DNA of 54,767 nt from an uncultured Desulfobacterales bacterium. Its GTDB lineage: Bacteria; Desulfobacterota; Desulfobacteria; Desulfobacterales; C00003060. Shown here piece by piece: positions 1-54,767 of this stretch. The position numbers and the translations under genes were made by a program. The DNA is taken from positions 1 through 54,767 of the forward strand of contig CAYSBQ010000001.1 in assembly GCA_964429315.1 (NCBI GenBank), written 5' to 3'. Each line of letters opens with the position of its first letter. Positions within the stretch are counted from its first letter, which is position 1. Below the pieces are notes generated by a model. It made no database searches. It was not told the origin of the DNA and worked only from the letters and a program-made list of their open reading frames with translations.

Positions 1-1559
1 TTCTTCTTGGCAACCTTCTTCTTGGCAGGGTTCTTCTTGGGGTTTCCACGCAGGGCACGTCGTATCGCCGAGTGGTCGACTTCCGCCTCCCAGACGTCTT
101 CTTCCCTCGTAGACAACGGAGCGAATTCGTTTACAACATCAAACCCCTTCGACCCGGGCACGTATGCGTCCGCAGCGCTCTCAATCAACTCGGACTTGAG
201 CAGACTGTTCGCCGTCTCTTTTCCGAACTTCTTATGCGCCAGCCTCTTCGAATAAGGCGCGTGCCTGGCCACATTGAAAAGAAGACTCTTTTCCTTGGGC
301 CTCAGTGCCGGGTTCCGGCGGCGCTTGGCGACCTTCTTCTTGGTAGGGTTCTTCTTCGGAGCACCCTTGAGCTGCCGCTCATTCGATTTCTCAATCGCCT
401 TGAGAAGCTCGTCTGCATCCTTGCCGTGGAAGTGAAAGCCTACGCAGGGGTTCGCCTTGCGTCGAAGCTTGATGAGCGACTTGCGGACAGCGTTGACGTC
501 CGACGCCCACTGCCTCTGGTCGGCCTTGCTCCACTCGGACCTAGCGGCCGAAGGGATGCGTCCCTGGAACTCCTCGAGTTCGTGGAGGAACGACTCGACG
601 GTATCCTTATCCATCTTGTCGCCGGTGAGGCGAGTCTGAATCTTTCCCACCATGCTGGTGAGAGCGCGCTTCGATTCAGCGTACGTACGTAGAGCGCTTT
701 GCTGCTTCGTGCGATTATGAATGTCCTTCATGCGACGGATGATGCGCTGGATATCAGATTTGACGATCTCCTGCCCCCGCTTCGCTTTCACATCGAGCGC
801 AGAGAACTGGCGATCGACCCACGCCACATCTTCCGGGACGACGTTGTCCCGCGTCATCTTTTGCTCTTTATCATCGAATGTAATGAGCAGTCTTCTTCCG
901 TCGTTATCGAGAACCTTACCAACCCCGTGGTCCTTATGGTAGACCTCCGCGCCTCGAATGAAGAAGACCTGATGCTTGACGGCATGCTTCCGGATTTGGT
1001 TCCATCGTTTCTCCGCGCTTGCCAATAGGTTCGTCATCTCAGCCTTGGTTCGATCGGCTCGGCTCGAAGTCTTTTTCGGCTCTGGCGCGTAGATCGTTAT
1101 CTCTTTCTCGAGCGTGACGATTCCACCCATTGCACTGGCAATAGGCTTGCGCAGATCTATTCCCTTACGACGCGCAAGATTTTCGATCTTGAATACGTCT
1201 CGTTTGATTGCACGGATCTCATTGCGACGAAGCGCAGACATTGGCGAGGCCTCGAGCCGGTCGAGTCTGCTATTCATCCGCTTGACCATCGCATTCGTGT
1301 AACGGGCAATCAGGCCGTCGAGCAGCTTGACTCTTTTCTTGTCAGCCTGAAGCCTAGCGCGCGCTTCTGCGGGAAGCCTTCTGGGTGGATCTTCGTTGCT
1401 GAGACGCTGTTCGATTTGCTCGAGGGTCTGAATGTCATCGTTCAGAGTTTCGTGCTCCTCATACGCCAGGTCTACTGCCGCGGCCGATCCAGCAACAAGC
1501 TCGTCGACGTCTCCGGTGAGATCTTCAGCCTCGGGATTTGATTTTCTTCTTCTAGCCAT
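1..1559 (-). CDS. Hypothetical basic protein, C-terminus runs off the window edge (partial)
   Basis: Manual reverse-complement reading finds ATG at 1559-1557, directly after the stop (1561-1563) of the upstream gene. The frame then stays open to position 3. It is absent from the supplied track because no stop is reached. Lys/Arg-rich, ending ...RGNPKKNPAKKKVAKK, with an earlier APKKNPTKKKVAKRRRNP. The plus-strand ORFs listed here look like antisense shadows. Confidence 0.6.
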   Translation of the reverse strand, partial: MARRRKSNPEAEDLTGDVDELVAGSAAAVDLAYEEHETLNDDIQTLEQIEQRLSNEDPPRRLPAEARARLQADKKRVKLLDGLIARYTNAMVKRMNSRLDRLEASPMSALRRNEIRAIKRDVFKIENLARRKGIDLRKPIASAMGGIVTLEKEITIYAPEPKKTSSRADRTKAEMTNLLASAEKRWNQIRKHAVKHQVFFIRGAEVYHKDHGVGKVLDNDGRRLLITFDDKEQKMTRDNVVPEDVAWVDRQFSALDVKAKRGQEIVKSDIQRIIRRMKDIHNRTKQQSALRTYAESKRALTSMVGKIQTRLTGDKMDKDTVESFLHELEEFQGRIPSAARSEWSKADQRQWASDVNAVRKSLIKLRRKANPCVGFHFHGKDADELLKAIEKSNERQLKGAPKKNPTKKKVAKRRRNPALRPKEKSLLFNVARHAPYSKRLAHKKFGKETANSLLKSELIESAADAYVPGSKGFDVVNEFAPLSTREEDVWEAEVDHSAIRRALRGNPKKNPAKKKVAKK

Positions 1560-1560
1560 C

Positions 1561-2886
1561 TTAGCCTCGAGTCTTTTTCTTCAGTTCTTCGCGCACAACT
1601 TTGGCGCTCGCTTTTGCCTTATTCAGGCCGGTCTTATGACCAGAGTATTTGTACTCCCTCACCGCCATCTCGTAATACTTGTATGCGTCAAGCAAGCAGG
1701 CATCGGATAGCGTCGAGCTATACTTATCCATTGCGGCATCAGCCTTATTCAAAAGGTCGTCGCCAAGCTTGTGGTGAGTTTCTTTACCGGGATTCTCCTT
1801 AGTGCTAAAGGTGCCGCGCTTCGACAGGTGCTTGTAGCAAGTATTGAAAATCCCGATAATCGAATCTCGGACCCCGACTCGAATCTCACCTACCGCTTCT
1901 GCTTCCTTCTCTTTCCCTGCCAAGAAAAGATTCGCCCTGGCGTTCTCGAGGGAGTCGTACGCTCTCATGAGGGACCTGAAATCAGGACGGTCGGACTTGA
2001 GGGATTCCTCCCACTTGGCTTTGTACTTTTTGGATTGAGCCAGAGACTTTTTAGCCTGTGACTCAGCCGAAGCTTCTGAGTGCTTGAACGAGGAGAATAC
2101 CCCGGGATTCTTTCGTGGAATATACCCAAGGCTTCTATCTGGATTAGCCTTGCGCCCGGACACCTTCTCCTCGAGCAGTCTCTTCTTGCGCTCTTGAGCC
2201 TGCTTCTTCTTTCTCTGGATACGGGCGGCCTCTGATTCCTCTCGGGAGATATCCGCTCTATCGGAGGCGCTCCGGCGATAGACGCCGCGGCCTGCTGACT
2301 TCGAGCGACGGGTCTTTTCCCTTGGGGTAATGCCTCTTTCGTCGTACCAAATCATTGCCGCGTTCACGACGCGACGCGCGGCAATTTCGGCTTCGTCTTT
2401 ATTTCTGAAGGTTCGTTGGAGGGCCTGATTGTCGTAGATCTTCGGCGCCTTCTCATCTTCAATGACGCGCCTACCCTTGCGTGTGACTTTTACAATGCAG
2501 TCTCCGCTATCGAGTTCGCCGACTTCGAAGATGAATCCATCCACCTTGCCAGTTGTGCGTGAAATTATACCCTTGGGATCTTTCTTCACTTTTTTCCTCG
2601 TCGCTGCAGGTTTCTTCGATTCTGCTCGTTCGCGCTTATCGATGGCGCTGTGTATTCTCGCCGCTTTAGCTTCTGCGAGTTCGCGGGCTATTGCTCTCAT
2701 GTCACCGATCAACTCGGCGGCTAGGGCGTCTCGTGTTGGCCCTGGTGACAGGGATAGAATGGTCTGGGGCGGCCGGACTTCGAACAGTTGGCGGAGTTCG
2801 GCTTTACCCTCCTCGCCATGCTTCGAAATCTCATGGGCGAGAGCCTTGATTAGGTTCTTGACCTTGTCTGTATTTGGTCTGGACAT
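1561..2886 (-). CDS. Hypothetical Lys/Arg/Glu-rich protein (441 aa)
   Basis: Longest ORF locally, co-directional and abutting its neighbours. Charged low-complexity centre with recurring K-x-NP motifs (KENPGK, RKNPGV, RKANPD). No family recognised. Confidence 0.7.
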   Translation of the reverse strand: MSRPNTDKVKNLIKALAHEISKHGEEGKAELRQLFEVRPPQTILSLSPGPTRDALAAELIGDMRAIARELAEAKAARIHSAIDKRERAESKKPAATRKKVKKDPKGIISRTTGKVDGFIFEVGELDSGDCIVKVTRKGRRVIEDEKAPKIYDNQALQRTFRNKDEAEIAARRVVNAAMIWYDERGITPREKTRRSKSAGRGVYRRSASDRADISREESEAARIQRKKKQAQERKKRLLEEKVSGRKANPDRSLGYIPRKNPGVFSSFKHSEASAESQAKKSLAQSKKYKAKWEESLKSDRPDFRSLMRAYDSLENARANLFLAGKEKEAEAVGEIRVGVRDSIIGIFNTCYKHLSKRGTFSTKENPGKETHHKLGDDLLNKADAAMDKYSSTLSDACLLDAYKYYEMAVREYKYSGHKTGLNKAKASAKVVREELKKKTRG

Positions 2887-2912
2887 GGGCTCTCTATTCA
2901 GGTTACCTAGAT

Positions 2913-3122
2913 TCAGCCGGGAAGGTTATTGCGAATGTTTCGCAATCGGTCGCCGTCGGCTTCGGCCTTAGCGAGTAGTTCGTCAGGGATGAGTCCACCA
3001 TTGCGAACGTCCGCGGCCATTTGCTCGAGGCTCTTGGCCAGCGCTTCTCGCGTGACCTTTGCAACCTTGGCAATGCCAGTGATGATCGATGTGATGAGGG
3101 TGGTGATTTCTGCTGCGCCCAT
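2913..3122 (-). CDS. Small hypothetical protein (69 aa)
   Basis: Track ORF 2913..3173 trimmed to the internal ATG at 3122-3120 (MGAAEITTLITS...). The upstream gene ends at 3127, and a purine-rich GGGAAGATAAGAAA precedes this ATG. Confidence 0.5.
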   Translation of the reverse strand: MGAAEITTLITSIITGIAKVAKVTREALAKSLEQMAADVRNGGLIPDELLAKAEADGDRLRNIRNNLPG

Positions 3123-3126
3123 TTTC

Positions 3127-3576
3127 TTATCTTCCCGTAAGCTTCTTGAGTTTGGATACGAGCTTGTCCCCATCGGGTAGAAGCTCGAGCAAACTGATTG
3201 CTGATTCTAGCAGAGCGTTGGTCGCCGCCTTGCGCTCCTCTTCGCTGCCTTCGACGATCTGCATCACGGATGAATGAACCTTTGCGGCTTCGTAATACAC
3301 ATCGATGGCAAGCTCGATCTTCTCGTGGGTCGCATTCTCGTACTTCGGACCCATGCATTTATCGAGTTCGGACTTCGTGATGACGTCTGGACTTTCCGGA
3401 TTGCACGAATCTCCAGCGCAGCACTCATCAATCTTTTTATTGAATTGCTCGCTATAGATTCCGTAGGATTCAGTCGAGAATTGCTTCGTCACCGCGCCGG
3501 TGACATAGGAAGCTTTGTATCCGACCGCGCATCCTGCGGAAAGAACCAAAGAGAGCCCAAGGGCCGTTCGTCGCAT
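3127..3576 (-). CDS. Putative lipoprotein
   Basis: N-terminus MRRTALGLSLVLSAGC has a basic n-region, a hydrophobic core and a lipobox-type ...SAG-C. The mature part carries several Cys. Confidence 0.7.
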   Translation of the reverse strand: MRRTALGLSLVLSAGCAVGYKASYVTGAVTKQFSTESYGIYSEQFNKKIDECCAGDSCNPESPDVITKSELDKCMGPKYENATHEKIELAIDVYYEAAKVHSSVMQIVEGSEEERKAATNALLESAISLLELLPDGDKLVSKLKKLTGR

Positions 3577-3634
3577 GGCACAAGGCTACCATTTTTCTAA
3601 TCGCGCTTCTAGCGCTGCGTGGTAAGATCGGCGT

Positions 3635-4543
3635 ATGGATCCTCGTTTCCTCCTGGGGGCAGCCGCGCTCGGCATTGTCGCAGCAGCTGGTAGCTCCAAG
3701 TCCTCCAAGACTTCCAAGGGGGGAGGTTCGAGTTTTCAAAAGCGGAGCCCCCAATCTACTCTTTTGAATCCTTCCAACGCCATGAAGGCCATCGGGATAC
3801 CTCAGGATGATTGGCCTGAGATGGCATTCGAAATACCATTCGCTGCGGGGTCGGCAAGTCCGAAGTGGCCTATCATAACAAATAGCGACAAGAAGTTCGT
3901 CGTTTGCTATCGGACCGTTACTGGTAGATATGAGGGCAATGGATCTCGCCGATTCATGGTCGATCGTGACGGCGGAAGCAGATACCACGCGGGCGTAGAC
4001 TTATATGGCAATGCGGACGACCCCATTGTTGCCATGGAGTCTGGCACAATCTCAAATCACTATCACTTCTATCACGGGACCTACGCATTGTTCGTTCAAT
4101 GCGATTCAGGATTAGTGATTAACTACGGTGAAGTCAAAAAGGATTCTTGGAAAGAGTTCGGTCTTTCGAATGGATCTAAGGTCAAAAAAGGGCAGCCAAT
4201 TGCACGCGTCGGATTGATGAGTGGCGGAAGTCACATGTGTCACTTCGAAACGTACATGCCTCCGACGGAGCAGAACAAGAAGTACCACGGCGGAGACGCT
4301 GGACCTCTTCTGAATCCGACTTACTACCTCCTGCTCGCTCGAATCGTAGCCGGCGCTGGACGCGCTTACGCTGGGATTGACTGCATGGCTGCAGCGTCAA
4401 TGAATAGACCGATCCCCGAGTCTCTCATCCCCATTGCCGAAGAGGACGAGCGCGTAGGCGACCGTGGTGGCAATTCCATTCTCCCTGAGCTGCTCACCGA
4501 TGATGAGTGGCGACCCCAAAAAGACATGTCCGATGGACCCTGA
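3635..4543 (+). CDS. M23/LytM-family peptidoglycan metallopeptidase with N-terminal hydrophobic anchor
   Basis: Shows YHAGVDLYG (HxxxD) and GGSHMCHFE (HxH) with the expected beta-rich segment between them. The N-terminus MDPRFLLGAAALGIVAAAGSSKSSKTSK resembles the GG-helix plus basic module of the late genes. Confidence 0.8.
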   Translation: MDPRFLLGAAALGIVAAAGSSKSSKTSKGGGSSFQKRSPQSTLLNPSNAMKAIGIPQDDWPEMAFEIPFAAGSASPKWPIITNSDKKFVVCYRTVTGRYEGNGSRRFMVDRDGGSRYHAGVDLYGNADDPIVAMESGTISNHYHFYHGTYALFVQCDSGLVINYGEVKKDSWKEFGLSNGSKVKKGQPIARVGLMSGGSHMCHFETYMPPTEQNKKYHGGDAGPLLNPTYYLLLARIVAGAGRAYAGIDCMAAASMNRPIPESLIPIAEEDERVGDRGGNSILPELLTDDEWRPQKDMSDGP

Positions 4544-4558
4544 TAGAATCGAGCAACC

Positions 4559-5026
4559 ATGAAGAGCGCACTACCACTTCTCGTCGCCGGCGGCGCCGCA
4601 CTGCTACTGATGGGCGGTAAGAAGAAAAAATCCAGCGAGAAGCCCGTTGAAGATTCCGACGAAATGGATTCCGACGAAATGGATTCCGACGATGAGGAAA
4701 TCGATGAGGGAGACGGGCCGGACTCGAATGAGGATGAGGGATACGGAAAGGTCGCATCCGGAACTCGGACGGACCGACTCGGTGGGCATGGTTGGAGGAT
4801 CATGTACGATGCGGACGGCTACCACGCTCTACTCATGGTAAGCCCTGGGAATTTCTCTCCAGTGGATACGGAACTCGGAGTCGCCGCCTCACTCAAGGCT
4901 GCGAAAGGGCTCCTGAGAGATCACTACAATCAAGCAATTCTCGACGCGGGATTCACCCAATCCGACTTCCTCGAAGACCCTGTGGCCCCGAGAACCGTCA
5001 GCCGCGTTCGCGGCCTATCTCTTTAG
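4559..5026 (+). CDS. GG-helix/poly-Lys N-terminal module protein with an acidic repeat region
   Basis: N-terminus MKSALPLLVAGGAALLLMGGKKKKSS, followed by DSDEMDSDEMDSDDEE. Starts 16 nt after the M23 gene. Confidence 0.75.
   Translation: MKSALPLLVAGGAALLLMGGKKKKSSEKPVEDSDEMDSDEMDSDDEEIDEGDGPDSNEDEGYGKVASGTRTDRLGGHGWRIMYDADGYHALLMVSPGNFSPVDTELGVAASLKAAKGLLRDHYNQAILDAGFTQSDFLEDPVAPRTVSRVRGLSL
4652..4692 (+). repeat. In-frame 15-nt tandem repeat GATTCCGACGAAATG x2 plus a partial third copy
   Basis: Read directly: 4652-4666 and 4667-4681 are identical, and 4682-4692 repeats the first 11 nt. Encodes DSDEM DSDEM DSD. Confidence 0.9.
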
Positions 5027-5044
5027 CCATGATAAAATGGGTTC

Positions 5045-5236
5045 GTGGAACTCGTTCAGGTTGAGTATGAGACGATAATCCAGGAGTCGAGTGATGCAGC
5101 CGTTTTTCTCATAGGTGGAAACGAGGTGCTTATCTCCAAAGACTCCATGGACAGATACGATTACGAAGGGCGCATTTGGATGCGTGTAGAAGTCGCAGTT
5201 AAAATGGGGCTAAACTATCTCGTCGTATTCGGATAG
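5045..5236 (+). CDS. Possible small protein (63 aa, GTG start)
   Basis: ORF with protein-like composition (AVFLIGGNEVLISKDSMDRYDYEGRIWMRVEV). It has a GTG start and its 3' end overlaps the convergent gene by 27 nt, so the call is weak. Confidence 0.3.
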   Translation: MELVQVEYETIIQESSDAAVFLIGGNEVLISKDSMDRYDYEGRIWMRVEVAVKMGLNYLVVFG

Positions 5237-5416
5237 CTTGCCTTCAGGAATGAACTTCACGAGCATTCCGCAGTGCACGCAGCACTGCATCTGACGCTCC
5301 AGTCCGGTTTCCTTTTCTATGCATACAAGCTCCGACTCCACGAAGTTGTGCTCGCAGCGGTCGGCCTCTTCTGGGTCCCACAGTTGAACTTGAAAGGTTT
5401 GTTTTTCAACAGACAT
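5210..5416 (-). CDS. Small Cys-containing protein (68 aa)
   Basis: Track ORF 5210..5548 trimmed to the ATG at 5416-5414 (MSVEKQTF...) because the upstream gene ends at 5406. Contains C..C and CCVHC, suggesting a zinc-ribbon-like fold. Confidence 0.5.
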   Translation of the reverse strand: MSVEKQTFQVQLWDPEEADRCEHNFVESELVCIEKETGLERQMQCCVHCGMLVKFIPEGKLSEYDEIV

Positions 5417-5693
5417 TGTTTTCCTCGTACTTATTGATGGCCTCGAGGAAATGTTCCTCTCCCCAGTCACTTGAGTGCCACCACTCCAGCGCCTTCCACA
5501 CATCGCGTATACCGAACGACGCGTCCCATATACTTCCAGCGAGTTCATGGATTTTCTCGTGCGCTTTTATTATTTCATCTGTCCGAGCGCGAGCTGCCGA
5601 TCCCTCAGGAAGTGCGTCGCGCATCCTGAGGAGATCTTCCGGAACCTCTGCCAGTTCCCTGTTGCACAAATATCCAAAACTTCCACCGCTCAT
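5406..5693 (-). CDS. Hypothetical protein (95 aa)
   Basis: Starts 2 nt after the stop of the macro-domain gene. Trp-rich (ALEWWHSSDWGEEHF). No family recognised. Confidence 0.6.
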   Translation of the reverse strand: MSGGSFGYLCNRELAEVPEDLLRMRDALPEGSAARARTDEIIKAHEKIHELAGSIWDASFGIRDVWKALEWWHSSDWGEEHFLEAINKYEENNVC

Positions 5694-5694
5694 C

Positions 5695-6186
5695 TCAATC
5701 TCCTAGGTCGTACACGTAGCACTCTATATCCCAAAGGTTTTCCTCGATCAACTCGCCGACGACGTCCCAAGTTCCACCCGCGAGACCGCATCCTATGCGA
5801 GGCATATGAACCGTCACCTTGTCTTTGGGGTTCAGGAACTGAAGCGAGCGGACTGCGGCTGCCAATTTACCAAGGCAGCCCTCGAGGCTGTCGTATCGTA
5901 TAGGCCTATAGTTGACCAAGTCCCGGCTGATGCCATGCTGCGCAATCATGTTCATGATGGCCAAGTTTAGATCTACGAATACGCAGTAGACCTCCCCCAG
6001 TCCGAAGCTCTTCGAAAATTTCGCCTTCGCCATGTAGCTCTTCCTGGCTTCGGGCCATTCCCTAGAAACGACACCGGAGAACCCGGCGCCCCACTTGCCT
6101 GCGTCATTACAAACGTGAGCAATGAGGCGAATGCCTTCTTGGACGCATGGCTTGGTTGCATCACCTACGCGATAGTGGATTGGCAT
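5695..6186 (-). CDS. Macro domain protein (ADP-ribose binding/hydrolase fold)
   Basis: GDATKP...IAHVCNDAGKWGAGFSGVV...WPE near the N-terminus and HMPRIGCGLAGGTW near the C-terminus match the two glycine-rich ligand loops of macro domains. Size (163 aa) is typical. Confidence 0.7.
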   Translation of the reverse strand: MPIHYRVGDATKPCVQEGIRLIAHVCNDAGKWGAGFSGVVSREWPEARKSYMAKAKFSKSFGLGEVYCVFVDLNLAIMNMIAQHGISRDLVNYRPIRYDSLEGCLGKLAAAVRSLQFLNPKDKVTVHMPRIGCGLAGGTWDVVGELIEENLWDIECYVYDLGD

Positions 6187-6212
6187 TCTGCCTCACAAGA
6201 AGACTCAAACAT

Positions 6213-6773
6213 CTAGAAAAGCTCTACCTGGAAAATCTTCTTTCGCAACTTAGCAACGTCTGATGGCCTGGCAAGATTGTACACAGGTATCCCTCTGCTG
6301 CGTGCGAGTTTGATGGCGTGACCTGTTCCACCGATCACCTTCCCTTCGGGCGTCCAGCAGACTACGAACTCAACGGGCGTTCTTAAGTCTTCTCCGAGAA
6401 CCTGATGCATATTTCGGGCAAGTATCATTCGCACGGCGACGTTCCGGTCTTCGAACCCGTCGATAACCCGTTGGGCTAGGGCGACCGCTGCGTCGGTTGC
6501 GCCTTGGAAGTATGTCGCTCCTGGCGACGCGTCCTTGGATATCGGGCGCTTGTTGAATCCGTCCCAAGGTAAGAATATTTCCTTTTTCGTCGCGCCCTCT
6601 TCGAAGTAGGTGTCCGCACCATCGGCTCCGCCTGACCTGAGTGTGTACCCCTGCCTGTTTAGCTCGAGGGCGATCTCCCGGATTCTATTTCGCTCTTCGG
6701 GTGGAGTTTTTCTCGACCCGATACCTGCGTAGTATTTAGGCTGGGACGAATTCATCGTATACGGTACCGTCAC
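6213..6773 (-). CDS. SLOG/DprA-like Rossmann-fold protein
   Basis: YYAGIGSRKTP...LRSGGADGADTYFEEGA...EIFLPWDGFN matches the GSR ... SGGA-G-D signature of the Smf/DprA-LOG (SLOG) superfamily as seen in phage-encoded members. Confidence 0.6.
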   Translation of the reverse strand: MTVPYTMNSSQPKYYAGIGSRKTPPEERNRIREIALELNRQGYTLRSGGADGADTYFEEGATKKEIFLPWDGFNKRPISKDASPGATYFQGATDAAVALAQRVIDGFEDRNVAVRMILARNMHQVLGEDLRTPVEFVVCWTPEGKVIGGTGHAIKLARSRGIPVYNLARPSDVAKLRKKIFQVELF

Positions 6774-7251
6774 TGTTTGTGGTGGCCACGGTGATGCCGA
6801 GGACTTTACCTTTACCCATGTCTACCATCACGACGCCCTGGTGCTTTGTAATCGGCAAATCTTCCTTCTTATCGTCGTACACCGTCATAGGCAGAACGCT
6901 TGAGCATCTGGATAATTCAGAGAAGGTCCACCCTCTGTAGTGGCCGTTGGTTTTAGCCTTGTTCAATGCGGAGATGAAGCTGGCGCCGGACAAGTTGGAT
7001 AAATCGTCTTCGTACTCGTCTTCGGGGTCGAGGATAAAATCCGCTCGCTCCATGAGCTTTACAGCGCGGGCATGTGGGCATTCATCTTCGCCAAGGTAGT
7101 TGTGCGCCTGACAGGCGCCGTTGTGGTCAAGAGCGCATTCGTCCGAATACGCCATGTCGCAGAGAGCTGATCGCAGATCTCTCGCAAGGGCAAATAGTGC
7201 TTCGTTTGTTATATCGGCCATATCGATTTTCTGCTTCGTGTTATTCATCAT
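6736..7251 (-). CDS. Hypothetical Cys/acidic protein (171 aa)
   Basis: Track ORF 6736..7383 trimmed to the ATG at 7251-7249 (MMNNTKQK...) because the upstream gene ends at 7241, giving an 11-nt overlap. Confidence 0.6.
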   Translation of the reverse strand: MMNNTKQKIDMADITNEALFALARDLRSALCDMAYSDECALDHNGACQAHNYLGEDECPHARAVKLMERADFILDPEDEYEDDLSNLSGASFISALNKAKTNGHYRGWTFSELSRCSSVLPMTVYDDKKEDLPITKHQGVVMVDMGKGKVLGITVATTNSDGTVYDEFVPA

Positions 7252-7660
7252 TCCAACAGTGGCATTTATATAGAGGGTCAACGCGCATGCAGCCGTGACA
7301 GAACTCCGAGAATACTTCCATGCGCTCCTCATCTGAAAGCGAGTGAAGGTACCGCTTGCCACCTTGAACGGTCCTAGGCTCATCGCAGAACGCCTCGGTC
7401 CGAAAGAGGAACCCTGGCGTGTGCTCTCCGACGTACGCGCCTAGGGTATTGAACTCAAGGTATTCTGTGACCATCTCATAGTCGCTGCCGTCTCTCTCTA
7501 TGAGATGGTCAACACACTTGTCGTAGTCGTACAGGGCTACGATTTTATTGAATATTCGTACGGCACCGATCAACCCGGGGTCGAGCCCATCGCAGAAGAG
7601 CATGTCCGGATTCAAATCGGAAAGCTCTTCCCGCCTCTCCATAAATTTATCCTTGCTCAT
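7241..7660 (-). CDS. Hypothetical protein (139 aa)
   Basis: Trimmed to the ATG at 7660-7658 (MSKDKFMERREEL...), which is preceded by AGGAGA with short spacing. Confidence 0.6.
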   Translation of the reverse strand: MSKDKFMERREELSDLNPDMLFCDGLDPGLIGAVRIFNKIVALYDYDKCVDHLIERDGSDYEMVTEYLEFNTLGAYVGEHTPGFLFRTEAFCDEPRTVQGGKRYLHSLSDEERMEVFSEFCHGCMRVDPLYKCHCWNDE

Positions 7661-7729
7661 CGTTCTCCTAGATATCGTCGATGTAGAGGAGGACGATGGC
7701 AAATGATTGTAATACGATACTCAGTATCA

Positions 7730-7912
7730 TTAGTTCTTTTCCTGATCTTCAAATTGAGATTTGTGATGGATGGCGTGCGGAAGGCAGAGGTGCCACATCA
7801 CCATGTCCCCATCATCAGTGTCGTGCATGACGATGGCTCTCACGGCATCCGAGTCACAGCCATCCTCTATACACGATCTAGATATTTCGAAGTCTCCGAT
7901 GTAGATGCTCAT
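7730..7912 (-). CDS. Small hypothetical protein (60 aa)
   Basis: Co-directional ORF filling the gap between neighbours. His/Asp/Cys-rich. No family recognised. Confidence 0.4.
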   Translation of the reverse strand: MSIYIGDFEISRSCIEDGCDSDAVRAIVMHDTDDGDMVMWHLCLPHAIHHKSQFEDQEKN

Positions 7913-7980
7913 GATTTAACAGCCTCACATTCGTCTAGTGTCCCATCGCTGGGCTGGCGTTTCTGAACCATAGGATTCGC

Positions 7981-8487
7981 TCATTCATCCTCCGGCGATG
8001 CGAGTGCTTTATGAAGCGGCGTCGTGGCCAGCTGGTGCAGGCGAGGTTCGAGCTTGTCGTAGACCGTCATGCCTTCTGAATCCTCGAGCCACGGAAGCAA
8101 TAGGGCTTCGGCCGGCATGATGCCTTCGTCGATCGCTTCAAACATGTTCTTGAGGAGATTGAGCAATATACGATGCTCCCTCTTTCCGCGATCCATCTTG
8201 ATTCGCTCGTATTTCTTTTCAGAGAACTGATTGTTACGCTTGTCGATAGCAAGCTCACGAAGGTCTTCGTCGCTGTCTAGTTCTACGCGGAATCTAGCGA
8301 CGAGCGTAGTGTAGTCGTCTCGCTTCCAGCGAAACCTGAGGGTTGCGAAACCTTTTTCGTAATCGTCCTCCCACTGAATGCCGGAGACGCCCCACTTCCG
8401 AATGATTTCGTCGATATTCTCACGAGACTTACTGACGGCTACGGTCGTATTGTCATACGCCTTATTACGCCTTCCTTTTTTTGCCAT
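7981..8487 (-). CDS. Hypothetical protein (168 aa)
   Basis: Clean ORF whose start overlaps the upstream stop by 1 nt. Basic N-terminus MAKKGRRNKAY. No family recognised. Confidence 0.65.
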   Translation of the reverse strand: MAKKGRRNKAYDNTTVAVSKSRENIDEIIRKWGVSGIQWEDDYEKGFATLRFRWKRDDYTTLVARFRVELDSDEDLRELAIDKRNNQFSEKKYERIKMDRGKREHRILLNLLKNMFEAIDEGIMPAEALLLPWLEDSEGMTVYDKLEPRLHQLATTPLHKALASPEDE

Positions 8488-8684
8488 CAGTTTTTACTTT
8501 CTATGAGCATGCGATATTCTCCGAGGAGGCCAGATATTTCGAGGTCGAGCGCCGCGTTCTCTTTGTCGAGCCTGCGCTCTTGTTCCCTCAGTGAAATGCT
8601 GGGCTCCCTGTCGTATTCTCGTTGGCATTTATATTGCGCCGACATCAGAAGCCCGATGGCTGTGAAACACCAAAAAGCAATCAT
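8487..8684 (-). CDS. Small membrane protein (65 aa)
   Basis: Trimmed to the ATG at 8684-8682, which forms an ATGA overlap with the RHH gene stop. MIAFWCFTAIGLLMSAQY is a hydrophobic helix followed by a charged coiled segment. Confidence 0.5.
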   Translation of the reverse strand: MIAFWCFTAIGLLMSAQYKCQREYDREPSISLREQERRLDKENAALDLEISGLLGEYRMLIESKN

Positions 8685-8896
8685 TGCGTATCTTCCTTTC
8701 GTAGCTGAAGCTGCTCGAGCATCGTTTCGTATCCCGGCTCCCCAAGGGTGGCAAGGAGGATCGCCCGAGCGGCCTGATGACGTGAGACCGGTTGCCACGC
8801 CATGCGCGGAGAGGACAGCTCCTTCGCAATCTCCATCAACCTATCGGCCGCCTGAACCGGAACCTTGAAGCTGATAACCGTGTCGTACCCTGCCAC
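8681..8896 (-). CDS. Ribbon-helix-helix (CopG/Arc-like) DNA-binding protein, GTG start
   Basis: ISFKVPVQAADRLMEIAKE...SRHQAARAILLATL fits a beta-strand/helix/helix pattern. It is the first gene after a 228-nt intergenic region containing GTATAC repeats. Confidence 0.55.
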   Translation of the reverse strand: MAGYDTVISFKVPVQAADRLMEIAKELSSPRMAWQPVSRHQAARAILLATLGEPGYETMLEQLQLRKEDTQ

Positions 8897-8898
8897 CT

Positions 8899-8931
8899 CA
8901 TAGATGTATACCAGGTATACGTGTATGTCAA
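8899..8931 (-). promoter_or_regulatory. Candidate promoter with overlapping operator-like GTATAC repeats
   Basis: The minus strand reads TTGACA-15 nt-TATACA just upstream of the RHH start. The spacer is short for sigma70. TGTATAC (8905-8911), GGTATAC (8914-8920) and GTGTATG (8921-8927) overlap it. Confidence 0.35.
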
Positions 8932-8975
8932 AAAAGCAGGGAGGCCCAGCGACTCTTCAAGAACCCGGACCTCCC
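8930..8975 (-). terminator. Candidate intrinsic terminator of the upstream minus-strand operon
   Basis: On the minus strand GGGAGGTCC (8975-8967) pairs with GGGCCTCCC (8947-8939), 9 bp with one G-U, followed by TGCTTTTTT. The 19-nt loop is large. Confidence 0.4.
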
Positions 8976-9124
8976 CTACAAGCCTCTCTGCCTGCATGTC
9001 GCCTTCCCGTTTGAAGAGCCGGGACTCTGAGGGCGCCACTGAGATTCAGGGGCAGGTCCACCATCTACCGGACGATCGGCAGAGACTTTGAGAGCTTGGC
9101 CCTCGAACTCTATTTTGGAATCCG

Positions 9125-9379
9125 CTAGGTAGGCTCACCGGTTACGGGGTCAATCCACTCAGATCTATCTGTATCCTGCTCCCTCGCCATGCTCGCAATC
9201 ATCATCGCACACATCGGGCACACGGTGCCGCGAAGGGAGAACATCCAACCTTGAATCTTGGCCTTGTACCCGGCACCAGTGACAATGTCGATCAGCTCGC
9301 GCTCGTACTCTTCCCCTTCAGGAGCGAATTCCCCGCAACATGAATCTGAGAAATCTGCCGTGCATTCAGATTGGTACAT
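9125..9379 (-). CDS. Small Cys-rich protein (84 aa)
   Basis: Trimmed to the ATG at 9379-9377 (MYQSECTADFSDSCCGEF...) because the upstream gene ends at 9381. The CC and CPMC pairs suggest metal binding. Confidence 0.55.
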   Translation of the reverse strand: MYQSECTADFSDSCCGEFAPEGEEYERELIDIVTGAGYKAKIQGWMFSLRGTVCPMCAMMIASMAREQDTDRSEWIDPVTGEPT

Positions 9380-9380
9380 T

Positions 9381-9863
9381 TTACTTCCTGAACTCAGCGA
9401 GATTGAATATAGACATTGCGTTATGTATCGCGGAATCCTTGACCAGGGACGAAGGAACGGACAGGCAGTATTCGGAATTGAATTTATCAAGGGCATCATC
9501 CGGGATACCTTCAAACCCACCGAACTTGTCGCACATCTCCTCGTGAGCCTCTGCGTGCCCATCGACTACGGGAATCCGAAGCGGCCCCATTTTATCTGGG
9601 GTGAGCATTGCGTATGTCAAACCAAGCAGTAAACCAAAGTCCAGATTGATAACCGGTATGTTACCCGTCGGAAGGAGTCGGGCTATTACAGGTGTAAGCA
9701 TAGCTTTAGCGAAGCCCTCCCTAGACCTGTAAGAAGACCTGGGTCCTTTGGGCCTCTCTTTTTCTCGGCCTTTATATTTAGCATCTTCCTTTTTCGATTT
9801 CTCCACCAGGGTTATGTACGCGTCGATACTTTCTTGAATATTGCCTCGCTCTTCTTTTGTCAT
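9381..9863 (-). CDS. Hypothetical protein (160 aa)
   Basis: Clean co-directional ORF with an ATGA-type overlap to the upstream gene. No family recognised. Confidence 0.65.
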   Translation of the reverse strand: MTKEERGNIQESIDAYITLVEKSKKEDAKYKGREKERPKGPRSSYRSREGFAKAMLTPVIARLLPTGNIPVINLDFGLLLGLTYAMLTPDKMGPLRIPVVDGHAEAHEEMCDKFGGFEGIPDDALDKFNSEYCLSVPSSLVKDSAIHNAMSIFNLAEFRK

Positions 9864-10327
9864 GATCTAGCTTCCCTCAGGGCGCGATAGATATCGTCGG
9901 TAAGCGAATCGCCCGTACCGACTTCCAGGACGTCATCGATACTCGGCGTCTCGGCATCGCGGATGAACTTGTAGAAGGGAATGGTCCCGACTTCCTCCTG
10001 ATCGACCATGACGAGTACACCTGTATCACCCTCGCGTACCGTCTCGAAAGCCCGGTCCATCTTGAATTTAACACGACCCTTGGTGCCGTTCTTTCTGGAA
10101 TACACGAGGGTGATCTCCTCATCCATTACCCGCACGGCCCGACTCCTATACATTCCGACGTGCTCGTTGACGAGGTCTATCGCTAACGCCGACCTTTGCT
10201 CTGGACCAGCAGGAAGCATCCTTTGCTGATTGACCGATAGGTAAAGCCTCTTCCCGAGATTCACCCCGGCGTATCCGACGCCGGCTACTATGAGCGCTAC
10301 GGTGATGGCGAGTAATGGCGTCGTCAT
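9860..10327 (-). CDS. N-terminally anchored membrane protein (155 aa)
   Basis: Trimmed to the ATG at 10327-10325 (MTTPLLAITVALIVAGVGYAGVNLGKR) because the amidase gene ends at 10339. Lies immediately downstream of the lysin, so it is a possible holin/spanin-type partner, though this is unproven. Confidence 0.55.
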   Translation of the reverse strand: MTTPLLAITVALIVAGVGYAGVNLGKRLYLSVNQQRMLPAGPEQRSALAIDLVNEHVGMYRSRAVRVMDEEITLVYSRKNGTKGRVKFKMDRAFETVREGDTGVLVMVDQEEVGTIPFYKFIRDAETPSIDDVLEVGTGDSLTDDIYRALREARS

Positions 10328-10338
10328 AGGTATGTCTT

Positions 10339-11403
10339 CTATCTCTCGTGCAAGGGCTTCGAGTTCAGCTCGATGCAGTGCTCGAGCAGGTAGCGCCCGT
10401 CGGCATGGCTGGCGAAGTCTCGGTGACAGACAATTCCCGGCCCAGTCTTCGCACCATCCTTCCACCCTTCGATCCTCGTATTACGAGAATTCAATTCCGC
10501 CGTTGGGAACTCGAGCGGTAGCCCTGGGATGACCTCAGACAGAAACTTCACCAAGGGGAAGATGGCTCGCATCTGAGCCGGCGTGGGCAGCGTGTAGACG
10601 CGCTCGCGCCCCTTCGGTTTCCAGCACCACCACGGGCCCTTGATGGTCTCCGTGAATGGAGAGGCGGCGTACCCAGGGTTGTACGGGTTCACGACCTCAA
10701 GCCCGATCGAGTCATCGTTCATCTGGTTCCCGTGAACCAGGCGATGGTGAATCAAATCCGCATGACAGGAAATGTGGCCGTCAGGGCACAGGTTCAGATG
10801 GATGCCGTAGTCCCAACCCTTACCGCCGTTGTTGCCTTTTGCCGCAGACTTCTTTCGCTTCGAATCTAGGATTCGGTTCGTTTGGGCCGCGGACATCGTC
10901 ACCGATTCGTGGATGACGAATACAGAGACACTCTTGCGATCTCTGTATTGTCCGAACCGATGCTCGTCATCGTCTTCGTAATTCGAAGCGGTGATACCGA
11001 GGTCGGTCATTTCATCGGGCAGGTGAACTGACTTACCGCCGATGATGAGGCGATTCGAAACTCCAGTCCTTGCGGGAGCGAAGTGCTGGTCAGCCGACTT
11101 CGGGAAGGCGATCGTTCCCTCCTTAGCCTCGAAGTCATGTCCAGCCTCGCTCTCCGGCGCCGCAGGCTTGGCCGTCTTCATGATGGCTAAGGTTGCGGGC
11201 CCGAGGTACCCGTCCGGCTTGAGGCCGTGGATCTGCTGAAATGCAGCAACTACGAAAGCGAACCCTTGCGAATCTGACTTGCAGATAAATCCCATTGTGG
11301 GGACCTGCATTGAAAGCGGCCATGGCAGCTCTGCCTGATTCCAAAGCTTCCCAGCTTTCTTTTTGTTGTAGTTGATTGCTCCGGTGAGATTGATTCCCTG
11401 CAT
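10339..11403 (-). CDS. Peptidoglycan-binding domain + N-acetylmuramoyl-L-alanine amidase (amidase_2/PGRP-type) lysin
   Basis: Trimmed to the ATG at 11403-11401. AAFQQIHGLKPDGYLGPATLAIMK is a PG_binding_1 motif. VFVIHES..., GIHLNLCPDGHISCHADL, NDDSIGLEVVN and CHRDFASHAD fit the amidase_2 zinc-site layout. Confidence 0.75.
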   Translation of the reverse strand: MQGINLTGAINYNKKKAGKLWNQAELPWPLSMQVPTMGFICKSDSQGFAFVVAAFQQIHGLKPDGYLGPATLAIMKTAKPAAPESEAGHDFEAKEGTIAFPKSADQHFAPARTGVSNRLIIGGKSVHLPDEMTDLGITASNYEDDDEHRFGQYRDRKSVSVFVIHESVTMSAAQTNRILDSKRKKSAAKGNNGGKGWDYGIHLNLCPDGHISCHADLIHHRLVHGNQMNDDSIGLEVVNPYNPGYAASPFTETIKGPWWCWKPKGRERVYTLPTPAQMRAIFPLVKFLSEVIPGLPLEFPTAELNSRNTRIEGWKDGAKTGPGIVCHRDFASHADGRYLLEHCIELNSKPLHER

Positions 11404-11415
11404 GATTGACCTGAA

Positions 11416-11443
11416 CGAAAAACCCGGCCTGAGCCGGGTTTTG
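11416..11443 (-). terminator. Intrinsic terminator after the H1-like gene
   Basis: The minus strand reads AAACCCGGC-TCAG-GCCGGGTTTTT, a perfect 9-bp stem with a 4-nt loop and a T-run. An A-run on the other side makes it potentially bidirectional. Confidence 0.65.
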
Positions 11444-11458
11444 GTTTGGAGTGATAGT

Positions 11459-12022
11459 CTAAGTCCAGCGAACCCTGGATGCCAGGTCCGCGATGGCCGT
11501 GTCGAGCGAGACCCCCGTGGCCGCTGAGGCTCTGTATGCAAGCAGGTAGTCGAGCACGACCGCTTCGCTGCCGGGCTCGATGTTCACTGCGGGGGGTGCG
11601 GCTGACGCCTTCTTCTCCCCCTTGCCCTTGGCGGCCTTCTTGGGAGCCTTGGCCTTCTTTGCAGCCTTCTTCTTAGTCGTCTTCTTCCCGGGCTTCAGGG
11701 GGGCCTTCTTCTTGGTTGTCTTGGCCGTCTTGACCTTCTTCTTCGAAGTCGACTTCGTCTTAGCCTTGGCGCCCTTCTTCGCGGCTCGAGCCTGAGCCTT
11801 GGCCTCTTTGGCTTTGGCGGCTTCCTTGTTCATCTTCGCGCGAGTCTTCTCGGTGATCTCCCCGGCCTGAGACGGACTCAGAAGGTATTGAGAGAGCGTG
11901 GCCCTCCAACCGTTGGCCTCGTAGAACTCGCAGATTTCCTTGTGGTATTCGCGGAGTTCGGACTTGGGCATTCCACCCGTGTCTCGTGCTCCTACGCCTT
12001 TTCCAGTCTTGTTTTTCGCCAT
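11459..12022 (-). CDS. Histone H1/AlgP-like Lys/Ala-rich DNA-binding protein
   Basis: The central ~85 aa are KAKEAKAQARAAKKGAKAKTKSTSKKKVKTAKTTKKKAPLKPGKKTTKKKAAKKAKAPKKAAKGKGEKK, flanked by globular-looking N- and C-terminal segments. Confidence 0.7.
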   Translation of the reverse strand: MAKNKTGKGVGARDTGGMPKSELREYHKEICEFYEANGWRATLSQYLLSPSQAGEITEKTRAKMNKEAAKAKEAKAQARAAKKGAKAKTKSTSKKKVKTAKTTKKKAPLKPGKKTTKKKAAKKAKAPKKAAKGKGEKKASAAPPAVNIEPGSEAVVLDYLLAYRASAATGVSLDTAIADLASRVRWT

Positions 12023-12043
12023 GTTGTTTCCTGGTTTGATTCT

Positions 12044-12727
12044 TCAAGTGGCGGGCAGTGCCATTTGTATACCAGGAAGCTCTACCTGGGCAAGTTTTTC
12101 TTTGGCCGCGTCAAACGTCTTCACGGAGGACGTATATCCAACGTATCTGATGCCGCGCCTTCGGGTCCATAAGGCCATCTGACTGGATTTATGCATGAAC
12201 GGTTCGACGACTCTCCGGGTCTCGTATTGGAGACCCCTGCGAGGGCTTTCGAGAATGTCGTCCAAAAGAAATCTCATCGCATGCGAAGAGCCGGGGCCAC
12301 GTCGGCCGCGCTCGTCGAGTAGCACCTTCGAGTCGAAGTCGAGCAGAGATGGACCCTTGGAGTAAACGTAACCGATGTTCATTCCGCTCTTATCGCCTGA
12401 CACGATGTTTGCTTGAGCCATCCATCCACCCGTATCGCCGAGTAGATCTACCTCCGTCTGGTGAAGCTCGCGCAGCGGGAGCCATAGGACGAGGTGGCCG
12501 CCTGACTGGGTGTAGTCAAAGGAGCGCTTGAGGAGGCCGTTGATGTCCTTAGGTTGGAGTATAGAGCCCGGAGACCCCGGCCACCTTGGCGGAGAGATAT
12601 TCCAAAGCGACACCTTCATGTTCATTTTATTGAACCTTTTGAAGGAGAACTTTCTGTTGTTGATAACTGTGAATTTTTTATCACTACTATCAACTGCGTT
12701 CGGCAGCATGAACTTCTTCTTGCTCAC
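12044..12727 (-). CDS. Divergent N4/N6 DNA methyltransferase-like protein (motifs degenerate)
   Basis: The order of elements matches beta-class MTases: NISPPRW (where D/SPPY is expected), GGHLVLW, then VVEPFMHKSSQ...RRRGIRYVGYTSSVKTFDAAKEKL (where VLDPFxGSGTT...GRxxIGxE...Y..A..R is expected). The glycine-rich AdoMet loop is missing. Confidence 0.4.
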   Translation of the reverse strand: MSKKKFMLPNAVDSSDKKFTVINNRKFSFKRFNKMNMKVSLWNISPPRWPGSPGSILQPKDINGLLKRSFDYTQSGGHLVLWLPLRELHQTEVDLLGDTGGWMAQANIVSGDKSGMNIGYVYSKGPSLLDFDSKVLLDERGRRGPGSSHAMRFLLDDILESPRRGLQYETRRVVEPFMHKSSQMALWTRRRGIRYVGYTSSVKTFDAAKEKLAQVELPGIQMALPAT

Positions 12728-12993
12728 AACAGCGAATCCTCGTCGATGTCTATGAAGAATACGGTCTCAGAGTAAGGCCAGCCTGTCTCGGCATCGAACT
12801 CTTTGAGCCTCAGATACATCGCTTTGTATTTGAGGCGCCACTCCAAGGTTGTACCTCTTACACCCTTGACCGAGAGTATCACCCCGTACTCCGCTAGTTT
12901 GCGCACAAGCTCTTGAGACTGCTTGGGTGATCTAAACTCATGTGCAGCCTCCTCAGCCGCTCGCATTCTCATTTCCTCTGGACTCTTCACCAA
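12724..12993 (-). CDS. Hypothetical protein (89 aa)
   Basis: Co-directional ORF with 4-7 nt overlaps at both ends. No family recognised. Confidence 0.6.
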   Translation of the reverse strand: MVKSPEEMRMRAAEEAAHEFRSPKQSQELVRKLAEYGVILSVKGVRGTTLEWRLKYKAMYLRLKEFDAETGWPYSETVFFIDIDEDSLL

Positions 12994-13418
12994 TCACCCC
13001 TTTGAATTCTATACACCCAGCTCTCGGAACAGTTATTCCTTTGGGCGATATCCTTTTTACTATAGCCCAATTTTAGGTCACTCAAAATCCCCTCCTTGCT
13101 GACCATCCTCGGACGATGCGGACGGCGGGCTACACCTTCAGCGCAAAGCCATTTCGAAAGCGTAGCAGGGTATACCCCGTGCTTCACAGCAACCTTCTTC
13201 ATGCTTATCTCTGGGTGCGCCACGTAAAACTCAATCGCCTTAGCCCGCGTATCCTTCGCGTGATCTATTCGGGAGTGGGTATCGACTCCAGCCTTCAGGA
13301 TCCACTTCCTCGCTGTGGAAGGCGCGCATCCGATAACCTGGGATATCTTTAGATACCCCCACCCCTTGCGGTGCAGTCGTACAGCCGCATTCCGATCGAC
13401 TTCGGTGTAATCGGTCAT
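12987..13418 (-). CDS. Double helix-turn-helix DNA-binding protein
   Basis: Two HTH-like segments, GWGYLKISQVIGCAPSTARKWI and SMKKVAVKHGVYPATLSKWL, plus a third (KKDIAQRNNCSESWVYR). Resembles transposase/terminase-small-type HTH arrays, but function is not assignable. Confidence 0.55.
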   Translation of the reverse strand: MTDYTEVDRNAAVRLHRKGWGYLKISQVIGCAPSTARKWILKAGVDTHSRIDHAKDTRAKAIEFYVAHPEISMKKVAVKHGVYPATLSKWLCAEGVARRPHRPRMVSKEGILSDLKLGYSKKDIAQRNNCSESWVYRIQRGDW

Positions 13419-14032
13419 GCGCCCTCGCGCTCTCTTTCTTCACGCTCTTCCATCATTCGAATGACGGTCACCAGCGCCAACGCGCTTGTCTCTGCATCAT
13501 ATACTGGGTGGTGAATCGATTTGATGGGTGGGTCTTGGGGTGGCCATTTTATCAAATCCATTGCAAGCTTCACCCGCTTTTCATTGGGGTCTAACCCGGC
13601 GCCCGCGAGCACTGAGGCAAGGTCGAGTAAGGGATATGGGCTGAACACTTCCTCGATGTGCATGTCCATCGTACCGTTTCTGCGAGAAGCATAGTAAATG
13701 GCATCGTACAAGAACTTGCAGTCTACAGGGAATCCTGTATCCACCAATACGATTGCACTTTCATTTTTCCCCATCATCTTGCATAACCAGGATACGAAAT
13801 CGGCCTGCATTTTTAGAAGGCTGTCATGGGTCTCTGCTACTTCTTCTAACGCCGGGATGACGTGTTCTAGAACCCATTCATCTTCAACTTGGTCAAGCGG
13901 ACATCTGGCCAAGAACTCATTGATGACCCTCCCGCCCCAATCCATCTCGACGGCGCCTACGCAAAACGGCTGACCGTACAGGCCGTTGGATTCCACATCG
14001 ATGGATATGATGTTTCTTTTACTCAGATACAT
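13415..14032 (-). CDS. DEDDh-type 3'-5' exonuclease (DnaQ-like fold)
   Basis: ISIDVESNG (Exo I, DxE), VLVDTGFPVDCKFL (Exo II) and HHPVYDAETSA (Exo III, Hx4D). Start placed at the ATG 14032-14030; the track start at 14074 has no SD. Confidence 0.65.
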   Translation of the reverse strand: MYLSKRNIISIDVESNGLYGQPFCVGAVEMDWGGRVINEFLARCPLDQVEDEWVLEHVIPALEEVAETHDSLLKMQADFVSWLCKMMGKNESAIVLVDTGFPVDCKFLYDAIYYASRRNGTMDMHIEEVFSPYPLLDLASVLAGAGLDPNEKRVKLAMDLIKWPPQDPPIKSIHHPVYDAETSALALVTVIRMMEEREEREREGA

Positions 14033-14120
14033 GGCGCCCCTGCAACGCGAATGGTGCGAATGTCGGATATCCATTCATGCTGTTCATCTATCGTGAGCGA
14101 CCTATCAGATACGGTGATCA

Positions 14121-14744
14121 TCACTCCGTCGAATCTTCAGATGGGGCACGAACGGTGATATGTTTACTACGCTGAGAGCGCAGTCTAGACTTTATTCTTT
14201 CGCTTACTGTTATTTTATACGTACACTCTGATTCGCCTGACTCTTTGAGATCGTCGTTCATCACCGCCAACAATCCTGCGGATACGTATTTTCCAAGAAC
14301 GACAGATGATGACAGACGTCCTGATAGTGACTCGGTGAATACCTTCTTGTACTGGCACCCTCCCACCATGCGGTATAGTTCTATATCCGAGAATGGATAA
14401 TTCTCGACAATGAAAGAGTAAATCTTACTCTCAATAGATTGTGACTCCGGCAAATGAATCCACCACTTCACCGCATCATCAGGGACGCTCGAGTAGCCCC
14501 AGAAGGTGTCGCCCTCCTCGGTAGGGACCGCGGGGATCCTGTTGCCTATTTTATCACCCCTCTCCCCTAGCTCCACACCCTGTTCTATCTCAGAGCATAG
14601 TTTACAAGTCAGGGATTGCGCGCTGACGAACGTATTCCACCTCCTCCACAGCCGGATACCTGACGCTCCGCACCCGCCGCATTTGTAGACGATTACGCCT
14701 TCAGCCGTTTCCTCAAGCGGTTTTATTTCCATCTTCAATTCCAT
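14121..14744 (-). CDS. Hypothetical zinc-ribbon-containing protein (207 aa)
   Basis: YKCGGCGASG...TCKLCSE are paired CxxC motifs near the N-terminus. Clean ORF. Confidence 0.6.
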   Translation of the reverse strand: MELKMEIKPLEETAEGVIVYKCGGCGASGIRLWRRWNTFVSAQSLTCKLCSEIEQGVELGERGDKIGNRIPAVPTEEGDTFWGYSSVPDDAVKWWIHLPESQSIESKIYSFIVENYPFSDIELYRMVGGCQYKKVFTESLSGRLSSSVVLGKYVSAGLLAVMNDDLKESGESECTYKITVSERIKSRLRSQRSKHITVRAPSEDSTE

Positions 14745-15012
14745 TTTGAACCCTCCCTTTGATCTTGTTCAGCAATTCCCCAAGTCTCTTTGAGTCTCCA
14801 TTCGCAAACGCTCGACTAGCCTCGAGCGCGTCACAGACAAGGAGATCGTATTCCTTGATAATCGAATTGGATTCATCGAGCGCTGAACCGAGTAGGGTCA
14901 CCGTTCTTTCGAGCATTATCACCTTATCCGAATCTCTCATCCACCGCGCACAGTAAAGTCCAAGCAGGAAGAACGCGAGCGAAGACAGTACTACGAAAGA
15001 CATGTCAGTCAT
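14713..15012 (-). CDS. Small N-terminally anchored membrane protein (99 aa)
   Basis: MTDMSFVVLSSLAFFLLGLYCARW is a hydrophobic helix. ATGA overlap with the upstream gene. Confidence 0.55.
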   Translation of the reverse strand: MTDMSFVVLSSLAFFLLGLYCARWMRDSDKVIMLERTVTLLGSALDESNSIIKEYDLLVCDALEASRAFANGDSKRLGELLNKIKGRVQNGIEDGNKTA

Positions 15013-15710
15013 GAGACATCCTCTGCATAATTGATGGCCGCCAACCTTGCGTCGTCGAGCGTCCTGATATACTCGGTGCCGTTTTCCTGCGGCGGAGTCC
15101 TAGGCGAATCGAAGGACTCTTCGTATATCATGTCTCCGATACCGAAACCTGCAATCGCTCTATGTGACCATCCGTACCATTTTCTTTCGCGGATACAAAA
15201 GCCTATCGTGCAAACAGAATTACCTGGCTTGGACACCTCTGGATCGATACCCATTTTGTCACAAAGCATTTCGGCAGCGCTCACCTCTCCGATGTAGTCA
15301 CCGGATTTGTTCTGGGCACCTTTCATTGAGAAAGAGTTCGGATTGTGCAGGTCTTCGAAAAGAACGATGTTGTACAACTTCTTTTTCTCGAGGACCGTTA
15401 CTTTGTATGCCCCATCCTGTAGGCTGGCACTGAATACCCTGCACACCTCGTGAAGAACGCCGCTCGTCTTCCATCTCAAGCTGATATTATAATCAACTTC
15501 ATCTTCATCCCTACCAAGGAAGTCGCAATCGATTACGCCTAGGCAATAACCGTGCGCATAGTCAGCGCTCAGTAATTCAGAAGTCGCAATGATGTATGCC
15601 GAGTCGCCGCCGCGTTTCATTCTGGATACACGAACTGATTCACCTTTGAACCCAGGGTGTATCTTACCGGCGATCCATCCGGCTATTTGTTTTCTTTCAT
15701 CTACTTTCAT
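15009..15710 (-). CDS. Hypothetical protein (233 aa)
   Basis: Clean ORF with 4-nt overlaps at both ends. No family recognised. Confidence 0.65.
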   Translation of the reverse strand: MKVDERKQIAGWIAGKIHPGFKGESVRVSRMKRGGDSAYIIATSELLSADYAHGYCLGVIDCDFLGRDEDEVDYNISLRWKTSGVLHEVCRVFSASLQDGAYKVTVLEKKKLYNIVLFEDLHNPNSFSMKGAQNKSGDYIGEVSAAEMLCDKMGIDPEVSKPGNSVCTIGFCIRERKWYGWSHRAIAGFGIGDMIYEESFDSPRTPPQENGTEYIRTLDDARLAAINYAEDVS

Positions 15711-16561
15711 CTTTTATCCTTATATATCTGGCACCAGTCGCATTTACCCTCACCTCCGCATCTGCATTTACCTGATGGGTGAAGTATGTCATTTTGCTGC
15801 TGGGGCGTTGGGGAGTTTAGACCCTTGCTGGTAAAGGTCAACCCGCAGGGGCCAGAGCATAGATCCATCTCAGTCCTGGCCGCCTCGAGTAAGGCTCGCA
15901 GGTCGCCACACTCCTTCTCGGCCTTCTCCGCTCTGTCGGTCAGCTTGTTGATTACGCTCATAAGGTAGGCGCTCTCGCCGTCACCCCCTCCGTCGCGGTT
16001 GGCCCTTCCGTATTCTAGACCTTCAATAGCCATCCTTAACCCTTCTGCGATGTCTTGCTCTACAGCCCCATGCGTCAGCTTTGGATCGGATGGGGCGTTG
16101 TAGTAGGTGGATGCCTTTTCTTTAACGTGGTCTATGAACTCTCTTGGCGGCCTCACGCCGTGACGCTTTACGTAATGAGAAAACCCTGACGGCCAGATAA
16201 ACTTATCGTCACCGATGCATGTTGAACCATTCCTGTTCCCGCAAATCCTGCAGTTCGAGTAACCTCTCCACTTGATAGCTATCTTAGGGCCATAGTTTCC
16301 TTCCGACCTAGAATCGAGATAGCTGACTACCATCTTTCTTTCTTTCTCGTCCCACTTCTCGTCTACGAAGTTTGTAGGGTGCTGAAGCGGCACACCTCTC
16401 ATAAGGGATGAAACCATCTCAATGACGAAGCTCGTTCCACCCATCCCTTCCTTTATATTGTTCCAGTACCCGATGGCAATTCGCCTCTCGCTTGGTCTGT
16501 TGGGGTGGCTCACCACAATCATGTGGCGGTGAGGATCTAGTTCATTTAGAGGGTTTTTCAT
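15707..16561 (-). CDS. Hypothetical Cys-rich protein (284 aa)
   Basis: NCRICGNRNGSTC and a C-terminal CSGPCG...CRCGGEGKCDWC cluster. No family recognised. Confidence 0.65.
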   Translation of the reverse strand: MKNPLNELDPHRHMIVVSHPNRPSERRIAIGYWNNIKEGMGGTSFVIEMVSSLMRGVPLQHPTNFVDEKWDEKERKMVVSYLDSRSEGNYGPKIAIKWRGYSNCRICGNRNGSTCIGDDKFIWPSGFSHYVKRHGVRPPREFIDHVKEKASTYYNAPSDPKLTHGAVEQDIAEGLRMAIEGLEYGRANRDGGGDGESAYLMSVINKLTDRAEKAEKECGDLRALLEAARTEMDLCSGPCGLTFTSKGLNSPTPQQQNDILHPSGKCRCGGEGKCDWCQIYKDKR

Positions 16562-16874
16562 TTTCGCCTTCTTTCTTGAATTCCATCACGGCCTCGAACA
16601 TGTGAACCTCGAGGTGAGTCGGTGCCCTGCTACCTGTGTCGTATTCGTAGAACACGGTCTCGCCGCCGTAGTAATCTACGTCGTTCCAGGCTACCCTCTC
16701 TTCTCCCATGAACTCCTCGAACTTTATCGTGATGATGTAATCCGATGAATTCTCGTCTTTGTGTATCCTTAGAACCGAGTAGGCCTTCTTCCTTTGACCC
16801 TTCCGCCTCCACACGTAATATATGATGGACGGAATCAGGATAAAAATGACGGTGATGAGCAGCAAGTCAGCCAT
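16542..16874 (-). CDS. N-terminally anchored membrane protein (110 aa)
   Basis: MADLLLITVIFILIPSIIYYVWRRKGQRKK is a hydrophobic helix followed by a basic cluster. Confidence 0.6.
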   Translation of the reverse strand: MADLLLITVIFILIPSIIYYVWRRKGQRKKAYSVLRIHKDENSSDYIITIKFEEFMGEERVAWNDVDYYGGETVFYEYDTGSRAPTHLEVHMFEAVMEFKKEGENEKPSK

Positions 16875-17235
16875 CGTCCTTCACCCTCCTGCTCGGATTC
16901 GCCTCAAGGAATTCTTGGGTCACCCAAAGTCCATGTGTGCATTTCTCGTATCCGTTTTCGATGGCGATTCGTTCGAGTTCATGTGTCAGGCCGTCCATGC
17001 CGCTCTTCTTTTGGCCATTGCTGTAGCACCCCATATATCGAAGGAGTGCCTCTTTCCACATATCCGGAAGCTCCGGAATGACTGGCAGCGGACTGTTGCA
17101 AGATGAGCATCTGTTCTTGTTCTTGCACCTCGCGCAAAGCGTATTCGAGCTGCGCTCTTGGTGGTGCTCGACGAGCTTCTCGAGCGCGTCTGCTATCCGC
17201 TCTTCTGGTGTTGTTATTCTTATATTCAGCTTCAT
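16867..17235 (-). CDS. Hypothetical protein (122 aa) with a CxxC...CxxC cluster
   Basis: CARCKNKNRCSSC. Co-directional and tightly packed. Confidence 0.6.
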   Translation of the reverse strand: MKLNIRITTPEERIADALEKLVEHHQERSSNTLCARCKNKNRCSSCNSPLPVIPELPDMWKEALLRYMGCYSNGQKKSGMDGLTHELERIAIENGYEKCTHGLWVTQEFLEANPSRRVKDDG

Positions 17236-17236
17236 T

Positions 17237-17509
17237 TCAAACCCCGTTCGGATTATCCTTTTCCATATTCATGGCAACGTCTTCCGCCTCTCTGAGTAGC
17301 CGGGATTGCTCGTCGTTGTTTTTCTCCGAAGATAGAAGATGGCCCTCGACCTTGACCTCGTCGCTTCTCCATACTGTCTTGAACTTCCTTCTGCCGAACC
17401 TTCTTCTTGGCCCGTAATAAGTGACAATGGAATACCAGGCTACAGGCCTGTCGCTCTCACGGCGAGCTGTGACGGCCGCGTGGTATCCTGGATTTGGATC
17501 CCACGCCAT
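17237..17509 (-). CDS. Hypothetical protein (90 aa)
   Basis: Its start overlaps the upstream stop by 1 nt (TAATG). No family recognised. Confidence 0.55.
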   Translation of the reverse strand: MAWDPNPGYHAAVTARRESDRPVAWYSIVTYYGPRRRFGRRKFKTVWRSDEVKVEGHLLSSEKNNDEQSRLLREAEDVAMNMEKDNPNGV

Positions 17510-17745
17510 TAGTTGACCTCCGTGATCGATTCGCTTTGACCGATAACTTCTGCGGCGGATTCGGTGAGTTCAACCCAACACGATTTACAAATCCTTGTCT
17601 CCTGAATACCCGTACGAATAACGAGAACATTCGCTCGGGCTGGACAGCACATGCACCATGCGTCTCCAGCCCTTCCCATCTTTACTGATGGTGATGCTTC
17701 TCTCATCTGACACCCCACACAGAAGGGGCGATCTTGGAAAAGCAT
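17509..17745 (-). CDS. Small zinc-finger-like protein (78 aa)
   Basis: CVGC...CMCC...CKSC are three Cys pairs. Confidence 0.55.
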   Translation of the reverse strand: MLFQDRPFCVGCQMREASPSVKMGRAGDAWCMCCPARANVLVIRTGIQETRICKSCWVELTESAAEVIGQSESITEVN

Positions 17746-18365
17746 TTCATCGGAATGTGGGTTCCCGAATACTTCTTGTAGACCAACTCCGCCGACAGCT
17801 TCATGTTGTCCGCGTCAGGCATCTCAAGCTCGAGACTTGGATCGTCCGTCATGAAGAAGTGATGCGTGTAGTACTCCTCGTCGTAAGCCGGCGTCTCAAT
17901 CCCGAGGAGGCGCCCCTCTGCATACGTGTAGACAAGAAAGAAGTACGCACCCATGCGGGTCTGCTGACGCGCATGGACCTCCTCGTGTCGAAGGAATCGA
18001 ACCCAATCAAGATGGTCATCACCCTTTTGGTCGAAGCATTCCTGGGAAATGTAGACGTGACCGGGCAGCGTGATCCCGCACGGATTGTGAGACAAGTCCG
18101 TGACAGCGTTGTATCCGGGCGGACGGCCGATCGTCAGCCTATAGCCAAGCGACTCGAGACGCTTCAGCGTATCCTCCCTCGCCTGCTTTGTCGCTGTGCC
18201 GGGCTCGATAGGCGGCGGCTTATCCTGCTTGTCGTGGGCCATGTCGATGTAAGAGCGGTCGCTCGGCTCGCACGTTTCTTCATTCCAATCCGGCGGCACG
18301 GGAGGGGTCCTGATTCCGCATCCGGATGCGCCGGTGATGCTCAGTAGTATTGCGATCTTTTTCAT
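17703..18365 (-). CDS. Lipoprotein with HExxH zincin motif (putative metallopeptidase)
   Basis: MKKIAILLSITGASGC is a signal peptide with a lipobox Cys. FLRHEEVHARQ carries HExxH. Confidence 0.6.
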   Translation of the reverse strand: MKKIAILLSITGASGCGIRTPPVPPDWNEETCEPSDRSYIDMAHDKQDKPPPIEPGTATKQAREDTLKRLESLGYRLTIGRPPGYNAVTDLSHNPCGITLPGHVYISQECFDQKGDDHLDWVRFLRHEEVHARQQTRMGAYFFLVYTYAEGRLLGIETPAYDEEYYTHHFFMTDDPSLELEMPDADNMKLSAELVYKKYSGTHIPMKCFSKIAPSVWGVR

Positions 18366-18381
18366 TGTGATTCCTTATCTG

Positions 18382-18900
18382 CTAGTAAGTCTCGTATGAC
18401 GGCTTGTTGTCGAACGGCAAAGAATGCGGATCTTCACCTTTGAGTATTGCGCCCACGCAGTTCGAGGCATCTCGGATTGAATACATTCCAGAGCTGACAC
18501 CAAGCATGGAGGCGCATAGGTAAAGAGCATACTTAGGGTTTCCGGAGACTAAGGCCTTTGCCGCATTCCATGCCTCGTTAAAGGCGAGGGCCATGGGCAT
18601 GCTCGCGTGCCTGTAAACTGCGTCATCTGTGTCGGAAAACAATTCGAGTGCGGCGCCTGTATCTTGTGGATGGAGAAGAGGAAAGCTTCGCCTCACCTCC
18701 GGTATCGTCCAACTAAATGGCAGCCACCTTCGAACGCTTAGGTCCACAATTGTCTCCGTGTGATCTTCGGTCACCGCATCCAATAGTCCTACATTTATGA
18801 GGGCCTTCAGACTGTGTGGGAGGCTTCCGGACCTAGTGTGCGAGCCCCCTGGATAATGCCTAGACATAAACATCACAAAGTCCGAAAGCGCACTATCCAT
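18382..18900 (-). CDS. Hypothetical protein (172 aa)
   Basis: Clean ORF with a 1-nt overlap to the upstream gene. No family recognised. Confidence 0.6.
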   Translation of the reverse strand: MDSALSDFVMFMSRHYPGGSHTRSGSLPHSLKALINVGLLDAVTEDHTETIVDLSVRRWLPFSWTIPEVRRSFPLLHPQDTGAALELFSDTDDAVYRHASMPMALAFNEAWNAAKALVSGNPKYALYLCASMLGVSSGMYSIRDASNCVGAILKGEDPHSLPFDNKPSYETY

Positions 18901-19136
18901 CAGTCGTCCCTCCCAAAGCCCTCAACCTCAAAGTAGTGAAAGAGGAGTTGGTCAACCTCATCCAAATAAGCATCGGAGATCCACCACTGCTTCTTATCCT
19001 TATCCCACCTCCTCTCATCCTCCGGCACGGCCGACTTCATGTCGACAAGGAAGTCCTTGTTGCTTTCGTGATACGGAAGTTCGAGAAACATTCCCCACTT
19101 TGCCGTTTGCCATTCTGGTCTATGATTCGATGCCAT
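18900..19136 (-). CDS. Hypothetical protein (78 aa)
   Basis: Trp-rich small ORF (RPEWQTAKWGMF...KKQWWISDAY), co-directional. Confidence 0.55.
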   Translation of the reverse strand: MASNHRPEWQTAKWGMFLELPYHESNKDFLVDMKSAVPEDERRWDKDKKQWWISDAYLDEVDQLLFHYFEVEGFGRDD

Positions 19137-19338
19137 ACTGTTTCATCTTTCTGTACATGGTCGACTTGCCTATCCCGAGTTCCACCGCCGCAGCGCGACC
19201 TCCCATTTTTTTGTCCAGGGCTTTTCTGATAAGTATTTCGTGAGACATTGAATCGAACTCTAATATACTCGTGATGTCATGCTTTTCAATAAGCCTCTTG
19301 ATAGCCGCGTAGAGAATTTCAGACGGCGACTCGGCCAC
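19120..19338 (-). CDS. Fis-type (HTH_8) DNA-binding protein
   Basis: The C-terminus GGRAAAVELGIGKSTMYRKMKQYGI matches the Fis/NtrC-type HTH consensus (N..AA..LGI.R.TLYRKLK.YGI). Confidence 0.7.
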   Translation of the reverse strand: MAESPSEILYAAIKRLIEKHDITSILEFDSMSHEILIRKALDKKMGGRAAAVELGIGKSTMYRKMKQYGIES

Positions 19339-21116
19339 TATTTAGGAACCTCCTCCATAACTTCCTCGAGGCATTGGTATAGTATTCGGTAGTCATCAAT
19401 CAGCATGTTCTGCCCTCTATTCAGGACTACGCCGGTAAGCTCCTTGTAAGCCTCCTTGGGTGACACACGTCGCTTCAAAACTGTCTCACAGTACTTCTTT
19501 AGAAGAGGCGTGGCGAGTTGCCGCAGCTTTGCGACGTCTTCAATGTTGTCGATATCGACTTCCTCATTATCGCCGGGCGCTTTCGCCTCCGGGGGCGCCG
19601 CGGTAGTTTCGACCACCTCACCTCCAACGCTCGGGTCGTGATCAACCTTTACCTCCTCAGGGACCCTCTCCTTATCTGGGGAATCTTTCTTTTCGTTTTC
19701 CACTGGCGGCTCAGGCTCTTTCTCTTCACGCTTTTTACGACGGTCTTCCTTGCCCCAGCGATTCAGCCGAACTTCAAACCCAGAATCGAGCAGTAGTCGG
19801 ATAGCGAATTTATCCTTCTTCGATCCAGCCACCTTCATGACCTTTTCCCCATCGAAGTATGAGTCTCCCTCTTTCCATTTTTTGCCACCCTCGCTTTCGT
19901 CAGACCTGTCTCTCCGGTCTACCTCGAGCCCATCATCGCTTACCGTGACACGCTGACCGCTATCGAGGGCAAGGACGGTTCTCCCGTACTTTTTGGCAAC
20001 AAGGATGATTCTTTCCTCCTTGTTGTACTTATCAAAGACTTTGAATCCGCCACGGGGAATTCCTACGTACTCACCCTTTGACCCCGCCGGCTCGCTCTCT
20101 TCATTATAGATACTCTGACTGGTTTGTCTTGGGCTTTCGAGCCCTGTCTCTTCTGAGCTTACTTCTCTGCCTCTGCTTTTCTCTAGCTGTTGCGGCGGTT
20201 CAACTGGTGGCTCAGGGACGATGACGGTGTACTCTTGTCCATCCTCACAAGACTGAAAAGCTCTACGCAGAGCCTGGCGCTCAGCCGCGACGGCCAGTTG
20301 ATTGTTAGGCTTCTCTGCCCAAACATGATTAGGCACCTTTTTTCCAGTTGTACGATTGTCTTTCCACTCATTGACGAGCTGTACAAATTCCCCGTATCTA
20401 GCCTCCCCAACGAATGCTGACCTTTGTCCACCTGGGCCATATCGATAGACAGTGACACTCGCAATCATCTCGTCCGCGTCGTTGATCTTCTCGATTCGAA
20501 ACACAGGTGCGTCTACCCCAGCGTAGAGGCCAGTCCTGGCTGCGACGGCACGGTATCCGTCAATCGTCTTGTCCCAGGTGATTCGATTCACATCGATCTT
20601 TTGCTTGTTGCCGCGCTCGTCTGTAATCGTCTTTTTGTATTTTCGGGAGTTCGGCCATAGCTGATTGTGAAAAATTGACAGACCAGTTTCCTCTTGCTCG
20701 ATGATACACATCGACACTTGGTCTTCTGTCAGCTCGAGGTCCCAATCATTTCTACATTTGAGACGAATCTTCTCTCTGGTATCTTCGTCGTGAATCGCGC
20801 TTTTTGGAGGCATTGGTTTTCTCTCTTCGTTTCCGGAGGCCCCGGATACTACAAACTCTCTAGGGTTCGTCATGTGCTTGAGCAACCCTTTACTTTTATC
20901 CGTGTCGTACCAACTGTACGACATTGTCACTACGCCATCGTTCGACATGACGGTGTAGCGCTTGGAGGTTTCACCTTTATTTATCTCGTGGCTAGTTACC
21001 TCGAGTATGAAGTCACCGAACGGATAAGCTCCGACCGGTGGGTCTTCATCAAATTTCCAGGCAGCTCGAGCTTCATCGATCTTCTTGAGAATTAGATCTA
21101 CCGACGTTGGCTGCAT
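19338..21116 (-). CDS. RecT/Redbeta-family single-strand annealing protein with a long charged C-terminal extension
   Basis: IDGYRAVAARTGLYAGVD...VTVYRYG...AFVGEARYGEF...VWAEKPNNQLAVAAERQALRRAF matches the RecT/Bet core, including the terminal A-E-x-x-A-L-R-x-A-F helix. About 280 extra residues, Glu/Lys-rich, follow. Confidence 0.65.
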   Translation of the reverse strand: MQPTSVDLILKKIDEARAAWKFDEDPPVGAYPFGDFILEVTSHEINKGETSKRYTVMSNDGVVTMSYSWYDTDKSKGLLKHMTNPREFVVSGASGNEERKPMPPKSAIHDEDTREKIRLKCRNDWDLELTEDQVSMCIIEQEETGLSIFHNQLWPNSRKYKKTITDERGNKQKIDVNRITWDKTIDGYRAVAARTGLYAGVDAPVFRIEKINDADEMIASVTVYRYGPGGQRSAFVGEARYGEFVQLVNEWKDNRTTGKKVPNHVWAEKPNNQLAVAAERQALRRAFQSCEDGQEYTVIVPEPPVEPPQQLEKSRGREVSSEETGLESPRQTSQSIYNEESEPAGSKGEYVGIPRGGFKVFDKYNKEERIILVAKKYGRTVLALDSGQRVTVSDDGLEVDRRDRSDESEGGKKWKEGDSYFDGEKVMKVAGSKKDKFAIRLLLDSGFEVRLNRWGKEDRRKKREEKEPEPPVENEKKDSPDKERVPEEVKVDHDPSVGGEVVETTAAPPEAKAPGDNEEVDIDNIEDVAKLRQLATPLLKKYCETVLKRRVSPKEAYKELTGVVLNRGQNMLIDDYRILYQCLEEVMEEVPK

Positions 21117-23367
21117 GTCCGGAGTCCCCTCTGTTTTCTTTCACCTGGGCCAAGAACTTATCAGCCTCTTCGTAGGTGCGCTTGGCAGTGTCGATCTCAT
21201 TGATGATGCCAACATTGTCGAGCGCCATGTCAAGGGCGTGCTTGAGTGATGCTGCTGAAACGGTGAAGACCTTGGATAGTCTCTTTAGAAAATCCTCTCT
21301 CTTTGTAGTCTTGACTGTTCCGCCATAGGCGTACTTCTTCTTTTCCTTGTCGGCATCATGCTGTTCGACTGCCTGGTTTTTCTGGTTCTGGTTCTTGATG
21401 ACGTCAAGCATCCGGTCGGCGTCGTCTGGGTTCTCTTCGATGAATCGGGAGATCTCCCTTCGCCATACGTTCTCGCATATCTTGCGAACGACGTCGCCCG
21501 TAGCGCCTTCGAGTCGCTTGGCGGCTGCATTCCATATCTCTTCCGTGTAGTCATCCGATAGCGGAAGGACGGACATGAATTGTTTTAGCAGATGCACCCT
21601 CTGCTCTTGGTCTAGTTTTCCGACAATCGATACGAGGGAGAATCGACGGATCATCGGCATTGGGATTCGGTCGGGGCTATTAGTCGTGCCCCAAACTGAA
21701 ACGCCAGGGTACTCGACCACGCCATCCATGATCATCTGGAACTCGAGGGATAGATTCATCTTCCCTGTTGACCAGTCGTTGTTGAGCACCGAATCGATTT
21801 CGTCGATGAGAATGTGTACGTGACGTCCGGATTCCTTGTGCAGCTTGATGGCTGCTTCGAACAATCGCTTAGGGTTCTTTTGGGCCTCGCCCATCCATGC
21901 TGTCAGGAAGTCTGAGCCCTGCGCAAAGATAGCGATGCTGTCCTCTTCGTTTGCGACAGCTCTCATGCACTCAGTTTTACCGCAACCCTGAGGGCCAATG
22001 AGGAGTACGTTGTTGCGATCTACAGACTTACGAGGCGAAGTCATAAGGTAGAGCGGTGACCACTTCTTCAGCGCTTTGATGTGGTCTACGAACTTCTTCA
22101 CATCCTCGAACCCGCTGCCCACGATTCTATCGAAGCTCGCGTATGGCTTCTTTCCTGGCACGACCTCGAGGTGCCCACTGCCCTGACCGAGCATGGGGTT
22201 ACCCTGAGAGATTCGGCACTGATAGAAGCTGTTGTCGACCAGGTAGTGATTCTGAAGCTCCTTGCACTTCTCCCAGACGTAATCCGCAATCTCGCCGGGT
22301 TGGGACTTCTCGTCTTTAAGCATGGAGCAGATTTCTCCAATGACCTCGTTTTTGAATTCGAGGTCGTGGATCTCCTGCTCAGTCATCGGTGACCCCAGAT
22401 CGCGGTACTTCACCCGGTTTGGATCCATATCCTCAAGTCCCCTCAAATTAGATTCGAACTTAGACCCTGAATCAAGCTTGATGCGACGATGCTTTAGAGC
22501 TGCAAAGTCTCCCATTTCATCTGAGTAAAGCTCCTCGAGAACCTTTGAGAACTTAGTTAGATCACGAAGGCGCGATCGGATGTGATATGAGAATGAAGAG
22601 CTGTCGCTAATTAGAATGTCTTTAAAATCAGGATTCTTGATCCACTCAATAAGCTCAATCGCCTTGCGACGAGAATACGCCGAGATTTCCGTACGGCTCG
22701 ATTCTTTTGAGACCTCGCCGTGATGTCGAATGTTCTCGAAGATCGTCAGCGCGAAGTCCGTGAGGATAGGGGTGTGCCAAACCTTCAGACCCATCTTACC
22801 GTGTCGGTCGGTTAGATTTACGAAGTACTTCTCCATAATTCGCAACATCTGAGCGGATAGATCGGTGACCGAATGCCTAAAGGCTGGCAAGTCCTCGAGC
22901 CCCTTAGTGAATTTAGCAACAGACGGTCCGTTCACCTGCTGCTCGAGCGATATATCTGCAAGTCGTTCTCTTTTCGTCAGGTTCTCTTCGCCATCCTCAT
23001 CGATATCCTCTAGATCTGGTATGTCAAACTGATTTGCGATTTGAACAAGGATCTGCCAGGCGCCGAGTATTCCGTGTGCGAAGTTCGCATGCATGTGGAC
23101 GAAGCTCGAGCTACCTCCGAAAGCGTGCTCTACATTGCGTGAGTCCCTCTCGTATTCGTCCATGTCCTGAAGCTCTCGAGAGAACCTCATGGTATCTCGA
23201 GCAGCCTCTCGAATAGATTGAATCCCACTCGATGTCGCCCTGTGTATATCTTCGGCTTCGTACAGCTTCTCTAATATTCTGCCCTGAGATTTTTCAAGCT
23301 TATCTTTATTTTTAGCCCCCTTAGAAACGATCTTCTTGATCTGTCTGTAGTTATGGATACTAATCAT
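21073..23367 (-). CDS. AAA+ ATPase (classic AAA clade) with a ~450-aa N-terminal region of unknown function
   Basis: LLIGPQGCGKTE (Walker A), HILIDEIDS (Walker B) and WGTTNSPDRIPMPMIRRF (second region of homology with Arg fingers). Confidence 0.85.
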   Translation of the reverse strand: MISIHNYRQIKKIVSKGAKNKDKLEKSQGRILEKLYEAEDIHRATSSGIQSIREAARDTMRFSRELQDMDEYERDSRNVEHAFGGSSSFVHMHANFAHGILGAWQILVQIANQFDIPDLEDIDEDGEENLTKRERLADISLEQQVNGPSVAKFTKGLEDLPAFRHSVTDLSAQMLRIMEKYFVNLTDRHGKMGLKVWHTPILTDFALTIFENIRHHGEVSKESSRTEISAYSRRKAIELIEWIKNPDFKDILISDSSSFSYHIRSRLRDLTKFSKVLEELYSDEMGDFAALKHRRIKLDSGSKFESNLRGLEDMDPNRVKYRDLGSPMTEQEIHDLEFKNEVIGEICSMLKDEKSQPGEIADYVWEKCKELQNHYLVDNSFYQCRISQGNPMLGQGSGHLEVVPGKKPYASFDRIVGSGFEDVKKFVDHIKALKKWSPLYLMTSPRKSVDRNNVLLIGPQGCGKTECMRAVANEEDSIAIFAQGSDFLTAWMGEAQKNPKRLFEAAIKLHKESGRHVHILIDEIDSVLNNDWSTGKMNLSLEFQMIMDGVVEYPGVSVWGTTNSPDRIPMPMIRRFSLVSIVGKLDQEQRVHLLKQFMSVLPLSDDYTEEIWNAAAKRLEGATGDVVRKICENVWRREISRFIEENPDDADRMLDVIKNQNQKNQAVEQHDADKEKKKYAYGGTVKTTKREDFLKRLSKVFTVSAASLKHALDMALDNVGIINEIDTAKRTYEEADKFLAQVKENRGDSGHAANVGRSNSQEDR

Positions 23368-23369
23368 TT

Positions 23370-23849
23370 CTATTCATCCTCATCAGACTCATCGTCGGAG
23401 TCGTCGTCGGATTCGTCAGACTCGTCGTCCCAATCCTCGTCATCTTCATCTTCATCTTCGTCTTCGTCGAGATCGTCACCTTCTTCTTCGCCTTCCCCTT
23501 CTTCATCATCCCCCTCCTCATCGTCATCTTCATCTTCGCCATTCTCAGACTCTTCATCTGTTGCCTCTTTCGTGATGAGCGCATGCGCTGCAGCCTCTTC
23601 CGAATCGAAGTACCCCAAGAACGGTCCGAACCCTTCTTCGTGATCGACATTGGTAACCTCTGTGATTACGTCGCCTTCAACGAATTGGCCCACAACTTCG
23701 TCGGCGTCGTCAGGATTTAACCTTTCAATTAGAGACCAGCAAACGATACGCTCGACTCTTCTTTGAATATCGTTTTCCTTGTCAGGAAGAAAAGCAGCAA
23801 AGTAATCTCGGCTTGTGGGGATAATGGTCTTGATTTTGGGAGGTTTCAT
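23370..23849 (-). CDS. Poly-acidic protein (159 aa)
   Basis: The C-terminal ~75 aa are almost pure Asp/Glu (EESENGEDEDDDEEGDDEEGEGEEEGDDLDEDEDEDEDDEDWDDESDESDDDSDDESDEDE). First gene of the minus-strand block after the divergent intergenic region. Confidence 0.7.
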   Translation of the reverse strand: MKPPKIKTIIPTSRDYFAAFLPDKENDIQRRVERIVCWSLIERLNPDDADEVVGQFVEGDVITEVTNVDHEEGFGPFLGYFDSEEAAAHALITKEATDEESENGEDEDDDEEGDDEEGEGEEEGDDLDEDEDEDEDDEDWDDESDESDDDSDDESDEDE

Positions 23850-24065
23850 TGCTCAGGGTCAGCGCCCGTCTGGCGACTGTCCATCCGCGCGGGAGTGTAG
23901 GTACGCTGCAGTTGCACGTCAACTTCTCATTATGAGGAAATAGATGACGTCTATCACCCCTTCCTCACCCTGCGTAGATCGCGCTTGTTGTCAGCAGGGT
24001 GCCCGCTTGTTAGTCTGCTCGTCCGGCCTTTCCCTTCGACCTCCAACCTCCCTCACGCCCATGAA
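23850..24065. promoter_or_regulatory. Divergent intergenic region between the minus-strand early block and the helicase gene
   Basis: 216 nt are non-coding once the helicase is started at the ATG 24066. Contains the small palindrome CTCAT-t-ATGAG (about 23925-23935). No confident -35/-10 pair identified. Confidence 0.35.
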
Positions 24066-25622
24066 ATGAAGCTACGCCCATATCAGGAGGACGCGATCCA
24101 ACGCGTCCGGGAAGAGATGCTTGCGGGACGCAGGCGTGTCCTTCTCGTCATCGCCACAGGTGGAGGAAAGACCGTTACCTCGAGCAGCATCATTAAGGGT
24201 GCTGTTGCGAAGGGTAAGCGATGTATCTTTCTTGCCCATAGAAGCGAGTTGATCCAGCAGTGCAGTAAGACACTCTCGTTTCTCGGGGTAGATCATGGAG
24301 TGATTAGACGGGGCCATCCTAAGCTAGACTTGAAGAAGCCCGTTCAGGTCGCGTCGATCCAAACGCTCATCAAGAGGGATCACTGGCCTGCAGATCTAGT
24401 CGTCATTGACGAAGCCCACCGTAGTATGGCGGCGACGTACCAGGAACTAGTGTCCCGGTACGAGCAAAACAACGCTGCAATTCTCGGGCTGACTGCTACG
24501 CCTTATAGGCTCGACGGTAAGCCTCTTGGTGAGATTTACAACTCTCTGGTTGAGACTGTAACAACACAGGAGCTTATTGATGATGGGTATTTGGTCAGCC
24601 CCACAGTCTTCGGCTCGTCCGATGTAGACCTGTCCAAAGTAGATGTTGGATCGCGCGGTGATTACAAGAAGAGCCAGCTCGGGGCGGCCATGGCGTCCAC
24701 CATCATCCATGGTGAGTTGCTCACGAACTGGGCAAGGCTTTGCGGAAATGCCCTTGGCTCCGAAACCGTTTGGTATAAAGACTCCGAGGGACGTGATCGG
24801 GTATCAGAAACAAACTGCGATGCATGCACTGTAATCTTCGCCCCGAACGTGAAGAAGTCTATCGAGATAGCTGAACAGTTTCAGCAGGCCGGCGTAAAGG
24901 CAGCTCACATTGATGGGACGACCAAGACTCGTGAGAGAAGGAGAATCTTAGAGGGCTTGGCCGAGGGTAAGATTCACGTTGTATCTAACGTCGATTTGGT
25001 TACTGAAGGATGGGATTTGCCAAGACTCGAATGCGTGATCGGTGCAAGGCCTACCCGCTCTAAGAATATCTACAAGCAAATGGGTGGTCGTCTCATGCGT
25101 CCTGATGATGAGAAGAGAATCGCCTTCCTTTTGGACCACGCGAACTGGACTCGCACACATGGGTTCCTTTATGAGCCCACAAATCACTCTCTCAATAAAC
25201 CTGAGAAGAGACCGCGGCGTGGATCTGACGGCGCCCCCTTGAAGGAGTGCCCTCAGTGCGAGACTGTCAGCTTCATCGGCGCTACCAAGTGCCATGAGTG
25301 TGGATACATCTGGCCAAAGGGCTCGATAGAGACTACAGATGATGAACTCGTCGAACTCGACAGTCAGATGGTCAACAGGGACGAGGTTGTCCCCCGGGAT
25401 GAGCGCCAGAGCGCTTTCGAAAAACTTGCTACGAAATGCGTGGCCATGGAGCGTAAGCCGAACTGGGCCCGCGTCATGTACAAGAACGCTTACGGAAAAT
25501 GGCCAGGCCCTGGCTGTGGTATTTCCACTCCTTATTTTTTCAAAAAGTACGAGCGTGATTTCAAGAAGAAACTTGAACAACAGATGCTCGCCCAGGCAGC
25601 CGCTGACGCCGTCGCTACCTGA
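24066..25622 (+). CDS. Superfamily 2 DEAD/DEAH-box DNA helicase with a C-terminal zinc ribbon
   Basis: LRPYQEDAI, IATGGGKT (motif I), VVIDEAHR (motif II), LGLTATPYR (motif III), GWDLP and QMGGRLMR (motif VI), then CPQC...CHEC. The track start 23985 is a TTG, so it is trimmed to ATG 24066 (MKLRPYQ). Confidence 0.85.
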   Translation: MKLRPYQEDAIQRVREEMLAGRRRVLLVIATGGGKTVTSSSIIKGAVAKGKRCIFLAHRSELIQQCSKTLSFLGVDHGVIRRGHPKLDLKKPVQVASIQTLIKRDHWPADLVVIDEAHRSMAATYQELVSRYEQNNAAILGLTATPYRLDGKPLGEIYNSLVETVTTQELIDDGYLVSPTVFGSSDVDLSKVDVGSRGDYKKSQLGAAMASTIIHGELLTNWARLCGNALGSETVWYKDSEGRDRVSETNCDACTVIFAPNVKKSIEIAEQFQQAGVKAAHIDGTTKTRERRRILEGLAEGKIHVVSNVDLVTEGWDLPRLECVIGARPTRSKNIYKQMGGRLMRPDDEKRIAFLLDHANWTRTHGFLYEPTNHSLNKPEKRPRRGSDGAPLKECPQCETVSFIGATKCHECGYIWPKGSIETTDDELVELDSQMVNRDEVVPRDERQSAFEKLATKCVAMERKPNWARVMYKNAYGKWPGPGCGISTPYFFKKYERDFKKKLEQQMLAQAAADAVAT

Positions 25623-25665
25623 CCTCAACAATACGTTCGATTTCTGATCAAGCTCTAGGCTTGGT

Positions 25666-28608
25666 ATGGCACCTCCATCTCCAAAATCCCTCCGTGACCT
25701 CGCCCTAAAATGGGTGAAGGCAGGCGTATCAGTCGTACCTATCAAAGCAGATGGCACGAAGTCGCCTGCCGTTACGAAGTGGAAAATTTGGCAATCTCAG
25801 CTTCCCACTGAGGAGGAGATTGATAAGCACTTCAAACCCGGTCTCGGAATCGGAGTCATTGGGGGTGCCATCTCAGGTAATCTTGAGATGCTCGACTTCG
25901 ACGTCCCAAAGGAGAAGACGAATAAGTATCACGGGCACTGCTTCTTCGACGAGTGGATAGAACAGCTTCCATACGAGCTGGTTGAACTCGTCCAGTCGAT
26001 GCCAACGGTTAGCACGCCGGGTGGAGGTGTCCATCTATACTATCGATGTGAAAGTCTCGAGGGGAACACAAAGCTCGCGTGCGTACCTAATCCTCCAGGT
26101 ACGCAGCCTCCGAAGGAGACGATTATTGAGACTCGTGGTGAGGGCGGCTATGTACTCGCGCCGGGATGTCCTCCCGATTGCCATCCTACCGGCAAGACCT
26201 ACGACCTGACGATCGGCAGCTTCGAAGACGTTCCAACTATTACCGGAGAGCAGCGAACCGCATTGTTTGCGATGGCTAGGTCTTTCGATGAAACAGATCT
26301 AGACGGTAAAGAGGCTCGACGGAAAAAGAAGAGCCGCGGAAGCGATAGCCCGACTGCAGAGGGGAACCGTCCCGGTGACGACTATAACAGGAGGGGTGAT
26401 TGGCATGAGTTGCTCGAGCCTCTCGGATGGACGCTTGCATTCACGCGCCGCGATGGCGCGGAGATGTGGTGCCGACCGGGCAAGTCAAAGCGAGATGGTA
26501 TATCCGCTACAGTTCGTGACTTTGAAGGCGTCGAGCTTTTTCACGCATTCGCGTCAAACAGTGATCCATTTCCATCCGAAGAATCGATAACCAAGTTTGC
26601 TGCGTACACGCTCATCTTTCATAACGGTGACTATGAGGCATCAGCAAGGCAACTTGGCAAAGATGGCTATGGCGATCAATCACGGGGAAGAGATTGGGTC
26701 GCCGAAACATTCGAAGCCAAGAGAGACGATGCCGTCCCCTGGGGAGATTCCCCACCAGACATTCGTGAATCAAAGGTAGGCGAAGTCGACTTCGATATGG
26801 AGGGCGACCTATACGACATCCCTTTTTCCATACCGACAAAGACGCCCCCTGAAGCGTCTATCTTTAATGAGGAAATAGATCCACTTGAGTCTCAGGTGAA
26901 TCGGGATAAAGAAGAGAGCCTCAAGGCTAGTGAAGAAAAATCTATCGAGATCAAGTTTAGCAAGCGCGCTCGAATGATGGCCCGAGGTCCAGGCATGCTC
27001 GTCTGGCAAGACTCCGGTGATCCACCTGTAAAAAAATACGTCAAGAAAAAGGGTAACAAGCTCATCAAGACGCACGCGACGCGCCCGCGCAATACAGCTT
27101 GGCATATCCTGAACGATAAATTCTCCGCTGGAGAAAGCATGCGGAAGCTCCATTACCAAAATGGAGAGTTCATCCTTTGGAGAAACGGGAAGTACACGCG
27201 ACTGCGCGACGATAACATTCGAGCGAAGGTCGCAAGCTATCTGACTCACTTCGCCGCCTTCGAGAATAAGGATAAGGAGACAGGCAAAGCGATCTACAAA
27301 GAGTTTGAAGTTCGTAAGCATGCTGTGACGGAGATGATGCAGACGATCATGGATATGTCCGTCGTCGGCGAAGAATACCTGGACCCATGCTGGCTGTGCG
27401 AACCTGAAGAGGATGAAGAGCCCCTGCCGGATCCTCGTGAGATCGTATGCTGCAAAAACGGTCTATTCGACATTGTAAATAGGAAGCTCCTCCCTCCTAC
27501 TCCATCGTTTTATTCGTACACGAATACTGGCATCACCTACGACGAGGACATTGGGGAGCCCGAGGCATGGCTAAATTTTCTTGATACGACACTGGAGGAC
27601 GAGGAGTCGAAGATGCTCTTGCAGGAGTGGTTCGGATACTGCCTCGTGCAGGACACCCGCAAGCAGAAGATGCTCATGGTTGTCGGAAAACCTGGCTCTG
27701 GCAAAGGTACGGCGGTCACTGTTTTGCAATGGCTACTCGGAAAGGGTTCATACTGCTCGATGAGCTTCGAGAAGATTGGTGGAAATTTCGCCATGCAAGT
27801 TGCGCTCGGTAAATCCCTCATGATTTTCCCTGACGCCAGGCAGAGCTTTGGCAACACCAGAGGCGATGTGATCAGCACCCTCCTCTCCGTATCCGGAGAA
27901 GATGACATTTTTATCGATAGAAAAAACGTCCCGCCGGTCACGCAGAAGCTGAACTCGCGGATCATGATCGTCTCGAACGACGTCATCAATCTCTCGGACC
28001 CCTCAGGCGCGCTGAATCGCCGCATGCTCTGGGTCCGATTCCCCGGATTCAGAGGGAAGGAAGACACCAATCTCAAGCGCAAGCTGCAGGGCGAGCTGTC
28101 GGGGATCCTCAACTGGGCCATCGAGGGCTACCACCGGGTCATGGAGACCGGGAAGTTCACAGAGCCCTCGAGCGCCGACTACCTACGAGAGTCCTTCCAG
28201 GAGCAGGCATCCCCCATCAAAGCGTTCCTTGAGGACATGTGCGAGGTAGGCAGCGACTACAGCCAGCCTACGGCGGAGATCTACAAGCACTGGTCCATCT
28301 GGAGAAAACACAAAGGGTACAAAGGCGCCCAAAGTGAGTCCGCATTCGGGAAGCAGTTAATCTCTGCTGACATGAGAATTATCAAAAGAAGGGTTCAGAT
28401 GGGCGGGAAAAGAAAGAAGATATACGTTGGTATATCACTAGACCCAGATAAGGTTCAGGATTTCATCATCGAAAACATTGGTGAGAAATCTTGGGAAAAA
28501 GCAAAAGAAGAATACGATCGACAGAGCAACGCTGACATCATCGATATCTTCGAATGGGCAAGCAAGAAAGATAAGATTGATAAAGCTGCGGATACAGTAG
28601 ATTTCTAA
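25666..28608 (+). CDS. Bifunctional primase-polymerase (prim-pol) fused to a D5/P4-type SF3 helicase
   Basis: The N-terminus WVKAGVSVVPIKADGTKSP...W, LEMLDFD, GGGVHLYYRC and ETRGEGGYVLAPG fits the prim-pol domain. The C-terminus MLMVVGKPGSGKGT (Walker A), MIFPD, IMIVSN and LNRRMLWVRF fits the D5_N/P4 primase-helicase NTPase. Confidence 0.85.
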   Translation: MAPPSPKSLRDLALKWVKAGVSVVPIKADGTKSPAVTKWKIWQSQLPTEEEIDKHFKPGLGIGVIGGAISGNLEMLDFDVPKEKTNKYHGHCFFDEWIEQLPYELVELVQSMPTVSTPGGGVHLYYRCESLEGNTKLACVPNPPGTQPPKETIIETRGEGGYVLAPGCPPDCHPTGKTYDLTIGSFEDVPTITGEQRTALFAMARSFDETDLDGKEARRKKKSRGSDSPTAEGNRPGDDYNRRGDWHELLEPLGWTLAFTRRDGAEMWCRPGKSKRDGISATVRDFEGVELFHAFASNSDPFPSEESITKFAAYTLIFHNGDYEASARQLGKDGYGDQSRGRDWVAETFEAKRDDAVPWGDSPPDIRESKVGEVDFDMEGDLYDIPFSIPTKTPPEASIFNEEIDPLESQVNRDKEESLKASEEKSIEIKFSKRARMMARGPGMLVWQDSGDPPVKKYVKKKGNKLIKTHATRPRNTAWHILNDKFSAGESMRKLHYQNGEFILWRNGKYTRLRDDNIRAKVASYLTHFAAFENKDKETGKAIYKEFEVRKHAVTEMMQTIMDMSVVGEEYLDPCWLCEPEEDEEPLPDPREIVCCKNGLFDIVNRKLLPPTPSFYSYTNTGITYDEDIGEPEAWLNFLDTTLEDEESKMLLQEWFGYCLVQDTRKQKMLMVVGKPGSGKGTAVTVLQWLLGKGSYCSMSFEKIGGNFAMQVALGKSLMIFPDARQSFGNTRGDVISTLLSVSGEDDIFIDRKNVPPVTQKLNSRIMIVSNDVINLSDPSGALNRRMLWVRFPGFRGKEDTNLKRKLQGELSGILNWAIEGYHRVMETGKFTEPSSADYLRESFQEQASPIKAFLEDMCEVGSDYSQPTAEIYKHWSIWRKHKGYKGAQSESAFGKQLISADMRIIKRRVQMGGKRKKIYVGISLDPDKVQDFIIENIGEKSWEKAKEEYDRQSNADIIDIFEWASKKDKIDKAADTVDF

Positions 28609-28639
28609 AGGCATAGTATGCCCATTAAACGAAGGCTGT

Positions 28640-28670
28640 AGAGCTGACCCGAAAGTGTCAGCTCTTTTTT
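28640..28670 (+). terminator. Intrinsic terminator after the primase-helicase gene
   Basis: AGAGCTGAC (28640-28648) pairs with GTCAGCTCT (28657-28665) around an 8-nt loop, followed by TTTTTT. Confidence 0.7.
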
Positions 28671-28799
28671 ATTGCTTAGATTTAACGATTCCTCGATCTT
28701 TAGCCAGGTGGACCCCGGCGCGTCTGCCGCAATATGGGCACCCCCGGGTAAGGCCGAAACTGAAATCTATCGTTTAAAATCTAGTGATTTAAATTGAAG

Positions 28800-29121
28800 T
28801 GGCCCACTTGGAACGAAGGGTTAGAAACCGCTCTGCATGTGCACTGATCGTTCTATTGGTTCATTTTCGTAGTGAATGTGCAAATTGCACCAGGTGGCCC
28901 ACTTGGTGGCCCACCAGTGGCCTAGGACGCTATTCACGCACTTATTCTATTTTTGGACAGCTATATATATATTAAACACTGTATGGCCTAGGTGGCCTAG
29001 GTGGCCTAGGAGTTTGTAAGTAGCCTATAACCAGAGGCCGAATTTCGAAGGCCCCCTACCCCCTTTCCCTGTGTTTCAGCTACAATTGGAATTACCTAGG
29101 CCACCTGGGCCACCTAGGCCA
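28800..29121. repeat. Iteron-like repeat field (TGGCCYA core) with an AT-rich (TA)n stretch; candidate replication origin
   Basis: Direct TGGCCYA copies start at 28800, 28895, 28907, 28918, 28984, 28993 and 29002; the last three form three contiguous perfect 9-mers TGGCCTAGG. Three contiguous inverted 9-mers CCTAGGCCA/CCTGGGCCA/CCTAGGCCA lie at 29095-29121. TATATATATAT lies within 28961-28978, and the palindrome GTGCAA-a-TTGCAC at 28878-28890. Confidence 0.6.
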
Positions 29122-29380
29122 CTCCCGCAATTCGCGCAGGCTTTTTACGCTGAACGCGCACGTGCTTCCAAAAGAGGGATCACAGAAAATAAGGAAAAAA
29201 ACAGAGATAAAACAGAGATAATTCTCAGCCACTGTTTGATCACGTCAGCTAACCGTTAAAAAATCGGAGAGCCCGAAGGGTGACAAAAGGGTTAGAAATA
29301 TGCCCGGTCCCAAATTGGGACTATTATTTCCACTCGAATCCCTTGCGCAAGCGAACCATCTGAGTGACGGTTTCGAGTGA

Positions 29381-29710
29381 ATGGAATCCTTCGCTCAGGG
29401 GGAACCTCTAGTGGTAAAGGTGAAACGTCTAAGCGCTGAGGATATCGTCCGTCGAAAAGACAGGCAGCTAGAATGCCCTCGCTGTTGGAGGTCGATGCGG
29501 TACAAACCTGTACCAGATCGAATGGCCAAGTGGTCCCCGGGGCCTTATGCTTGGCGGTGCCCGTTTTGCTCAGTCGTTTTCCTCGACGGTTCGATAGACC
29601 CAAACGAGAGGACGTGGGATCACCGAATCAAGGAAGACGGCAAAAGGAGAATCTCGAGCTACCTCTCGTCGATTTTGAGAAGCCACAAAAAAAGTGAGCC
29701 CGAGAACTAA
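29381..29710 (+). CDS. Possible zinc-ribbon protein (109 aa)
   Basis: CPRC...(26 aa)...CPFC and a basic C-terminus. The SD is weak and the ORF lies in a repeat-containing region, so the call is tentative. Confidence 0.45.
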   Translation: MESFAQGEPLVVKVKRLSAEDIVRRKDRQLECPRCWRSMRYKPVPDRMAKWSPGPYAWRCPFCSVVFLDGSIDPNERTWDHRIKEDGKRRISSYLSSILRSHKKSEPEN

Positions 29711-29826
29711 ATCCCGGGCCCACTTGGCCTTTACCTCAAACATCAAGACCTCCTCTCGATGCCCGTAAGCATGTAGAGTCTATACTGACTCATAGAGTAG
29801 TCAAGCAGAAAGAAGAAGAAGGGAAA

Positions 29827-30909
29827 ATGGCAGATCAAAATACTCCGCAAACACCGCGAGTCGGTGTCGTAGGTAATCAGGGTCAACCTGCACAAGCGCC
29901 GCAGCCGGCTCCGCAAGGAGTGCCGGGTGTTCAGGGGCCGCCTGTTCCGTCGCCCGAGCAGATTGCAAAGGTCATGGCAGAGCAGGCGGCCAGGACACAG
30001 AGGGATATCCAAATAGCCCAAAAGCGAGCTGGATATGACGGCGCTCCACAGGCACAATCTACAGCTCCAGCCAATAGCCGTTTCGCTGGGACGTCGCCGC
30101 AAGCTCCAGCTCCACAAAACGCAGCTCCAGCTCCAGCGCCACAACCGGCGCCTCAGCCTGAGCGTTCGAATATTCCGCAAAACATCGCGGCTCAAATGCC
30201 GCCGTCCATGCGGACTCAACAGCCATCTCAACAACAACCCGCGCCACAACCTGCGCCGTCGCCGATACCAGGCATGACCGCAGAGCAGGTTTTAGCCGGC
30301 CCACCAAGGCAGCAGCCCGTGACCCAACAACAACCACAACAACAAGGCACACAGTTCTCCCAGTTCTCCCAGCCAAAAGAGACGACCAAAGATATCGTAT
30401 ACTGGTATCCGGTGCGCGGACCAAATGGAGCCGTCGATATTGAGCTTACGGATTACATTCTGAAAAATGTACCTAAAGACGGGATCCAAGCTGAGAGTGA
30501 CCCGGGTGCAAAGGTCGTGCTCGCACTGTTCTCGGAAGTGCTTGCTCTTCGAGAACAGGTAGCATGGCTCGCTCAGAATTCTCAGCAACCGCAGGTCGAC
30601 CAAGGTCTTGCTCAACGCGTTCACTCCCTCGAGGCCACTCTCTTCGAACAGAGAAATGCCCTTGGTCAGCGAGCGCGCGGAGTCCGTGAGCAGATCGAGC
30701 TGGCTCAATCCCAGGGTTTGACCCCTGAGGAAATTCTCGCAACCTTAAGCGGTCAACAGGTTGTAGCCCAGCAAATGGCTCAAGGCGGAAGCCTTCCGCC
30801 TGCTCAGCACATCCACGCAGACCAGCAAGCTGATGCCCAGGCCAAAATGGTTGCACAAGGCACAGGGCAATCTCCGGAGTCTCAGAAAGTCTCTCCGGAT
30901 ACCGAATAG
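29827..30909 (+). CDS. Pro/Gln/Ala-rich protein with a helical C-terminal half (structural or scaffold candidate)
   Basis: The N-terminal ~170 aa are low complexity (QGQPAQAPQPAPQGVPGVQGPPVP, APAPQNAAPAPAPQPAPQP, QQPSQQQPAPQPAPSP). The C-terminal half is ordinary, with heptad-like segments. A purine-rich stretch precedes the ATG. Confidence 0.7.
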   Translation: MADQNTPQTPRVGVVGNQGQPAQAPQPAPQGVPGVQGPPVPSPEQIAKVMAEQAARTQRDIQIAQKRAGYDGAPQAQSTAPANSRFAGTSPQAPAPQNAAPAPAPQPAPQPERSNIPQNIAAQMPPSMRTQQPSQQQPAPQPAPSPIPGMTAEQVLAGPPRQQPVTQQQPQQQGTQFSQFSQPKETTKDIVYWYPVRGPNGAVDIELTDYILKNVPKDGIQAESDPGAKVVLALFSEVLALREQVAWLAQNSQQPQVDQGLAQRVHSLEATLFEQRNALGQRARGVREQIELAQSQGLTPEEILATLSGQQVVAQQMAQGGSLPPAQHIHADQQADAQAKMVAQGTGQSPESQKVSPDTE

Positions 30910-30925
30910 GTAAAACGACAAATGC

Positions 30926-30955
30926 AAAAAGGGACCCATGTGGGTCCCTTTTTTA
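30926..30955. terminator. Bidirectional intrinsic terminator between convergent genes
   Basis: AAAAAGGGACCCA-TG-TGGGTCCCTTTTT is a perfect stem flanked by an A-run and a T-run. Confidence 0.75.
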
Positions 30956-30971
30956 TTGCCTGAGATCCGTC

Positions 30972-31307
30972 CTACTTAGACTCTTCATCTACATCAGGAG
31001 CATCATCACTACGCCCCTCGCCACTATCACTCGTCCGGCTATCACCCCTCTTATCTTTGAAAGGCCATGACTTTTTGATAAAGTAATCTATCACGCCGAG
31101 CGTCGACAACTCTTCGTAAATCTTGAGAGCAAGATTTTTGTTCGATTCCATTTTTTCTTTCTCCCTTTCTATCGAGTCCATCTTTTCATCTATGAGAGCC
31201 CTGCATAGATCGGATGTCATTTCCGCCATTGCATTATTTTGAGAGTGGATCCTCTCGATGTAATCGACTACAGATTGGTCCAGAATTGTTTTTTCTTTTT
31301 CTTTCAT
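30972..31307 (-). CDS. Hypothetical helical protein (111 aa)
   Basis: Clean ORF with charged coiled-coil-like composition and an acidic C-terminus. Confidence 0.6.
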   Translation of the reverse strand: MKEKEKTILDQSVVDYIERIHSQNNAMAEMTSDLCRALIDEKMDSIEREKEKMESNKNLALKIYEELSTLGVIDYFIKKSWPFKDKRGDSRTSDSGEGRSDDAPDVDEESK

Positions 31308-31321
31308 CTTCTTCTTCCCTT

Positions 31322-32695
31322 CTATTGGCTCATAGCGATCTCTAGAAGCTTGTCTACATACTTGCGTTGATCTTTATCAAGTTTGTCCTCGAGCTTCATA
31401 AGTCGACGTGCGCCCTTCATTTCGTATAGCTTTTTGAGGAGCTTGTGGATCTTCTTGTCTTCGTCGGACTTCATGATCTTCTTGAAGATCACCATCTGTT
31501 CCTTAGATAAGGTCTCCTCGACAAGGTCCCATTGGTCCTTTTCATCGATCATCATCTTCAGAATCTCAACCATTACGGCAGTCGGGTTATCCTGAGCCTT
31601 CTTTAGTCCGGACTCCTCGAATACCTCGATGACTTGATCTTGTGTAAGCTCATCTCCATTCTCGATGGCCTTAACGATATCACTGCTAAGCGGTATATCT
31701 TTTCCGGACTTCGCATTGGAAGATTCTTTTTTACCGTCAAACTTCTTTCGTTTTTTAAACTTAGGCTTACCTGACCTCTGCTTTGCCTTATCGAGCTTTG
31801 AAGTTCTGGACTCTTTGCCATGCCCTTCATCCCCCTTTACCTTAGAGGTCATCGGCTTAGAGGATGCCTTAGGCTTCGACTTCGGCGTATCGTCATCGTC
31901 GTCATCGTCATCGTCATCTCCGCCTTTGCTGTTCACCTTCTTGAGGAGCGCCTTCATGAGCCCCTCGAGCGCTCCGGATTCCTTGATGGTCCCCATCGTC
32001 TCCCTCCATCGCTCAGACTTCATCTCCTCCTTTGCCTCTTCGAGCTTAAGATTGTCGTTGTGCATCTTAAGCTCTAGCTCATGCTTCATTCTTTCTCGTT
32101 CGATTTCAGCATGTTTGCGAGACGCATCCGAGATGATCTTAGACATCTCCTTATGCTCCTGCAGTAGAGGCTTAACAATGTTGTGCACAGTCTCCGACAT
32201 TGCAACGATCTGCGAGTGAAGCTCTCCGATGTACTCGCCTTGTTTGTCGACGAGATCGCCTTCCGACATCATCGTCTTCGAACGAGCCATTCCATCGCCA
32301 TCGCCGAGGTCGACGTGCTTGCTTCTTTCGAACCTTCCTCGTCCAGGTGGGCCAATCAGCATGACTCGGTAGGTTCCCGGGTCGTCTGATTTATCTATTT
32401 CAGCCTGCATGCACATCATGCAGTAGTCAGCGATATCTTCAGGGCTGGCAGTAGGCTTCGATTGCTTGTTCGGATTCTCCTGACAAAGGACCGTTGCAAT
32501 CTGTTCGTACTTTCCCCTCCTGACCATTCTGGAGATGATCGCCTTGTGGAGACCGAGGTGGCATTCCTCCAGCAGCGAAATCAAATCCGGGGGCGGACTC
32601 GGTGCATTCGGTGGCAAATCGAATTCCGGAGTGTGGGTCAAATCCTCGAAACTCATGGGAAGATCATACCAAGAATAGATTACAAAAGTCTCCAA
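31322..32695 (-). CDS. Highly charged coiled-coil protein with a poly-Asp run (scaffold-like)
   Basis: Long Lys/Glu-rich helical segments and an uninterrupted D-run (GGDDDDDDDDDDTPK). The track start 32695 is a TTG; the first in-frame ATG is at 32656 (MSFEDLTH). Neither start has a clear SD. Confidence 0.65.
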   Translation of the reverse strand: METFVIYSWYDLPMSFEDLTHTPEFDLPPNAPSPPPDLISLLEECHLGLHKAIISRMVRRGKYEQIATVLCQENPNKQSKPTASPEDIADYCMMCMQAEIDKSDDPGTYRVMLIGPPGRGRFERSKHVDLGDGDGMARSKTMMSEGDLVDKQGEYIGELHSQIVAMSETVHNIVKPLLQEHKEMSKIISDASRKHAEIERERMKHELELKMHNDNLKLEEAKEEMKSERWRETMGTIKESGALEGLMKALLKKVNSKGGDDDDDDDDDDTPKSKPKASSKPMTSKVKGDEGHGKESRTSKLDKAKQRSGKPKFKKRKKFDGKKESSNAKSGKDIPLSSDIVKAIENGDELTQDQVIEVFEESGLKKAQDNPTAVMVEILKMMIDEKDQWDLVEETLSKEQMVIFKKIMKSDEDKKIHKLLKKLYEMKGARRLMKLEDKLDKDQRKYVDKLLEIAMSQ

Positions 32696-32878
32696 CGTAT
32701 CTAAGTGTATGAAAACACTTGTAAAGCATTAGTTTTCTAGTTTTGTTCTGCTGTTGTTTTTCTGTTTTGACTCTGCCAGATTCGATACTCGAGAGCGCCG
32801 AGCGTTTAGTGTTCGGGGCCAACCAACCACAAGGCGCTTGTTGCGCACTCGAAACTCAAAAAGAGAAAGATCTCAAAA

Positions 32879-33328
32879 ATGGCAAAAGAAGCTGCACTCA
32901 AGGACGTCTCCAAGCAAGAACTCGCAGAGAGCTACTCCAAGCTCAAGTCGCGCACCAAGAACGCTCAGGTCCAGGCCAAGCGCGAAGGTGAAGCTCTTGT
33001 CGAAGACGTCATCACGATCGCCGCCGGTGGCGGACTTGGCTACATCATGGGTCAGCGTCACGCTGATGCTGCGGAAGCCGCACTCAAGGAAGGCCACACC
33101 GAAGGCGACGAGAAGTACAACGAAGCTGTCGCTGCCGGTGGCCAAGTTGCCGGAATCGACCTCGACCTTCTGGTCGGTGGTGCCGCGGCTGCAGCTGGTG
33201 TGCTCAAGCTTGGTGGCAAGATGAGCAACACCGTCCGCAAGGTCGGAATCGGTGGTCTCACCGCTTATGCAGCACGCATGGGCTACGAGAAGGGCGAAGA
33301 CTCCGTCACCGAGGCGGAAGAAGAGTAA
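32879..33328 (+). CDS. Gly/Ala-zipper membrane-associated protein (149 aa)
   Basis: Three Gly/Ala-rich hydrophobic segments (VITIAAGGGLGYIMG, LLVGGAAAAAGVLKLGG, VGIGGLTAYAARMG) between amphipathic charged helices. First gene after a 183-nt divergent intergenic region. Confidence 0.7.
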   Translation: MAKEAALKDVSKQELAESYSKLKSRTKNAQVQAKREGEALVEDVITIAAGGGLGYIMGQRHADAAEAALKEGHTEGDEKYNEAVAAGGQVAGIDLDLLVGGAAAAAGVLKLGGKMSNTVRKVGIGGLTAYAARMGYEKGEDSVTEAEEE

Positions 33329-33356
33329 GAATCACGTTCGAGTCCTCGAGGAAAGG

Positions 33357-33421
33357 ATAGGGGGATCTAGGCCGGTAGGAGGCCTCCCCTATTCCAAGAG
33401 GTAGCCGGGGGCTTCCCCCGG
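33357..33421 (+). other. Two GC-rich hairpins in the intergenic region (structured RNA or attenuator; no T-run)
   Basis: ATAGGGGA (33357-33364) pairs with TCCCCTAT (33385-33392). CCGGGGG (33405-33411) pairs with CCCCCGG (33415-33421) around the loop CTT. Confidence 0.4.
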
Positions 33422-33517
33422 ATTCGGAAAACAGGACAGATCCTCCTCTTTTCGAATCAGGACAAAAACACAACTCTGGGATGCTCCCAGAATCAAAGAA
33501 AAAAGAGAGAAAAGACA

Positions 33518-34156
33518 ATGTCTGGATTCCGTTTTGCACAAAATTCCAATCAGGGCGGCCTCGCCCAATACGCCGGTTCGCAGAGTGCTGCGTACGCCGC
33601 CAGCGCTCCGACCATGCGTGGTCGCGGTCAAGGTAGCGAAGGCATGGTCCAGTTTGGCCATGGTGGCGACAAGTTCTACGCTGGCCAAGGTGGCGTAGAA
33701 ACCTACCCCGGCTGCTACGGCCTGCCCACCTACTGTGGTTGGCAGCAAGTCGCAGGTTCGGCTGATATCGGTGCTGGCGCTGCCGGTGTCGTTTCGGTCG
33801 TGCCGACCGTCAGTCCGTTCTTCGAGCCCAAGGCCGTGTACCTTTTCGGTATCGACCCCAACGCTCCCGGAACGAACTTGCGTTTCACGGTTGGCGCCGT
33901 GACCGTGGGTGGTAGCCCGCAGCTGGCGATCAACACCCTTACCCCTGCGGGTGGTGGTGCTGGTTCGCCCGCTGAGCTGTTGAGCGACGTGTTCAACCGT
34001 TCGGACGAGCCGCTCCTGGTGAACTGGTCGGTCTTCTCGACCGTCGGTCTTGCCCGCGAGTTGCAGATCAGCGTGTTCAACTTGAACGCTCAGGCCATGC
34101 GAATCTTCGCATGCATCTGGGGCAACGCTGTGACGTCGCTCGACTGCTACGCGTAA
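33518..34156 (+). CDS. Small beta-rich structural protein (212 aa); candidate major virion or jelly-roll-type protein
   Basis: A Gly/Ala/Gln-rich N-terminal arm is followed by alternating hydrophobic beta-like segments (AVYLFGIDP, LRFTVGAVTVGG, LLVNWSVFS, LQISVFNLN, RIFACIWGNA). Long purine-rich leader, and the gene is followed directly by a strong terminator. Confidence 0.7.
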   Translation: MSGFRFAQNSNQGGLAQYAGSQSAAYAASAPTMRGRGQGSEGMVQFGHGGDKFYAGQGGVETYPGCYGLPTYCGWQQVAGSADIGAGAAGVVSVVPTVSPFFEPKAVYLFGIDPNAPGTNLRFTVGAVTVGGSPQLAINTLTPAGGGAGSPAELLSDVFNRSDEPLLVNWSVFSTVGLARELQISVFNLNAQAMRIFACIWGNAVTSLDCYA

Positions 34157-34178
34157 GCGATAGCAGGGTTCGACCCCC

Positions 34179-34221
34179 GAAAGGGTCCTGGGGACACCCC
34201 CGGGACCCTTTCTTGTTTTTT
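34179..34221 (+). terminator. Intrinsic terminator after the 212-aa structural gene
   Basis: GAAAGGGTCCTG (34179-34190) pairs with CGGGACCCTTTC (34201-34212), allowing a G-U, around a 10-nt loop, followed by TTGTTTTTT. Confidence 0.65.
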
Positions 34222-34256
34222 ATCCAAGCAGGTACAATAAGGTCTGGAGACTCGTA

Positions 34257-35387
34257 GTGGGCGCAAAGGGGCAGACGGGACAAAGCAGATTCGCTCTGAC
34301 ATCATCCGCGCAAGGCGCGGTGGTTACTCGGCCGACGACTGGGCAGATTCGGAATGCTCAACGGGCTGAGGTTTCTCGTTTTAACGATCCGAGGGTAGCC
34401 CTTCCGAATCCAACGGCGGATGCACCTTTCGATCGGACCAGGCCGCAGCCGTACGAATCGAAGGTCAAGGGCCTTGGTCTGGCGCCGAATGTACCACGTC
34501 ATTTCTGGCAGCTCATAAAAGGTGACGCTGGAGCCGGAAGTTCTATCTTTCGGCGGATCAGCCTTTTTCAGCAGCTCGCTGTTTCGGGCGCTCGAGTTGC
34601 TTCGACTCCTTATAGCAAGGCGATCCAAGTCGCTACGATGAGGTCGACAGATCAACGACCGCGCTATTTCCAGGTCAGCCTGTTTTCGACCGGTCGAGTT
34701 ATCGAGACGGATGTACCGATTGGTCCAGTTCCGGATGATGAGATTCTAAGATTCTCTCCGGGTGTACCCCAAAGCTTTGTTCCTCTCGCGGGATTCGATG
34801 TAGCTCGAGCTGTCCCTCTTGTTTCGACGACGAAGTTCCGGATTATGGTTCATGACGAATCCGGACAGAGATTCTTCGACGTCGATGTTGTTGGAACGAG
34901 GAGTCTGAACCTTTATGCGTGGGGTGTAACTGTTTTCGCCCTCATAAAGGAAGAGGGCTACGAGATCGATCGACAAGGCGCCGATCAAGAGCAGTTCAAT
35001 GGAATGCTCGACCAGGCCATTGCCGGCGCGCGAATCATTCCTATTCGTTCAAACTTCACGCAAAACGTGAATCAGAGAACGGTATCGATTTTTATTCCGG
35101 CGGAGATTGCGATCTCCATTGTCCCGATCCCCCCTGGCGCGAAGACTGTACAGGCGTTTTGCGCTGATGGGTCCGCAGGATTCGCTAGGTTCTCCGTTTT
35201 ATTTGTAGACATTGACCCAATCAACAGCGGCGTCTCCGGCGCTATCGGGACGCTGGGGGTGATCGATCCTGAGCCAGGCACCGGGACATCTGAGATTTAT
35301 AGGATCCCCGACTCGAATGCGATATTCTTGGTTCGACTCGGAGTAGACCCAGCTATCTTCACGTTCGTGTTCGAGGAGACGCCATGA
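34257..35387 (+). CDS. Capsid-candidate paralogue 1 (376 aa, GTG start)
   Basis: Homologous over its full length to the next two genes. Shared blocks: FNDPRV.LPNP...PFDRT.P, GDAGAG.S.(F/Y)RR, R(Y/F)(F/W).(V/I)S, (I/V)MV(H/F)DESGQRF(F/Y)DVDV.G.RS...YAWGV, GAR(I/V).PI, NRT(V/I), (V/I)PIPPGA..VQ and a C-terminal F(V/I)FE. GGAGA lies 7 nt upstream of the GTG. Confidence 0.75.
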   Translation: MGAKGQTGQSRFALTSSAQGAVVTRPTTGQIRNAQRAEVSRFNDPRVALPNPTADAPFDRTRPQPYESKVKGLGLAPNVPRHFWQLIKGDAGAGSSIFRRISLFQQLAVSGARVASTPYSKAIQVATMRSTDQRPRYFQVSLFSTGRVIETDVPIGPVPDDEILRFSPGVPQSFVPLAGFDVARAVPLVSTTKFRIMVHDESGQRFFDVDVVGTRSLNLYAWGVTVFALIKEEGYEIDRQGADQEQFNGMLDQAIAGARIIPIRSNFTQNVNQRTVSIFIPAEIAISIVPIPPGAKTVQAFCADGSAGFARFSVLFVDIDPINSGVSGAIGTLGVIDPEPGTGTSEIYRIPDSNAIFLVRLGVDPAIFTFVFEETP

Positions 35388-36463
35388 CCAGAAAAAGAAT
35401 CGGTACTGGCGATATAAGGGATATGCAGCGTGCGGATGTTCAGCGCTTCAATCGCAACGGCGTCTACCTTCCAAATCCAACAACGTCGCCAACGCTAGAT
35501 CGCCATAAGCCGATACCAAGCGACGAAAAAGCTCGAGCGTTTGGACTTGAGCCGGTTTCTCCGAAGCGTCTGTTCGATCTACCTGCCGGAGACGCTGGCG
35601 CGGGTCAATCTGTCTATCGTCGCATCCATGCTTTTTATGGGCAAGGGATAACCCAGGCCGCGCGGACGAACTACACAAAGGCGCTGGCGATCATCACAAA
35701 CAGGTCTTCGACCCAAACTGCGAGATACTTCCACGTATCGATCTACGGATTCGGAGTACGAAGAACTGGGAACGGCGTCGTACCATTCAATCCTCTGAGT
35801 ATTGCGGAAGCGCAAGATCGTCAATTTGAACAGATCTACCTAGACGACGTCGCTCAGACTCCGATTACGCCAAGATTCGTACCTTCGGTTCTTACCGCTC
35901 AAGCTCGAGTGATGGTCCACGATGAATCTGGCCAAAGGTTCTACGATGTTGACGTTATCGGTAGTAGATCTTTCAGCGTGTACGCCTGGGGCGTATCTGT
36001 ATTCTTACTCGTAAAGCCCGATGGGTACGAGGTAGATGCTCAGAACCCCGAAGGAAGTGAGCCGATACTCTCTGACGTCGGTGTAGAAGACGATGTTGTC
36101 GGCGCCCGTGTGCTTCCGATTTTCACCAACCTTACAGAAAATCAGCAGAACAGGACGATAACAATCACGATAGACCCTGCAGTATCTGTCGCTCGAAGAA
36201 TCATTCCGATTCCGCCAGGCGCGAGACGCGTTCAAATCTTCTCCAATGAGCCCGACCCAGGTGCGGTTCCATGGGAGATGGATTTTTGGACAGGGCGAGC
36301 GGCGCTTGGAACAAGGCCCGATCTTGGAATCATTGACTGGGAGCCCGGCCAAGCGAAGACATCGATGGTGGAAATTCCAAATGCATCCGCCATCGCCATC
36401 CGCCCATTAGATCCAGGAGCCAGGGCAACAGGCTTCTCACTCGTATTTGAGGTCGAACCATGA
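35384..36463 (+). CDS. Capsid-candidate paralogue 2 (359 aa)
   Basis: Shares the same conserved blocks. ATGA overlap with paralogue 1, GAGGAG SD, N-terminus MTRKRIGTG. Confidence 0.8.
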   Translation: MTRKRIGTGDIRDMQRADVQRFNRNGVYLPNPTTSPTLDRHKPIPSDEKARAFGLEPVSPKRLFDLPAGDAGAGQSVYRRIHAFYGQGITQAARTNYTKALAIITNRSSTQTARYFHVSIYGFGVRRTGNGVVPFNPLSIAEAQDRQFEQIYLDDVAQTPITPRFVPSVLTAQARVMVHDESGQRFYDVDVIGSRSFSVYAWGVSVFLLVKPDGYEVDAQNPEGSEPILSDVGVEDDVVGARVLPIFTNLTENQQNRTITITIDPAVSVARRIIPIPPGARRVQIFSNEPDPGAVPWEMDFWTGRAALGTRPDLGIIDWEPGQAKTSMVEIPNASAIAIRPLDPGARATGFSLVFEVEP

Positions 36464-37707
36464 CCAGAAAAAGAAATCTCAAGAACAGGATTCATACGCC
36501 GCCTGATGTTCAGCAGCAGCATGCAGATCACCTGGCCAATATTGCGAACATGCTTTCACAGGAGCAGACCGGCAATCATGGAGTGATGTACCCGAACGGA
36601 AGGCCGAACATCAGTCAGGTGAGGGATCTCGAGCGGGCGATGCAGCAGCCGTTTAACGATCCACGCGTCATGCTGCCCAATCCATCGGCAAGCGCACCTT
36701 TCGATCGCACCGAACCGCTCGACCGTGTTGCAAAGAATGAGGCGTTCGGATTCCAGGTCCAGCCTGATCGGATTATCGATCTACCGCCCGGCGATGCCGG
36801 CGCTGGGCAATCCGTCTATCGTAGAACGCACATCTTCGCGCGTCTCAATGCGTCGACTGCTCCAGATGACCCTGTTGCAGGAAATCCATTCGACAAGGCT
36901 ATCGGAATGGCGACCTACAGGTCGAGCGATTGCCGCCCTCGATTTTGGCATATCTCATTCTTCGGAATCGGTGTTCAGCGAGTCGCTAACAATGTACCGC
37001 TAAGCCCTCTCACAAACAATGAGATCCTCAGTCAGCAACTAGACCCTGTCACCAACAACGTATTGCCTACTGGAAGATTCATTCCTTCAATCTCGCAGAT
37101 GAAGGGGCGAATCATGGTCTTCGATGAGTCGGGGCAGAGGTTCTACGACGTCGACGTTTTAGGTAATCGGAGTCTCGATATCTACGCCTGGGGTGTAACC
37201 GCATTCATTCTTGCGCCTGGAAACAACTATGATGGTCAGCCAGATCAATCCGCCTATGAGGTAAACGCTCAAAATGGAGGAACCCCAATCCCTCAAACAC
37301 AGCTCGAGGGATTGGTTGAAGACTCTTTGATCGGAGTACGCATTGTCCCGATCGTAATTAACAGTACTCAGAATACTGAAAACAGAACGATCACGGTTGT
37401 GACGCCCGGCGGCGCCGATCCAGGGCCAACGAGAGTCCCGATCCCTCCAGGCACCCTGAGGGTTCAGGTTCTATGCCATGACGGAGCGACGGTTGCGGCG
37501 ACATACCGCCTTGAATTCGACGCTGGAGATGACGGCACATTTCTGGGAAGGAGTGATCTTGGTTTGCTCGAGTTCAATACGGGTCAAGCAAGAACTGATC
37601 TAATGCTCGTGCCCAATTGCTCACAGATTATTATAAATCCACCAGTCGCGCCTCCGCTTGTAGGCACTGTTGGATGGTCATTCATCTTTGTCGTGGAGGC
37701 GCAGTAA
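36460..37707 (+). CDS. Capsid-candidate paralogue 3 (415 aa)
   Basis: Shares the same conserved blocks, with a longer N-terminal arm and insertions. ATGA overlap with paralogue 2. N-terminus MTRKRNLKNR. Confidence 0.8.
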   Translation: MTRKRNLKNRIHTPPDVQQQHADHLANIANMLSQEQTGNHGVMYPNGRPNISQVRDLERAMQQPFNDPRVMLPNPSASAPFDRTEPLDRVAKNEAFGFQVQPDRIIDLPPGDAGAGQSVYRRTHIFARLNASTAPDDPVAGNPFDKAIGMATYRSSDCRPRFWHISFFGIGVQRVANNVPLSPLTNNEILSQQLDPVTNNVLPTGRFIPSISQMKGRIMVFDESGQRFYDVDVLGNRSLDIYAWGVTAFILAPGNNYDGQPDQSAYEVNAQNGGTPIPQTQLEGLVEDSLIGVRIVPIVINSTQNTENRTITVVTPGGADPGPTRVPIPPGTLRVQVLCHDGATVAATYRLEFDAGDDGTFLGRSDLGLLEFNTGQARTDLMLVPNCSQIIINPPVAPPLVGTVGWSFIFVVEAQ

Positions 37708-37708
37708 G

Positions 37709-38176
37709 ATGGCAGAATACAAATTTGTCATTCGAACTGAAGACGACAATGTATCTGATGACGAAATGATTCAGCAGGGGCTCGCCGCCATCTGGTCAGC
37801 AATCAAGATAAACATACTTTATTTTAAACGCAATCCAGACGCTGTATGCGCGCTCGCTTGCGGCAAAGTGAAGTACGACTCAAAAAACAAGGACGTTCTA
37901 TCTATGATTGGGGAGATCAGCACGGCGCCGATTCTCATCAAAGATGGAATGGGTCTTTGCATCGACATTGTTGCATTCGATGTAGCGACAAAGCTTTACG
38001 AGGGGCTCGAGGTGTGGCCTCACATTTTTTCGCGTGGAGGAGGTATCTACCATGTTGTGACGCAGGGTTACGATGGAGCCGGTCAGGTGATAGAATACGA
38101 CCCATCCGCAGAACTTGAACAAAGAGGCTTCGCGGTCTCGCATCAGCCTGACAGTTGCCAGGCCTGCCACGTCTAG
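37709..38176 (+). CDS. Transglutaminase-like / papain-fold cysteine protease candidate (155 aa)
   Basis: Trimmed to the ATG 37709, with GGAGG 9 nt upstream. GMGLCIDIVAF (Cys), about 37 aa later GGIYHVVTQ (His), about 17 aa later VIEYDPS (Asp). This reproduces the C-H-D order and spacing of the transglutaminase-core fold. Confidence 0.5.
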   Translation: MAEYKFVIRTEDDNVSDDEMIQQGLAAIWSAIKINILYFKRNPDAVCALACGKVKYDSKNKDVLSMIGEISTAPILIKDGMGLCIDIVAFDVATKLYEGLEVWPHIFSRGGGIYHVVTQGYDGAGQVIEYDPSAELEQRGFAVSHQPDSCQACHV

Positions 38177-38190
38177 AAAGGCAAAAGAAA

Positions 38191-40050
38191 ATGGCATCGA
38201 GAAGAACCCGCTCAAAAAAATCAAAGTCCAATCGAGGTGCTCGTCGCTACGGCGATTGTCGCCCACACGCGCCATGCGCAGAGTCAGAAGGCGGAGCCCG
38301 AAAGTACGGATCTATCGGCCATGTCGTTTCCGGATTTGACCATTATGGCTATCCAATCGTTCGGAACATGAGGCTGCCCAAGCCGTTCTCGATTCAGGAT
38401 GGTCGCAAATATGGCGCTGCCCAAAGCATGATTCAACCGATGCGCCTCGTCGCCGTCGGACCCAATGGGGTTCCGCCAGTGCCTAAGCCGGGGATCGCCA
38501 AGGTCGGAGTGTTCAAGCTCAAGCCTTCACCATCGGTGCCTGGCGCTCCGGATAGCCTCCCGTCTCAATACAAGTTCTGCGTGCAAAAAGGCGAGCACGG
38601 ATATTTTTATCGGTTCCGAAACGCGAAGACCTCTTTGCACGGCGCCGAGGCTGAGGTGCTGGGATGTGAGCCCGACGAGAACGGGATGGCCATCTGCACG
38701 GTCAAGATGCCTGGGAGTGATCGGCCTTATAAGGCTCCGCTTTGCGAGGATGCTGGATCTGACAAAGAGCCCGTCCCCGTCGACTGCTGCGTCAAGCTTC
38801 TTGGTGACGAGTCTGGCCAGATCATCTGCCCGGGATCGTCTTACGACCTGCTTGTCGTGAATGTCGTGACGACCTCACCGGTAGGCGGCGTCTTGGTTGC
38901 ATCCGTTTCTCACCCGGACATCCCAGGCGGCGGTGTCCGTTTGCCGATTTGCGAATCCATCGATGAGACTCCGGAAGATCGCCCTTGTTGTATCGAGGAA
39001 AAGACCGGGCTCATTGTGTGTCCCGAGGGTGTCGACTTCCCGCTGTCCGGTAAAAAGATTCCTCTCGAGTTCCTTGTGTTCGCAACAGAGGCAGACGGAA
39101 GCCGAGTTGCGCGCCTGAAGTGCGGAGACATCATGGCGCTCGACCCGTCTCTGCGCGTATCGGATGCAACGCTCGATTCAATGTGGATGATTTGCGAAGA
39201 GTTGGGTGGATACATCTTCCCAATTTGCGATCGCCGGACGCCTGTGCCTCCGCCAAAAATTCGATTCCCTGACGCGCCTCCTCCACCAAAGGTTCCGGAT
39301 ATCTGTTGCTACGACCCTCAGACCGGAACTCTCGTGTGCGAGGGTACGCAATACCACGGCCTCCCTGTTGAGGTCGTGACTGAATCCACAATCGGCGGTA
39401 AGTTGATCGTTTCCGTTGCGAGCGACAAGCTTCCCGGTGGCGGTGCCCGACTTCCAATTTGCCCGCCACCTGCAGACATTCCTCGATTGCCCCCAGCCGA
39501 TTGCTGCGTCATCGAGTCATCTGCTGGCCTTGTCCTTCTGTGCGACCCGAAAGACCACCCTTGGAACAACAAGGACGTCAGCCAATTTGGGCAATGCATA
39601 GATACTCCAAACGGCCGGATGTGCGTGCTGAAGTGGACGGATGAATACGGAGAGCACTTGCTCGAGGTTCCAGCCTGCCCACCTCCGCCCCCTGCTCGAA
39701 CCCCACCGGGTGGAGAGGTCCCTCCTCCGCCTGCAGTCCGACCCGATCCAGTACCGCGTCTTCCACCACCTTCGCGCCCGCCTGCTGATGCATGCGACAC
39801 GGTTGAGGGTAAGCGGTGTCGAGCGCTTTGGGATGAGATGATCTCCAAGCCTGCGAAGATGACCAAGTGCGATAAGAAGTGGACCGAGCTTCTCAAGAAA
39901 GTTCGTGAGCAACGCACTGGACCTGGGCGTCGAGCAAGCTCGATGGATAACCACAAATCGAAGGCTCGCAAATACGGAATGGGCATCCCACCCGAGAGCC
40001 GAAGGTATGCTCGATTCCCGGGGCTTCGGGGTGGAAGGAATACGATCTAA
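38191..40050 (+). CDS. Cys/Pro-rich modular structural protein (619 aa) with a basic N-terminus
   Basis: Trimmed to the ATG 38191 (MASRRTRSKKSKSNRGARRYG). Four modules open with CC-x(6-8)-G-x-(I/L)-(I/V/L)-C and close with (L/F/V)P(I/A)C, for example CCVKLLGDESGQIIC...GGGVRLPIC and CCYDPQTGTLVC...GGGARLPIC. Also has poly-Pro tracts and four [AG]R[RK]YG motifs. Confidence 0.75.
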   Translation: MASRRTRSKKSKSNRGARRYGDCRPHAPCAESEGGARKYGSIGHVVSGFDHYGYPIVRNMRLPKPFSIQDGRKYGAAQSMIQPMRLVAVGPNGVPPVPKPGIAKVGVFKLKPSPSVPGAPDSLPSQYKFCVQKGEHGYFYRFRNAKTSLHGAEAEVLGCEPDENGMAICTVKMPGSDRPYKAPLCEDAGSDKEPVPVDCCVKLLGDESGQIICPGSSYDLLVVNVVTTSPVGGVLVASVSHPDIPGGGVRLPICESIDETPEDRPCCIEEKTGLIVCPEGVDFPLSGKKIPLEFLVFATEADGSRVARLKCGDIMALDPSLRVSDATLDSMWMICEELGGYIFPICDRRTPVPPPKIRFPDAPPPPKVPDICCYDPQTGTLVCEGTQYHGLPVEVVTESTIGGKLIVSVASDKLPGGGARLPICPPPADIPRLPPADCCVIESSAGLVLLCDPKDHPWNNKDVSQFGQCIDTPNGRMCVLKWTDEYGEHLLEVPACPPPPPARTPPGGEVPPPPAVRPDPVPRLPPPSRPPADACDTVEGKRCRALWDEMISKPAKMTKCDKKWTELLKKVREQRTGPGRRASSMDNHKSKARKYGMGIPPESRRYARFPGLRGGRNTI

Positions 40051-40877
40051 TGACATGGAGAATTAATCGTCGCTATTCGAAGACTGGCGGTCGCGGGTAC
40101 GGAGAGGATTCCGCACCTGCCGCTAGGCCTGAGCCTCCGCGCCCAGTGCCATCCGCCCGTCCACCTGGGAGACCGACTAATCCAGGTCCAACCCAAGGCT
40201 TCATTCCGAACCGTGGGAATACCCAGGGGTTCATTCCGATGCCTGGGCCGACCCTGAAGTTCATTCCCAAGGGTGACAACACTCCGTTCCACCCCCCTGG
40301 CCCAGGTATCGGAATCCGCCCAGGACCACCGCCTGCGCTAGGTCGACCTGGGATTCTCCCTCGGGACCATGGCTCATGGAAGAACGACAGCTGCTTCTCT
40401 CCTGGTAGTCGAGGATGGAAGCCGGACATCATGTCCATCGGTGACGCGCATACGTGCCCAGGCGAGAAGGGTCCGCAAAGCCCTTTTCGTCCACCGAACA
40501 CGAGCGGTGATTCCTATGGCTACAACACAAAGCTGTTCCGTGATGAGGACAGCGTTGGCGAGGCGCTTAATTATATCGGATATAGATCACCCGATGGAAA
40601 TGCGATGCTGCGAGATTTTCAGAGGCACTGGAACGCAGTCATTTCTGCGCTAGCGCTTTCGCCAATGCGTTTCGCAAACATGATGTTCAAGATTCTGCCT
40701 GAGGGCAATCTGCAGGTCGACGGTGATATCGGACCTAATGTCCTCAACGCTCTCGAGGCCGCATCCATCAACCAGAAGTTTTCGAACCTTCGCTGGCCGG
40801 ACATTGTCGAGATCACCACGACTTCCGATAATGGATACGGACGAACGCGACTCTACAACGCTGCTGAGGGAATGTGA
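40050..40877 (+). CDS. Basic-leader protein with a Pro/Gly-rich region and a PG_binding-like C-terminal domain
   Basis: MTWRINRRYSKTGGRGYG, short repeats TQGFIPNRGN/TQGFIPMPGP/TLKFIPKGDN, then PPNTSGDSYGYNTKLF...ALNYIGY...FQRHWN...VDGDIGPNVLNALE. TAATG overlap with the previous gene. Confidence 0.7.
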   Translation: MTWRINRRYSKTGGRGYGEDSAPAARPEPPRPVPSARPPGRPTNPGPTQGFIPNRGNTQGFIPMPGPTLKFIPKGDNTPFHPPGPGIGIRPGPPPALGRPGILPRDHGSWKNDSCFSPGSRGWKPDIMSIGDAHTCPGEKGPQSPFRPPNTSGDSYGYNTKLFRDEDSVGEALNYIGYRSPDGNAMLRDFQRHWNAVISALALSPMRFANMMFKILPEGNLQVDGDIGPNVLNALEAASINQKFSNLRWPDIVEITTTSDNGYGRTRLYNAAEGM

Positions 40878-41476
40878 TGTCGAGCCCACCGAACTTGTCA
40901 AAAGACCCTGATGGGTACAACCGAAAAATGTTCCGCAGCGAGCGAGCGGTGCGACGCGGGTTCATGATGATTGGGTACCCAGTAAACCCAGGGGTACACA
41001 GGGTGCCGAAGGAGACTGTCCTTCAGTTTCAAAAGGACTACAACAAGTGCTCCGATAGATTCGGCCAATGGGGAAAGATTGTAGAGAATAGTTCTCTCGA
41101 TATCCCGAGCCTAAACGCGCTCGAGCACGCCATACGATGGTCGAAGAAGCGTGAGAACAAAGAGGGGATCCCCACAGCTCGGTCCTGGCAATCGCTTTGC
41201 CACGCCGCGCCCGGAGATTCATGCGGCGGAGAGAGGCGAATCATCGCTTCTCGAATTGAGGAGCCTGCGGCATACGAGACGAAATACATCGAGGTAGCCC
41301 CTCAGGGCACCGCAAAACTTCGGGACACCGAGACCGATCTAGCTCTCAGAGCCGAAGTCGTCGGCTTTGAGAGGGACGGCAATGTCGTATTCGCCATTGT
41401 GAAAATCCCACCCCAGGCTGATCTTCCTGGTGGCCGCGAAGCTCCGTTCCGTTGCCCTTGCGTATTGGGACGATAG
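40874..41476 (+). CDS. PG_binding-like domain protein (200 aa), paralogous to the C-terminus of 40050..40877
   Basis: PPNLSKDPDGYNRKMF...GFMMIGY...FQKDYN...IPSLNALEHAIRW aligns with the neighbouring genes. ATGA overlap. Confidence 0.7.
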   Translation: MMSSPPNLSKDPDGYNRKMFRSERAVRRGFMMIGYPVNPGVHRVPKETVLQFQKDYNKCSDRFGQWGKIVENSSLDIPSLNALEHAIRWSKKRENKEGIPTARSWQSLCHAAPGDSCGGERRIIASRIEEPAAYETKYIEVAPQGTAKLRDTETDLALRAEVVGFERDGNVVFAIVKIPPQADLPGGREAPFRCPCVLGR

Positions 41477-41485
41477 GAGATTTAG

Positions 41486-41980
41486 ATGACCAGAAGATAC
41501 GGAAGACACGGCAGAAAGATGAACGGCGGGCGCACCTATGCGGCTCCCCCAGATGGTCGCGCCGCGTTACTTCGTCTTCTCGATCAATTCCATGCGTCCT
41601 ACCTTATCTATCGAGAGGGGCACTGGACCGTAAAGGGAAAAGGTTACTATGGTAATCATCTTCTTTTGGAGAGGGTCTATAGTGAAACCGAGAAGGAGAT
41701 TGACGATCTCGCTGAGATGATCGTTGGATCATTCGGACCGGGCATCATCGGAAGCAGGGACGATAGCTCTTCGAGGTGGGCGGAGGATTTCAGGAATCCA
41801 GTCGACCCAATGAGAGGCGCTCTGAAAGCAGCCCGAGTTGTCCGAGCTAGTATCGATGACTCGTATAGATCCCTCAAGGAGTCCGGAGAGATGACCACTG
41901 GGTGGGATGACTTACTGATGTCGTTGGCCCAGGAGAAAGACAAACATCTGTACCTGCTTCAGCAGGCCACCGCGGAATAG
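41486..41980 (+). CDS. Dps-like (ferritin superfamily) protein with a basic N-terminal leader
   Basis: LLRLLDQFHASYLIYREGHWTVKGKGYYGNHLLLERVYSETEKEIDDLAEMI matches the Dps signature (L..Y.k...HW.V.G..F..LH..fee.Y.e....D.iAErI). It includes both His and the D/E of the ferroxidase site. EKDKHLYLL lies near the C-terminus. The leader is MTRRYGRHGRKMNGGR. Confidence 0.7.
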   Translation: MTRRYGRHGRKMNGGRTYAAPPDGRAALLRLLDQFHASYLIYREGHWTVKGKGYYGNHLLLERVYSETEKEIDDLAEMIVGSFGPGIIGSRDDSSSRWAEDFRNPVDPMRGALKAARVVRASIDDSYRSLKESGEMTTGWDDLLMSLAQEKDKHLYLLQQATAE

Positions 41981-41989
41981 GAAAAGACC

Positions 41990-42535
41990 ATGACCAGAAG
42001 AAACGGAAGACACGGAACTAGATACAATCGCATGGGGGGACCAGTCAGGGGAGGCGCATCCAGAGGTCTGGCAGCCCCAGCCCCCAATGTCCCGCCTAAT
42101 CTAAGTGGCAATCCTGCGGGCTACAATAAAGTTCGCTTCCCAAGCACCAAAAGTGTTATCTCGGAGCTTCAGGGGCTCGGGTACACGGCGATCTACAATC
42201 CCAAGGCTGCCTTCGTGAGATTTCAGCAGGATTATAATATCGTCCATAAGTATAGCCCCAAGCATGCTCCAGGTACCCTGGTACCCGATGGAGTTCCTGG
42301 GATAAACACTCTGAACGGTATGGACTGGGCGACTCGCATGGTCAAGACCATGCCTAAGAGCTGGATTTACTACGTCAAAAAATTCCGCTCGATGGGAACC
42401 GACAAGCCGAGCAGCCCAGTGCCTCTTTTCCCTAAGCCTAAGCCTAGCGGTCCAACGCGTCCGGGAAAGCCTAAGCCTAAGCCTGGTGCGAGTAAACCGA
42501 TAGGTCGTCGCCGCAGCCGTCGCCGTAGCCGGTGA
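41990..42535 (+). CDS. Basic-leader protein with a PG_binding-like domain and an Arg-rich tail
   Basis: MTRRNGRHGTRYNRMGG, then PPNLSGNPAGYNKVRF...LQGLGY...FQQDYN...VPGINTLNGMDWATRM, then a KPKP-rich tail ending GRRRSRRRSR. Confidence 0.7.
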   Translation: MTRRNGRHGTRYNRMGGPVRGGASRGLAAPAPNVPPNLSGNPAGYNKVRFPSTKSVISELQGLGYTAIYNPKAAFVRFQQDYNIVHKYSPKHAPGTLVPDGVPGINTLNGMDWATRMVKTMPKSWIYYVKKFRSMGTDKPSSPVPLFPKPKPSGPTRPGKPKPKPGASKPIGRRRSRRRSR

Positions 42536-42564
42536 CCCATCAGGAACTTTCTACGGGGTAGGAA

Positions 42565-43263
42565 ATGACACATCGATTCGGAAGAGCAACAAGAGTTTTT
42601 AATGCCATGGGTCCTGCTGGCGTAGCCGGCATGGAGCTTGCGCCCTCGGCGCGTGCAGAGGCTGAGTCTCATCCGGCCGTCACCTACCAATCTGGATATG
42701 GATCGATGATGGCGTCGGGGGCATCTCCAAATGCTCCCATGAGAGTGGGCGCAATGGAGTACACGATGCCTCCGAATCGGATGCTCGAACCTCATCGACA
42801 AGGTGAGCAGAGTCGAATGCTGTGGCATCAGACTGGGCGTAGATTCGGGAATCCACCACCTGGGTGGATTGGTGCTGGCGGGGTTGCCCAGATCCCCCAC
42901 CCGAATATGGGTATGAGGCCTGCCCCCGACCGCTCCTTTGGTCCCGGTCTAAGCGCAGGCCAAGGCGGCGTCCAGTCATTTCAAGGCGGAGCTGGACCCA
43001 TGGCGGTTCAAACCTACGGAAGCCTAGGGTACGCGAGTATGGGCGACGGGAGCATGGACATGGCCGTGCGTCAGGGTCGTAGATTCTCAAAGGTTTCGGA
43101 TTACGAAAACACGGTTACTTGCAACTGGTGGTGCTCGAAACACCCGGATTCCCAGTACTGCAAGCCGGGCGGTCTATGTACGGATAGCTATTTCCTTCCC
43201 AGCCCGACTAAGCGTCGAATCAGAAGCAAGAGCCCGGCCAGGAAAAGAAGGAGAAAAAGATGA
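42565..43263 (+). CDS. Basic-leader Gly/Met/Pro-rich protein with an Arg-rich tail (232 aa)
   Basis: MTHRFGRATRVFNAMG at the N-terminus, a C-terminal Cys cluster (CNWWCSKHPDSQYCKPGGLC) and the tail KRRIRSKSPARKRRRKR. Confidence 0.65.
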   Translation: MTHRFGRATRVFNAMGPAGVAGMELAPSARAEAESHPAVTYQSGYGSMMASGASPNAPMRVGAMEYTMPPNRMLEPHRQGEQSRMLWHQTGRRFGNPPPGWIGAGGVAQIPHPNMGMRPAPDRSFGPGLSAGQGGVQSFQGGAGPMAVQTYGSLGYASMGDGSMDMAVRQGRRFSKVSDYENTVTCNWWCSKHPDSQYCKPGGLCTDSYFLPSPTKRRIRSKSPARKRRRKR

Positions 43264-43532
43264 CCATCAAAAAAGGTAGATTAGGGAGAAAGTTCAATCG
43301 CGCAGCCATGGCTGACCCCAGGGGCAGCTGGGCTGCGGGCGTACCAGCAAGCGCTGGATTCTATCCCGAGCAAGGTGTCCGATTCTCCGGTACGATAGAT
43401 CCGCTGTCGTGCCCCGCCGCCCCTGCGTGCAGCTCGACTGACGAGAGTGGCGGATCTACTACGGAGCGTCGATACGCGAGAACATCCCTCAAGCCAAAGC
43501 GCCGCGGATTACGACGCCGCAGCCGTAGGTAA
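43260..43532 (+). CDS. Small basic-leader protein with an Arg-rich tail (90 aa)
   Basis: MTIKKGRLGRKFNRAAM ... RRYARTSLKPKRRGLRRRSRR. ATGA overlap and AAGGAGA SD. Confidence 0.65.
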   Translation: MTIKKGRLGRKFNRAAMADPRGSWAAGVPASAGFYPEQGVRFSGTIDPLSCPAAPACSSTDESGGSTTERRYARTSLKPKRRGLRRRSRR

Positions 43533-43535
43533 TCA

Positions 43536-43922
43536 ATGGCCAAGACAGATCTAAGACCCGCCGCCCTCGCCGCCGGCATCTTCGTCATCGGCGGAGTCGT
43601 GCTTTTTTCGAGAAAGAAAAGAAAGGCATGCCTTGAGCTTCCTGACATCTGGTCAGAAGAAGGTCCAATGCACATGACGCAAGGGTCTCAAGATGAGGCT
43701 ATTGAGTTGACCCGATACAAGATTAGGGAGTACGTTCTTTCTGCGAAGTCGTACACTCGCTCCGATATCGTGATGGCTGTCGCCGATGGGCTAAGAGAAT
43801 GCAAGTGGGAGAATCTCGAGACCGACCAACAAAAACAAGTGTGGGAAGGCATCGAACAGATCGTAAAAAGCGAGATTCAGGCGTATAATCAGAGTCCAGA
43901 TGCCTGGATGGCATCCTTCTGA
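43536..43922 (+). CDS. GG-helix/basic N-terminal module protein (128 aa)
   Basis: MAKTDLRPAALAAGIFVIGGVVLFSRKKRK. Starts 3 nt after the previous stop. Confidence 0.7.
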   Translation: MAKTDLRPAALAAGIFVIGGVVLFSRKKRKACLELPDIWSEEGPMHMTQGSQDEAIELTRYKIREYVLSAKSYTRSDIVMAVADGLRECKWENLETDQQKQVWEGIEQIVKSEIQAYNQSPDAWMASF

Positions 43923-43936
43923 TTCGGGAATAGATA

Positions 43937-44728
43937 ATGGCTATACAGCAGGGAAAAGTTCTAATCCTAGCGGGCGCGGGAGCCCTGCTGTTCATTTCAG
44001 CTGGGAAAAAGAAGAAGCGGAAAAAAACTTCTTCGAGTGCGGCTCCTGAACCTGCAGAGGATATGGATAGCACCGAAGGCCCCGCGTTTGAACCGGACGA
44101 AGTAGCGGGCGAGGCGGACGGCGCTGAGCCTGAGGCTCCACCCAAAATCGAGACAGCCATCAGCAAGTACATGTCCCCCGACGGCAAGGCGCAACTCGGC
44201 GCGTTTTACCAGATACGCCCTGGTGACACGCCGCTCGAGATTTGCCGCGAAGCTTTATTTGGATCGAGAGAGCCGGTTACGAGCCAGGTCATGCGGCAGG
44301 CTGCCAAAGACCTTCTTGTCAGAATCGACTGCGGCCCCTGGAACCAAGCTGTATATGGAGTATCTCTGAGCAAGCTGACCCCTGGTCACGCTGCAATCGA
44401 TGAGTACTGGACGCAGCAAGGCGTCTCTTTGTACCCGGTTTATTCGGACAATTCCGATCGAATGTCAAAGGGACTCTCTGCGAGCGGGGCGAGCGGAGAG
44501 AGCTTTGCTTTGATTTGGATTCCAATGATCAACCTCGATAAGTTCGACATGGAAGGTATTGTGTCGACAGAAGGTATGTATCACCCTGACACTCCGAATG
44601 GACTAGGCGGGAGCATGATCGATCCACCCCTAGAAATTCTGAGCCTCGGATTCGATGATGTGTCCGAAAAGACAGTCGGATGCGACCTGCCAGAGGGCGA
44701 CTTCAGAAGAAATCTGATCGCTAACTGA
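43937..44728 (+). CDS. GG-helix/poly-Lys module protein (263 aa), possible LysM-like segment
   Basis: MAIQQGKVLILAGAGALLFISAGKKKKRKK. FYQIRPGDTPLEICREAL loosely resembles the LysM start (Y.V..GDTL..IA), but this is a weak match. Confidence 0.7.
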   Translation: MAIQQGKVLILAGAGALLFISAGKKKKRKKTSSSAAPEPAEDMDSTEGPAFEPDEVAGEADGAEPEAPPKIETAISKYMSPDGKAQLGAFYQIRPGDTPLEICREALFGSREPVTSQVMRQAAKDLLVRIDCGPWNQAVYGVSLSKLTPGHAAIDEYWTQQGVSLYPVYSDNSDRMSKGLSASGASGESFALIWIPMINLDKFDMEGIVSTEGMYHPDTPNGLGGSMIDPPLEILSLGFDDVSEKTVGCDLPEGDFRRNLIAN

Positions 44729-44847
44729 TGGCTAAAAGATGCCGCCCTTCGCGCTGCAACTCACATCGTACAATACCAGTCCCCGACCCCCAATCTCCCC
44801 TCTCTTCTAACCGTCGCAACGCACAAGAAAACGGCACTTCCTAAGCG

Positions 44848-44876
44848 TTGAATCATGCCTTGCAAAATGGTAAAGT
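44848..44876 (+). promoter_or_regulatory. Candidate sigma70-type promoter in the 169-nt gap inside the late block
   Basis: TTGAAT (44848-44853), a 17-nt spacer, then TAAAGT (44871-44876), 21 nt upstream of the ATG at 44898. Confidence 0.4.
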
Positions 44877-44897
44877 TTAAGGCGGAAGAAGAACCCT

Positions 44898-45383
44898 ATG
44901 TCAAAGAAGAAGTACGATACAAGCGAACCAATTCTCGTCATTGTTAGGCGCGGTCGAAAGGGTCGTGGATTCACGGTCGCCCCAGTGGAGGACGCGTCGA
45001 ATCCGGCAATGTGCGGGACAATTGAAGAGCTTGGCGAAGTGCTTGAGGAAATGCTGAACGATGAGTATCAGTCCCGAGTGGACCTCGCCGCAATGTTGTC
45101 AGCCGGAATGGAAGGCTCAGAATCCCCAAGAGGCCGAGCGCCCGAAGAGGGTGAGCCAGAATACGACGATGGCGATGAGGATGAGGACGAAGACGAGGCT
45201 GAAGGCGGCGAAGAAGACGGCGGACTATTCGAAGGCGTCGCAGGCGCTGCAGATCCAGCAGACCAGCTCCTCATCAATGTATTTTCCTGGGCCGCGAAAA
45301 AAGGCCAATCAATGAGCAGCAAGCCTCGCGCTCCACGAGCCCGAACCAGAAGGCGACGCCCTTCTGGTAAAAAGAGATCATAA
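44898..45383 (+). CDS. Acidic-core protein with an Arg-rich tail (161 aa), no hydrophobic module
   Basis: EGEPEYDDGDEDEDEDEAEGGEEDGG in the centre and PRAPRARTRRRRPSGKKRS at the C-terminus. Confidence 0.65.
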   Translation: MSKKKYDTSEPILVIVRRGRKGRGFTVAPVEDASNPAMCGTIEELGEVLEEMLNDEYQSRVDLAAMLSAGMEGSESPRGRAPEEGEPEYDDGDEDEDEDEAEGGEEDGGLFEGVAGAADPADQLLINVFSWAAKKGQSMSSKPRAPRARTRRRRPSGKKRS

Positions 45384-46103
45384 ATGGACCCCGTCACCCT
45401 TGCAGTCCTCGCCCTAGGCAGCGCCTTTCTCCTCAAAGGGAAGAAAGGTCGCGGCAGTAGGTCCGCGCCCAGCGGCAGTAGGTCCGCGCCCAGCGGCGGA
45501 TGGGGTGTAAAGGGTGACGAAGACCGCCTTCACTGGCTCAATGAGATTCGCTCAATGTCTCACTGGTACACCCAAAAATTTGGGTCAATGCCATACCTAG
45601 CCGACTACCTCACGGTCGTTGGCTATATCGAAGCGAACTTCAACCCGGCCTCGCGGAATCCGGAATACAAAACCAACCCCGCGAACGCGGCTAGAGGGCT
45701 CGGCGGAATGCGTCCTGATACGGCGTTCAAAGAAAAATACGGGACCGAGTTCATGGCCCCATACCCGGACGCCCTCCTGAATCCTCGATGGGCTTTCGTC
45801 ATGGCGGTCCATCACATCTGGTACGCTTGTGCTCGCGTCGATGAGCTGCAGACTGGAGTGATTGATTGGGCTGCAGTAAGACGTTGGTGGGGGAGGCCCA
45901 CCACTGTCCACGATTTCAATTTCGACAATCCGTATTCATCCGGAAACCTCGAGCGATTCGTGGATAAATTGCACGAGTGCAATAAGAATTACGGCACCAA
46001 TATCGATCCAGATTTCGTATGGGAGAAGGTTTCCGGATGGCGAAATTATCCTGGTATAGAAGTGATGATTGAGTCATTCGGTCTCAAAGGCGTTTACGCA
46101 TAG
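45384..46103 (+). CDS. Membrane-anchored lytic transglycosylase (SLT-like) candidate
   Basis: MDPVTLAVLALGSAFLLKGKKGRG, then GYIEANFNP (catalytic Glu context, where E-S-x-F-N-P is expected) and ANAARGLGGMRP (where GA.GLMQ is expected), followed by PYPDALLNP. Confidence 0.55.
   Translation: MDPVTLAVLALGSAFLLKGKKGRGSRSAPSGSRSAPSGGWGVKGDEDRLHWLNEIRSMSHWYTQKFGSMPYLADYLTVVGYIEANFNPASRNPEYKTNPANAARGLGGMRPDTAFKEKYGTEFMAPYPDALLNPRWAFVMAVHHIWYACARVDELQTGVIDWAAVRRWWGRPTTVHDFNFDNPYSSGNLERFVDKLHECNKNYGTNIDPDFVWEKVSGWRNYPGIEVMIESFGLKGVYA
45453..45494 (+). repeat. Perfect in-frame 21-nt tandem duplication
   Basis: GGCAGTAGGTCCGCGCCCAGC at 45453-45473 is repeated at 45474-45494. Encodes GSRSAPS GSRSAPS just after the membrane module. 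Confidence 0.9.
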
Positions 46104-46109
46104 GTAAAT

Positions 46110-46805
46110 ATGGCAGCTCCAGCAATCCCCCTATTGGCCGCGGCAGGAGCCGCTCTTCTTCTTTCCGGTGGCAAGAAAAAGAAGAAGAGCGGCCCGAGGA
46201 CTGGCCAGAAATGTGATGACTCCCTGAGTCCGCCTAGTGGATTCACCTGCGACGATGGGTTGCTGAAAGAGGAATCGATCGAAGAAGGGGATCTAGATAG
46301 CGATGCAGATCTCTCCAAGGAGGATTCCGGGGACTTCGAAACGTACCAAGAGGATGTCGGGCTTTCTGATGGTGAGGAGCACGGCGATCTAGAAGAGCCG
46401 GAAGACCCCGCGCCTGACCCGGTGAAGACTTGCGAGGAGTTCATGAGCGCAGTCCATGTGGACTCGACGGATGACGGCGAGTTACCCATCAACGCTGTAG
46501 CTGTCGAGGAGTCGGTGCTGCCGGCAATGAGGGCGAACGCGGCGAGCATTGCTGAGTCAATTGGGACTCCGCTCGACCACGAGTCGGTAAGTCCAGTATT
46601 GGTTGTCACGGGTCTCAAGTCCCTCATTCCAGTGTGCGAATGGAAGTACGACGTGGACGACGGATTCACCTATAACAACGGAACCGCAATAATTTCGGAT
46701 GAGGCGAAGGACGTCATATACGGACTTATCGAGTTGTCCGTAAGCGTGATCGACGAGATCAACAACCCCGTGACTAACACCGCAACACTGCAGCCGGAAG
46801 GATAG
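46110..46805 (+). CDS. GG-helix/poly-Lys module protein with an acidic ectodomain (231 aa)
   Basis: MAAPAIPLLAAAGAALLLSGGKKKKKSG, followed by an Asp/Glu-rich region. Confidence 0.75.
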   Translation: MAAPAIPLLAAAGAALLLSGGKKKKKSGPRTGQKCDDSLSPPSGFTCDDGLLKEESIEEGDLDSDADLSKEDSGDFETYQEDVGLSDGEEHGDLEEPEDPAPDPVKTCEEFMSAVHVDSTDDGELPINAVAVEESVLPAMRANAASIAESIGTPLDHESVSPVLVVTGLKSLIPVCEWKYDVDDGFTYNNGTAIISDEAKDVIYGLIELSVSVIDEINNPVTNTATLQPEG

Positions 46806-46808
46806 AAT

Positions 46809-46994
46809 ATGGCGAAAAAGAAAAAAGAGGACGACGATGCGTTCAACAAAATTTTGTGGGTTGCCGGGGCCGCTGGCGTGACAGCGTTTGCCATGTTCTA
46901 CGTGAACAAGCATCTCAACGAAAAGGAAGAGCTTAATCGATTGCGGAGCAATGGGCACCAGCCTCAGCTTAGCGGTGGGGACGGCGAAGAATGA
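46809..46994 (+). CDS. Small membrane protein, basic cluster before the helix (61 aa)
   Basis: MAKKKKEDDDAFNKILWVAGAAGVTAFAMFYV. The order of the poly-Lys and the hydrophobic helix is inverted relative to its neighbours. Confidence 0.6.
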   Translation: MAKKKKEDDDAFNKILWVAGAAGVTAFAMFYVNKHLNEKEELNRLRSNGHQPQLSGGDGEE

Positions 46995-47503
46995 AAGATC
47001 TGGCAGAAATGGAGGTATGGGGGCTTGAGCAGTTCTCCCAGCAATGGGAGCGCTCGTTAGATCTACGCGACATCTTGTCGAAGCTTCCTGGCCAACTGGT
47101 TTTGAAATCAGGACTATCCGCTCGGCGGAATAAGCTTGTTGAGGGGTGGGACCAGCTCGAGTCCCCCGGCCTTGACGGCATCGTGTCTAATGAGTCCGCG
47201 ATCGCTCTGAAGAGATGGATCCATGAGGCGGAGATCTTCATCGCTCACATCATTCAAATCGGAAAGCAAGACAAACAGCAAGCGTTCGGCCGCGCGTTTG
47301 CAGGGACAGATGATGTCATTCAGTTCGAAACAGTCGAATCTATTGGCGAAGTTAATTTCGTTTCAGACGAATGGTCCTTTCCGTGGGCGGTAAAACGACA
47401 GTCGAATCGAGCGAAGAGCTTCGATAAAGAAAAGCTCTTTAAATACGGAACGCTCGGCGCCCTCGGCCTTATCGCTGTCGTCACATACATGGACGAGGAA
47501 TAA
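46991..47503 (+). CDS. Tail-anchored protein (170 aa)
   Basis: ATGA overlap with the previous gene. The only hydrophobic helix is C-terminal (YGTLGALGLIAVVTYM-DEE). Confidence 0.65.
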   Translation: MKDLAEMEVWGLEQFSQQWERSLDLRDILSKLPGQLVLKSGLSARRNKLVEGWDQLESPGLDGIVSNESAIALKRWIHEAEIFIAHIIQIGKQDKQQAFGRAFAGTDDVIQFETVESIGEVNFVSDEWSFPWAVKRQSNRAKSFDKEKLFKYGTLGALGLIAVVTYMDEE

Positions 47504-47505
47504 CG

Positions 47506-47949
47506 ATGAGCTTCCTACCAATACTCGTATTAGGCGGCGCCTATGTCGTTCTCTCCGGAAGGAAAAAGAGGAAGAGACGACCTAGCGGTGCAAAGGCGCT
47601 AACAGCCTCGGGTCGAGGCGAAGTCTTCAATGGGGGTGATCCTCCAGACGTCATCACCAACGCCGTTGGGATAAGATTCTCCGTTTCGTTCCCCGAAATA
47701 GCTGGCACGGGGTATGGATGGAAACTCTCCGCATCTCCGCCAGACAACTCCGTCACCCTAGTAAGCACAGAGTTTGACTCGATACCAAGCGACGACGGCA
47801 TCGTTGGCGGGCATTCGGGGAACCGAGTCTTCGTTTTCGAAGGCGCGAAAAAAGGCTCAGGCTCGCTGGTGTTCCACCTTCAGGCCCCATGGAAAGATGG
47901 GAAAGAGCCACCGGCAGAAATAGTCGAGATTCAAACGGAAATCTCGTAG
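47506..47949 (+). CDS. Membrane-anchored chagasin-like (I42-type) cysteine-protease inhibitor candidate
   Basis: MSFLPILVLGGAYVVLSGRKKRKRR, then AGTGYGW (where NPTTGY.W is expected), about 33 aa later VGGHSG (for G.GG), and about 27 aa later QAPW (for RPW). The order and spacing match the three chagasin loops in a ~110-aa beta domain. Confidence 0.55.
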   Translation: MSFLPILVLGGAYVVLSGRKKRKRRPSGAKALTASGRGEVFNGGDPPDVITNAVGIRFSVSFPEIAGTGYGWKLSASPPDNSVTLVSTEFDSIPSDDGIVGGHSGNRVFVFEGAKKGSGSLVFHLQAPWKDGKEPPAEIVEIQTEIS

Positions 47950-47967
47950 AATACACAAGGCAGAACC

Positions 47968-48546
47968 ATGGCAAACAAAGTACTACCACTACTCGTAGCC
48001 GGCGGAGCCGCGCTTCTTTTCCTTCCCAAAAAGAAGAAGACGGAGAGCACCTCTGGAAAAAAATCGAACGGAGAAGTCGGGGGCGATTCAAATGGAGATA
48101 TCTCCAAGACCGGAACGCTTTTCGGATGGAATTATCGAGTACGAAAGGCGAAGACCGTAGAAGGCTTCTCCGTTCAATACTTCGGTGAGGTTCAAGCACC
48201 AGATTCCAAGACTTGGGTGAAGGCTCATCAAGACGCTCGAACCGATCCAGAAGCCGCCCGATTCCTCGCTATGGAAGCGATCGCCACCCGCGTCGCAGCC
48301 GCCGACACGCCAGAGGACAATCTTGTGTTCAACTCCGGTTCGATGTCCGACTGGAACTGGAGAGTTATGCGAACCGTACCAATGGAAGGGTTCGGTGTCG
48401 CATACTTCGGAGAGATGCAGGCTCCCGATTCGCAACAATGGACTCGAGTCCATAATGACGCCCGGGTTGATCCCGAAGCCGCTCGCCTGCTCGCCCTAGA
48501 GGCGATCGCAATGAAGCTCGAAGAACTGGCTAACGCCGGCAACTAG
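47968..48546 (+). CDS. GG-helix/poly-Lys module protein with an internally duplicated ~65-aa domain
   Basis: MANKVLPLLVAGGAALLFLPKKKKT. The repeats are WNYRVRKAKTVEGFSVQYFGEVQAPDSKTWVKAHQDARTDPEAARFLAMEAIA and WNWRVMRTVPMEGFGVAYFGEMQAPDSQQWTRVHNDARVDPEAARLLALEAIA. Confidence 0.75.
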   Translation: MANKVLPLLVAGGAALLFLPKKKKTESTSGKKSNGEVGGDSNGDISKTGTLFGWNYRVRKAKTVEGFSVQYFGEVQAPDSKTWVKAHQDARTDPEAARFLAMEAIATRVAAADTPEDNLVFNSGSMSDWNWRVMRTVPMEGFGVAYFGEMQAPDSQQWTRVHNDARVDPEAARLLALEAIAMKLEELANAGN

Positions 48547-48562
48547 CCGGCCAGCCCACTTG

Positions 48563-49714
48563 ATGGGAGTACCGGTGGCCAGCGAAAACCTCCAGACGAT
48601 CATCGTCTCAAAAGAGATTGCGAGAACGCGCCTAGCTGCAGAAAAGCTGGCGCGTCCTTACGCGCGCGGTCCTCTTTATCCGACCGAAAAAAAGTCGAGC
48701 TGGCGCTTTCTGCAAAAGCCGCCGAGCGACTTTGTCCGCAATTCTTTTCGGGCCGTACCCATTCCTACCCAGGAGGGGATCGTCCTCGTCTATGGCAAGC
48801 TCAAGAGGCAGAGCAACCCCTCGGACCAGCGCTGGCTCCAATTCAGAGATGGAGACAGACGCGAGACGGTGATGGCCGAGTGGGACTTCTGGATGACCTG
48901 GAGGCCGAATGTAGCCAAGGCTAAGGATGCGGATGGGCTCCGAAAGCTCATCGCCTCTGCCGACAAGAGGGAGGTTCGAAGCGTGTTGGTGCGAGGTTTA
49001 ATCGATCAGGACATTGCTGAAAGAGCAAGGGTTTTGAAGATTACCAGGATGCCGAAATCTGTTGAGGCGGACGAGAGGATAGTAGATCTCCTGAGGCGCG
49101 GCAGAATGGGTAATCCAGGTCAGCCCCCGAAGGTCAACAAAGGCAGCTCACCGAAATCGGCTAAGAAAAAAGCCAGAACGAGGACTACTAAGCACATCGT
49201 TCTTCGCTCTCCTAAAACCATGCCAGATCCAGGGCCATGCTCATGGCTTGGGTCGATGGTCGAATGGGCATGGGTGATGCCAAGAGGGGAAACGGCTAAG
49301 AAAATCGACGAGGATGGCAATGCGCTTTGGACACCTAACTCCGAATGGATGTTCATGTGGGCCCCTAAGTACAAGGCAGTTGTATCGATCAGAAAGCCTC
49401 GGAACATGTACAGGCTTGCCAAGGTTTCTAGGCATGGTGGCGCGGCAAAAATGTTCGAAACATTCATGGCTCGCCCGGCTGAAAATTCATTCGAGATTAG
49501 CGTCCCTGACATTCCTATCCATCACGTTGGCCAAAAGGCTGCAGCGATTGTGTATAGGTCTGATAAGTGGTCGCCGAAGAGGCTCGAATCTGACTACATT
49601 CACAAGTTCGGGAAGGGCGTGCAACTTTACTGCGGTCCAAGCATTGAGCATCCCGACGTTTTCATTTGCTTCGGTGGCAAGCTTACGCTGACAAAGCGCG
49701 GGCTCGTCTGGTAG
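48563..49714 (+). CDS. Hypothetical soluble basic protein (383 aa)
   Basis: The track start 48560 is a TTG, so the adjacent ATG 48563 is used. No hydrophobic module. Basic patch NPGQPPKVNKGSSPKSAKKKARTRTTKH. No family recognised. Confidence 0.65.
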   Translation: MGVPVASENLQTIIVSKEIARTRLAAEKLARPYARGPLYPTEKKSSWRFLQKPPSDFVRNSFRAVPIPTQEGIVLVYGKLKRQSNPSDQRWLQFRDGDRRETVMAEWDFWMTWRPNVAKAKDADGLRKLIASADKREVRSVLVRGLIDQDIAERARVLKITRMPKSVEADERIVDLLRRGRMGNPGQPPKVNKGSSPKSAKKKARTRTTKHIVLRSPKTMPDPGPCSWLGSMVEWAWVMPRGETAKKIDEDGNALWTPNSEWMFMWAPKYKAVVSIRKPRNMYRLAKVSRHGGAAKMFETFMARPAENSFEISVPDIPIHHVGQKAAAIVYRSDKWSPKRLESDYIHKFGKGVQLYCGPSIEHPDVFICFGGKLTLTKRGLVW

Positions 49715-49729
49715 AATCAGGATATCGTT

Positions 49730-50404
49730 ATGGCCAGAAAGAAACACTGCAGGAATCGTCTAGTCGTCCATGCAGAGAACCGTTTGTATTCGCCTCGTTA
49801 CGACTGGGAGGGCGCCGATGGATTGGCGCAAACCAGTTTTGAATTCATCGACGCTGACGCAATGTGTTTTTGGGGTGTATGTGACAGCGATAGCTACAAC
49901 GCGTGGGTGAAGGCGACCGAGAAGTACATCAACGGCGAGCTTGTCCCTCATTACAAGAAGGTGCTTGCACGGGCGAATGCTCAGGCTGCTGGTGCTCCGC
50001 TGAAGACTGAGCTTCAGGATAAATTCAATAAGATCAAAGCGTTTATCCAGAAGTGGGATGACGCCGGATACGAGCCGAACAAGGATTGGACGGATACTCT
50101 TTCTCATCCCTTTGCCACGTATTGGTGGGGTGAAATTCGAAGCATCATCGAGTACTTCGACGAAGCTGCCTGTTACTTCGACACTCTCGACGTGATCGCC
50201 GCAGACGACCTGCTGTCACCAGCCCTTGCAAAGGGTGCTCCCAAGCGCACGCTCGAGCCGTCGCCGACCGGCAGTTATTTGGATGGGTCGGGCGGCCCAA
50301 GCGGCGGCGGTGGCGGTGGCAGCTCGAGCTTTGCGACCAAGGCGGTTGGCATTATGGCCATTGGTGCTGCCGGATATTTCGGATTCAAGGTTCTTACGGA
50401 GTAA
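49730..50404 (+). CDS. Tail-anchored protein (224 aa)
   Basis: Soluble N-terminal domain, a Gly-rich linker (GGPSGGGGGGSSS), then the C-terminal helix AVGIMAIGAAGYFGFKVL. Confidence 0.65.
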   Translation: MARKKHCRNRLVVHAENRLYSPRYDWEGADGLAQTSFEFIDADAMCFWGVCDSDSYNAWVKATEKYINGELVPHYKKVLARANAQAAGAPLKTELQDKFNKIKAFIQKWDDAGYEPNKDWTDTLSHPFATYWWGEIRSIIEYFDEAACYFDTLDVIAADDLLSPALAKGAPKRTLEPSPTGSYLDGSGGPSGGGGGGSSSFATKAVGIMAIGAAGYFGFKVLTE

Positions 50405-50407
50405 AGA

Positions 50408-51157
50408 ATGCCTAAAAAATCATCTGCACTCCCACTCGTAGCTGGCGGCGCTGCCCTGCTCATGATTTCTTCTGGGAAGAAGAAAAAGAAGAAGGCATCT
50501 GGCCATCGTTCTCGTTGGGGAGTTTTGGTCAGCAAGGATTGCAACTCGGTAGAGGTTGTCGACTCTGTCATGTTCCAGAGGTTTACCTACGGGGCATACG
50601 ACGAGCTTGTGTCGATCGATCCAAGTCTCTCCTTGATTCAAATCACCGATGCTCTTTTCGGTGAGGTGGCCCCCGAGTGTTCCGGATTCCCCGAGGAGCC
50701 AGAGAGCGCGGAGGTCGCTGAGCTTTACGCCGTGATTGCACGTGGTGTGGCTTCTTATCTTGCGACCGATCCACGAACGAAGGATTCCATGGGGAGCCTC
50801 GTAGACGAGGCTACGCAGATCTCCTTCATCGACTGGTATCGCGGATGGAGAAACTATCCATCCGCTGACCTTCCGAACGGGCCGTCAGGACAAGTTGTTT
50901 TCTCAAGCGATATGTCCAACTATAAAATCGGCGACAGCTGGTTCGAGGATATCGTTCGTCCATTCGTTCAGCATGAACAAAATGAGGGCCGTCTCGAGTT
51001 CGCATTTGAAGACTTTGTGAACGAGCTGGGCGTGAAGGTCGGGCAATTTGCGATGCCTATCAAAGAGCTTCCGCAGGACGCTCCGACCGTTCAGGATTTC
51101 ATGAACAAGCTAGAGCAGGCCATCGATATGGCCACAGCCGAAGTATTCAAGGGATGA
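50408..51157 (+). CDS. GG-helix/poly-Lys module protein (249 aa)
   Basis: MPKKSSALPLVAGGAALLMISSGKKKKKKASG. ACGGAG SD. Confidence 0.75.
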   Translation: MPKKSSALPLVAGGAALLMISSGKKKKKKASGHRSRWGVLVSKDCNSVEVVDSVMFQRFTYGAYDELVSIDPSLSLIQITDALFGEVAPECSGFPEEPESAEVAELYAVIARGVASYLATDPRTKDSMGSLVDEATQISFIDWYRGWRNYPSADLPNGPSGQVVFSSDMSNYKIGDSWFEDIVRPFVQHEQNEGRLEFAFEDFVNELGVKVGQFAMPIKELPQDAPTVQDFMNKLEQAIDMATAEVFKG

Positions 51158-51579
51158 ACAAGGACGACATCGTACCGTTCGCCCTTTTGGGCGCAGGCCT
51201 ATTCCTTTTGGGAAAGGCTGCCAAAAAAGGTCCAAGAAAACTCAAGGACCGAACGGGGGAGGCGTGTGATCCAAAAGATAACGCTCCATATGGGTACGAG
51301 TGCGGACAAGTCGTCGGCGGATGGGAGCTGATGGAGGAGAAAGGTAAATTCCTCGGGTTCGGTCCATATAACAATCGAGACGGTGTCGATACGGCTCTCT
51401 CGAGACTTGGATTTTCCGGCGGGAACCTAAAGGGGTTCCAGATGTATATGTCTTTGATCTCCGAGTGGGATTTACGTAAAGATGGCCAGCTCGACAGCGA
51501 AACGATCGTGGCTCTAGAAGAAGCCGAAGGCCTACTGAACAGGGACGAGTGGGTTCCGCCAAGGGGTAATCAGCCATGA
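51154..51579 (+). CDS. GG-helix/basic module protein with a PG_binding-like segment (141 aa)
   Basis: MNKDDIVPFALLGAGLFLLGKAAKKGPRK, then ALSRLGFSGGNLKGFQMYMSLISEWDLRKDGQLDSETIVALEEA. ATGA overlap. Confidence 0.7.
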   Translation: MNKDDIVPFALLGAGLFLLGKAAKKGPRKLKDRTGEACDPKDNAPYGYECGQVVGGWELMEEKGKFLGFGPYNNRDGVDTALSRLGFSGGNLKGFQMYMSLISEWDLRKDGQLDSETIVALEEAEGLLNRDEWVPPRGNQP

Positions 51580-52100
51580 GCGAAGATGAATCCAACGCGC
51601 CAAACTCTTCAGAAGGAATGCTCCTCGAGCCCGAGAAGAAGACCCTTGGCTCATGGCTGCTCCCCGCTGCTCTCGCTGCAGGTGGCGCAGCTCTGGTCTA
51701 CAGGGCTGCGAAGAAGGGCGACAAGAAATCGAAGCCTTCGGCCTCTGCCCCCGCCGCTAGCGCTAGCGAGGTCGCGTTCTCTGCGAACCACAGTAGCTAC
51801 TCAATGGGAAAAGATTACGAGCAGCTTGTGCTCGAGCCGTATCTCGCAGAGCAGGCTGAAGATGGGAACCTGCATTTAAAGGGGCAGGGCTCTGGATTCG
51901 TCGGGTCCATTCCTATGGTCGAGAATCTAATGCTCGACCATACGCGCAAGACGGTCATTTCCGCATTCAAATCTACTCACAAGGTGAAGGTGGGCAAGGA
52001 GTTTGTACAGATCTCCGCCCTCCCTCAAGGCAAGACAGGCGTTCAGAAGTTCAACGACTGGATTGAAGAGAAAACAAAAAGTTTCCAGGAGAACTACTGA
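51576..52100 (+). CDS. GG-helix/basic module protein with a longer N-terminal extension (174 aa)
   Basis: ...KKTLGSWLLPAALAAGGAALVYRAAKKGDKKSK. ATGA overlap. Confidence 0.7.
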   Translation: MSEDESNAPNSSEGMLLEPEKKTLGSWLLPAALAAGGAALVYRAAKKGDKKSKPSASAPAASASEVAFSANHSSYSMGKDYEQLVLEPYLAEQAEDGNLHLKGQGSGFVGSIPMVENLMLDHTRKTVISAFKSTHKVKVGKEFVQISALPQGKTGVQKFNDWIEEKTKSFQENY

Positions 52101-52996
52101 TGGCATTCAATCTACTACCACTCCTCCTCATCGGCGGCGCAGCTGCCTACGTCGTCACTTCCGACAAGAAAAAGAAAGAGGAGGAGAAAGAGTGCCCGCC
52201 TACGACGACTGTATCCCTTGGCGAGCTTAGCTCCGTGAGCACTCGGGCTACGGAGAAGTTCGGTCATAATGAAGACCCTTCCAAGGAGGCTTCATTTCTC
52301 GTGAACGAGCTTTTGCCGAATGGCTGCTCGCGTGCGAGCAAGGATTCGACTTTCAAGATCAGCATTCCCGAGGCGGATAAATCATGGGAGCTTTCGATAC
52401 CTGACGCGTACATGCTCTTGTTCGCAAGCGGCATCAGCGTACGGGTACATGCGTCCAAGCTGACCGAGCCTCAGGCCAAGAAGCTATGGACCCGAGAGCT
52501 TGATTGGTACAAGAAGCTTACCGGTAAGAACTTCGACCCATCGGAGTCCGCCATGGAACTCGCCAAGCTGGTAGGCGAGGCTCTATTCGGCAAGGTGGGC
52601 GGTGGAAATACTTCGGAGGATCTAATCCCCGAGGATTCCTGTCCGGGAACTCTCATATACGATATTGACGAAGCTGAACTTATCAAGCTCACGGAGGCCG
52701 AGGCTCGAGGCAGGCAGCTAAGCCCGAACGACCCATTCAAGATCGCTGACGTCGTATTCGCAGCGGTTGCTCCGCCCACCTGCACGAAAAAGGATTTTGG
52801 TACGATCGTGACGATGAGCATATCGATCGGAGGCGGGCCCCAGGTGTCCAGGTCGACAGACTTGGCGGCCCTCTACGCGATGTTCGTCATTGACGCCGCC
52901 AAGTCCATCAACCTTGGGCCCGCTCAAATGGCTGCCGTGGAGAGCAAGGTGGCCTCAAACTACAAGAAGCTCACCGGAAAAGATCTCACGCTGTAG
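52100..52996 (+). CDS. GG-helix/poly-Lys module protein (298 aa)
   Basis: MAFNLLPLLLIGGAAAYVVTSDKKKKEEEKE. 1-nt TGATG overlap. Confidence 0.75.
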   Translation: MAFNLLPLLLIGGAAAYVVTSDKKKKEEEKECPPTTTVSLGELSSVSTRATEKFGHNEDPSKEASFLVNELLPNGCSRASKDSTFKISIPEADKSWELSIPDAYMLLFASGISVRVHASKLTEPQAKKLWTRELDWYKKLTGKNFDPSESAMELAKLVGEALFGKVGGGNTSEDLIPEDSCPGTLIYDIDEAELIKLTEAEARGRQLSPNDPFKIADVVFAAVAPPTCTKKDFGTIVTMSISIGGGPQVSRSTDLAALYAMFVIDAAKSINLGPAQMAAVESKVASNYKKLTGKDLTL

Positions 52997-53005
52997 GAGT
53001 CCAAA

Positions 53006-53473
53006 ATGGCAAAAAGCGCAGCACCACTACTACTTCTCGGCGGAGCCGCCTTGTTGCTTGTGAGCAGCAAGAAGAAAAAGAAATCGTCGAACAACGTATG
53101 CACGATCGCTCGTTCATACGAAGAGTTCAAAGCGATTCTCGACAGTAACGAGCGCGTCGAATACCCTGTTTCGTTTATCTTTTACCCGGATGGCGAAGAG
53201 GCTCGAGGTGAGCAACTTTGCAAGACCCTCGCTCCGCAAGGAATCCGCACGCTTGTTGTCAGCGCCGCGAACGAGGCCAAGTGGGCCTATGAGATGTTGG
53301 ATTCTGGAATGCTCCAACCAGGCAGTGCGCTGCCTGGGGTAGATGAGATGAAGAAAAAGGCTGAGGGTGTATGGATCGTTTACAGCGCCAGCGACACTCA
53401 AACCGGGATACCCTGGGACTCGATACCGTGGGATAACACAAAATCGATTCTCAGCATTCTGAAGGGGCTATAA
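53006..53473 (+). CDS. GG-helix/poly-Lys module protein (155 aa)
   Basis: MAKSAAPLLLLGGAALLLVSSKKKKKSS. TAGGAG SD. Confidence 0.75.
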   Translation: MAKSAAPLLLLGGAALLLVSSKKKKKSSNNVCTIARSYEEFKAILDSNERVEYPVSFIFYPDGEEARGEQLCKTLAPQGIRTLVVSAANEAKWAYEMLDSGMLQPGSALPGVDEMKKKAEGVWIVYSASDTQTGIPWDSIPWDNTKSILSILKGL

Positions 53474-53479
53474 TCCGTC

Positions 53480-54013
53480 ATGGCAAAAAGCGCAGCACCA
53501 CTACTAATTCTCGGCGGAGCCGCCTTGTTGCTTATGAGCAGCAAGAAGAAAAAGAGCAGCGGCAGCGGAACTCTTCCAGAATTTCCATATGGGACATTCG
53601 ATCCGAGCGCAGACGATCCCGTTTACGGCGGTGAAACTCCGGCACCGTCTAGCGGTGGGGCAGAAGCCGATACTGCGAAATGGACGGCCATCCAAAAAGG
53701 ATTGAAGATCCTCGGATACACCGAGGTTGGCCAGCCCACCGGAAAGCCCAATGCGGCGACCTATACAGCCATCAAGTTGTTCCAGAAGGATTGGAACACA
53801 ATGATCGGGTACATGACCAGCATCGACTCGCCAGCTGTCGGAAAAACGGTGTACACCACGACTGTCGAAGATGGCGCATGGGGCCCTGCGACCAAGTATC
53901 GATATGATAAGGCTATGAATGCGTTTGGGAACCCACCGTTTGAGGTGGAGGGCCTGCTCATGTCACTCAACAGCTTTCGCGATATGGCCGCAGAACTCAA
54001 AAAGAAATTCTAA
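53480..54013 (+). CDS. GG-helix/poly-Lys module protein with a PG_binding-like domain (177 aa)
   Basis: MAKSAAPLLILGGAALLLMSSKKKKSS, then IQKGLKILGYTEVGQPTGKPNAATYTAIKLFQKDWN...EDGAWGPATKYRYDKAMN. Confidence 0.75.
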   Translation: MAKSAAPLLILGGAALLLMSSKKKKSSGSGTLPEFPYGTFDPSADDPVYGGETPAPSSGGAEADTAKWTAIQKGLKILGYTEVGQPTGKPNAATYTAIKLFQKDWNTMIGYMTSIDSPAVGKTVYTTTVEDGAWGPATKYRYDKAMNAFGNPPFEVEGLLMSLNSFRDMAAELKKKF

Positions 54014-54016
54014 GTC

Positions 54017-54682
54017 ATGTTATTACCACTTCCACTCATTCTCTTTGGCGGCGGTGCCGTTCTCCTTCTAAGCGGAAAGAAGAGTAGATCTACTAGACCT
54101 ACCGTACCAAGCGGCGCAGGTGGAGGCGGAAGCTCAAGCTCAAGTGATGGCTCTGACAAGACTCCAGACGGCTACGGGTCAGAAGATGAATCCATCATTG
54201 GCGGCTCAAGCGACGACTCAAAAGCTCCTTTACGAGCTGACGGCGAGCCATGGCCATCGACGACCGGAGTCCATGACTCGTCATATCCAGAGCCCATGTG
54301 GTCACCAGTGCATGGTGAGTTGCCACAAGATTCAGGATTGTGGTGGTGGAAGCAGACGAAGCTTTACGTCCTTGGCTACAACCGTGGATTAGAGGACGGC
54401 GGTATCGACGGCATCCCTGGGGGTACGACCACCAAGGCAATAGCCTCATTCCAGTCTGAATGGAATTTTTTCGTGGATTATCTTAACAAGATCAACCCTT
54501 CTATTGTATACAAAGATCCGTACACGAAGATTTCCTCTGATGGTTACTGGGGTCACAATACGGACTTGCGAGTCAATAAGGCTCTCAGTAAGTTCAATGG
54601 AACCGATCCAATCTATGTCGAGGAGATAGGGAAAAGCGTCCCTACATTCCACGATATGATTGTCGAAATACAGAAGCTCTAA
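54017..54682 (+). CDS. GG-helix/basic module protein with a PG_binding-like domain (221 aa)
   Basis: MLLPLPLILFGGGAVLLLSGKKSRS, then LYVLGYNRGLEDGGIDGIPGGTTTKAIASFQSEWN...SSDGYWGHNTDLRVNKAL. Confidence 0.75.
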   Translation: MLLPLPLILFGGGAVLLLSGKKSRSTRPTVPSGAGGGGSSSSSDGSDKTPDGYGSEDESIIGGSSDDSKAPLRADGEPWPSTTGVHDSSYPEPMWSPVHGELPQDSGLWWWKQTKLYVLGYNRGLEDGGIDGIPGGTTTKAIASFQSEWNFFVDYLNKINPSIVYKDPYTKISSDGYWGHNTDLRVNKALSKFNGTDPIYVEEIGKSVPTFHDMIVEIQKL

Positions 54683-54712
54683 CCATCAGAGCCTAATCAA
54701 ACGGAACAACAG

Positions 54713-54767
54713 ATGGCATCTCCACTCCCACTTTTGATCGTTGGCGGCGCACTTCTTCTCATCAGCG
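54713..54767 (+). CDS. Start of a further GG-helix module protein (partial, runs off the window)
   Basis: The ATG at 54713 begins MASPLPLLIVGGALLLIS, which reaches the window edge. Confidence 0.6.
   Translation, partial: MASPLPLLIVGGALLLIS

Follow-up and report, generated by a model that had tools for sequence, protein, structure and literature searches.

Genes of the leader block and its surroundings

The window (the whole stretch of DNA analysed, 54,767 nucleotides) contains a late region in which eight genes among 11 consecutive ones (35384–43532) start with an Arg/Gly/Tyr-rich leader. All the genes and repeats described below are on the + strand. The eight starts for which the first-pass annotation had claimed a shared basic signature were all re-read as quoted, and the signature is confirmed as genuine and far above chance. 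The mean number of Arg in residues 2–17 was 3.9 in the eight leader genes versus 0.8 in the other 57 (Mann–Whitney p = 1.8e-6); the start MTx[RK], a pattern defined post hoc, was found in seven of the eight and in none of the 57 (Fisher p = 1e-8); and chance alone would place all eight inside a run of 11 among the 65 genes with a probability of 1.8e-6. The signature was also enriched against shuffles, with the motif [RK][RK][YF][GASN], again a post hoc count, occurring 11 times in the block versus 0.9 expected. No leader is present on two genes inside the block (37709 and 40877) or on two lying shortly before it (32879 and 33518), and the gene at 34257 has a leader that is weak in this genome.

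Three paralogues located in tandem are, as judged from predicted folds, capsid proteins of the double-jelly-roll-like type: gA (34257–35387, GTG start), gB (35384–36463, leader MTRKRIGTGD, the start at 35384 reading MTRKRIGTG) and gC (36460–37707, leader and start MTRKRNLKNR). The AF2 model of gB (pLDDT 78) was matched by Foldseek to PR772/PRD1 P3 (E 4e-5, probability 0.99), to STIV, PBCV-1 and D13, and to the capsid proteins of the tectiviruses GC1 and Wip1, the TM-scores of the matches behind the jelly-roll calls being low (about 0.2). gA shares 38–40% identity with gB and gC; in this genome it has a degenerate leader (MGAKGQTGQSRFA), which reads MTRGKGHSxxNRFAQ in relatives. The leader of gB is conserved with synonymous changes, and that of gC keeps its extreme N-terminal place despite a 43-aa insert between leader and conserved arm. 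That three leader carriers are capsid proteins had been overlooked in the first-pass annotation. Upstream of them, g212 (33518–34156) is predicted to be single-jelly-roll-like and is a candidate vertex/penton protein. Its AF2 model has pLDDT >90 for core residues 70–210, and Foldseek searches of the PDB returned capsid proteins of the single-jelly-roll type, at probabilities reaching 0.99 although the E-values were weak (3e-3 to 6e-2). Its disordered N-terminal arm of about 70 aa opens with MSGFRFAQ, which is non-basic but includes an R-[FY]-small core, and the pattern MxG[FY]R[FY][AGS]Q is kept in about 70 homologues. The N-arms of g212 and gB are both long and of low confidence in the AF2 models.

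Downstream of the capsid genes, g155 (37709–38176) is a conserved protein of the module, without leader and with the acidic N-terminus MAEYKF. It is followed by g619 (38191–40050), a large Cys/Pro-rich protein with leader MASRRTRSKKSKSNRGARRYGDC and five [RK][RK]Y[GA] motifs at residues 18, 37, 72, 593 and 604, ending in the conserved C-terminus RKYGMGIPPESRRYARFPGLRGGRNTI; its mechanical open reading frame opens at TTG 38155, but orthologues favour ATG 38191, at which the start reads MASRRTRSKK. In g275 (40050–40877) the leader MTWRINRRYSKTGGRGYG precedes a Pro-rich linker and a domain common to g199 and g181, with a weak match to PG_binding_3 (E 0.14). The paralogue of that domain g199 (40877–41476) is an exception in the block, as it has no leader. 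gDps (41486–41980) is a Dps/ferritin-like protein (Pfam Ferritin, 1.4e-7; phrog_3636, 1.4e-11) with leader MTRRYGRHGRKMNGGR and without basic tail. In g181 (41990–42535) there follow, in order, the leader MTRRNGRHGTRYNRMGG, a linker rich in Pro, Gly, Ala and Ser, the domain of g275 and g199, a stretch rich in Pro and Lys and, last, the tail GRRRSRRRSR. g232 (42565–43263) has leader MTHRFGRATRVFNAMG and tail KRRIRSKSPARKRRRKR, and g90 (43260–43532), a minimal leader-linker-tail protein, has leader MTIKKGRLGRKFNRAAM and tail KRRGLRRRSRR.

The tails quoted in the first-pass annotation were all present, including the basic tail RTRRRRPSGKKRS of g161 (44898–45383), an acidic protein without leader located within the adjoining membrane-protein block. 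Those of g181, g232 and g90 are SR- and SPxK-like. In orthologues the tails conserve composition only, while leaders conserve residues by position; the tail of g161, for instance, keeps its composition and loses its sequence, becoming for example poly-K. Arg is the basic residue of choice in leaders and tails, and Lys beside membrane helices. The late region includes about 20 membrane-protein genes, and the capsid genes have as neighbour a large block of genes for single-pass membrane proteins that bear poly-K next to the membrane helix, some with membrane-anchored cell-wall hydrolase domains. The block boundary at 43532/43536 is real, and the late region does broadly divide, as proposed, into basic-leader proteins and membrane-helix/poly-K proteins, except that the genes at 44898 and 48563, inside the membrane block, encode no membrane helix.

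The virus is a previously undescribed one with, on the basis of these predicted folds, double-jelly-roll-like capsid proteins. Its host is probably a member of the Planctomycetota and its virion probably contains a membrane. Searches of IMG/VR, GTDB representative genomes and a phage collection returned no relatives, and the 54.8-kb contig showed no packaging ATPase of FtsK/HerA type, no scaffold and no protease. Pfam (64 predicted proteins) and PHROGs (54 of these) yielded no maturation protease; what appeared was limited to cell-wall enzymes (M23 and amidase) and an inhibitor of chagasin type.

Conservation of the leader and mobility of its cassettes

The leader signature is conserved, and it is restricted to what gene neighbourhood and predicted folds indicate to be a virion module. 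Orthologues (45–80% identity) in about 40 metagenomic loci keep the leader of every carrier. Considering 38 leader ORFs from 14 sources, the array leader follows the consensus MT-[RHYW]-[RK]-x-G-R-x-G-[RK]-[KR]-[FY]-[NG]-R-x-G, which extends to positions 9–16, left free by the search pattern. At least 15 unrelated bodies carry it (four families and 11 singletons), and across them Gly6, Gly9, an aromatic at 12 and Gly16 are conserved by position. All 27 ORFs matched by a stricter pattern lie on the + strand in the virion block, and the 3,400 minus-strand ORF starts gave no match. Relatives of the capsid family down to E ~1e-16 retain the basic extreme N-terminus. The capsid paralogues bear a short form of the leader (MTRKR..., MTRGKG..NRFA) and the accessory cassettes a long form, followed by a flexible Pro/Gly/Ala/Ser linker (55–60% of these residues in g275, g181, g232 and g90); the two forms may be different functional elements.

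Selection acts on the leader peptide, since its conserved residues vary synonymously in their codons: all four Thr codons are used for the conserved Thr, and both the AGA and the CGN families for the conserved Arg. In lineages with the same leader peptide, AGA has changed to CGC, CGT or CGG, and Thr, Gly and Leu codons are also altered. On the other hand, leaders are AGA-biased (56% of Arg codons versus 16% elsewhere) and A-rich (A fraction over nucleotides 4–39 of 0.44 versus 0.29), so part of the DNA-level conservation may be due instead to translation initiation or recent duplication.

The DNA identities quoted for the gene pairs 41486/41990 and 35384/36460 were both re-found, and the likeness of the former continues upstream as a 39-nt direct repeat that runs from a stop TAG through GGA and a spacer into the leader. 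Copy 1 (41473–41511: upstream stop TAG, GGA, spacer, ATGACCAGAAGATACGGAAGACACGG) provides the ribosome-binding site and leader of gDps; copy 2 (41977–42015), 82% identical to copy 1, provides those of g181; and copy 3 (43247–43285), weaker at 64% identity to copy 1, those of g90. The array downstream of the capsid genes consists of variable cassettes in which a leader and a flexible linker precede an unrelated body and a basic tail, and the leader with its ribosome-binding site forms the direct repeat of 39–54 nt that flanks them, with three copies in the window and four in the related locus L041 (about 82% identical). The Dps-like gene bears the leader in both, but its cassette lies in the g199/g181 gap in the window and between the g181-slot gene and g232 in L041, where a 16-codon orphan stub of the old g232 leader is left and the g232 body has a new leader.

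A second tag was found on the same cargo. Close homologues of gDps have the leader, while distant ones are without it and end in KKLK[TS][KR]LLR; the Dps-like protein of locus L040 has both the leader and a tail related to KLKxKLLR. The tag KKLKxKLLR, with a Leu face at i/i+4, terminates six consecutive unrelated proteins in the metagenomic locus L039 and three in L038, with synonymous variation of its codons. L038 and L039 are tied to the virus of the window only by Dps homology and similarly built membrane proteins, no capsid gene having been seen in either.

Possible roles of the leader

The explanation that we put first, with somewhat less than an even chance of being right, is that the leader is a portable N-terminal peptide of about 16 residues marking soluble proteins for incorporation at the capsid inner face. 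We infer a virion location, a docking partner and a cargo-loading role for its carriers as follows. The accessory proteins would show an N-terminal arm resembling that of the capsid proteins themselves, and during assembly it would dock on the same acidic partner beneath the shell, be it a pocket or surface of the capsomer, or a scaffold or membrane surface used for assembly. Since the arm would dock to a common partner, any body fused behind the leader would be co-assembled. Recombination within the leader repeat would shift or swap bodies in frame, so that a newcomer such as the Dps-like gene would automatically gain a leader. The Arg/Ser/Lys C-terminal tails, conserved in composition only, would be non-specific binders of polyanions, whether DNA or acidic lipid. 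There are precedents for such peptides: the capsid-targeting sequence of T4 is all that is conserved among the highly diverse internal proteins and suffices to load foreign proteins (PMC3012670), and the N-terminal peptides of adenovirus pVI and pVII share one pocket inside the hexon (10.1101/857581).

The first-pass annotation, whose signature and division into classes hold, had proposed genome binding, with a packaging or propeptide signal as alternatives. The packaging option fits the new evidence better than genome binding, given a position-specific motif at the extreme N-terminus of at least 15 bodies, its duplication with the ribosome-binding site at cassette boundaries, and the replacement of the leader by a Leu-containing C-terminal tag on the Dps-like cargo in two loci. 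It is possible, though rather unlikely, that leaders and tails are non-specific, charge-neutralising DNA-binding arms of nucleoprotein or core components, comparable to the Arg-rich N-arms of small jelly-roll capsids, protamines, the C-terminal domain of HBV core or adenovirus VII and mu, the common leader sequence reflecting descent by duplication without a sorting code. Plain DNA binding would explain much of the pattern: Arg accompanied by Gly and Tyr/Phe is the classic composition of a nucleic-acid binder, the SR-/SPxK-like tails of g181, g232 and g90 resemble protamines and the HBV core domain, tails drift in sequence while holding composition, and Arg is favoured over the Lys found beside membrane helices. 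Moreover, one carrier is Dps-like, and Dps proteins bind DNA via disordered N- or C-terminal tails (PMC13319912). However, Gly6, Gly9, the aromatic at 12 and Gly16 are conserved beyond what charge neutralisation needs, and elsewhere the same cargo has, in place of the leader, a Leu-rich amphipathic tag common to six proteins. Furthermore, if the internal membrane suggested by the roughly 20 membrane-protein genes lies under the shell, as argued from PRD1-type architecture, it would keep capsid N-termini and soluble proteins off the DNA.

Such a membrane could itself be the partner, but it seems improbable that the leader, and the KKLKxKLLR tag elsewhere, are peripheral anchors binding its acidic outer leaflet and holding the capsomers and the proteins beneath the shell to the lipid vesicle in the manner of MARCKS-type basic/aromatic clusters or of the membrane-targeting helices of MinD and FtsA. 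The neighbouring block of single-pass proteins with juxtamembrane poly-K, the pairing of Arg with Tyr, Phe or Trp in the leaders and the Leu face of the L038/L039 tag are consistent with it. So is the membrane-facing position of the capsid-protein N-termini in known double-jelly-roll capsids, those of PRD1, PM2 and STIV being at the capsomer base. Vp54, the capsid protein of PBCV-1, is also reported to favour anionic bilayers (PMC12566899). Against it, polybasic clusters that bind lipid are as a rule rich in Lys and require little specificity of sequence, the leaders lack a hydrophobic segment (maximum 12-residue Kyte–Doolittle mean <1.6 in 36 of 38), purely basic SR tails make poor anchors, and the virion membrane is itself only probable. 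A functionless peptide, encoded by a duplicated module of ribosome-binding site and A-rich, unstructured start selected for efficient initiation, or left over from tandem duplication, would account for the AGGA and spacer within the repeat and for the AGA and A enrichment described above; this is very unlikely, as the peptide persists where AGA and other codons have changed, A-richness would favour Lys and Asn, whereas the conserved positions are Gly and aromatic, and the capsid-family leader is conserved in relatives down to E ~1e-16. Least probable of all is a cleaved propeptide or export signal, either Tat-type twin-arginine or a maturation propeptide of adenain or T4 type. Twin arginines do occur near the N-terminus, KMNGG|R in gDps of the window fits the adenain type-1 consensus, and g232 has a mildly hydrophobic stretch ending in ARA. 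Yet a window resembling an h-region was found in only two of the 38 leader ORFs, an adenain-type motif in three and [LI]xE in one; with no conserved cleavage motif and no maturation protease in the Pfam and PHROGs scans, the propeptide option of the first-pass annotation is unsupported.

Comparison with known systems

The T4 capsid-targeting sequence (IPI–III, Alt and others) is a short N-terminal peptide that is the only conserved part of diverse, fast-evolving small internal proteins, much as the unrelated bodies of the variable array here, at least 15 of them, have one leader in common. Unlike here, the T4 capsid is HK97-fold with a scaffolding core and a prohead protease cuts at (L/I)xE, while the present shell is predicted to be double-jelly-roll-like, neither protease nor cleavage motif was found, the leader is strongly basic and the capsid proteins also bear a version of it. 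Adenovirus shares the double-jelly-roll capsid, and its Arg-rich core proteins go with the genome; but it has no internal membrane, its peptides have no sequence similarity to the leader, and adenain removes them at (M/I/L)XGG-X or (M/I/L)XGX-G, a motif present in three of the 38 leaders here, with no C5 protease found. PRD1-type viruses (Tectiviridae and relatives) resemble this one in double-jelly-roll-like capsid proteins, a single-jelly-roll protein, many small membrane proteins together and cell-wall hydrolase domains in the late block. They differ in having one capsid protein instead of three paralogues, in the FtsK/HerA-type packaging ATPase, not found in this contig, and in genome size, which is at least 55 kb here and much smaller in cultured tectiviruses.

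The Arg-rich arms of nodaviruses, bromoviruses, circoviruses and nanoviruses, as well as the HBV core C-terminal domain and protamines, are comparable in their disordered Arg-rich, inward capsid termini and SR-rich tails. Those arms are composition-driven and occur on the single capsid protein of small ssRNA or ssDNA viruses, whereas here the virus has dsDNA of at least 55 kb, and many of its different proteins carry a sequence-specific motif that is mobile as a cassette boundary. Encapsulin cargo-loading peptides, in which a short terminal peptide and flexible linker send unrelated cargo, classically ferritin-like, into the shell, recall the tagged ferritin/Dps-like protein found here, but the encapsulin shell is HK97-fold and the peptides are usually C-terminal and hydrophobic/Gly-rich, not polybasic. 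Finally, Dps proteins with tails combine the ferritin-like Dps fold with a flexible basic terminal extension (PMC13319912), as gDps does, but the extension of gDps is a peptide common to unrelated neighbour genes and near-identical in DNA to the leader of the next gene.

The leader signature and the proteins that carry it

The eight gene starts with an Arg-rich N-terminal peptide (the leader), the two identities at the DNA level and the four basic C-terminal tails described in the first-pass annotation were all found exactly as written there. The number of Arg in residues 2–17 was 3.9 in the eight leader genes versus 0.8 in the 57 other predicted genes (Mann–Whitney p = 1.8e-6), and MTx[RK], a pattern set post hoc, occurred in 7/8 of the former and 0/57 of the latter (Fisher p = 1e-8). 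All eight lie inside eleven consecutive genes, an arrangement with a chance of 1.8e-6. For a basic-basic-aromatic-small motif, [RK][RK][YF][GASN] (e.g., RRYG, RKYG, RRYS, RKFN), also defined post hoc, there were 11 occurrences in the block versus 0.9 expected by shuffling. The leader was absent from 37709 and 40877 within the block and from 32879 and 33518 just upstream, and it was weak in 34257 of the window genome. The products of 44898 and 48563 have no membrane helix, yet their genes are inside the downstream membrane-protein block.

Concerning codon usage, AGA accounted for 56% of the Arg codons in the leaders (first 20 codons of the eight genes, window 35384–43320) versus 15–17% in the remainder of these genes, in their basic C-terminal tails and in other late genes, and the A fraction was 0.44 in leaders versus 0.29. 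This AGA/A-rich bias is real. An origin of Thr2 in ATGA stop-start overlaps was rejected, as they are possible solely at 35384, 36460 and 43260, whereas 41486, 41990 and 42565 follow intergenic spacers.

The short form of the leader is found on capsid proteins. The paralogues 34257, 35384 and 36460 (window 34257–37707) are in tandem, encode 376, 359 and 415 aa and are 38–41% identical. The triplet is kept in most relatives, while the distant relative L040 has two only (328–2540). Since the known double-jelly-roll phages have, to our knowledge, a single capsid protein, heterotrimeric capsomers are possible. The AlphaFold model of 35384 (pLDDT 78, pTM 0.50) matched in Foldseek the PR772/PRD1 capsid protein of the PDB (E 4e-5; PR772 P3 with probability 0.94–0.99), the capsid protein of STIV (0.95), PBCV-1 Vp54 (0.25–0.51) and vaccinia D13 (0.28), and, in the viral library, tectivirus capsid proteins (0.91–0.95) and also asfarvirus-like ones, all with TM-scores of ~0.2. 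Because the TM-scores are so low and bicupins also match the model, the fold is called double-jelly-roll-like and is not taken as proven. The arm of this model is of low confidence at residues 21–80 (10-residue block means of pLDDT 45–67), with a helix predicted at 8–19 (block mean 77). Both 35384 and 36460 start with MTRKR, so that these jelly-roll-like proteins have a disordered, Arg-rich arm at their very N-terminus, as jelly-roll capsid proteins do.

Within the module, conservation is highest for the leaderless product of 33518 (33518–34156, 212 aa), a candidate vertex protein, which is 80–93% identical where the capsid proteins are 55–75% identical. Its core was modelled confidently and resembles single-jelly-roll capsid proteins (Foldseek probability up to 0.99, with weak E of 3e-3 to 6e-2). 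Its disordered N-terminal arm of ~70 residues starts MxG[FY]R[FY][AGS]Q in ~70 homologues, is rich in Gly, Gln and Ala, and contains G[FY]RFAQ and MRGRG. The 221-kb contig of the locus L001 also carries a diverged second paralogue of this protein (P0296), and in some distant homologues the arm is swapped for a stretch that matches positions 1–59 of Pfam Glyoxalase_8.

Among the other leader carriers, the product of 38191 is a Cys/Pro-rich protein of 619 aa and a candidate spike or cement protein. Over 38191–40050, it includes repeated Cys-rich units (CC..G..C.G..Y...V.....GG...SV.HP..PGGG.RLP.C) with Pro-rich linkers between them, and five R[RK]Y[GA] motifs are clustered at its two ends. The proteins of 275 aa (40050) and 181 aa (41990) share a domain with the leaderless product of 40877; the Pro-rich linker of 40050 includes three tandem 30-nt repeats (window 40191–40280) encoding TQGFIPNRGN, TQGFIPMPGP and TLKFIPKGDN. 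The carriers of 232 aa (42565) and 90 aa (43260) are small and of low complexity. The product of 41486 is Dps-like (Pfam PF00210, 1.4e-7, residues 26–159; phrog_3636, 1.4e-11), with the leader as residues 1–25, so that a ferritin-like four-helix fold is joined here to a flexible basic terminal extension, as in Dps proteins with DNA-binding tails. No match beyond this gene was obtained for the block in Pfam and PHROGs scans, and a lenient Pfam search (E up to 10) of its small proteins gave nothing but a sub-threshold PG_binding_3 in the 275-aa protein; peptidoglycan binding by the domain common to 40050, 40877 and 41990 is a lead only. From the identities of its carriers, the leader class can be described as the soluble proteins of the virion module, shell proteins included.

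Conservation of the leader and turnover of the cassettes

Every leader was kept in orthologues, while the rest of those proteins was 45–80% identical. The orthologue leaders read MTRKRLGTGD for 35384, MTRKRNLRR for 36460, MTRGKGHSxxNRFAQ for 34257, M[AP]xRRxRS..RR[YF][SAG]DC for 38191, MT[WYT]RTARRY[AS]KTGGRGYG for 40050, MTRRNGRLGRKYNRRG for 41990, MTYRFGRATR for 42565 and MT[YH]KTGRLGRRYSRAG for 43260. All four Thr codons are used for the conserved Thr, and both AGA and CGN, by lineage, for the conserved Arg; as these codons change synonymously between lineages, selection acts on the leader peptide. In the capsid family, the basic extreme N-terminus is kept in relatives down to E ~1e-16 and is lost only in the shorter, most distant members. 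In 36460 there is a 43-residue insertion between MTRKR and the conserved arm, and the basic pentapeptide is still at the extreme end of the protein. In the C-terminal tails the composition is conserved and the sequence is not, with, for example, a poly-K end in one orthologue.

The long form of the leader is portable. In the window and 41 loci, its pattern was found in 27 ORFs, all of them on the + strand in the virion block, and in 0/3,400 minus-strand ORF starts. A looser pattern was found in 38 ORFs from 14 sources, the bodies of which, grouped after stripping leader and tail, formed four families plus eleven singletons. Their consensus was M-T-[RHYW]-[RK]-x-G-R-x-G-[RK]-[KR]-[FY]-[NG]-R-x-G, where positions 9–16 were not imposed by the search pattern. 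Behind the leader, the products of 40050, 41990, 42565 and 43260 have a linker with 55–60% Pro/Gly/Ala/Ser.

The array situated between 40877 and the first membrane-protein gene contains 2–5 leader cassettes, and the set varies among relatives. The cassettes are bounded by a direct repeat consisting of the upstream stop codon, AGGA, a spacer and the leader, which is present three times in the window (at 41473, 41977 and 43247) and four times, ~500 nt apart, in the related locus L041. In the window, genes 40877 and 41990 flank the Dps-like cassette, whereas in L041 (~82% identical) it is one slot further on. Immediately upstream of it, L041 has a 16-codon orphan of a former 42565-type leader (VTHRFGRSTRLFRARG-stop, 9950–10000), and the 42565-type body behind the Dps-like gene has gained a new leader resembling that of Dps. 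An uncalled 145-aa ORF with leader and tail is also present in L041 (9512–9949). The Dps gene was absent from the other long syntenic loci except L040. In L001 (16173–18137), and in the same slot of L004, L009 and L011, one long ORF of 560–655 aa stands instead of the array; it has helical repeats each ending in R[RK]YGG, a Gly/Arg/Pro-rich low-complexity centre and internal leader-like segments (MAKRRKRFAQ). Its sequence suggests a fusion of cassettes or the use of internal starts.

Another kind of terminal peptide was found among the homologues of the Dps-like protein. Close homologues carry the leader, while more distant ones are leaderless and end in ...KKLK[TS][KR]LLR. Six consecutive and mutually unrelated proteins (10001–13568) of L039, whose 86-kb contig has an integrase, end in K[KR]LK[TSA][KR]LLR-stop, as do three consecutive unrelated proteins of L038 (1634–3065). 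The tags vary in synonymous codons, and both loci, which are linked to the window virus by Dps homology alone, encode single-pass membrane proteins built like those of the window. The Dps-like protein of L040, a distant relative that has capsid orthologues, combines the N-terminal leader with a tail related to this tag. We know of no description of the tag seen in L038 and L039. As the Dps homologues bear the leader, a KLLR-type tag or, in L040, the leader with a related tail, one cargo family is fitted with terminal peptides that differ by lineage. A peptide common to unrelated neighbours within a genome and differing between lineages behaves as an address label.

Proposed role of the leader and comparison with known systems

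Terminal peptides by which proteins are sorted into capsids, as well as basic inward-facing arms, are of a known kind: capsid-loading address peptides occur in T4, in encapsulins and, in a different form, in adenovirus. For bacterial viruses of the double-jelly-roll type, we know of no description of such a peptide. Apparently new are the leader sequence itself, the fact that it is carried by shell as well as cargo proteins in a double-jelly-roll-like bacterial virus, its use as a repeated boundary of cassettes, and the C-terminal tag of L038/L039.

The closest functional precedents are the capsid-targeting sequence (CTS) of T4 and the N-terminal peptides of adenovirus pVI and pVII. In T4, nothing but this sequence is conserved among internal proteins that are otherwise very diverse (PMC3012670), and the leader likewise occurs, conserved, on at least 15 unrelated bodies, in proteins with a putative virion-internal location. 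However, the T4 peptide is cut by a prohead protease at (L/I)xE, whereas [LI]xE was present in the first 25 residues of only 1/38 leader ORFs and no prohead protease was found in Pfam or PHROGs scans of the window proteins. The pVI and pVII peptides occupy one common pocket within the double-jelly-roll hexon (10.1101/857581). In adenovirus, an adenain cleavage consensus follows the peptide and a C5 protease is encoded, while here the consensus, (M/I/L)XGG-X or (M/I/L)XGX-G, was found in 3/38 leader ORFs and Pfam scans of the window proteins gave no Peptidase_C5. The motif is present in the Dps-like protein of the window and in its homologue P0107, and is missing in P0108–P0111. Encapsulins differ in their HK97-fold shell, since the models of the adjacent shell-like proteins here match double- and single-jelly-roll capsids.

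Judged from this evidence, the leader may quite plausibly be a virion-incorporation peptide. Accessory proteins would present an N-terminal arm resembling that of the capsid proteins, and this arm would dock, during assembly, to the same acidic partner beneath the shell; the basic tails, through their composition only, would then bind polyanions non-specifically. More tentatively, an address peptide that is sequence-specific and terminal, in this case at the N-terminus, could load a hypervariable protein array into the double-jelly-roll virus particle, its DNA and ribosome-binding site acting as an in-frame recombination site for cargo swaps, and a T4-CTS/encapsulin-like principle could have arisen independently in Varidnaviria, in a new large-phage lineage with three capsid paralogues. 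Candidate cargos are injected or anti-defence effectors, the Dps-like DNA protector and cell-wall-binding proteins.

The first-pass annotation had primarily read the leaders and tails as marks of genome-binding core proteins and had offered a packaging signal as a secondary option; this interpretation is supported in part, and it is the latter option that fits better. Plain genome binding by putative DNA-binding leaders and tails seems rather unlikely. The Arg/Gly/Tyr chemistry of the leaders and the SR-rich tails would suit it, and Dps proteins have DNA-binding tails (PMC13319912), but it is a poorer fit to the position-specific conservation of the leader and to the Leu-rich tag of L038/L039. 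A putative peripheral membrane anchor would agree with the ~20 membrane-protein genes and with the known placing of capsid N-termini in PRD1-type virions; as the leaders are without any hydrophobic segment, we regard this role as improbable.

It is very improbable that the leader is purely an expression signal: although the AGA bias (56% of the Arg codons in leaders, 16% elsewhere) and the A-rich leader codons speak for it, synonymous codon turnover contradicts it, and a pure translation signal was rejected on that basis. Tat signal peptides combine a twin-Arg motif, a hydrophobic h-region of 12–20 residues and an AxA cleavage site. With a 12-residue window over the first 50 residues and a mean Kyte–Doolittle threshold of at least 1.6, 2/38 leader ORFs reached the threshold, while the membrane-helix controls of the window scored 2.2–2.8. 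As these motif tests failed and the scans gave no maturation protease, a Tat signal, or a propeptide of T4 or adenain type, can scarcely be credited.

If the incorporation role were confirmed, the leader would provide a simple sequence rule by which internal or injected proteins could be listed straight from metagenomes for an entire uncultured virus lineage, and a ready tag to package foreign proteins, as well as a case of a coding repeat serving as an in-frame site of cassette exchange.

The virus, its relatives and the rest of the window

The replication genes of the window had no DNA similarity match in the phage collection, and the capsid-like protein had no relatives in IMG/VR or in GTDB representative genomes. 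Its relatives were 106 metagenomic proteins and 35 metagenome loci; two of the proteins were labelled as derived from Planctomycetota MAGs, and some were on contigs of 117–221 kb. When 1.84 billion representative proteins were searched with a profile, only 84 members were obtained, so the capsid family is rare. In the literature, no directly usable account was found of a Planctomycetes virus with a double-jelly-roll capsid, nor anything directly usable on basic capsid N-arms contacting internal membranes. With at least 55 kb, three capsid paralogues, ~20 paralogous membrane proteins and no relatives in IMG/VR or the GTDB representative genomes, the virus is of interest for the evolution of the PRD1–adenovirus lineage.

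Other window genes encode an SNF2 helicase, a primase-polymerase/D5 helicase, a RecT-like protein and an AAA ATPase. No FtsK/HerA-type packaging ATPase was detected in the 64 predicted proteins scanned, from a contig that may be incomplete; the ATPases found were only the classical AAA (PF00004), the SNF2 helicase and the D5-like primase-helicase. About 20 genes (window 43536–54767 and 3635–5026) encode an N-terminal hydrophobic helix with poly-K directly after it (e.g., MAKSAAPLLLLGGAALLLVSSKKKKK), and their C-terminal domains are mostly acidic, a charge complementary to that of the basic-leader class. The cell-wall-related domains of the window (PG_binding_1, M23, amidase and endolysin) came from a pooled scan of the remaining 44 proteins, mostly of this helix/poly-K class. 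Replication, Tad6 and cell-wall genes point to a virus, the host of which would be a bacterium with peptidoglycan.

In the early region (window 1–31307), the pooled scans, which name families but not the individual proteins matched, gave a Tad6-type Thoeris inhibitor (5.8e-34), a chagasin-family cysteine-protease inhibitor (3e-13), a DprA-like protein, a phosphatase, a macro domain and several HTH proteins. Very Lys-rich products are encoded there on the minus strand at 11459–12022 (187 aa, 20.9% Lys), at 1561–2886 (441 aa, net charge +36) and at 1–700, in an ORF that runs off the contig start and has PKKNPAKKKVAKK repeats. By their composition, these proteins outside the late block are possible histone-H1-like DNA binders, rich in Lys where the late leaders are rich in Arg.

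Follow-up and report, generated by a model that had tools for sequence, protein, structure and literature searches.

What does a virus gain from a ferritin-like gene that is set among genes for strongly basic proteins and opens with the same peptide as some of them? The question is raised by an open reading frame (ORF) at 41486-41980 of the stretch of DNA analyzed here, which is 54,767 nucleotides long and is referred to as the window. A sequence-only reading of the window had proposed that this ORF encodes a Dps-like ferritin carrying a basic leader, and that the protein is packaged in the virion, where it would condense DNA or protect against iron and reactive oxygen species.

Results

The ORF encodes a Dps-family protein

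The ORF and its parts are as follows.

41475-41479, + strand: Shine-Dalgarno-like AGGAG, 6 nt before the ATG, read in the sequence
41486-41980, + strand: Dps-like ORF, 164 aa including the leader (Pfam, PHROG, PDB, AF2 model and Foldseek)
41486-41560, + strand: basic N-terminal leader, residues 1-25 (charge, model and shared motif); the 16-residue motif spans 41486-41533
41561-41977, + strand: Dps four-helix-bundle core, residues 26-164 (alignment to 1o9r; 24 homologues)
41621-41623, 41624-41626 and 41657-41659, + strand: ferroxidase codons H46, W47 and H58 (aligned to 1o9r)
41669-41671, 41702-41704 and 41714-41716, + strand: ferroxidase codons E62, D73 and E77 (aligned to 1o9r)

The ORF was confirmed, with its ATG start and the upstream Shine-Dalgarno sequence. 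A start at Met12 was rejected: Met12 is missing in the orthologues, which leaves M1 as the only available start, and the Shine-Dalgarno sequence precedes M1. The protein agrees exactly with the earlier description of its core sequence and of its 25-residue basic extension, and it has all of the features named there as Dps hallmarks, namely the HW..G motif, a second His and the D...E pair.

In the Pfam search, residues 26-159 matched PF00210 (Ferritin) with 32.0 bits, where the gathering score is 24.5 bits, and the full length of the protein matched PHROG 3636 (1.4e-11). A sequence search of the PDB returned Dps matches only. A profile of 24 homologues gave 49 matches in the PDB, essentially all to the Dps family, the best of which was 2d5k (2.2e-13, full length). 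The identity of the window Dps to cellular Dps proteins of solved structure is just 14-24%.

The AF2 model of the monomer (pLDDT 88.8) is a four-helix bundle with a BC helix; the helices span residues 24-48, 54-83, 95-102, 108-133 and 138-163, the third being the BC helix, which is short and lies within the long cross-over loop. When the model was compared with the PDB by Foldseek, the top 50 matches were all Dps, with a probability of 1.0 and TM-scores of 0.59-0.71. A ferritin or bacterioferritin in place of Dps was rejected, as the significant PDB and Foldseek matches were all to Dps or Dps-like proteins. In the alignment to 1o9r, H46, H58, E62, D73 and E77 pair with H40, H52, D56, D67 and E71 of A. 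tumefaciens Dps. Among the 24 homologues, H46, H58, D73 and E77 are invariant, W47 is kept in at least 90%, and position 62 is either E or Q.

The profile search, the structure search and the ligand alignment, by which the sequence-only reading had proposed to refute its own assignment, thus all returned Dps. These results indicate that, by every test run on the sequence and on the model, the product is a genuine Dps mini-ferritin, which is predicted to be functional, with an acidic four-helix-bundle core and an intact inter-subunit ferroxidase site. The modeled unit was the monomer, which would be expected to assemble into a dodecamer with 23 symmetry. Putative activities are the oxidation and mineralisation of Fe2+ and, through the disordered +6 tail, the binding of DNA.

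A basic leader is shared with unrelated neighbours

The leader of the Dps has a net charge of +6 and a pI of 11.7, versus -6 and 5.2 for the core, and residues 1-18 are disordered in the AF2 model. The window Dps resembles the cellular Dps proteins (E. coli, with a Lys-rich N-tail; M. smegmatis, with a C-tail; Deinococcus) in the four-helix bundle with its BC helix, in the H/H/D/E inter-subunit ferroxidase ligands with the adjacent Trp, and in the combination of an acidic core with a disordered basic tail, which lies at the N- or C-terminus depending on the member (PMC13319912). The DNA binding of cellular Dps is ascribed to these flexible basic tails (PMC13319912). The tail of the window Dps, however, is not specific to Dps, but is a 16-residue motif common to co-encoded proteins with different bodies, three of which follow directly downstream.

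41990-42535, + strand: downstream neighbour, 181 aa, pI 11.6, with the leader (MTRRNGRHGTRYNRMGG), a PG_binding-like middle and an Arg-rich C-tail
42565-43263, + strand: leader-bearing basic protein, 232 aa (MTHRFGRATRVFNAMG...KRRRKR), of a family fused to Dps in the related sequence P0135
43260-43532, + strand: small protein, 90 aa, with both ends basic (leader MTIKKGRLGRKFNRAAM...RRRSRR)

The consensus of the leader over 16 positions is M-T-R-R-[YNF]-G-R-x-G-[RK]-[RK]-[YF]-N-R-x-G, in which Gly6, Gly9, [YF]12 and Asn13 are conserved. The leader opens four consecutive unrelated genes in the window, starting at 41486, 41990, 42565 and 43260, and 15 more genes in related contigs; the 19 instances form a sharp 16-position profile. 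In the window and the syntenic loci, it is found only at gene starts within the leader-gene cluster. A regular expression for the leader matched nowhere in 1.47 Mb of control phage loci or in 200 shuffles of the window.

The start shared between the Dps and its neighbour at 41990-42535, to which the sequence-only reading had drawn attention, was borne out: the two genes agree at 25 of their 27 opening nucleotides, and their products at 8 of the 9 opening residues. The further claim that the Dps sits between basic-leader proteins holds on the downstream side (41990-42535) and fails on the upstream side, where the 40877-41476 protein has no leader.

The orthologues retain MTRRYGR[HY]G[RK]K despite synonymous codon swaps (AGA to CGA or AGG, ACC to ACT, and GGA to GGG), which indicates from the sequences that the leader is constrained at the protein level. 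In addition, AGA accounts for 19 of the 31 Arg codons in the leaders (61%), versus 64 of 398 in the gene bodies (16%, p=9e-8). This bias suggests that part of the leader conservation may operate on the nucleotides or stem from copying in the recent past.

The second half of the Dps's own leader (M-N-G-G-R) deviates from the consensus. An adenain-type cleavage site, KMNGG↓R, which fits (M/I/L)xGG↓x, was considered here and rejected, since it is not conserved in the orthologues P0001-P0005. A Tat/Sec signal peptide was also rejected. A Tat signal peptide consists of an RR motif, a hydrophobic h-region and an AxA cleavage site, whereas in the Dps the TRRY is followed by a Gly/Arg-rich stretch that leads directly into helix A (residue 24), with no h-region.

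Genes surrounding the leader-gene cluster

The leader-gene cluster is placed between three capsid-like paralogues and a run of membrane-anchored proteins.

34257-35387, 35384-36463 and 36460-37707 (together 34257-37707), + strand: three paralogous probable jelly-roll capsid proteins (homologues, AF2 and Foldseek)
38191-40050, + strand: repeat protein of 619 aa, rich in Cys and Pro, in which R[RK]YG motifs recur and the N-terminus is strongly basic
40050-40877 and 40877-41476 (together 40050-41476), + strand: two upstream genes, with a PG_binding-like domain common with 41990 (alignment A3)
43536-54682, + strand: run of small proteins, at least 14 in number, that open with a single hydrophobic helix and continue into a poly-Lys/Arg stretch (sequence reading)

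The intergenic gaps on either side of the Dps gene are 9 nt or less, suggesting that it is probably co-transcribed with its neighbours. The N-terminus of the 40050-40877 protein is a looser basic sequence, MTWRINRRY. The PG_binding-like label of these neighbours was weakly borne out, by one cell-wall hydrolase in the PDB (4xxt, E=0.081) and by Pfam PG_binding_3 (E=0.14). Proteins of the same membrane-anchor type, with a hydrophobic helix and a poly-Lys/Arg stretch, are also found beside the Dps homologues of the related loci L006, L007 and L008.

The sequence-only reading had also assigned the Dps to a structural module. No neighbour matches a structural family of Pfam or PHROG, which speaks against this assignment; in its favor, the upstream paralogues gave jelly-roll matches in Foldseek. 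The AF2 model of the capsid-like paralogue is all-beta (pTM 0.51), and its Foldseek matches were the capsid proteins of PRD1/PR772 (P3), STIV, FLiP and PBCV-1, with probabilities of 0.92-0.99 and TM-scores of only 0.2-0.28. On these probabilities, read together with the low TM-scores, the 34257-37707 paralogues are probable jelly-roll capsid proteins, and we infer the structural module from them.

Two of the three paralogues begin with MTRKR, and the N-termini of the 106 homologues are conserved as basic. The [RK][FY]N[RD]xG motif of the leaders was found in just 10 of these 106 homologues, a sharing too weak for the leader to be claimed as a mimic of the capsid N-arm.

Searches of the approximately 45 window ORFs against Pfam and PHROG found no capsid, portal, terminase or packaging ATPase, and no maturation or prohead protease; the sole match of a Walker-A scan of the window was an AAA protein at 21073-23367. 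Genes for a helicase, a primase-polymerase, RecT, lysins and an anti-Thoeris protein indicate that the element is a virus, here an uncultured one from sediment. Its lineage is probably tail-less and rich in membrane proteins, with probable jelly-roll capsids. The capsid-like family had no match in IMG/VR, INPHARED or the GTDB genomes, so that no cultured relative and no firm host were found. The sole hint of a host for the virus group is the label 'Planctomycetota' on two MAGs.

Dps as an accessory cassette in related loci

The position and the attachments of the Dps differ among the relatives of the window. The Dps is missing in the syntenic loci L089 and L090. In the close relative L131, it lies at a different position, with a 17-codon leader stump directly upstream. 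In L007, the Dps domain interrupts a member of the family of the small, doubly basic 43260-43532 protein, with the leader on one side of it and the C-tail on the other. P0135 is a fusion of Dps with a member of the family to which the window gene 42565-43263 belongs (63% identity over residues 37-187). In the distant relatives L004 and L008, the Dps has a C-terminal KLKTKLLR tag, which also ends the next 2-5 ORFs; these ORFs have no evident similarity to one another, and a Pfam search of the tag-bearing proteins gave a sub-threshold GNAT match only. The window Dps has no C-terminal tag.

These comparisons of sequence indicate that the Dps is an accessory cassette within the leader-gene cluster, and that terminal peptides are re-used in a modular fashion across the virus group. 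Four architectures were found in this group, and in nearly every case a basic peptide or protein typical of the cluster is attached to the Dps core in cis. Together with the leader-like N-termini of the probable capsid paralogues, this makes packaging in the virion more plausible. The natural variants comprise leader only, tail only, both, fusion and no Dps.

The Dps core itself belongs to a large phage clade, marked by the signatures YYGNHLL, GxDDLLM and YLLQQ, with 495 clusters at E<=1e-30 and 3352 at E<=1e-3. Its relatives include 84 in IMG/VR contigs, many of them in jumbo phages and untagged, and neither the leader nor the C-tag was found in 80 IMG/VR loci holding Dps relatives. Most of the phage Dps homologues in IMG/VR are without such a peptide, which was counted against packaging. 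A virus-encoded Dps is therefore not new in itself (PMC8008677; PMC12484599), and with phage Dps already known and a clade of at least 495 clusters, the enzyme is ordinary; what sets it apart is the leader, shared with unrelated neighbour genes.

Comparison with known systems

As a virus-encoded Dps domain, the window protein resembles the known phage Dps and ferritin-like proteins (PHROG 3636; Lactobacillus phages; 'Gratiaviridae'; phage G gp346). The ferritin-like DNA-binding protein of phage G was detected in particles (PMC12484599); phage Dps has been interpreted as an intracellular helper against oxidative stress (PMC8008677). These known proteins, however, come from tailed phages, and no shared terminal peptide is reported for them; the virus group of the window, in contrast, is missing from IMG/VR, INPHARED and the GTDB genomes.

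A short N-terminal peptide common to unrelated co-encoded proteins directs the T4 internal proteins into the head with the DNA (PMC9026906). The leader on four consecutive window genes, and on 15 in related loci, is similar in arrangement, but the peptides have no sequence similarity. In addition, the searches here yielded neither a prohead protease nor a conserved cleavage site, the MxGG site of the Dps not being kept in orthologues, and the window capsid is probably of the jelly-roll rather than the HK97 fold.

The C-tags of the distant relatives read [YFV][RK]KLK[TAS][KR]LLR, and the P22 scaffolding protein gp8 ends in YRKLKAKLKGIR, its coat-binding helix. Tags such as YRKLKARLLR and VRKLKAKLLR likewise lie at the extreme C-terminus, and the tags of the Dps relatives and their neighbours match the P22 contact residues Y292, R293 and K296 (PMC9965877). 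This likeness is one of a short low-complexity peptide, and it concerns only the sister-lineage C-tags. A profile of the C-terminal tags gave no matches in the PDB.

The core proteins of adenovirus (VII, V and Mu) and protein J of phiX174 are small, very basic products of late regions that condense the genome in a jelly-roll capsid. The neighbours at 41990, 42565 and 43260 resemble them in their pI of 10.5-11.6 and their Arg-rich termini, but there is no homology, no adenain-type protease was found, and a condensing role here is putative.

Discussion

The best overall explanation, to which we assign a probability of roughly one half, is that a phage Dps cassette was joined to the basic address peptide of the lineage and is co-assembled with the genome. 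The virus lineage would have acquired a phage-clade Dps as an accessory cassette, and the incoming core would have been joined to the standard disordered basic N-terminal peptide of the lineage, which the very basic, 'core-like' neighbour proteins also bear and of which the probable capsid paralogues have a looser form. At the protein level, the peptide would act as an anchor or address: 12 leader copies per Dps cage could provide an electrostatic tie to the viral DNA, to the inner face of the particle, or to both. The Dps, co-assembled with the genome, would then condense the DNA and remove damaging Fe2+ and H2O2.

In this explanation, the +6 leader on a -6 core was counted in favor of tethering to DNA or the particle, because cellular Dps proteins bind DNA via their basic tails (PMC13319912). 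A placement of the Dps in the particle or on viral DNA is what the leader suggests, rather than proves, and packaging or DNA condensation is plausible on the sequence evidence; DNA binding, incorporation into the virion and a protective role would follow from the same features. We know of no established precedent in jelly-roll phages for a 9-nm dodecamer in a DNA-filled capsid.

A broader proposal, which we hold tentatively and at clearly lower probability, is that the interchangeable terminal peptides, namely the N-terminal leader and the C-terminal KLKTKLLR of the sister lineages, form a general address system that loads diverse proteins into a jelly-roll-type, membrane-containing particle. 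New cargo would be gained by insertion of a cassette behind an existing leader, and the cargo here would be a 12-mer iron-detoxifying, DNA-binding cage. Such a system, if real, would do in nature what engineered P22 scaffold fusions do, and would parallel the loading of cargo into encapsulins.

The Dps could instead remain unpackaged in the cell, lowering free Fe2+ and peroxide stress or coating replicating viral DNA, with the leader as a plain DNA-binding tail that neighbouring DNA-binding proteins merely happen to have as well. The wide occurrence of phage Dps, often untagged, agrees with such a role, as do the published view of phage Dps as a helper against oxidative stress (PMC8008677) and the use of basic tails as the usual DNA-binding device of Dps (PMC13319912). 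However, the leader starts very different proteins, including PG_binding-like proteins and, in a looser form, the probable capsid paralogues; the Dps gene is apart from the replication genes, in a compact cluster of late type; and, in the relatives, the fusions of the core to cluster proteins and the C-terminal tag of the cluster exceed the needs of a generic DNA-binding tail. We regard an intracellular helper as rather unlikely, though a serious competitor. Less probable again is a leader with little peptide function, which would act mainly at the nucleotide level, as an A-rich 5' coding ramp for the initiation of late genes, as homology for the shuffling of cassettes, or as both. The AGA bias and the near-identical first 27 nucleotides of the genes at 41486 and 41990 would be expected from it, and the leader stump and altered gene order of L131 indicate recombination at leaders. 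Conversely, the orthologues swap AGA for CGA or AGG, and R for K, with the residue pattern kept, an A-rich ramp does not predict the conserved Gly6, Gly9, [YF]12 and Asn13, and the C-terminal peptide of the sister lineages cannot affect initiation.

Encapsulin systems classically combine ferritin-like cargo with short terminal peptides that target it to the shell; these cargo-loading peptides are usually C-terminal and rich in Gly, Ser and Leu. The likeness noted in the sequence-only reading, of a ferritin-superfamily protein with a short terminal peptide common to several co-encoded proteins of different bodies, stands as an analogy; membership does not. A Dps that is cargo for a dedicated, non-virion protein shell is largely refuted and is by far the least probable of the explanations considered, since Pfam and PHROGs detected no HK97-fold or encapsulin shell gene in the neighbouring ORFs, the shell-like neighbours look like capsid proteins of the jelly-roll type, and the gene content marks the element as a virus. 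The leader also differs from encapsulin cargo-loading peptides in position and chemistry, being N-terminal and rich in Arg, Gly and Tyr, and the cargo is Dps rather than Flp or IMEF.

An address role for the leader, if real, would make it a short, portable peptide code by which proteins are loaded into a non-HK97 virus particle or onto its genome. Peptide loading codes are known for encapsulins, T4 heads and P22 heads; to our knowledge, none has been described for jelly-roll viruses. The natural variants with leader, tail, fusion or no Dps are ready-made constructs, which makes the system directly testable. The locus also points to a sizeable virus group without an entry in current viral databases, with more than 100 capsid-like homologues and contigs of up to 221 kb. 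If the Dps is virion-borne, the virus would carry its own DNA-condensing cage that suppresses Fenton chemistry, which could aid its survival in iron-rich sediments that alternate between oxic and anoxic conditions.

Identity of the gene product

41486-41980, + strand: Dps ORF of 164 aa, with an ATG start and an AGGAG Shine-Dalgarno sequence 6 nt upstream

The position of this ORF agrees with that given in a sequence-only reading, which had also quoted its core and its basic extension of 25 residues accurately. The intergenic gaps flanking the gene are 9 nt on each side, and this tight packing indicates that it is probably co-transcribed with its neighbours. Residues 26-159 match Pfam Ferritin (PF00210) with 32.0 bits, against a curated threshold of 24.5, and the full-length protein matches PHROG 3636 ('DNA binding protein', 1.4e-11). 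A phmmer search of the PDB returned almost exclusively Dps-family proteins, and a 24-homologue profile retrieved 49 PDB sequences, essentially all of the Dps family, with S. aureus Dps (2d5k, 2.2e-13, full length) as the best match. AlphaFold predicts a four-helix bundle (pLDDT 88.8, pTM 0.82) in which residues 95-102 form the short BC helix typical of Dps, with disorder across residues 1-18. The top 50 Foldseek matches in the PDB were Dps in 50/50 cases (probability 1.0, TM 0.59-0.71).

In the HMMER alignment, H46, H58, E62, D73, and E77 align with H40, H52, D56, D67, and E71 of A. tumefaciens Dps, which we take to be the ferroxidase site of that protein. Among the 24 sequences of alignment A1, H46, H58, D73, and E77 never vary, W47 is kept in at least 90%, and position 62 is occupied by E or Q. 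The Dps identity proposed from the DNA alone thus held, as profile and structure searches return Dps and the ferroxidase ligands align. Sequence and model comparisons fully support a Dps, with its ferroxidase site intact, as the product of 41486-41980.

The phage Dps clade carries the signatures YYGNHLL, GxDDLLM, and YLLQQ, and at 50% identity it forms 3352 clusters with E<=1e-3 and 495 with E<=1e-30; multidomain fusions are frequent in it. IMG/VR holds 84 relatives of the window Dps, on contigs of 7-619 kb. Dps genes are known from Lactobacillus phages and 'Gratiaviridae', where they have been interpreted as oxidative-stress helpers (PMC8008677). A phage-encoded Dps is nothing new, and the window enzyme adds one more unremarkable member to this clade.

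A basic leader shared within the gene cluster

The first 27 nt of the genes at 41486 and 41990 are identical at 25/27 positions, which bears out the earlier observation that Dps and the next gene have a common start; the genes at 42565 and 43260 open with the same pattern. The leader profile, built from 19 instances in the window and related metagenome loci, reads M1 T2 R3 R4 [YNF]5 G6 R7 x G9 [RK]10 [RK]11 [YF]12 N13 R14 x G16. The corresponding regular expression matched three times in the window, where gene 42565 falls just outside it, three times in locus L089, and four times in locus L090, always at gene starts of the leader cluster. Neither 200 shuffled versions of the window nor the six-frame translation of 1.47 Mb of control phage loci contained a match.

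In the orthologue of locus L131, which is 82% identical, just Y5N and R10K are changed within the first 11 residues, and R7 is retained despite a synonymous AGA to AGG change. The leader in locus L007 shows further synonymous changes (AGA to CGA, ACC to ACT, and GGA to GGG). Met12 of the window Dps is not conserved in the orthologues, so that M1 is their sole available start. The leader has a charge of +6 (pI 11.7) and the Dps core a charge of -6 (pI 5.2). These comparisons show that the disordered basic leader is a lineage-wide, cluster-specific motif under protein-level constraint.

Dps as an accessory cassette

Window positions 23985-46800 have syntenic counterparts in L090 and in the 193-kb scaffold L089. 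Common to all three are the helicase, the primase-polymerase, a 212-aa protein, three capsid-like paralogues, a 154-aa protein, a ~600-aa Cys/Pro-rich protein, the PG_binding-like pair, leader genes, and membrane-anchor genes; no Dps is present in L089 and L090. In L131, Dps is displaced downstream by one gene relative to the window, and this difference in gene order suggests that cassettes are shuffled at the leaders. A 17-codon leader stump (VTHRFGRSTRLFRARG, then stop) lies directly upstream of Dps at about 9950-10000 of L131. An uncalled leader-bearing ORF (MTRRNGTQGRRYNRS...) was also seen there, between the 199-aa gene and Dps.

L100 16558-18273: P0135, a 571-aa natural fusion that joins a Dps core to the 42565-43263 family through an Arg/Gly-rich linker and a middle domain

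The Dps core of P0135 is 59% identical to the window Dps, its fused region is 63% identical to window gene 42565-43263, and the protein ends KRFKSIKKKVRSFLR. In L007, the Dps core is flanked by the leader and a C-tail (KLSRQGAPDTRLKHGLLKR), which also flank a Pro/Gly-rich linker in a 73-aa L089 protein, the orthologue of window gene 43260.

The Dps of more distant relatives ends (NP)..KLK[TSA][KR]LLR. The KLK[TSA][KR]LLR-COOH ending is shared by five ORFs after Dps in L004 (10001-13568) and two in L008 (1634-3065), which have no evident mutual similarity, and is absent from the window and 80 IMG/VR loci. One tagged protein of these two loci gave a GNAT match below threshold. The tag resembles the very C-terminal end of the P22 scaffolding protein (...YRKLKAKLKGIR), where Y292, R293, and K296 contact the coat protein N-arm (PMC9965877); the compared peptide is short and of low complexity, and searching the PDB with a profile of the tags gave no match.

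Overall, the Dps core has been joined repeatedly and independently to cluster-typical peptides or proteins. These gene arrangements show Dps to be a mobile accessory cassette that is almost invariably attached to a basic element typical of the cluster.

The surrounding genes and the virus group

3635-4543: lysis-type M23 peptidase
10339-11541: lysis-type Amidase_2 with PG_binding_1
15009-15710, - strand: homologue of the anti-Thoeris protein Tad6 (PF25188, 5.8e-34)
31322-32695, - strand: conserved 457-aa ORF whose product has a degenerate P-loop (GPPGRGR), a stretch of poly-Asp, and a long, charged region resembling a coiled coil
34257-37707, + strand: three tandem capsid-like paralogues of 376, 359, and 415 aa
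38191-40050, + strand: 619-aa Cys/Pro-rich protein with internal repeats and R[RK]YG motifs recurring at both ends
40497-42409, + strand: PG_binding-like domain of ~100 aa, shared by 40050-40877 (C-terminal), 40877-41476 (N-terminal), and 41990-42535 (middle)
43536-54682, + strand: at least 14 consecutive small membrane-anchor proteins, each with one hydrophobic helix and then a poly-Lys/Arg run, e.g. MAKSAAPLLLLGGAALLLVSSKKKKKSS
47506-47949, + strand: chagasin-family cysteine-peptidase inhibitor (Pfam I42, 3e-13) with its neighbours' hydrophobic anchor and poly-Lys run

The peptidase, the amidase, and the Tad6 homologue, together with a helicase, a primase-polymerase, RecT, and an AAA ATPase, identify the window as a virus of a peptidoglycan-bearing bacterium. 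No neighbour of Dps matches a known structural family in Pfam or PHROG, and a canonical packaging ATPase was not found within the window. The sequence-only reading had called neighbouring proteins PG_binding-like, a label with weak statistical backing: the aligned pattern, LGY...FQ..xN...VDG..G..TLNALE, resembles PG_binding_1, but the sole match was to one cell-wall hydrolase (PDB 4xxt) at E=0.081. The direct Dps neighbours 41990, 42565, and 43260 have pI values of 10.5-11.6 and Arg-rich C-tails. The 38191-40050 protein, with the repeat CC..L.C......L.V.VVT....GG.L.ASV......GGG.RLPIC, is conserved in L089, L090, and L131 and may form a spike or vertex; the 31322-32695 product may be scaffold-like. 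The anchor genes, which have counterparts in L006, L007, and L008, suggest either that the virion contains a membrane or that proteins are directed to a membrane en masse.

Metagenomes contain over 100 homologues of the capsid-like paralogues, in which the N-termini (MTRKR, MSKKR, or MTKRR) and the F.FVFEVEP-type C-termini are conserved. The model of 35384-36463 (pLDDT 79, pTM 0.51) is all-beta with an N-terminal helix, and Foldseek matched it to the capsid proteins PR772/PRD1 P3, STIV, FLiP, and PBCV-1 and to vaccinia D13, at probabilities of 0.92-0.99 and TM scores of just 0.2-0.28. The model thus points to jelly-roll capsid proteins, probably of the double type, although this is not proven. 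The family is present in 40 sediment metagenome loci, and searches of INPHARED, GTDB genomes, and IMG/VR did not retrieve it, so that it may mark an uncatalogued tail-less virus group with heteromeric capsomers. Two NCBI MAGs are labelled Planctomycetota, a weak hint at the host.

Proposed role of the leader-bearing Dps

We propose that the twelve leaders of each predicted cage would tether Dps to viral DNA, to the inner face of the particle, or to both, and that the tethered cage would therefore be co-assembled with the genome, where it would condense DNA and suppress Fe2+/H2O2 damage. This role in virion packaging and DNA condensation, already suggested by the sequence-only reading, is plausible and unproven, and the comparative sequence evidence strengthens it. 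DNA binding by cellular Dps is ascribed to flexible basic N- or C-terminal tails, of the same kind as the window leader (PMC13319912). Dps might instead act as an intracellular helper with the leader as an ordinary DNA-binding tail, a reading that accords with the interpretation of other phage Dps; given the cluster-specific leader, we consider it less likely. A true encapsulin-type compartment is very improbable, and the comparison with encapsulin systems made in the sequence-only reading is an analogy only.

The leader could also be mainly a nucleotide-level feature. AGA makes up 19/31 Arg codons in the leaders (61%) of window genes 35384, 36460, 38191, 40050, 41486, 41990, 42565, and 43260, whereas it makes up 64/398 in the gene bodies (16%; Fisher p=9e-8). 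Given such a nucleotide-level bias at 5' ends, part of the leader similarity is owed to recent copying or to selection for A-rich 5' ends. As an account of the whole leader it is improbable beside the synonymous changes and the protein-level constraint. For this Dps, the interest lies in the modular terminal-peptide system to which it is joined and in its uncatalogued virus group.

Follow-up and report, generated by a model that had tools for sequence, protein, structure and literature searches.

Sixteen plus-strand genes of the window, that is, the whole 54,767-nucleotide stretch analysed here, start with a common N-terminal module; 15 are complete and one is truncated at the window end. The module most likely serves as a common anchor that ties cell-wall-attacking and other proteins to the lipid membrane within a virus particle. 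It is probably a reverse signal anchor of stereotyped form, carried by the internal-membrane proteins of a PRD1-like bacterial virus that would have double-jelly-roll (DJR) capsid proteins, and its cargo would act at entry. The element is best read as one of a group of large PRD1-like phages that form a new clade.

The module and the genes that carry it

The module conforms to the consensus ALPLLLAGGAALLL(S/G)G-KKKKK, in which an uncharged Leu/Ala/Gly-rich helix comes first and a Lys/Arg run follows directly. The uncharged stretch comprises 15-21 amino acids in the window and 14-21, mostly 15-19, in relatives. It is preceded by an N-tail of 0-10 amino acids (net charge -4 to +2, mostly 0 or +1), which in several copies places 1-2 Lys ahead of the helix (MAK, MANK, MPKK), and 3-7 Lys/Arg follow the helix in the sixteen genes (4-8 within 10 residues over module copies in general). 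A preliminary description of this DNA listed the open reading frames concerned, and all of them are found with the positions and N-termini it gave. Its statement that the helix always has a central GG or AG pair holds loosely, the corresponding residues being GAAALG in the 3635 product and LGS in that of 45384 (genes are referred to by their first coordinate).

A strict rule was defined that demands an uncharged helix of 13-26 amino acids starting no more than 12 residues from the Met and consisting of at least 70% L/I/V/F/M/A/G/W/C, with at least 3 K/R and zero D/E within the 6 residues after it. In the window, 12 of the 73 called genes pass, 11 of them from the module set, versus 0 of 159 other ORFs. 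When 36 related loci are added, the figures are 139/459 and 13/983, respectively. Sharing of the module is thus real and far from chance. Genes 3635, 45384, 51576 and 52100 fail because their basic runs are sparser or interrupted or, in 51576, because of an acidic leader; 54713 is outside the passing set since the window ends before any basic run.

The M23 peptidase encoded at 3635..4543 (plus strand, like all module genes; Peptidase_M23, PF01551, E 6.4e-10) has a weak variant, with helix FLLGAAALGIVAAAGSS (nt 3647-3697) followed by KSSKTSK. The canonical form, MK-SALPLLVAGGAALLLMGG-KKKK, heads an acidic, Asp/Glu-rich protein with zero Pfam matches (4559..5026). The 128-amino acid product of 43536..43922 carries helix PAALAAGIFVIGGVVLFS and then RKKRK, and the module is present in 17/17 members of its family. 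In the 263-amino acid product of 43937..44728, the helix and KKKKRKK lead through an acidic, Pro-containing linker to a domain of unknown function. Gene 45384..46103 encodes an SLT-like lytic transglycosylase. Its 56 homologues keep the N-terminal helix and GGK(K/R), a Glu is invariant within IE(S/A)xFNP, and PF01464 is matched by 12 of 29 family members. A 231-amino acid protein (46110..46805) has a KKKKK run, an acidic middle part and 4 Cys, while 47506..47949 specifies a chagasin-family peptidase inhibitor (I42; PF09394, E 3e-13), the orthologue of which in related locus L002 is likewise annotated as I42. In the product of 47968..48546 the domain after the module is duplicated internally.

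Further downstream, the 249-amino acid product of 50408..51157 has a KKKKKK run and 2 Cys, and that of 51154..51579 (141 amino acids) a weaker basic run, KAAKKGPRK. The protein of 51576..52100 is a paralogue of the 50408 product, its helix beginning at residue 23 after a 22-amino acid leader of net charge -4. The 298-amino acid protein of 52100..52996 continues from the helix into DKKKK and contains 4 Cys. The module DNA of 53006..53473 (155 amino acids) is a near-copy of that of 53480..54013, which encodes a PG_binding_1 protein (PF01471, E 1.4e-5). The latter is paralogous to the PG_binding_1-like product of 54017..54682, whose Pfam match (E 3e-4) falls slightly short of the curated cut-off. 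The truncated gene, 54713..54767, begins with MASPLPLLIVGGALLLIS. The regions after the module, described earlier as mutually unrelated, do belong to many families, except that 53480/54017 and 50408/51576 are paralogous pairs.

Conservation and spread

The likeness between helices is one of positional sequence, beyond mere composition: cross-family identity per position is 0.297, versus 0.185 +/- 0.005 upon within-helix shuffling. Only 44% of identical module residues use the same codon, indicating that the similarity is kept at the protein level. The exception is the 53006/53480 pair, which has a common cassette of 74 nt that starts at the ATG and stops precisely with the Lys run, about 94% identical and flanked by unrelated sequence. 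The module is retained in orthologues of 45-97% identity and, within families, helix identity equals or exceeds cargo identity. In related metagenomic contigs it is found on at least 28 cargo families devoid of detectable mutual similarity.

Could these simply be ordinary anchors, made alike by tandem duplication and gene conversion rather than by a dedicated signal? The 74-nt cassette, the identical modules of adjacent paralogues in related locus L003 and the tandem gene arrays would all fit. However, every other pair differs at synonymous sites and the motif persists on the dissimilar cargo families, also in genomes with orthologues only 45% identical. Moreover, other N-terminal anchors of the same genome (9860, 14713 and 16542) have non-stereotyped helices. 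This explanation is therefore very unlikely.

A profile search of 1.84 billion representative proteins returned 42 matches at E<=1e-3. Forty of these are N-terminal, starting at residues 2-5, and the 10 whose clusters were looked up come from metagenome sources only. One protein, P0212, has two internal tandem module copies, an arrangement at odds with a purely N-terminal anchor.

Cargo domains and cysteines

Recognisable module cargos are M23 peptidase, SLT, PG-binding, chagasin, thioredoxin and glutaredoxin domains. Those of L003 include thioredoxin, DUF333 and PG_binding, and among 40 matches of the global profile search PG_binding_1 occurs in 8, in addition to Glutaredoxin. Many cargos act on or bind peptidoglycan or typify oxidising compartments. 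Counted by family, module proteins have an even number of Cys in 13 cases and an odd number in 1, versus 49 and 48 for the rest (Fisher p=0.002). Taken alone, cargo of periplasmic type would point to export and not to a protein kept on the cytoplasmic face.

Charge distribution and signal type

The 17-residue Kyte-Doolittle means of the module helices are 1.5-2.35. Simple addition on the Hessa scale gives positive values (-0.4 to +4.6 kcal/mol), so the helix is only marginally hydrophobic. At position -1, immediately before the Lys run, about 89% of copies have a small residue (G, S, T or A) and 64% have Gly; position -3 mostly holds L, M or F, and a polar c-region is absent. It is well established that basic residues near the start of the mature protein block export, as is the positive-inside rule. 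From its charge distribution, the module is predicted to be a reverse (N-out, C-in) signal anchor and not a Sec, Tat, lipoprotein or SAR signal. The earlier claim of a common N-terminal membrane-anchoring element distinct from a Sec-type signal is supported.

In a rival reading of opposite orientation, an unusual export signal or type II (N-in, C-out) anchor, maybe SAR-like, would send non-virion proteins to the host periplasm during infection, for wall remodelling or attack, superinfection exclusion or help in lysis. Periplasm-typical domains (M23, SLT, PG-binding, chagasin, DUF333, thioredoxin) and even Cys counts, suggestive of disulfides, speak for it, as do the resemblance of a Gly/Ala-rich, marginally hydrophobic helix to signal peptides and SAR domains, the small residue at -1 and the 1-2 Lys ahead of the helix in several copies. 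We nonetheless regard it as rather unlikely. The four to eight Lys/Arg right after the helix, combined with an N-tail of charge 0 to +2, should stop translocation of the C-terminal part, and neither the residues at -3 nor the missing polar c-region suit a signal peptide. The genes moreover form one co-directional block right behind the capsid genes. Finally, a putative lysis cassette lies elsewhere (9860..11403, minus strand). It comprises an endolysin without the module (Amidase_2 and PG_binding_1 by Pfam) and an adjoining protein with a non-stereotyped N-terminal TM helix. With a separate endolysin encoded there, lysis is not the task of the module-bearing hydrolases.

Another proposal would be a cleavable propeptide that targets cargo into the capsid interior and is cut at the small residue ahead of the Lys run, with no stable role in the membrane, akin to the T4 capsid-targeting sequence or to adenovirus-type protease substrates. 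It would account for the stereotyped N-terminus over unrelated cargos, the cassette-like behaviour of the module and the frequent Gly at -1, some copies reading L-x-G-G directly before K. On the other hand, hydrophobicity is at transmembrane level and the residues ahead of the Lys run, (S/G/L/A)-(G/S/T), are too variable for a strict protease motif. The window yielded no protease, and tail-anchored and other TM proteins encoded alongside fit a membrane. Such a propeptide is highly improbable.

These neighbours, noted in the preliminary description, are all real. The 61-amino acid product of 46809..46994 (plus strand; family 8, 14 members) is a conserved neighbour with an N-terminal KKKK and a central TM helix. 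Tail-anchored proteins are encoded at 46991..47503 (plus strand; C-terminal TM helix TLGALGLIAVVTY, then MDEE) and at 49730..50404 (plus strand; AVGIMAIGAAGYFGF, then KVLTE). Here likewise, a short tail is all that must cross the membrane.

Capsid-like genes and a proposed virion membrane

Three paralogues of 249, 359 and 415 amino acids are encoded directly upstream of the module block (34638..37707, plus strand). AlphaFold2 models of the two larger ones are of moderate confidence (pLDDT 74 and 77, pTM 0.46-0.56). Foldseek searches with these two models retrieve from the PDB the capsid proteins of PRD1/PR772 (P3), STIV, VACV (D13), PBCV-1, phiCjT23 and HHIV-2 at E 1e-5 to 1e-6, with low TM-scores (0.2-0.25). 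As modelled, the two larger paralogues match DJR capsid proteins of the PRD1 lineage. Members of this lineage have a lipid membrane inside the virion, and the models thus lend independent support to the earlier suggestion of a virion internal membrane. The module genes of 43536-54767 follow as one co-directional block, and this order, capsid genes and then a membrane-protein block that includes a transglycosylase, parallels those of PRD1 and PM2. Tad6, RecT and the amidase endolysin indicate a bacterial host. An FtsK/A32-type packaging ATPase was not found in the window.

PRD1 membrane proteins insert in the host cytoplasmic membrane, from which a phage-specific patch is then pinched off (PMC6356626). 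The patch is marked by the non-structural protein P10 (PMC6356626). By analogy with P10, the module proteins might be anchored N-out, C-in, yet stay unpackaged in the host cytoplasmic membrane or an intracellular viral compartment, where they would remodel membranes or offer a platform for assembly or replication. The charge asymmetry applies identically to this possibility, and many proteins are of unknown function. However, it is not obvious what peptidoglycan hydrolases, PG-binding domains and a protease inhibitor would act on at the cytoplasmic face, paired Cys point to an oxidising destination, and the capsid-gene proximity and the parallel with PRD1/PM2 virion-membrane proteins favour packaging. 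We consider retention in the infected cell unlikely.

The virion-membrane anchor that we favour may work as follows. The short, moderately hydrophobic helix would insert with few N-terminal residues on the far side, and the poly-Lys run would keep everything behind it on the cytoplasmic (cis) face, in line with the positive-inside rule, while probably also contacting anionic lipid head groups. The proteome of an internal membrane derived from the host cytoplasmic membrane would consist of the module proteins, about 16-20 in each genome, and the tail-anchored neighbours, their globular domains all on one face. Sequence-specific co-sorting might be mediated by the conserved P...GG...G helix. Since many of the cargos are of peptidoglycan-directed or oxidising-compartment type, with paired Cys, their action would come when the next host is entered. 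The virion membrane would then bring them to the cell wall, either as a delivery tube or by fusion with the envelope.

Comparison with known systems

The closest parallels are PRD1 P11 (…WWIVAAIGGLAAFLLL-KNR-GGGSGGGG…) and P16 (…LLYWVGGGLVLILIWLWF-RNR…), in each of which an N-terminal TM helix with a central GG precedes basic residues, a linker and a domain. The genes for both also lie behind a DJR capsid gene, and PRD1 too tethers a lytic transglycosylase, P7, to its virion membrane. Yet sequence homology is absent, PRD1 helices are non-stereotyped, the PRD1 basic cluster is only 2 residues with Lys ahead of the helix too, and P7 is anchored C-terminally. The 15-kb genome of PRD1 encodes about 10 membrane proteins, as against at least 16-20 with one module here, where the contigs measure 55 to 221 kb.

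Reverse (type III, N-exo/C-cyto) signal anchors are known from TatA and the Pf3 and M13 major coat proteins in bacteria and from microsomal cytochrome P450 in eukaryotes. Like the module, they combine an uncleaved N-terminal helix, a short or acidic N-tail and a cytoplasmic basic cluster, and few residues cross the membrane; the Lys cluster of the M13 and Pf3 coat also touches DNA in the virion. They differ in being individual sequences, whereas the module is a single motif that recurs across dozens of unrelated cargos. The M13 and Pf3 coat proteins lack a cargo domain, and the Lys run of the module is unusually long and uniform.

Many poxvirus proteins of the entry-fusion complex and the mature-virion membrane have an N-terminal TM tether, with disulfide-bonded domains that face the cytoplasm while the viral membrane forms, and their cytoplasmic disulfide pathway includes a thioredoxin-like viral protein. 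Module-bearing thioredoxin and glutaredoxin in relatives and the even Cys counts of the cargo are reminiscent of this. No Erv1-type oxidase was found here, and with eukaryotic viruses the resemblance is one of analogy, not homology.

Calling the module a mirror image of C-terminal sorting signals, as was done earlier, is misleading, because LPXTG/sortase, PEP-CTERM/exosortase and GlyGly-CTERM/rhombosortase signals also run from helix to basic cluster, on many unrelated cargos per genome. These are C-terminal, follow a signature cleavage motif and depend on an enzyme of their own, and their cargo ends up outside the cell; the module is N-terminal, with cargo predicted on the cytoplasmic face. 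No signature motif of that type was recognised by eye, and no window protein scanned had a Pfam match to a sortase-like enzyme. A reverse signal anchor under the positive-inside rule is the simpler and better-fitting description. The SAR domains of phage endolysins resemble the module as N-terminal, Gly/Ala-rich, weakly hydrophobic TM helices on cell-wall hydrolases. Unlike the module, whose basic run lies behind the helix, they are N-in, C-out with basic residues ahead of it, and the putative endolysin of this phage is itself module-free.

A shared N-terminal module

The open reading frames (ORFs) and N-termini listed in the preliminary description are present at the coordinates that it gave. 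They share a module, made of an uncharged Leu/Ala/Gly helix followed by a run of Lys/Arg, that stands at the N-terminus of sixteen proteins encoded on the plus strand, one of them cut by the window end. A strict rule was applied that demands an uncharged stretch of 13-26 amino acids, starting no more than 12 residues from the start codon and consisting of at least 70% L/I/V/F/M/A/G/W/C, with at least three K/R and no D/E within the six residues after the helix. It selects 12 of the 73 called window genes versus none of 159 other ORFs. Eleven of the 12 belong to the set first described; the remaining one, 16542(-), has a non-stereotyped N-terminal helix of Ile/Phe/Tyr. Five copies of that set miss the rule: the gene at 3635 has a sparse basic run (KSSKTSK), that at 45384 the basic part KGKKGRG, that at 51576 an acidic leader of 22 amino acids and that at 52100 an Asp ahead of KKKK, while 54713 is truncated by the window end. 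Judged by eye and by orthology, these five are clearly the same module. Chance and mis-called ORFs are ruled out by conservation and by the ORF controls.

The SLT-like protein encoded at 45384 has 56 homologues; nearly every full-length one, at identities as low as 45%, has kept the helix followed by GGK(K/R). On two syntenic relatives, L002 (a 145-kb scaffold) and L003 (a 216-kb contig), the strict rule finds the module on 9-10 genes, and inspection by eye on at least 12-14; under a relaxed rule, a further related locus, L009, carries it on at least 16 of 27 genes. Stripped of their first 35 residues, the module proteins can be sorted by BLAST into at least 28 families. Virion membrane proteins with an N-terminal anchor are of a kind already known. 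What is new is a single stereotyped, cassette-like module on at least 28 unrelated cargos (the protein parts behind the module) and on about 30% of the genes called in the window and in the loci related to it (139 of 459 by the strict rule, versus 13 of 983 control ORFs). Also new are the global rarity of the module, its even-cysteine, wall-directed cargo set and the carrier virus itself.

This rarity emerges from a 32-position profile, built from 13 window copies and run against 1.84 billion representative proteins. Only 42 matches reach E<=1e-3, and 40 of them begin at residues 2-5. The ten matches whose clusters were looked up are all metagenome-only, mostly in singleton clusters. One metagenomic protein, P0212 (696 amino acids), carries two tandem internal copies of helix plus KKK at residues ~560-610, behind a large N-terminal domain; these copies are at odds with a purely N-terminal anchor.

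Anatomy and conservation

A consensus was derived by aligning 123 unique copies, found in the window or at related loci, at their first basic residue. It reads M-A-(K/N/S)-x-A-L-P-L-L-L-(A/L)-G-G-A-A-L-L-L-(S/L/G)-G and then, from position +1, K-K-K-K-K-(K/R)-S. The uncharged stretch measures 14-21 amino acids (15-19 in most copies). It is preceded by an N-tail of 0-10 residues with a net charge of mostly 0 or +1, and the ten residues after the helix contain 4-8 K/R. For the window copies alone, the N-tail measures 0-22 residues (22 in 51576) with a net charge of -4 to +2, and 3-7 K/R follow in the ten residues behind the helix. Basic residues occupy +1 in 81% of copies, +2 and +3 in 89% each, +4 in 79%, +5 in 70% and +6 in 52%. 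At -1 most copies have a small residue, namely Gly in 64%, Ser in 15% and Thr in 8%, and about 71% have Leu, Met or Phe at -3. Downstream of the Lys run there is often a Ser/Gly/Pro/acidic linker and then a globular domain. Kyte-Doolittle averages over 17 residues range from 1.5 to 2.35, around or above the usual threshold of 1.6. Simple sums on the Hessa scale give -0.4 to +4.6 kcal/mol, indicating that the helix is only marginally hydrophobic.

The likeness among copies is kept at the protein level, since the same codon is used at only 44% of identical residues in the window copies. Across 28 cargo families, one representative each, helix identity is 0.297 versus 0.185 +/- 0.005 after within-helix shuffling. 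Within orthologous families it is 0.48-0.75 versus 0.26-0.67 for the cargo, so that the helix is conserved at least as well as the cargo. The features held at fixed positions are a Pro near the start, a central run of small residues and the Gly at -1, a pattern which may reflect helix-helix recognition or sorting by hydrophobic mismatch.

In the adjacent genes 53006 and 53480, the 74 nt that extend from the ATG exactly as far as the Lys run are ~94% identical (window 53006-53090 and 53480-53564), and the flanks of this block and the cargos are unrelated. Hence the module can move or be homogenised as a cassette, and the block indicates that it was transferred in this way or underwent gene conversion. 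Simple duplication with gene conversion is nevertheless a very unlikely account of the whole set, since both the divergence at synonymous sites and the presence of 28 unrelated cargo families contradict it. Slippery poly-A in the Lys runs was also rejected: in 53006/53480, the one Lys-run sequence inspected, A-runs are ~5 nt, and AAG/AAA usage is genome-typical.

Cargo proteins

In the window, the recognisable cargos are a Peptidase_M23 domain (3635), a chagasin-type inhibitor I42 (47506) and PG_binding_1 (53480, and just under threshold 54017). The 45384 family has an invariant Glu in the motif IE(S/A)xFNP, and 12 of its 29 members match Pfam SLT. In relatives there are also thioredoxin, DUF333 and further PG_binding_1 cargos. 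Among 40 global profile matches, PG_binding_1 occurs in eight, PG_binding_3 in three, and Glutaredoxin and DUF333 in one each. The remaining cargos belong to no detectable family.

Module proteins tend to carry even numbers of cysteines. Non-zero even counts outnumber odd ones by 74 to 12, versus 104 to 110 in other proteins; by family, the even:odd ratio is 13:1 with the module and 49:48 for the rest (Fisher p=0.002). Such even counts are the signature of proteins predicted to be disulfide-bonded and to work in an oxidising compartment.

Comparison with known signals

A Sec signal peptide has a basic n-region, an h-region of 7-15 residues, a polar c-region, small residues at -3/-1 and a neutral or acidic mature start. 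The module shares with it an h-region-like helix and the small residue at -1. The early view that the module is unlike such a peptide stands, since -3 is mostly L/M/F, a polar c-region is absent and K/R occupy +1 to +6. The Tat motif, S/T-R-R-x-F-L-K ahead of the h-region, has no counterpart, RR preceding the helix in none of the 16 window copies. Lipoproteins carry the lipobox L-(A/S)-(G/A)-C, whose Cys occupies +1; here +1 is basic in 97% of copies, and Cys appears only from about +5 onward, in 9%. Sec, Tat and lipoprotein signals are thus ruled out on sequence criteria.

SAR endolysins have a weakly hydrophobic N-terminal transmembrane (TM) helix, N-in/C-out, with basic residues before it, on a lysis enzyme. 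The module helix is likewise Gly/Ala-rich, but its charge bias is opposite, and the Amidase_2 endolysin of this element (10339-11403) lacks the module, so that a SAR signal was rejected. The cargo types themselves suggest export to the host periplasm, through a type II or SAR-like anchor. We regard this as unlikely in view of the poly-Lys at +1 to +6, the L/M/F at -3 and the endolysin without a module.

The preliminary description had called the module a mirror image of the C-terminal sorting signals. This must be corrected, since those signals too run from helix to basic cluster in the N-to-C direction. They are C-terminal, have a signature motif before the helix and depend on a cognate sortase, exosortase or rhombosortase. 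Membership of the LPXTG, PEP-CTERM or GlyGly-CTERM classes is rejected, the module being N-terminal in all window copies and in 40 of the 42 global matches. No Pfam match to a sortase, exosortase or rhombosortase was obtained among 50 window proteins scanned. The sorting signals also place their cargo across the membrane, on the side opposite to that predicted for the module cargo.

A cleaved capsid-targeting peptide of the T4 type would be short, N-terminal and removed by a prohead protease at a defined motif. No strict motif was found ahead of the Lys run, and no protease was detected in the window, which makes this reading unlikely. An adenovirus-type site, (L/M/I)xGG↓x, was discarded as it fits a minority of copies only.

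Reverse (N-out, C-in) signal anchors are uncleaved N-terminal TM helices with a short N-tail that lacks excess positive charge and with a positive C-terminal flank. As far as can be predicted from the amino acid sequence, the module has all of these attributes. Functionally it resembles the reverse anchors of TatA, the Pf3/M13 coat proteins and the P450 N-terminus.

The virus carrying the module

The element that carries the module is a bacterial virus. Besides RecT, an SNF2-type helicase and a Prim-Pol/D5 primase-helicase, it encodes an AAA ATPase, and the AAA protein at 21073-23367 is the sole Walker A protein in the window, which comprises a whole NCBI contig (54,767 bp) and is a fragment of a larger genome. 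A homologue of Tad6, the type I Thoeris inhibitor, lies at 15009-15710 (-) (E 6e-34), and weak Macro-domain and DprA-like matches were noted at 5695-6186 (-) and 6213-6755 (-); together these minus-strand genes look like an anti-defence and DNA-processing set. The putative lysis cassette (9860-11403, minus strand) contains the module-free endolysin (Amidase_2 plus PG_binding_1) beside a 155-amino acid protein with a non-stereotyped N-terminal TM helix. A eukaryotic (NCLDV-like) host is ruled out by Tad6, RecT, the amidase endolysin, the TnpB of L003 and the overlapping co-directional genes.

Directly upstream of the module block and on the same strand are three tandem paralogues of 249, 359 and 415 amino acids (34638-37707, plus strand). 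With 90 homologues, they form the largest family found. Internal-membrane viruses of the double-jelly-roll (PRD1-adenovirus) lineage are marked by a major capsid protein with two vertical jelly rolls, by lipid in the virion and by an FtsK/A32-type packaging ATPase; a search of the window for such an ATPase gave none. AlphaFold2 models of the 415- and 359-residue proteins (pLDDT 74 and 77) each show two runs of ~8 beta-strands. Foldseek against the PDB returned PRD1/PR772 P3 as 26 of the 28 top matches of the 415-residue model. The 359-residue model matched capsid proteins of STIV, PRD1, vaccinia (D13), PBCV-1, phiCjT23, HHIV-2 and an iridovirus. These matches have E values of 1e-5 to 1e-6 and probabilities up to 1.0, yet TM-scores of only 0.2-0.25, for which reason the double-jelly-roll assignment is held to be probable, short of proven. 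A BFVD fold search was noisy, with a tectivirus capsid protein among the matches.

The gene order matches that of PRD1 and PM2, in both of which a series of small membrane-protein genes comes after the capsid gene; in PRD1 the series includes the gene of the membrane-anchored transglycosylase P7. PRD1 P11/P16 have in common with the module proteins a plan of N-terminal helix with GG, basic residues, Gly-rich linker and domain, and biologically the module proteins resemble the internal-membrane proteins of PRD1 and PM2. Related contigs with the same gene order (L039, L002, L003 and L022) measure 117-221 kb, the longest being L039 with 221,287 bp, and the virus seems to be a member of a clade of large PRD1-like phages not yet described. 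One large relative is named ctg83676_72.07x_c, the suffix of which may mean circular.

Database searches returned little. No match was obtained by megablast of 25 kb against INPHARED phages, by tblastn of the capsid-like protein against the phage collection or by IMG/VR scans with three queries, and 20 proteins gave no usable match in PHROGs. Tblastn against the phage collection found nothing with the module consensus either, a search that the low-complexity filter may have blocked. PDB sequence searches with 38191, 36460, 48563, 52100 and the SLT profile gave chance-level matches or none, and a promoter/terminator scan was uninformative. GTDB representative genomes scanned with the SLT and capsid-like families gave no match, so that none of them harbours the element as a prophage. 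Large prokaryotic double-jelly-roll viruses are absent from reviews on jumbo phages (PMC13282480) and viral gigantism (PMC13598248). The only host lead comes from two metagenomic proteins, P0104 and P0154 (homologues of 36460/35384), labelled at NCBI as 'MAG: hypothetical protein ACYTBS_17850/17855 [Planctomycetota bacterium]', a label that could be a binning artefact.

Proposed mode of action

According to the positive-inside rule, positively charged flanks remain in the cytoplasm; together with the strong charge asymmetry across the helix, 0 to +2 ahead of it versus +4 to +8 behind it, this predicts an uncleaved reverse signal anchor. A few residues at the N-terminus would pass to the far side, leaving the Lys run and the cargo on the cytoplasmic face. 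A long N-tail occurs only in 51576 and is acidic (net -4), resembling YidC-type N-tail translocation in this respect. Only a short tail would have to cross in the case of the tail-anchored neighbours 46991 and 49730. With module anchors and tail anchors, all large domains could thus be placed on one membrane face without Sec-dependent translocation. A second role of the long Lys run is probably to bind anionic lipids and, should it face inward, DNA.

PRD1 inserts its membrane proteins into the cytoplasmic membrane of the host, and a virus-specific patch of that membrane is pinched off as an internal vesicle (PMC6356626). The same route of membrane acquisition is proposed for the module proteins. 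Their wall-active, disulfide-bonded cargos would be carried in the particle and meet peptidoglycan at the next entry. They would do so either from the outer surface of a membrane tube of the PRD1 type or, if the viral membrane fuses with the outer membrane in the manner of PM2, from the periplasmic face. By analogy, the module proteins also resemble poxvirus membrane proteins, in which disulfide-bonded domains face the cytoplasm. Were the proteins instead retained in the host membrane and not packaged, the peptidoglycan enzymes would be left without substrate, and we consider this quite unlikely.

How membrane-containing phages concentrate viral rather than host proteins in the future virion-membrane patch is an unsettled question. 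If the module is indeed an anchor for internal-membrane proteins, its shared, position-conserved helix and polybasic collar make this question testable. The module would then be a sequence handle that lists the whole internal-membrane proteome of an uncultured virus from its genome alone, and a 25-residue tag that could be tested for steering foreign proteins into a phage membrane. The carrier virus, moreover, would represent a clade of large PRD1-like phages overlooked by current viral databases and detection pipelines. A bolder model, which we put forward tentatively and think doubtful, assumes that the P-L-L-x-x-G-G-A-A-L-L-L-x-G helix and Lys run are a virus-encoded sorting signal read by a partner of its own (an insertase, a scaffold membrane protein or an intramembrane protease, for example). 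Through this signal, at least 20 disulfide-bonded enzymes that act in the periplasm would be loaded onto the internal membrane of very large PRD1-like phages (contigs up to 221 kb) from a clade so far unrecognised. This would amount to a viral parallel of the sortase/exosortase-type cargo systems, and its carriers would be the first 'jumbo' double-jelly-roll phages.

Other features of the structural genes

TnpB-like genes (OrfB_IS605 plus Cas12f1-like_TNB) lie inside the structural block of L003 (216 kb), at 3504-4658 and from 20600 onward. The gene at 38191-40050 (+), of which 39 homologues were found, encodes a protein of 619 amino acids that has a basic N-terminus and contains 27-30 Cys arranged in repeated CC…C…C units. 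Pfam, PHROGs and the PDB offered no match for this protein, apart from weak, chance-level similarity to small subunits associated with hydroxylamine oxidoreductase.

A second N-terminal motif, consisting of Arg/Gly-rich arms resembling MT(R/H/W/I)(R/K)xGRxG(R/K), is found at 35384, 36460, 40050, 41486, 41990, 42565 and 43260 (+), on consecutive structural genes of different families. These arms (MTHRYGR…, MTRRNGRYGRRFNR…) are kept in L002, L003, L009 and a further related locus, L012, and may contact DNA or membrane. Protamine-like, Arg/Lys-rich C-termini with a net charge of +10 to +12 over the last 20 residues occur at 41990-42535, 42565-43263, 43260-43532, 44898-45383 and 3-1559 (-); these tails may condense DNA.
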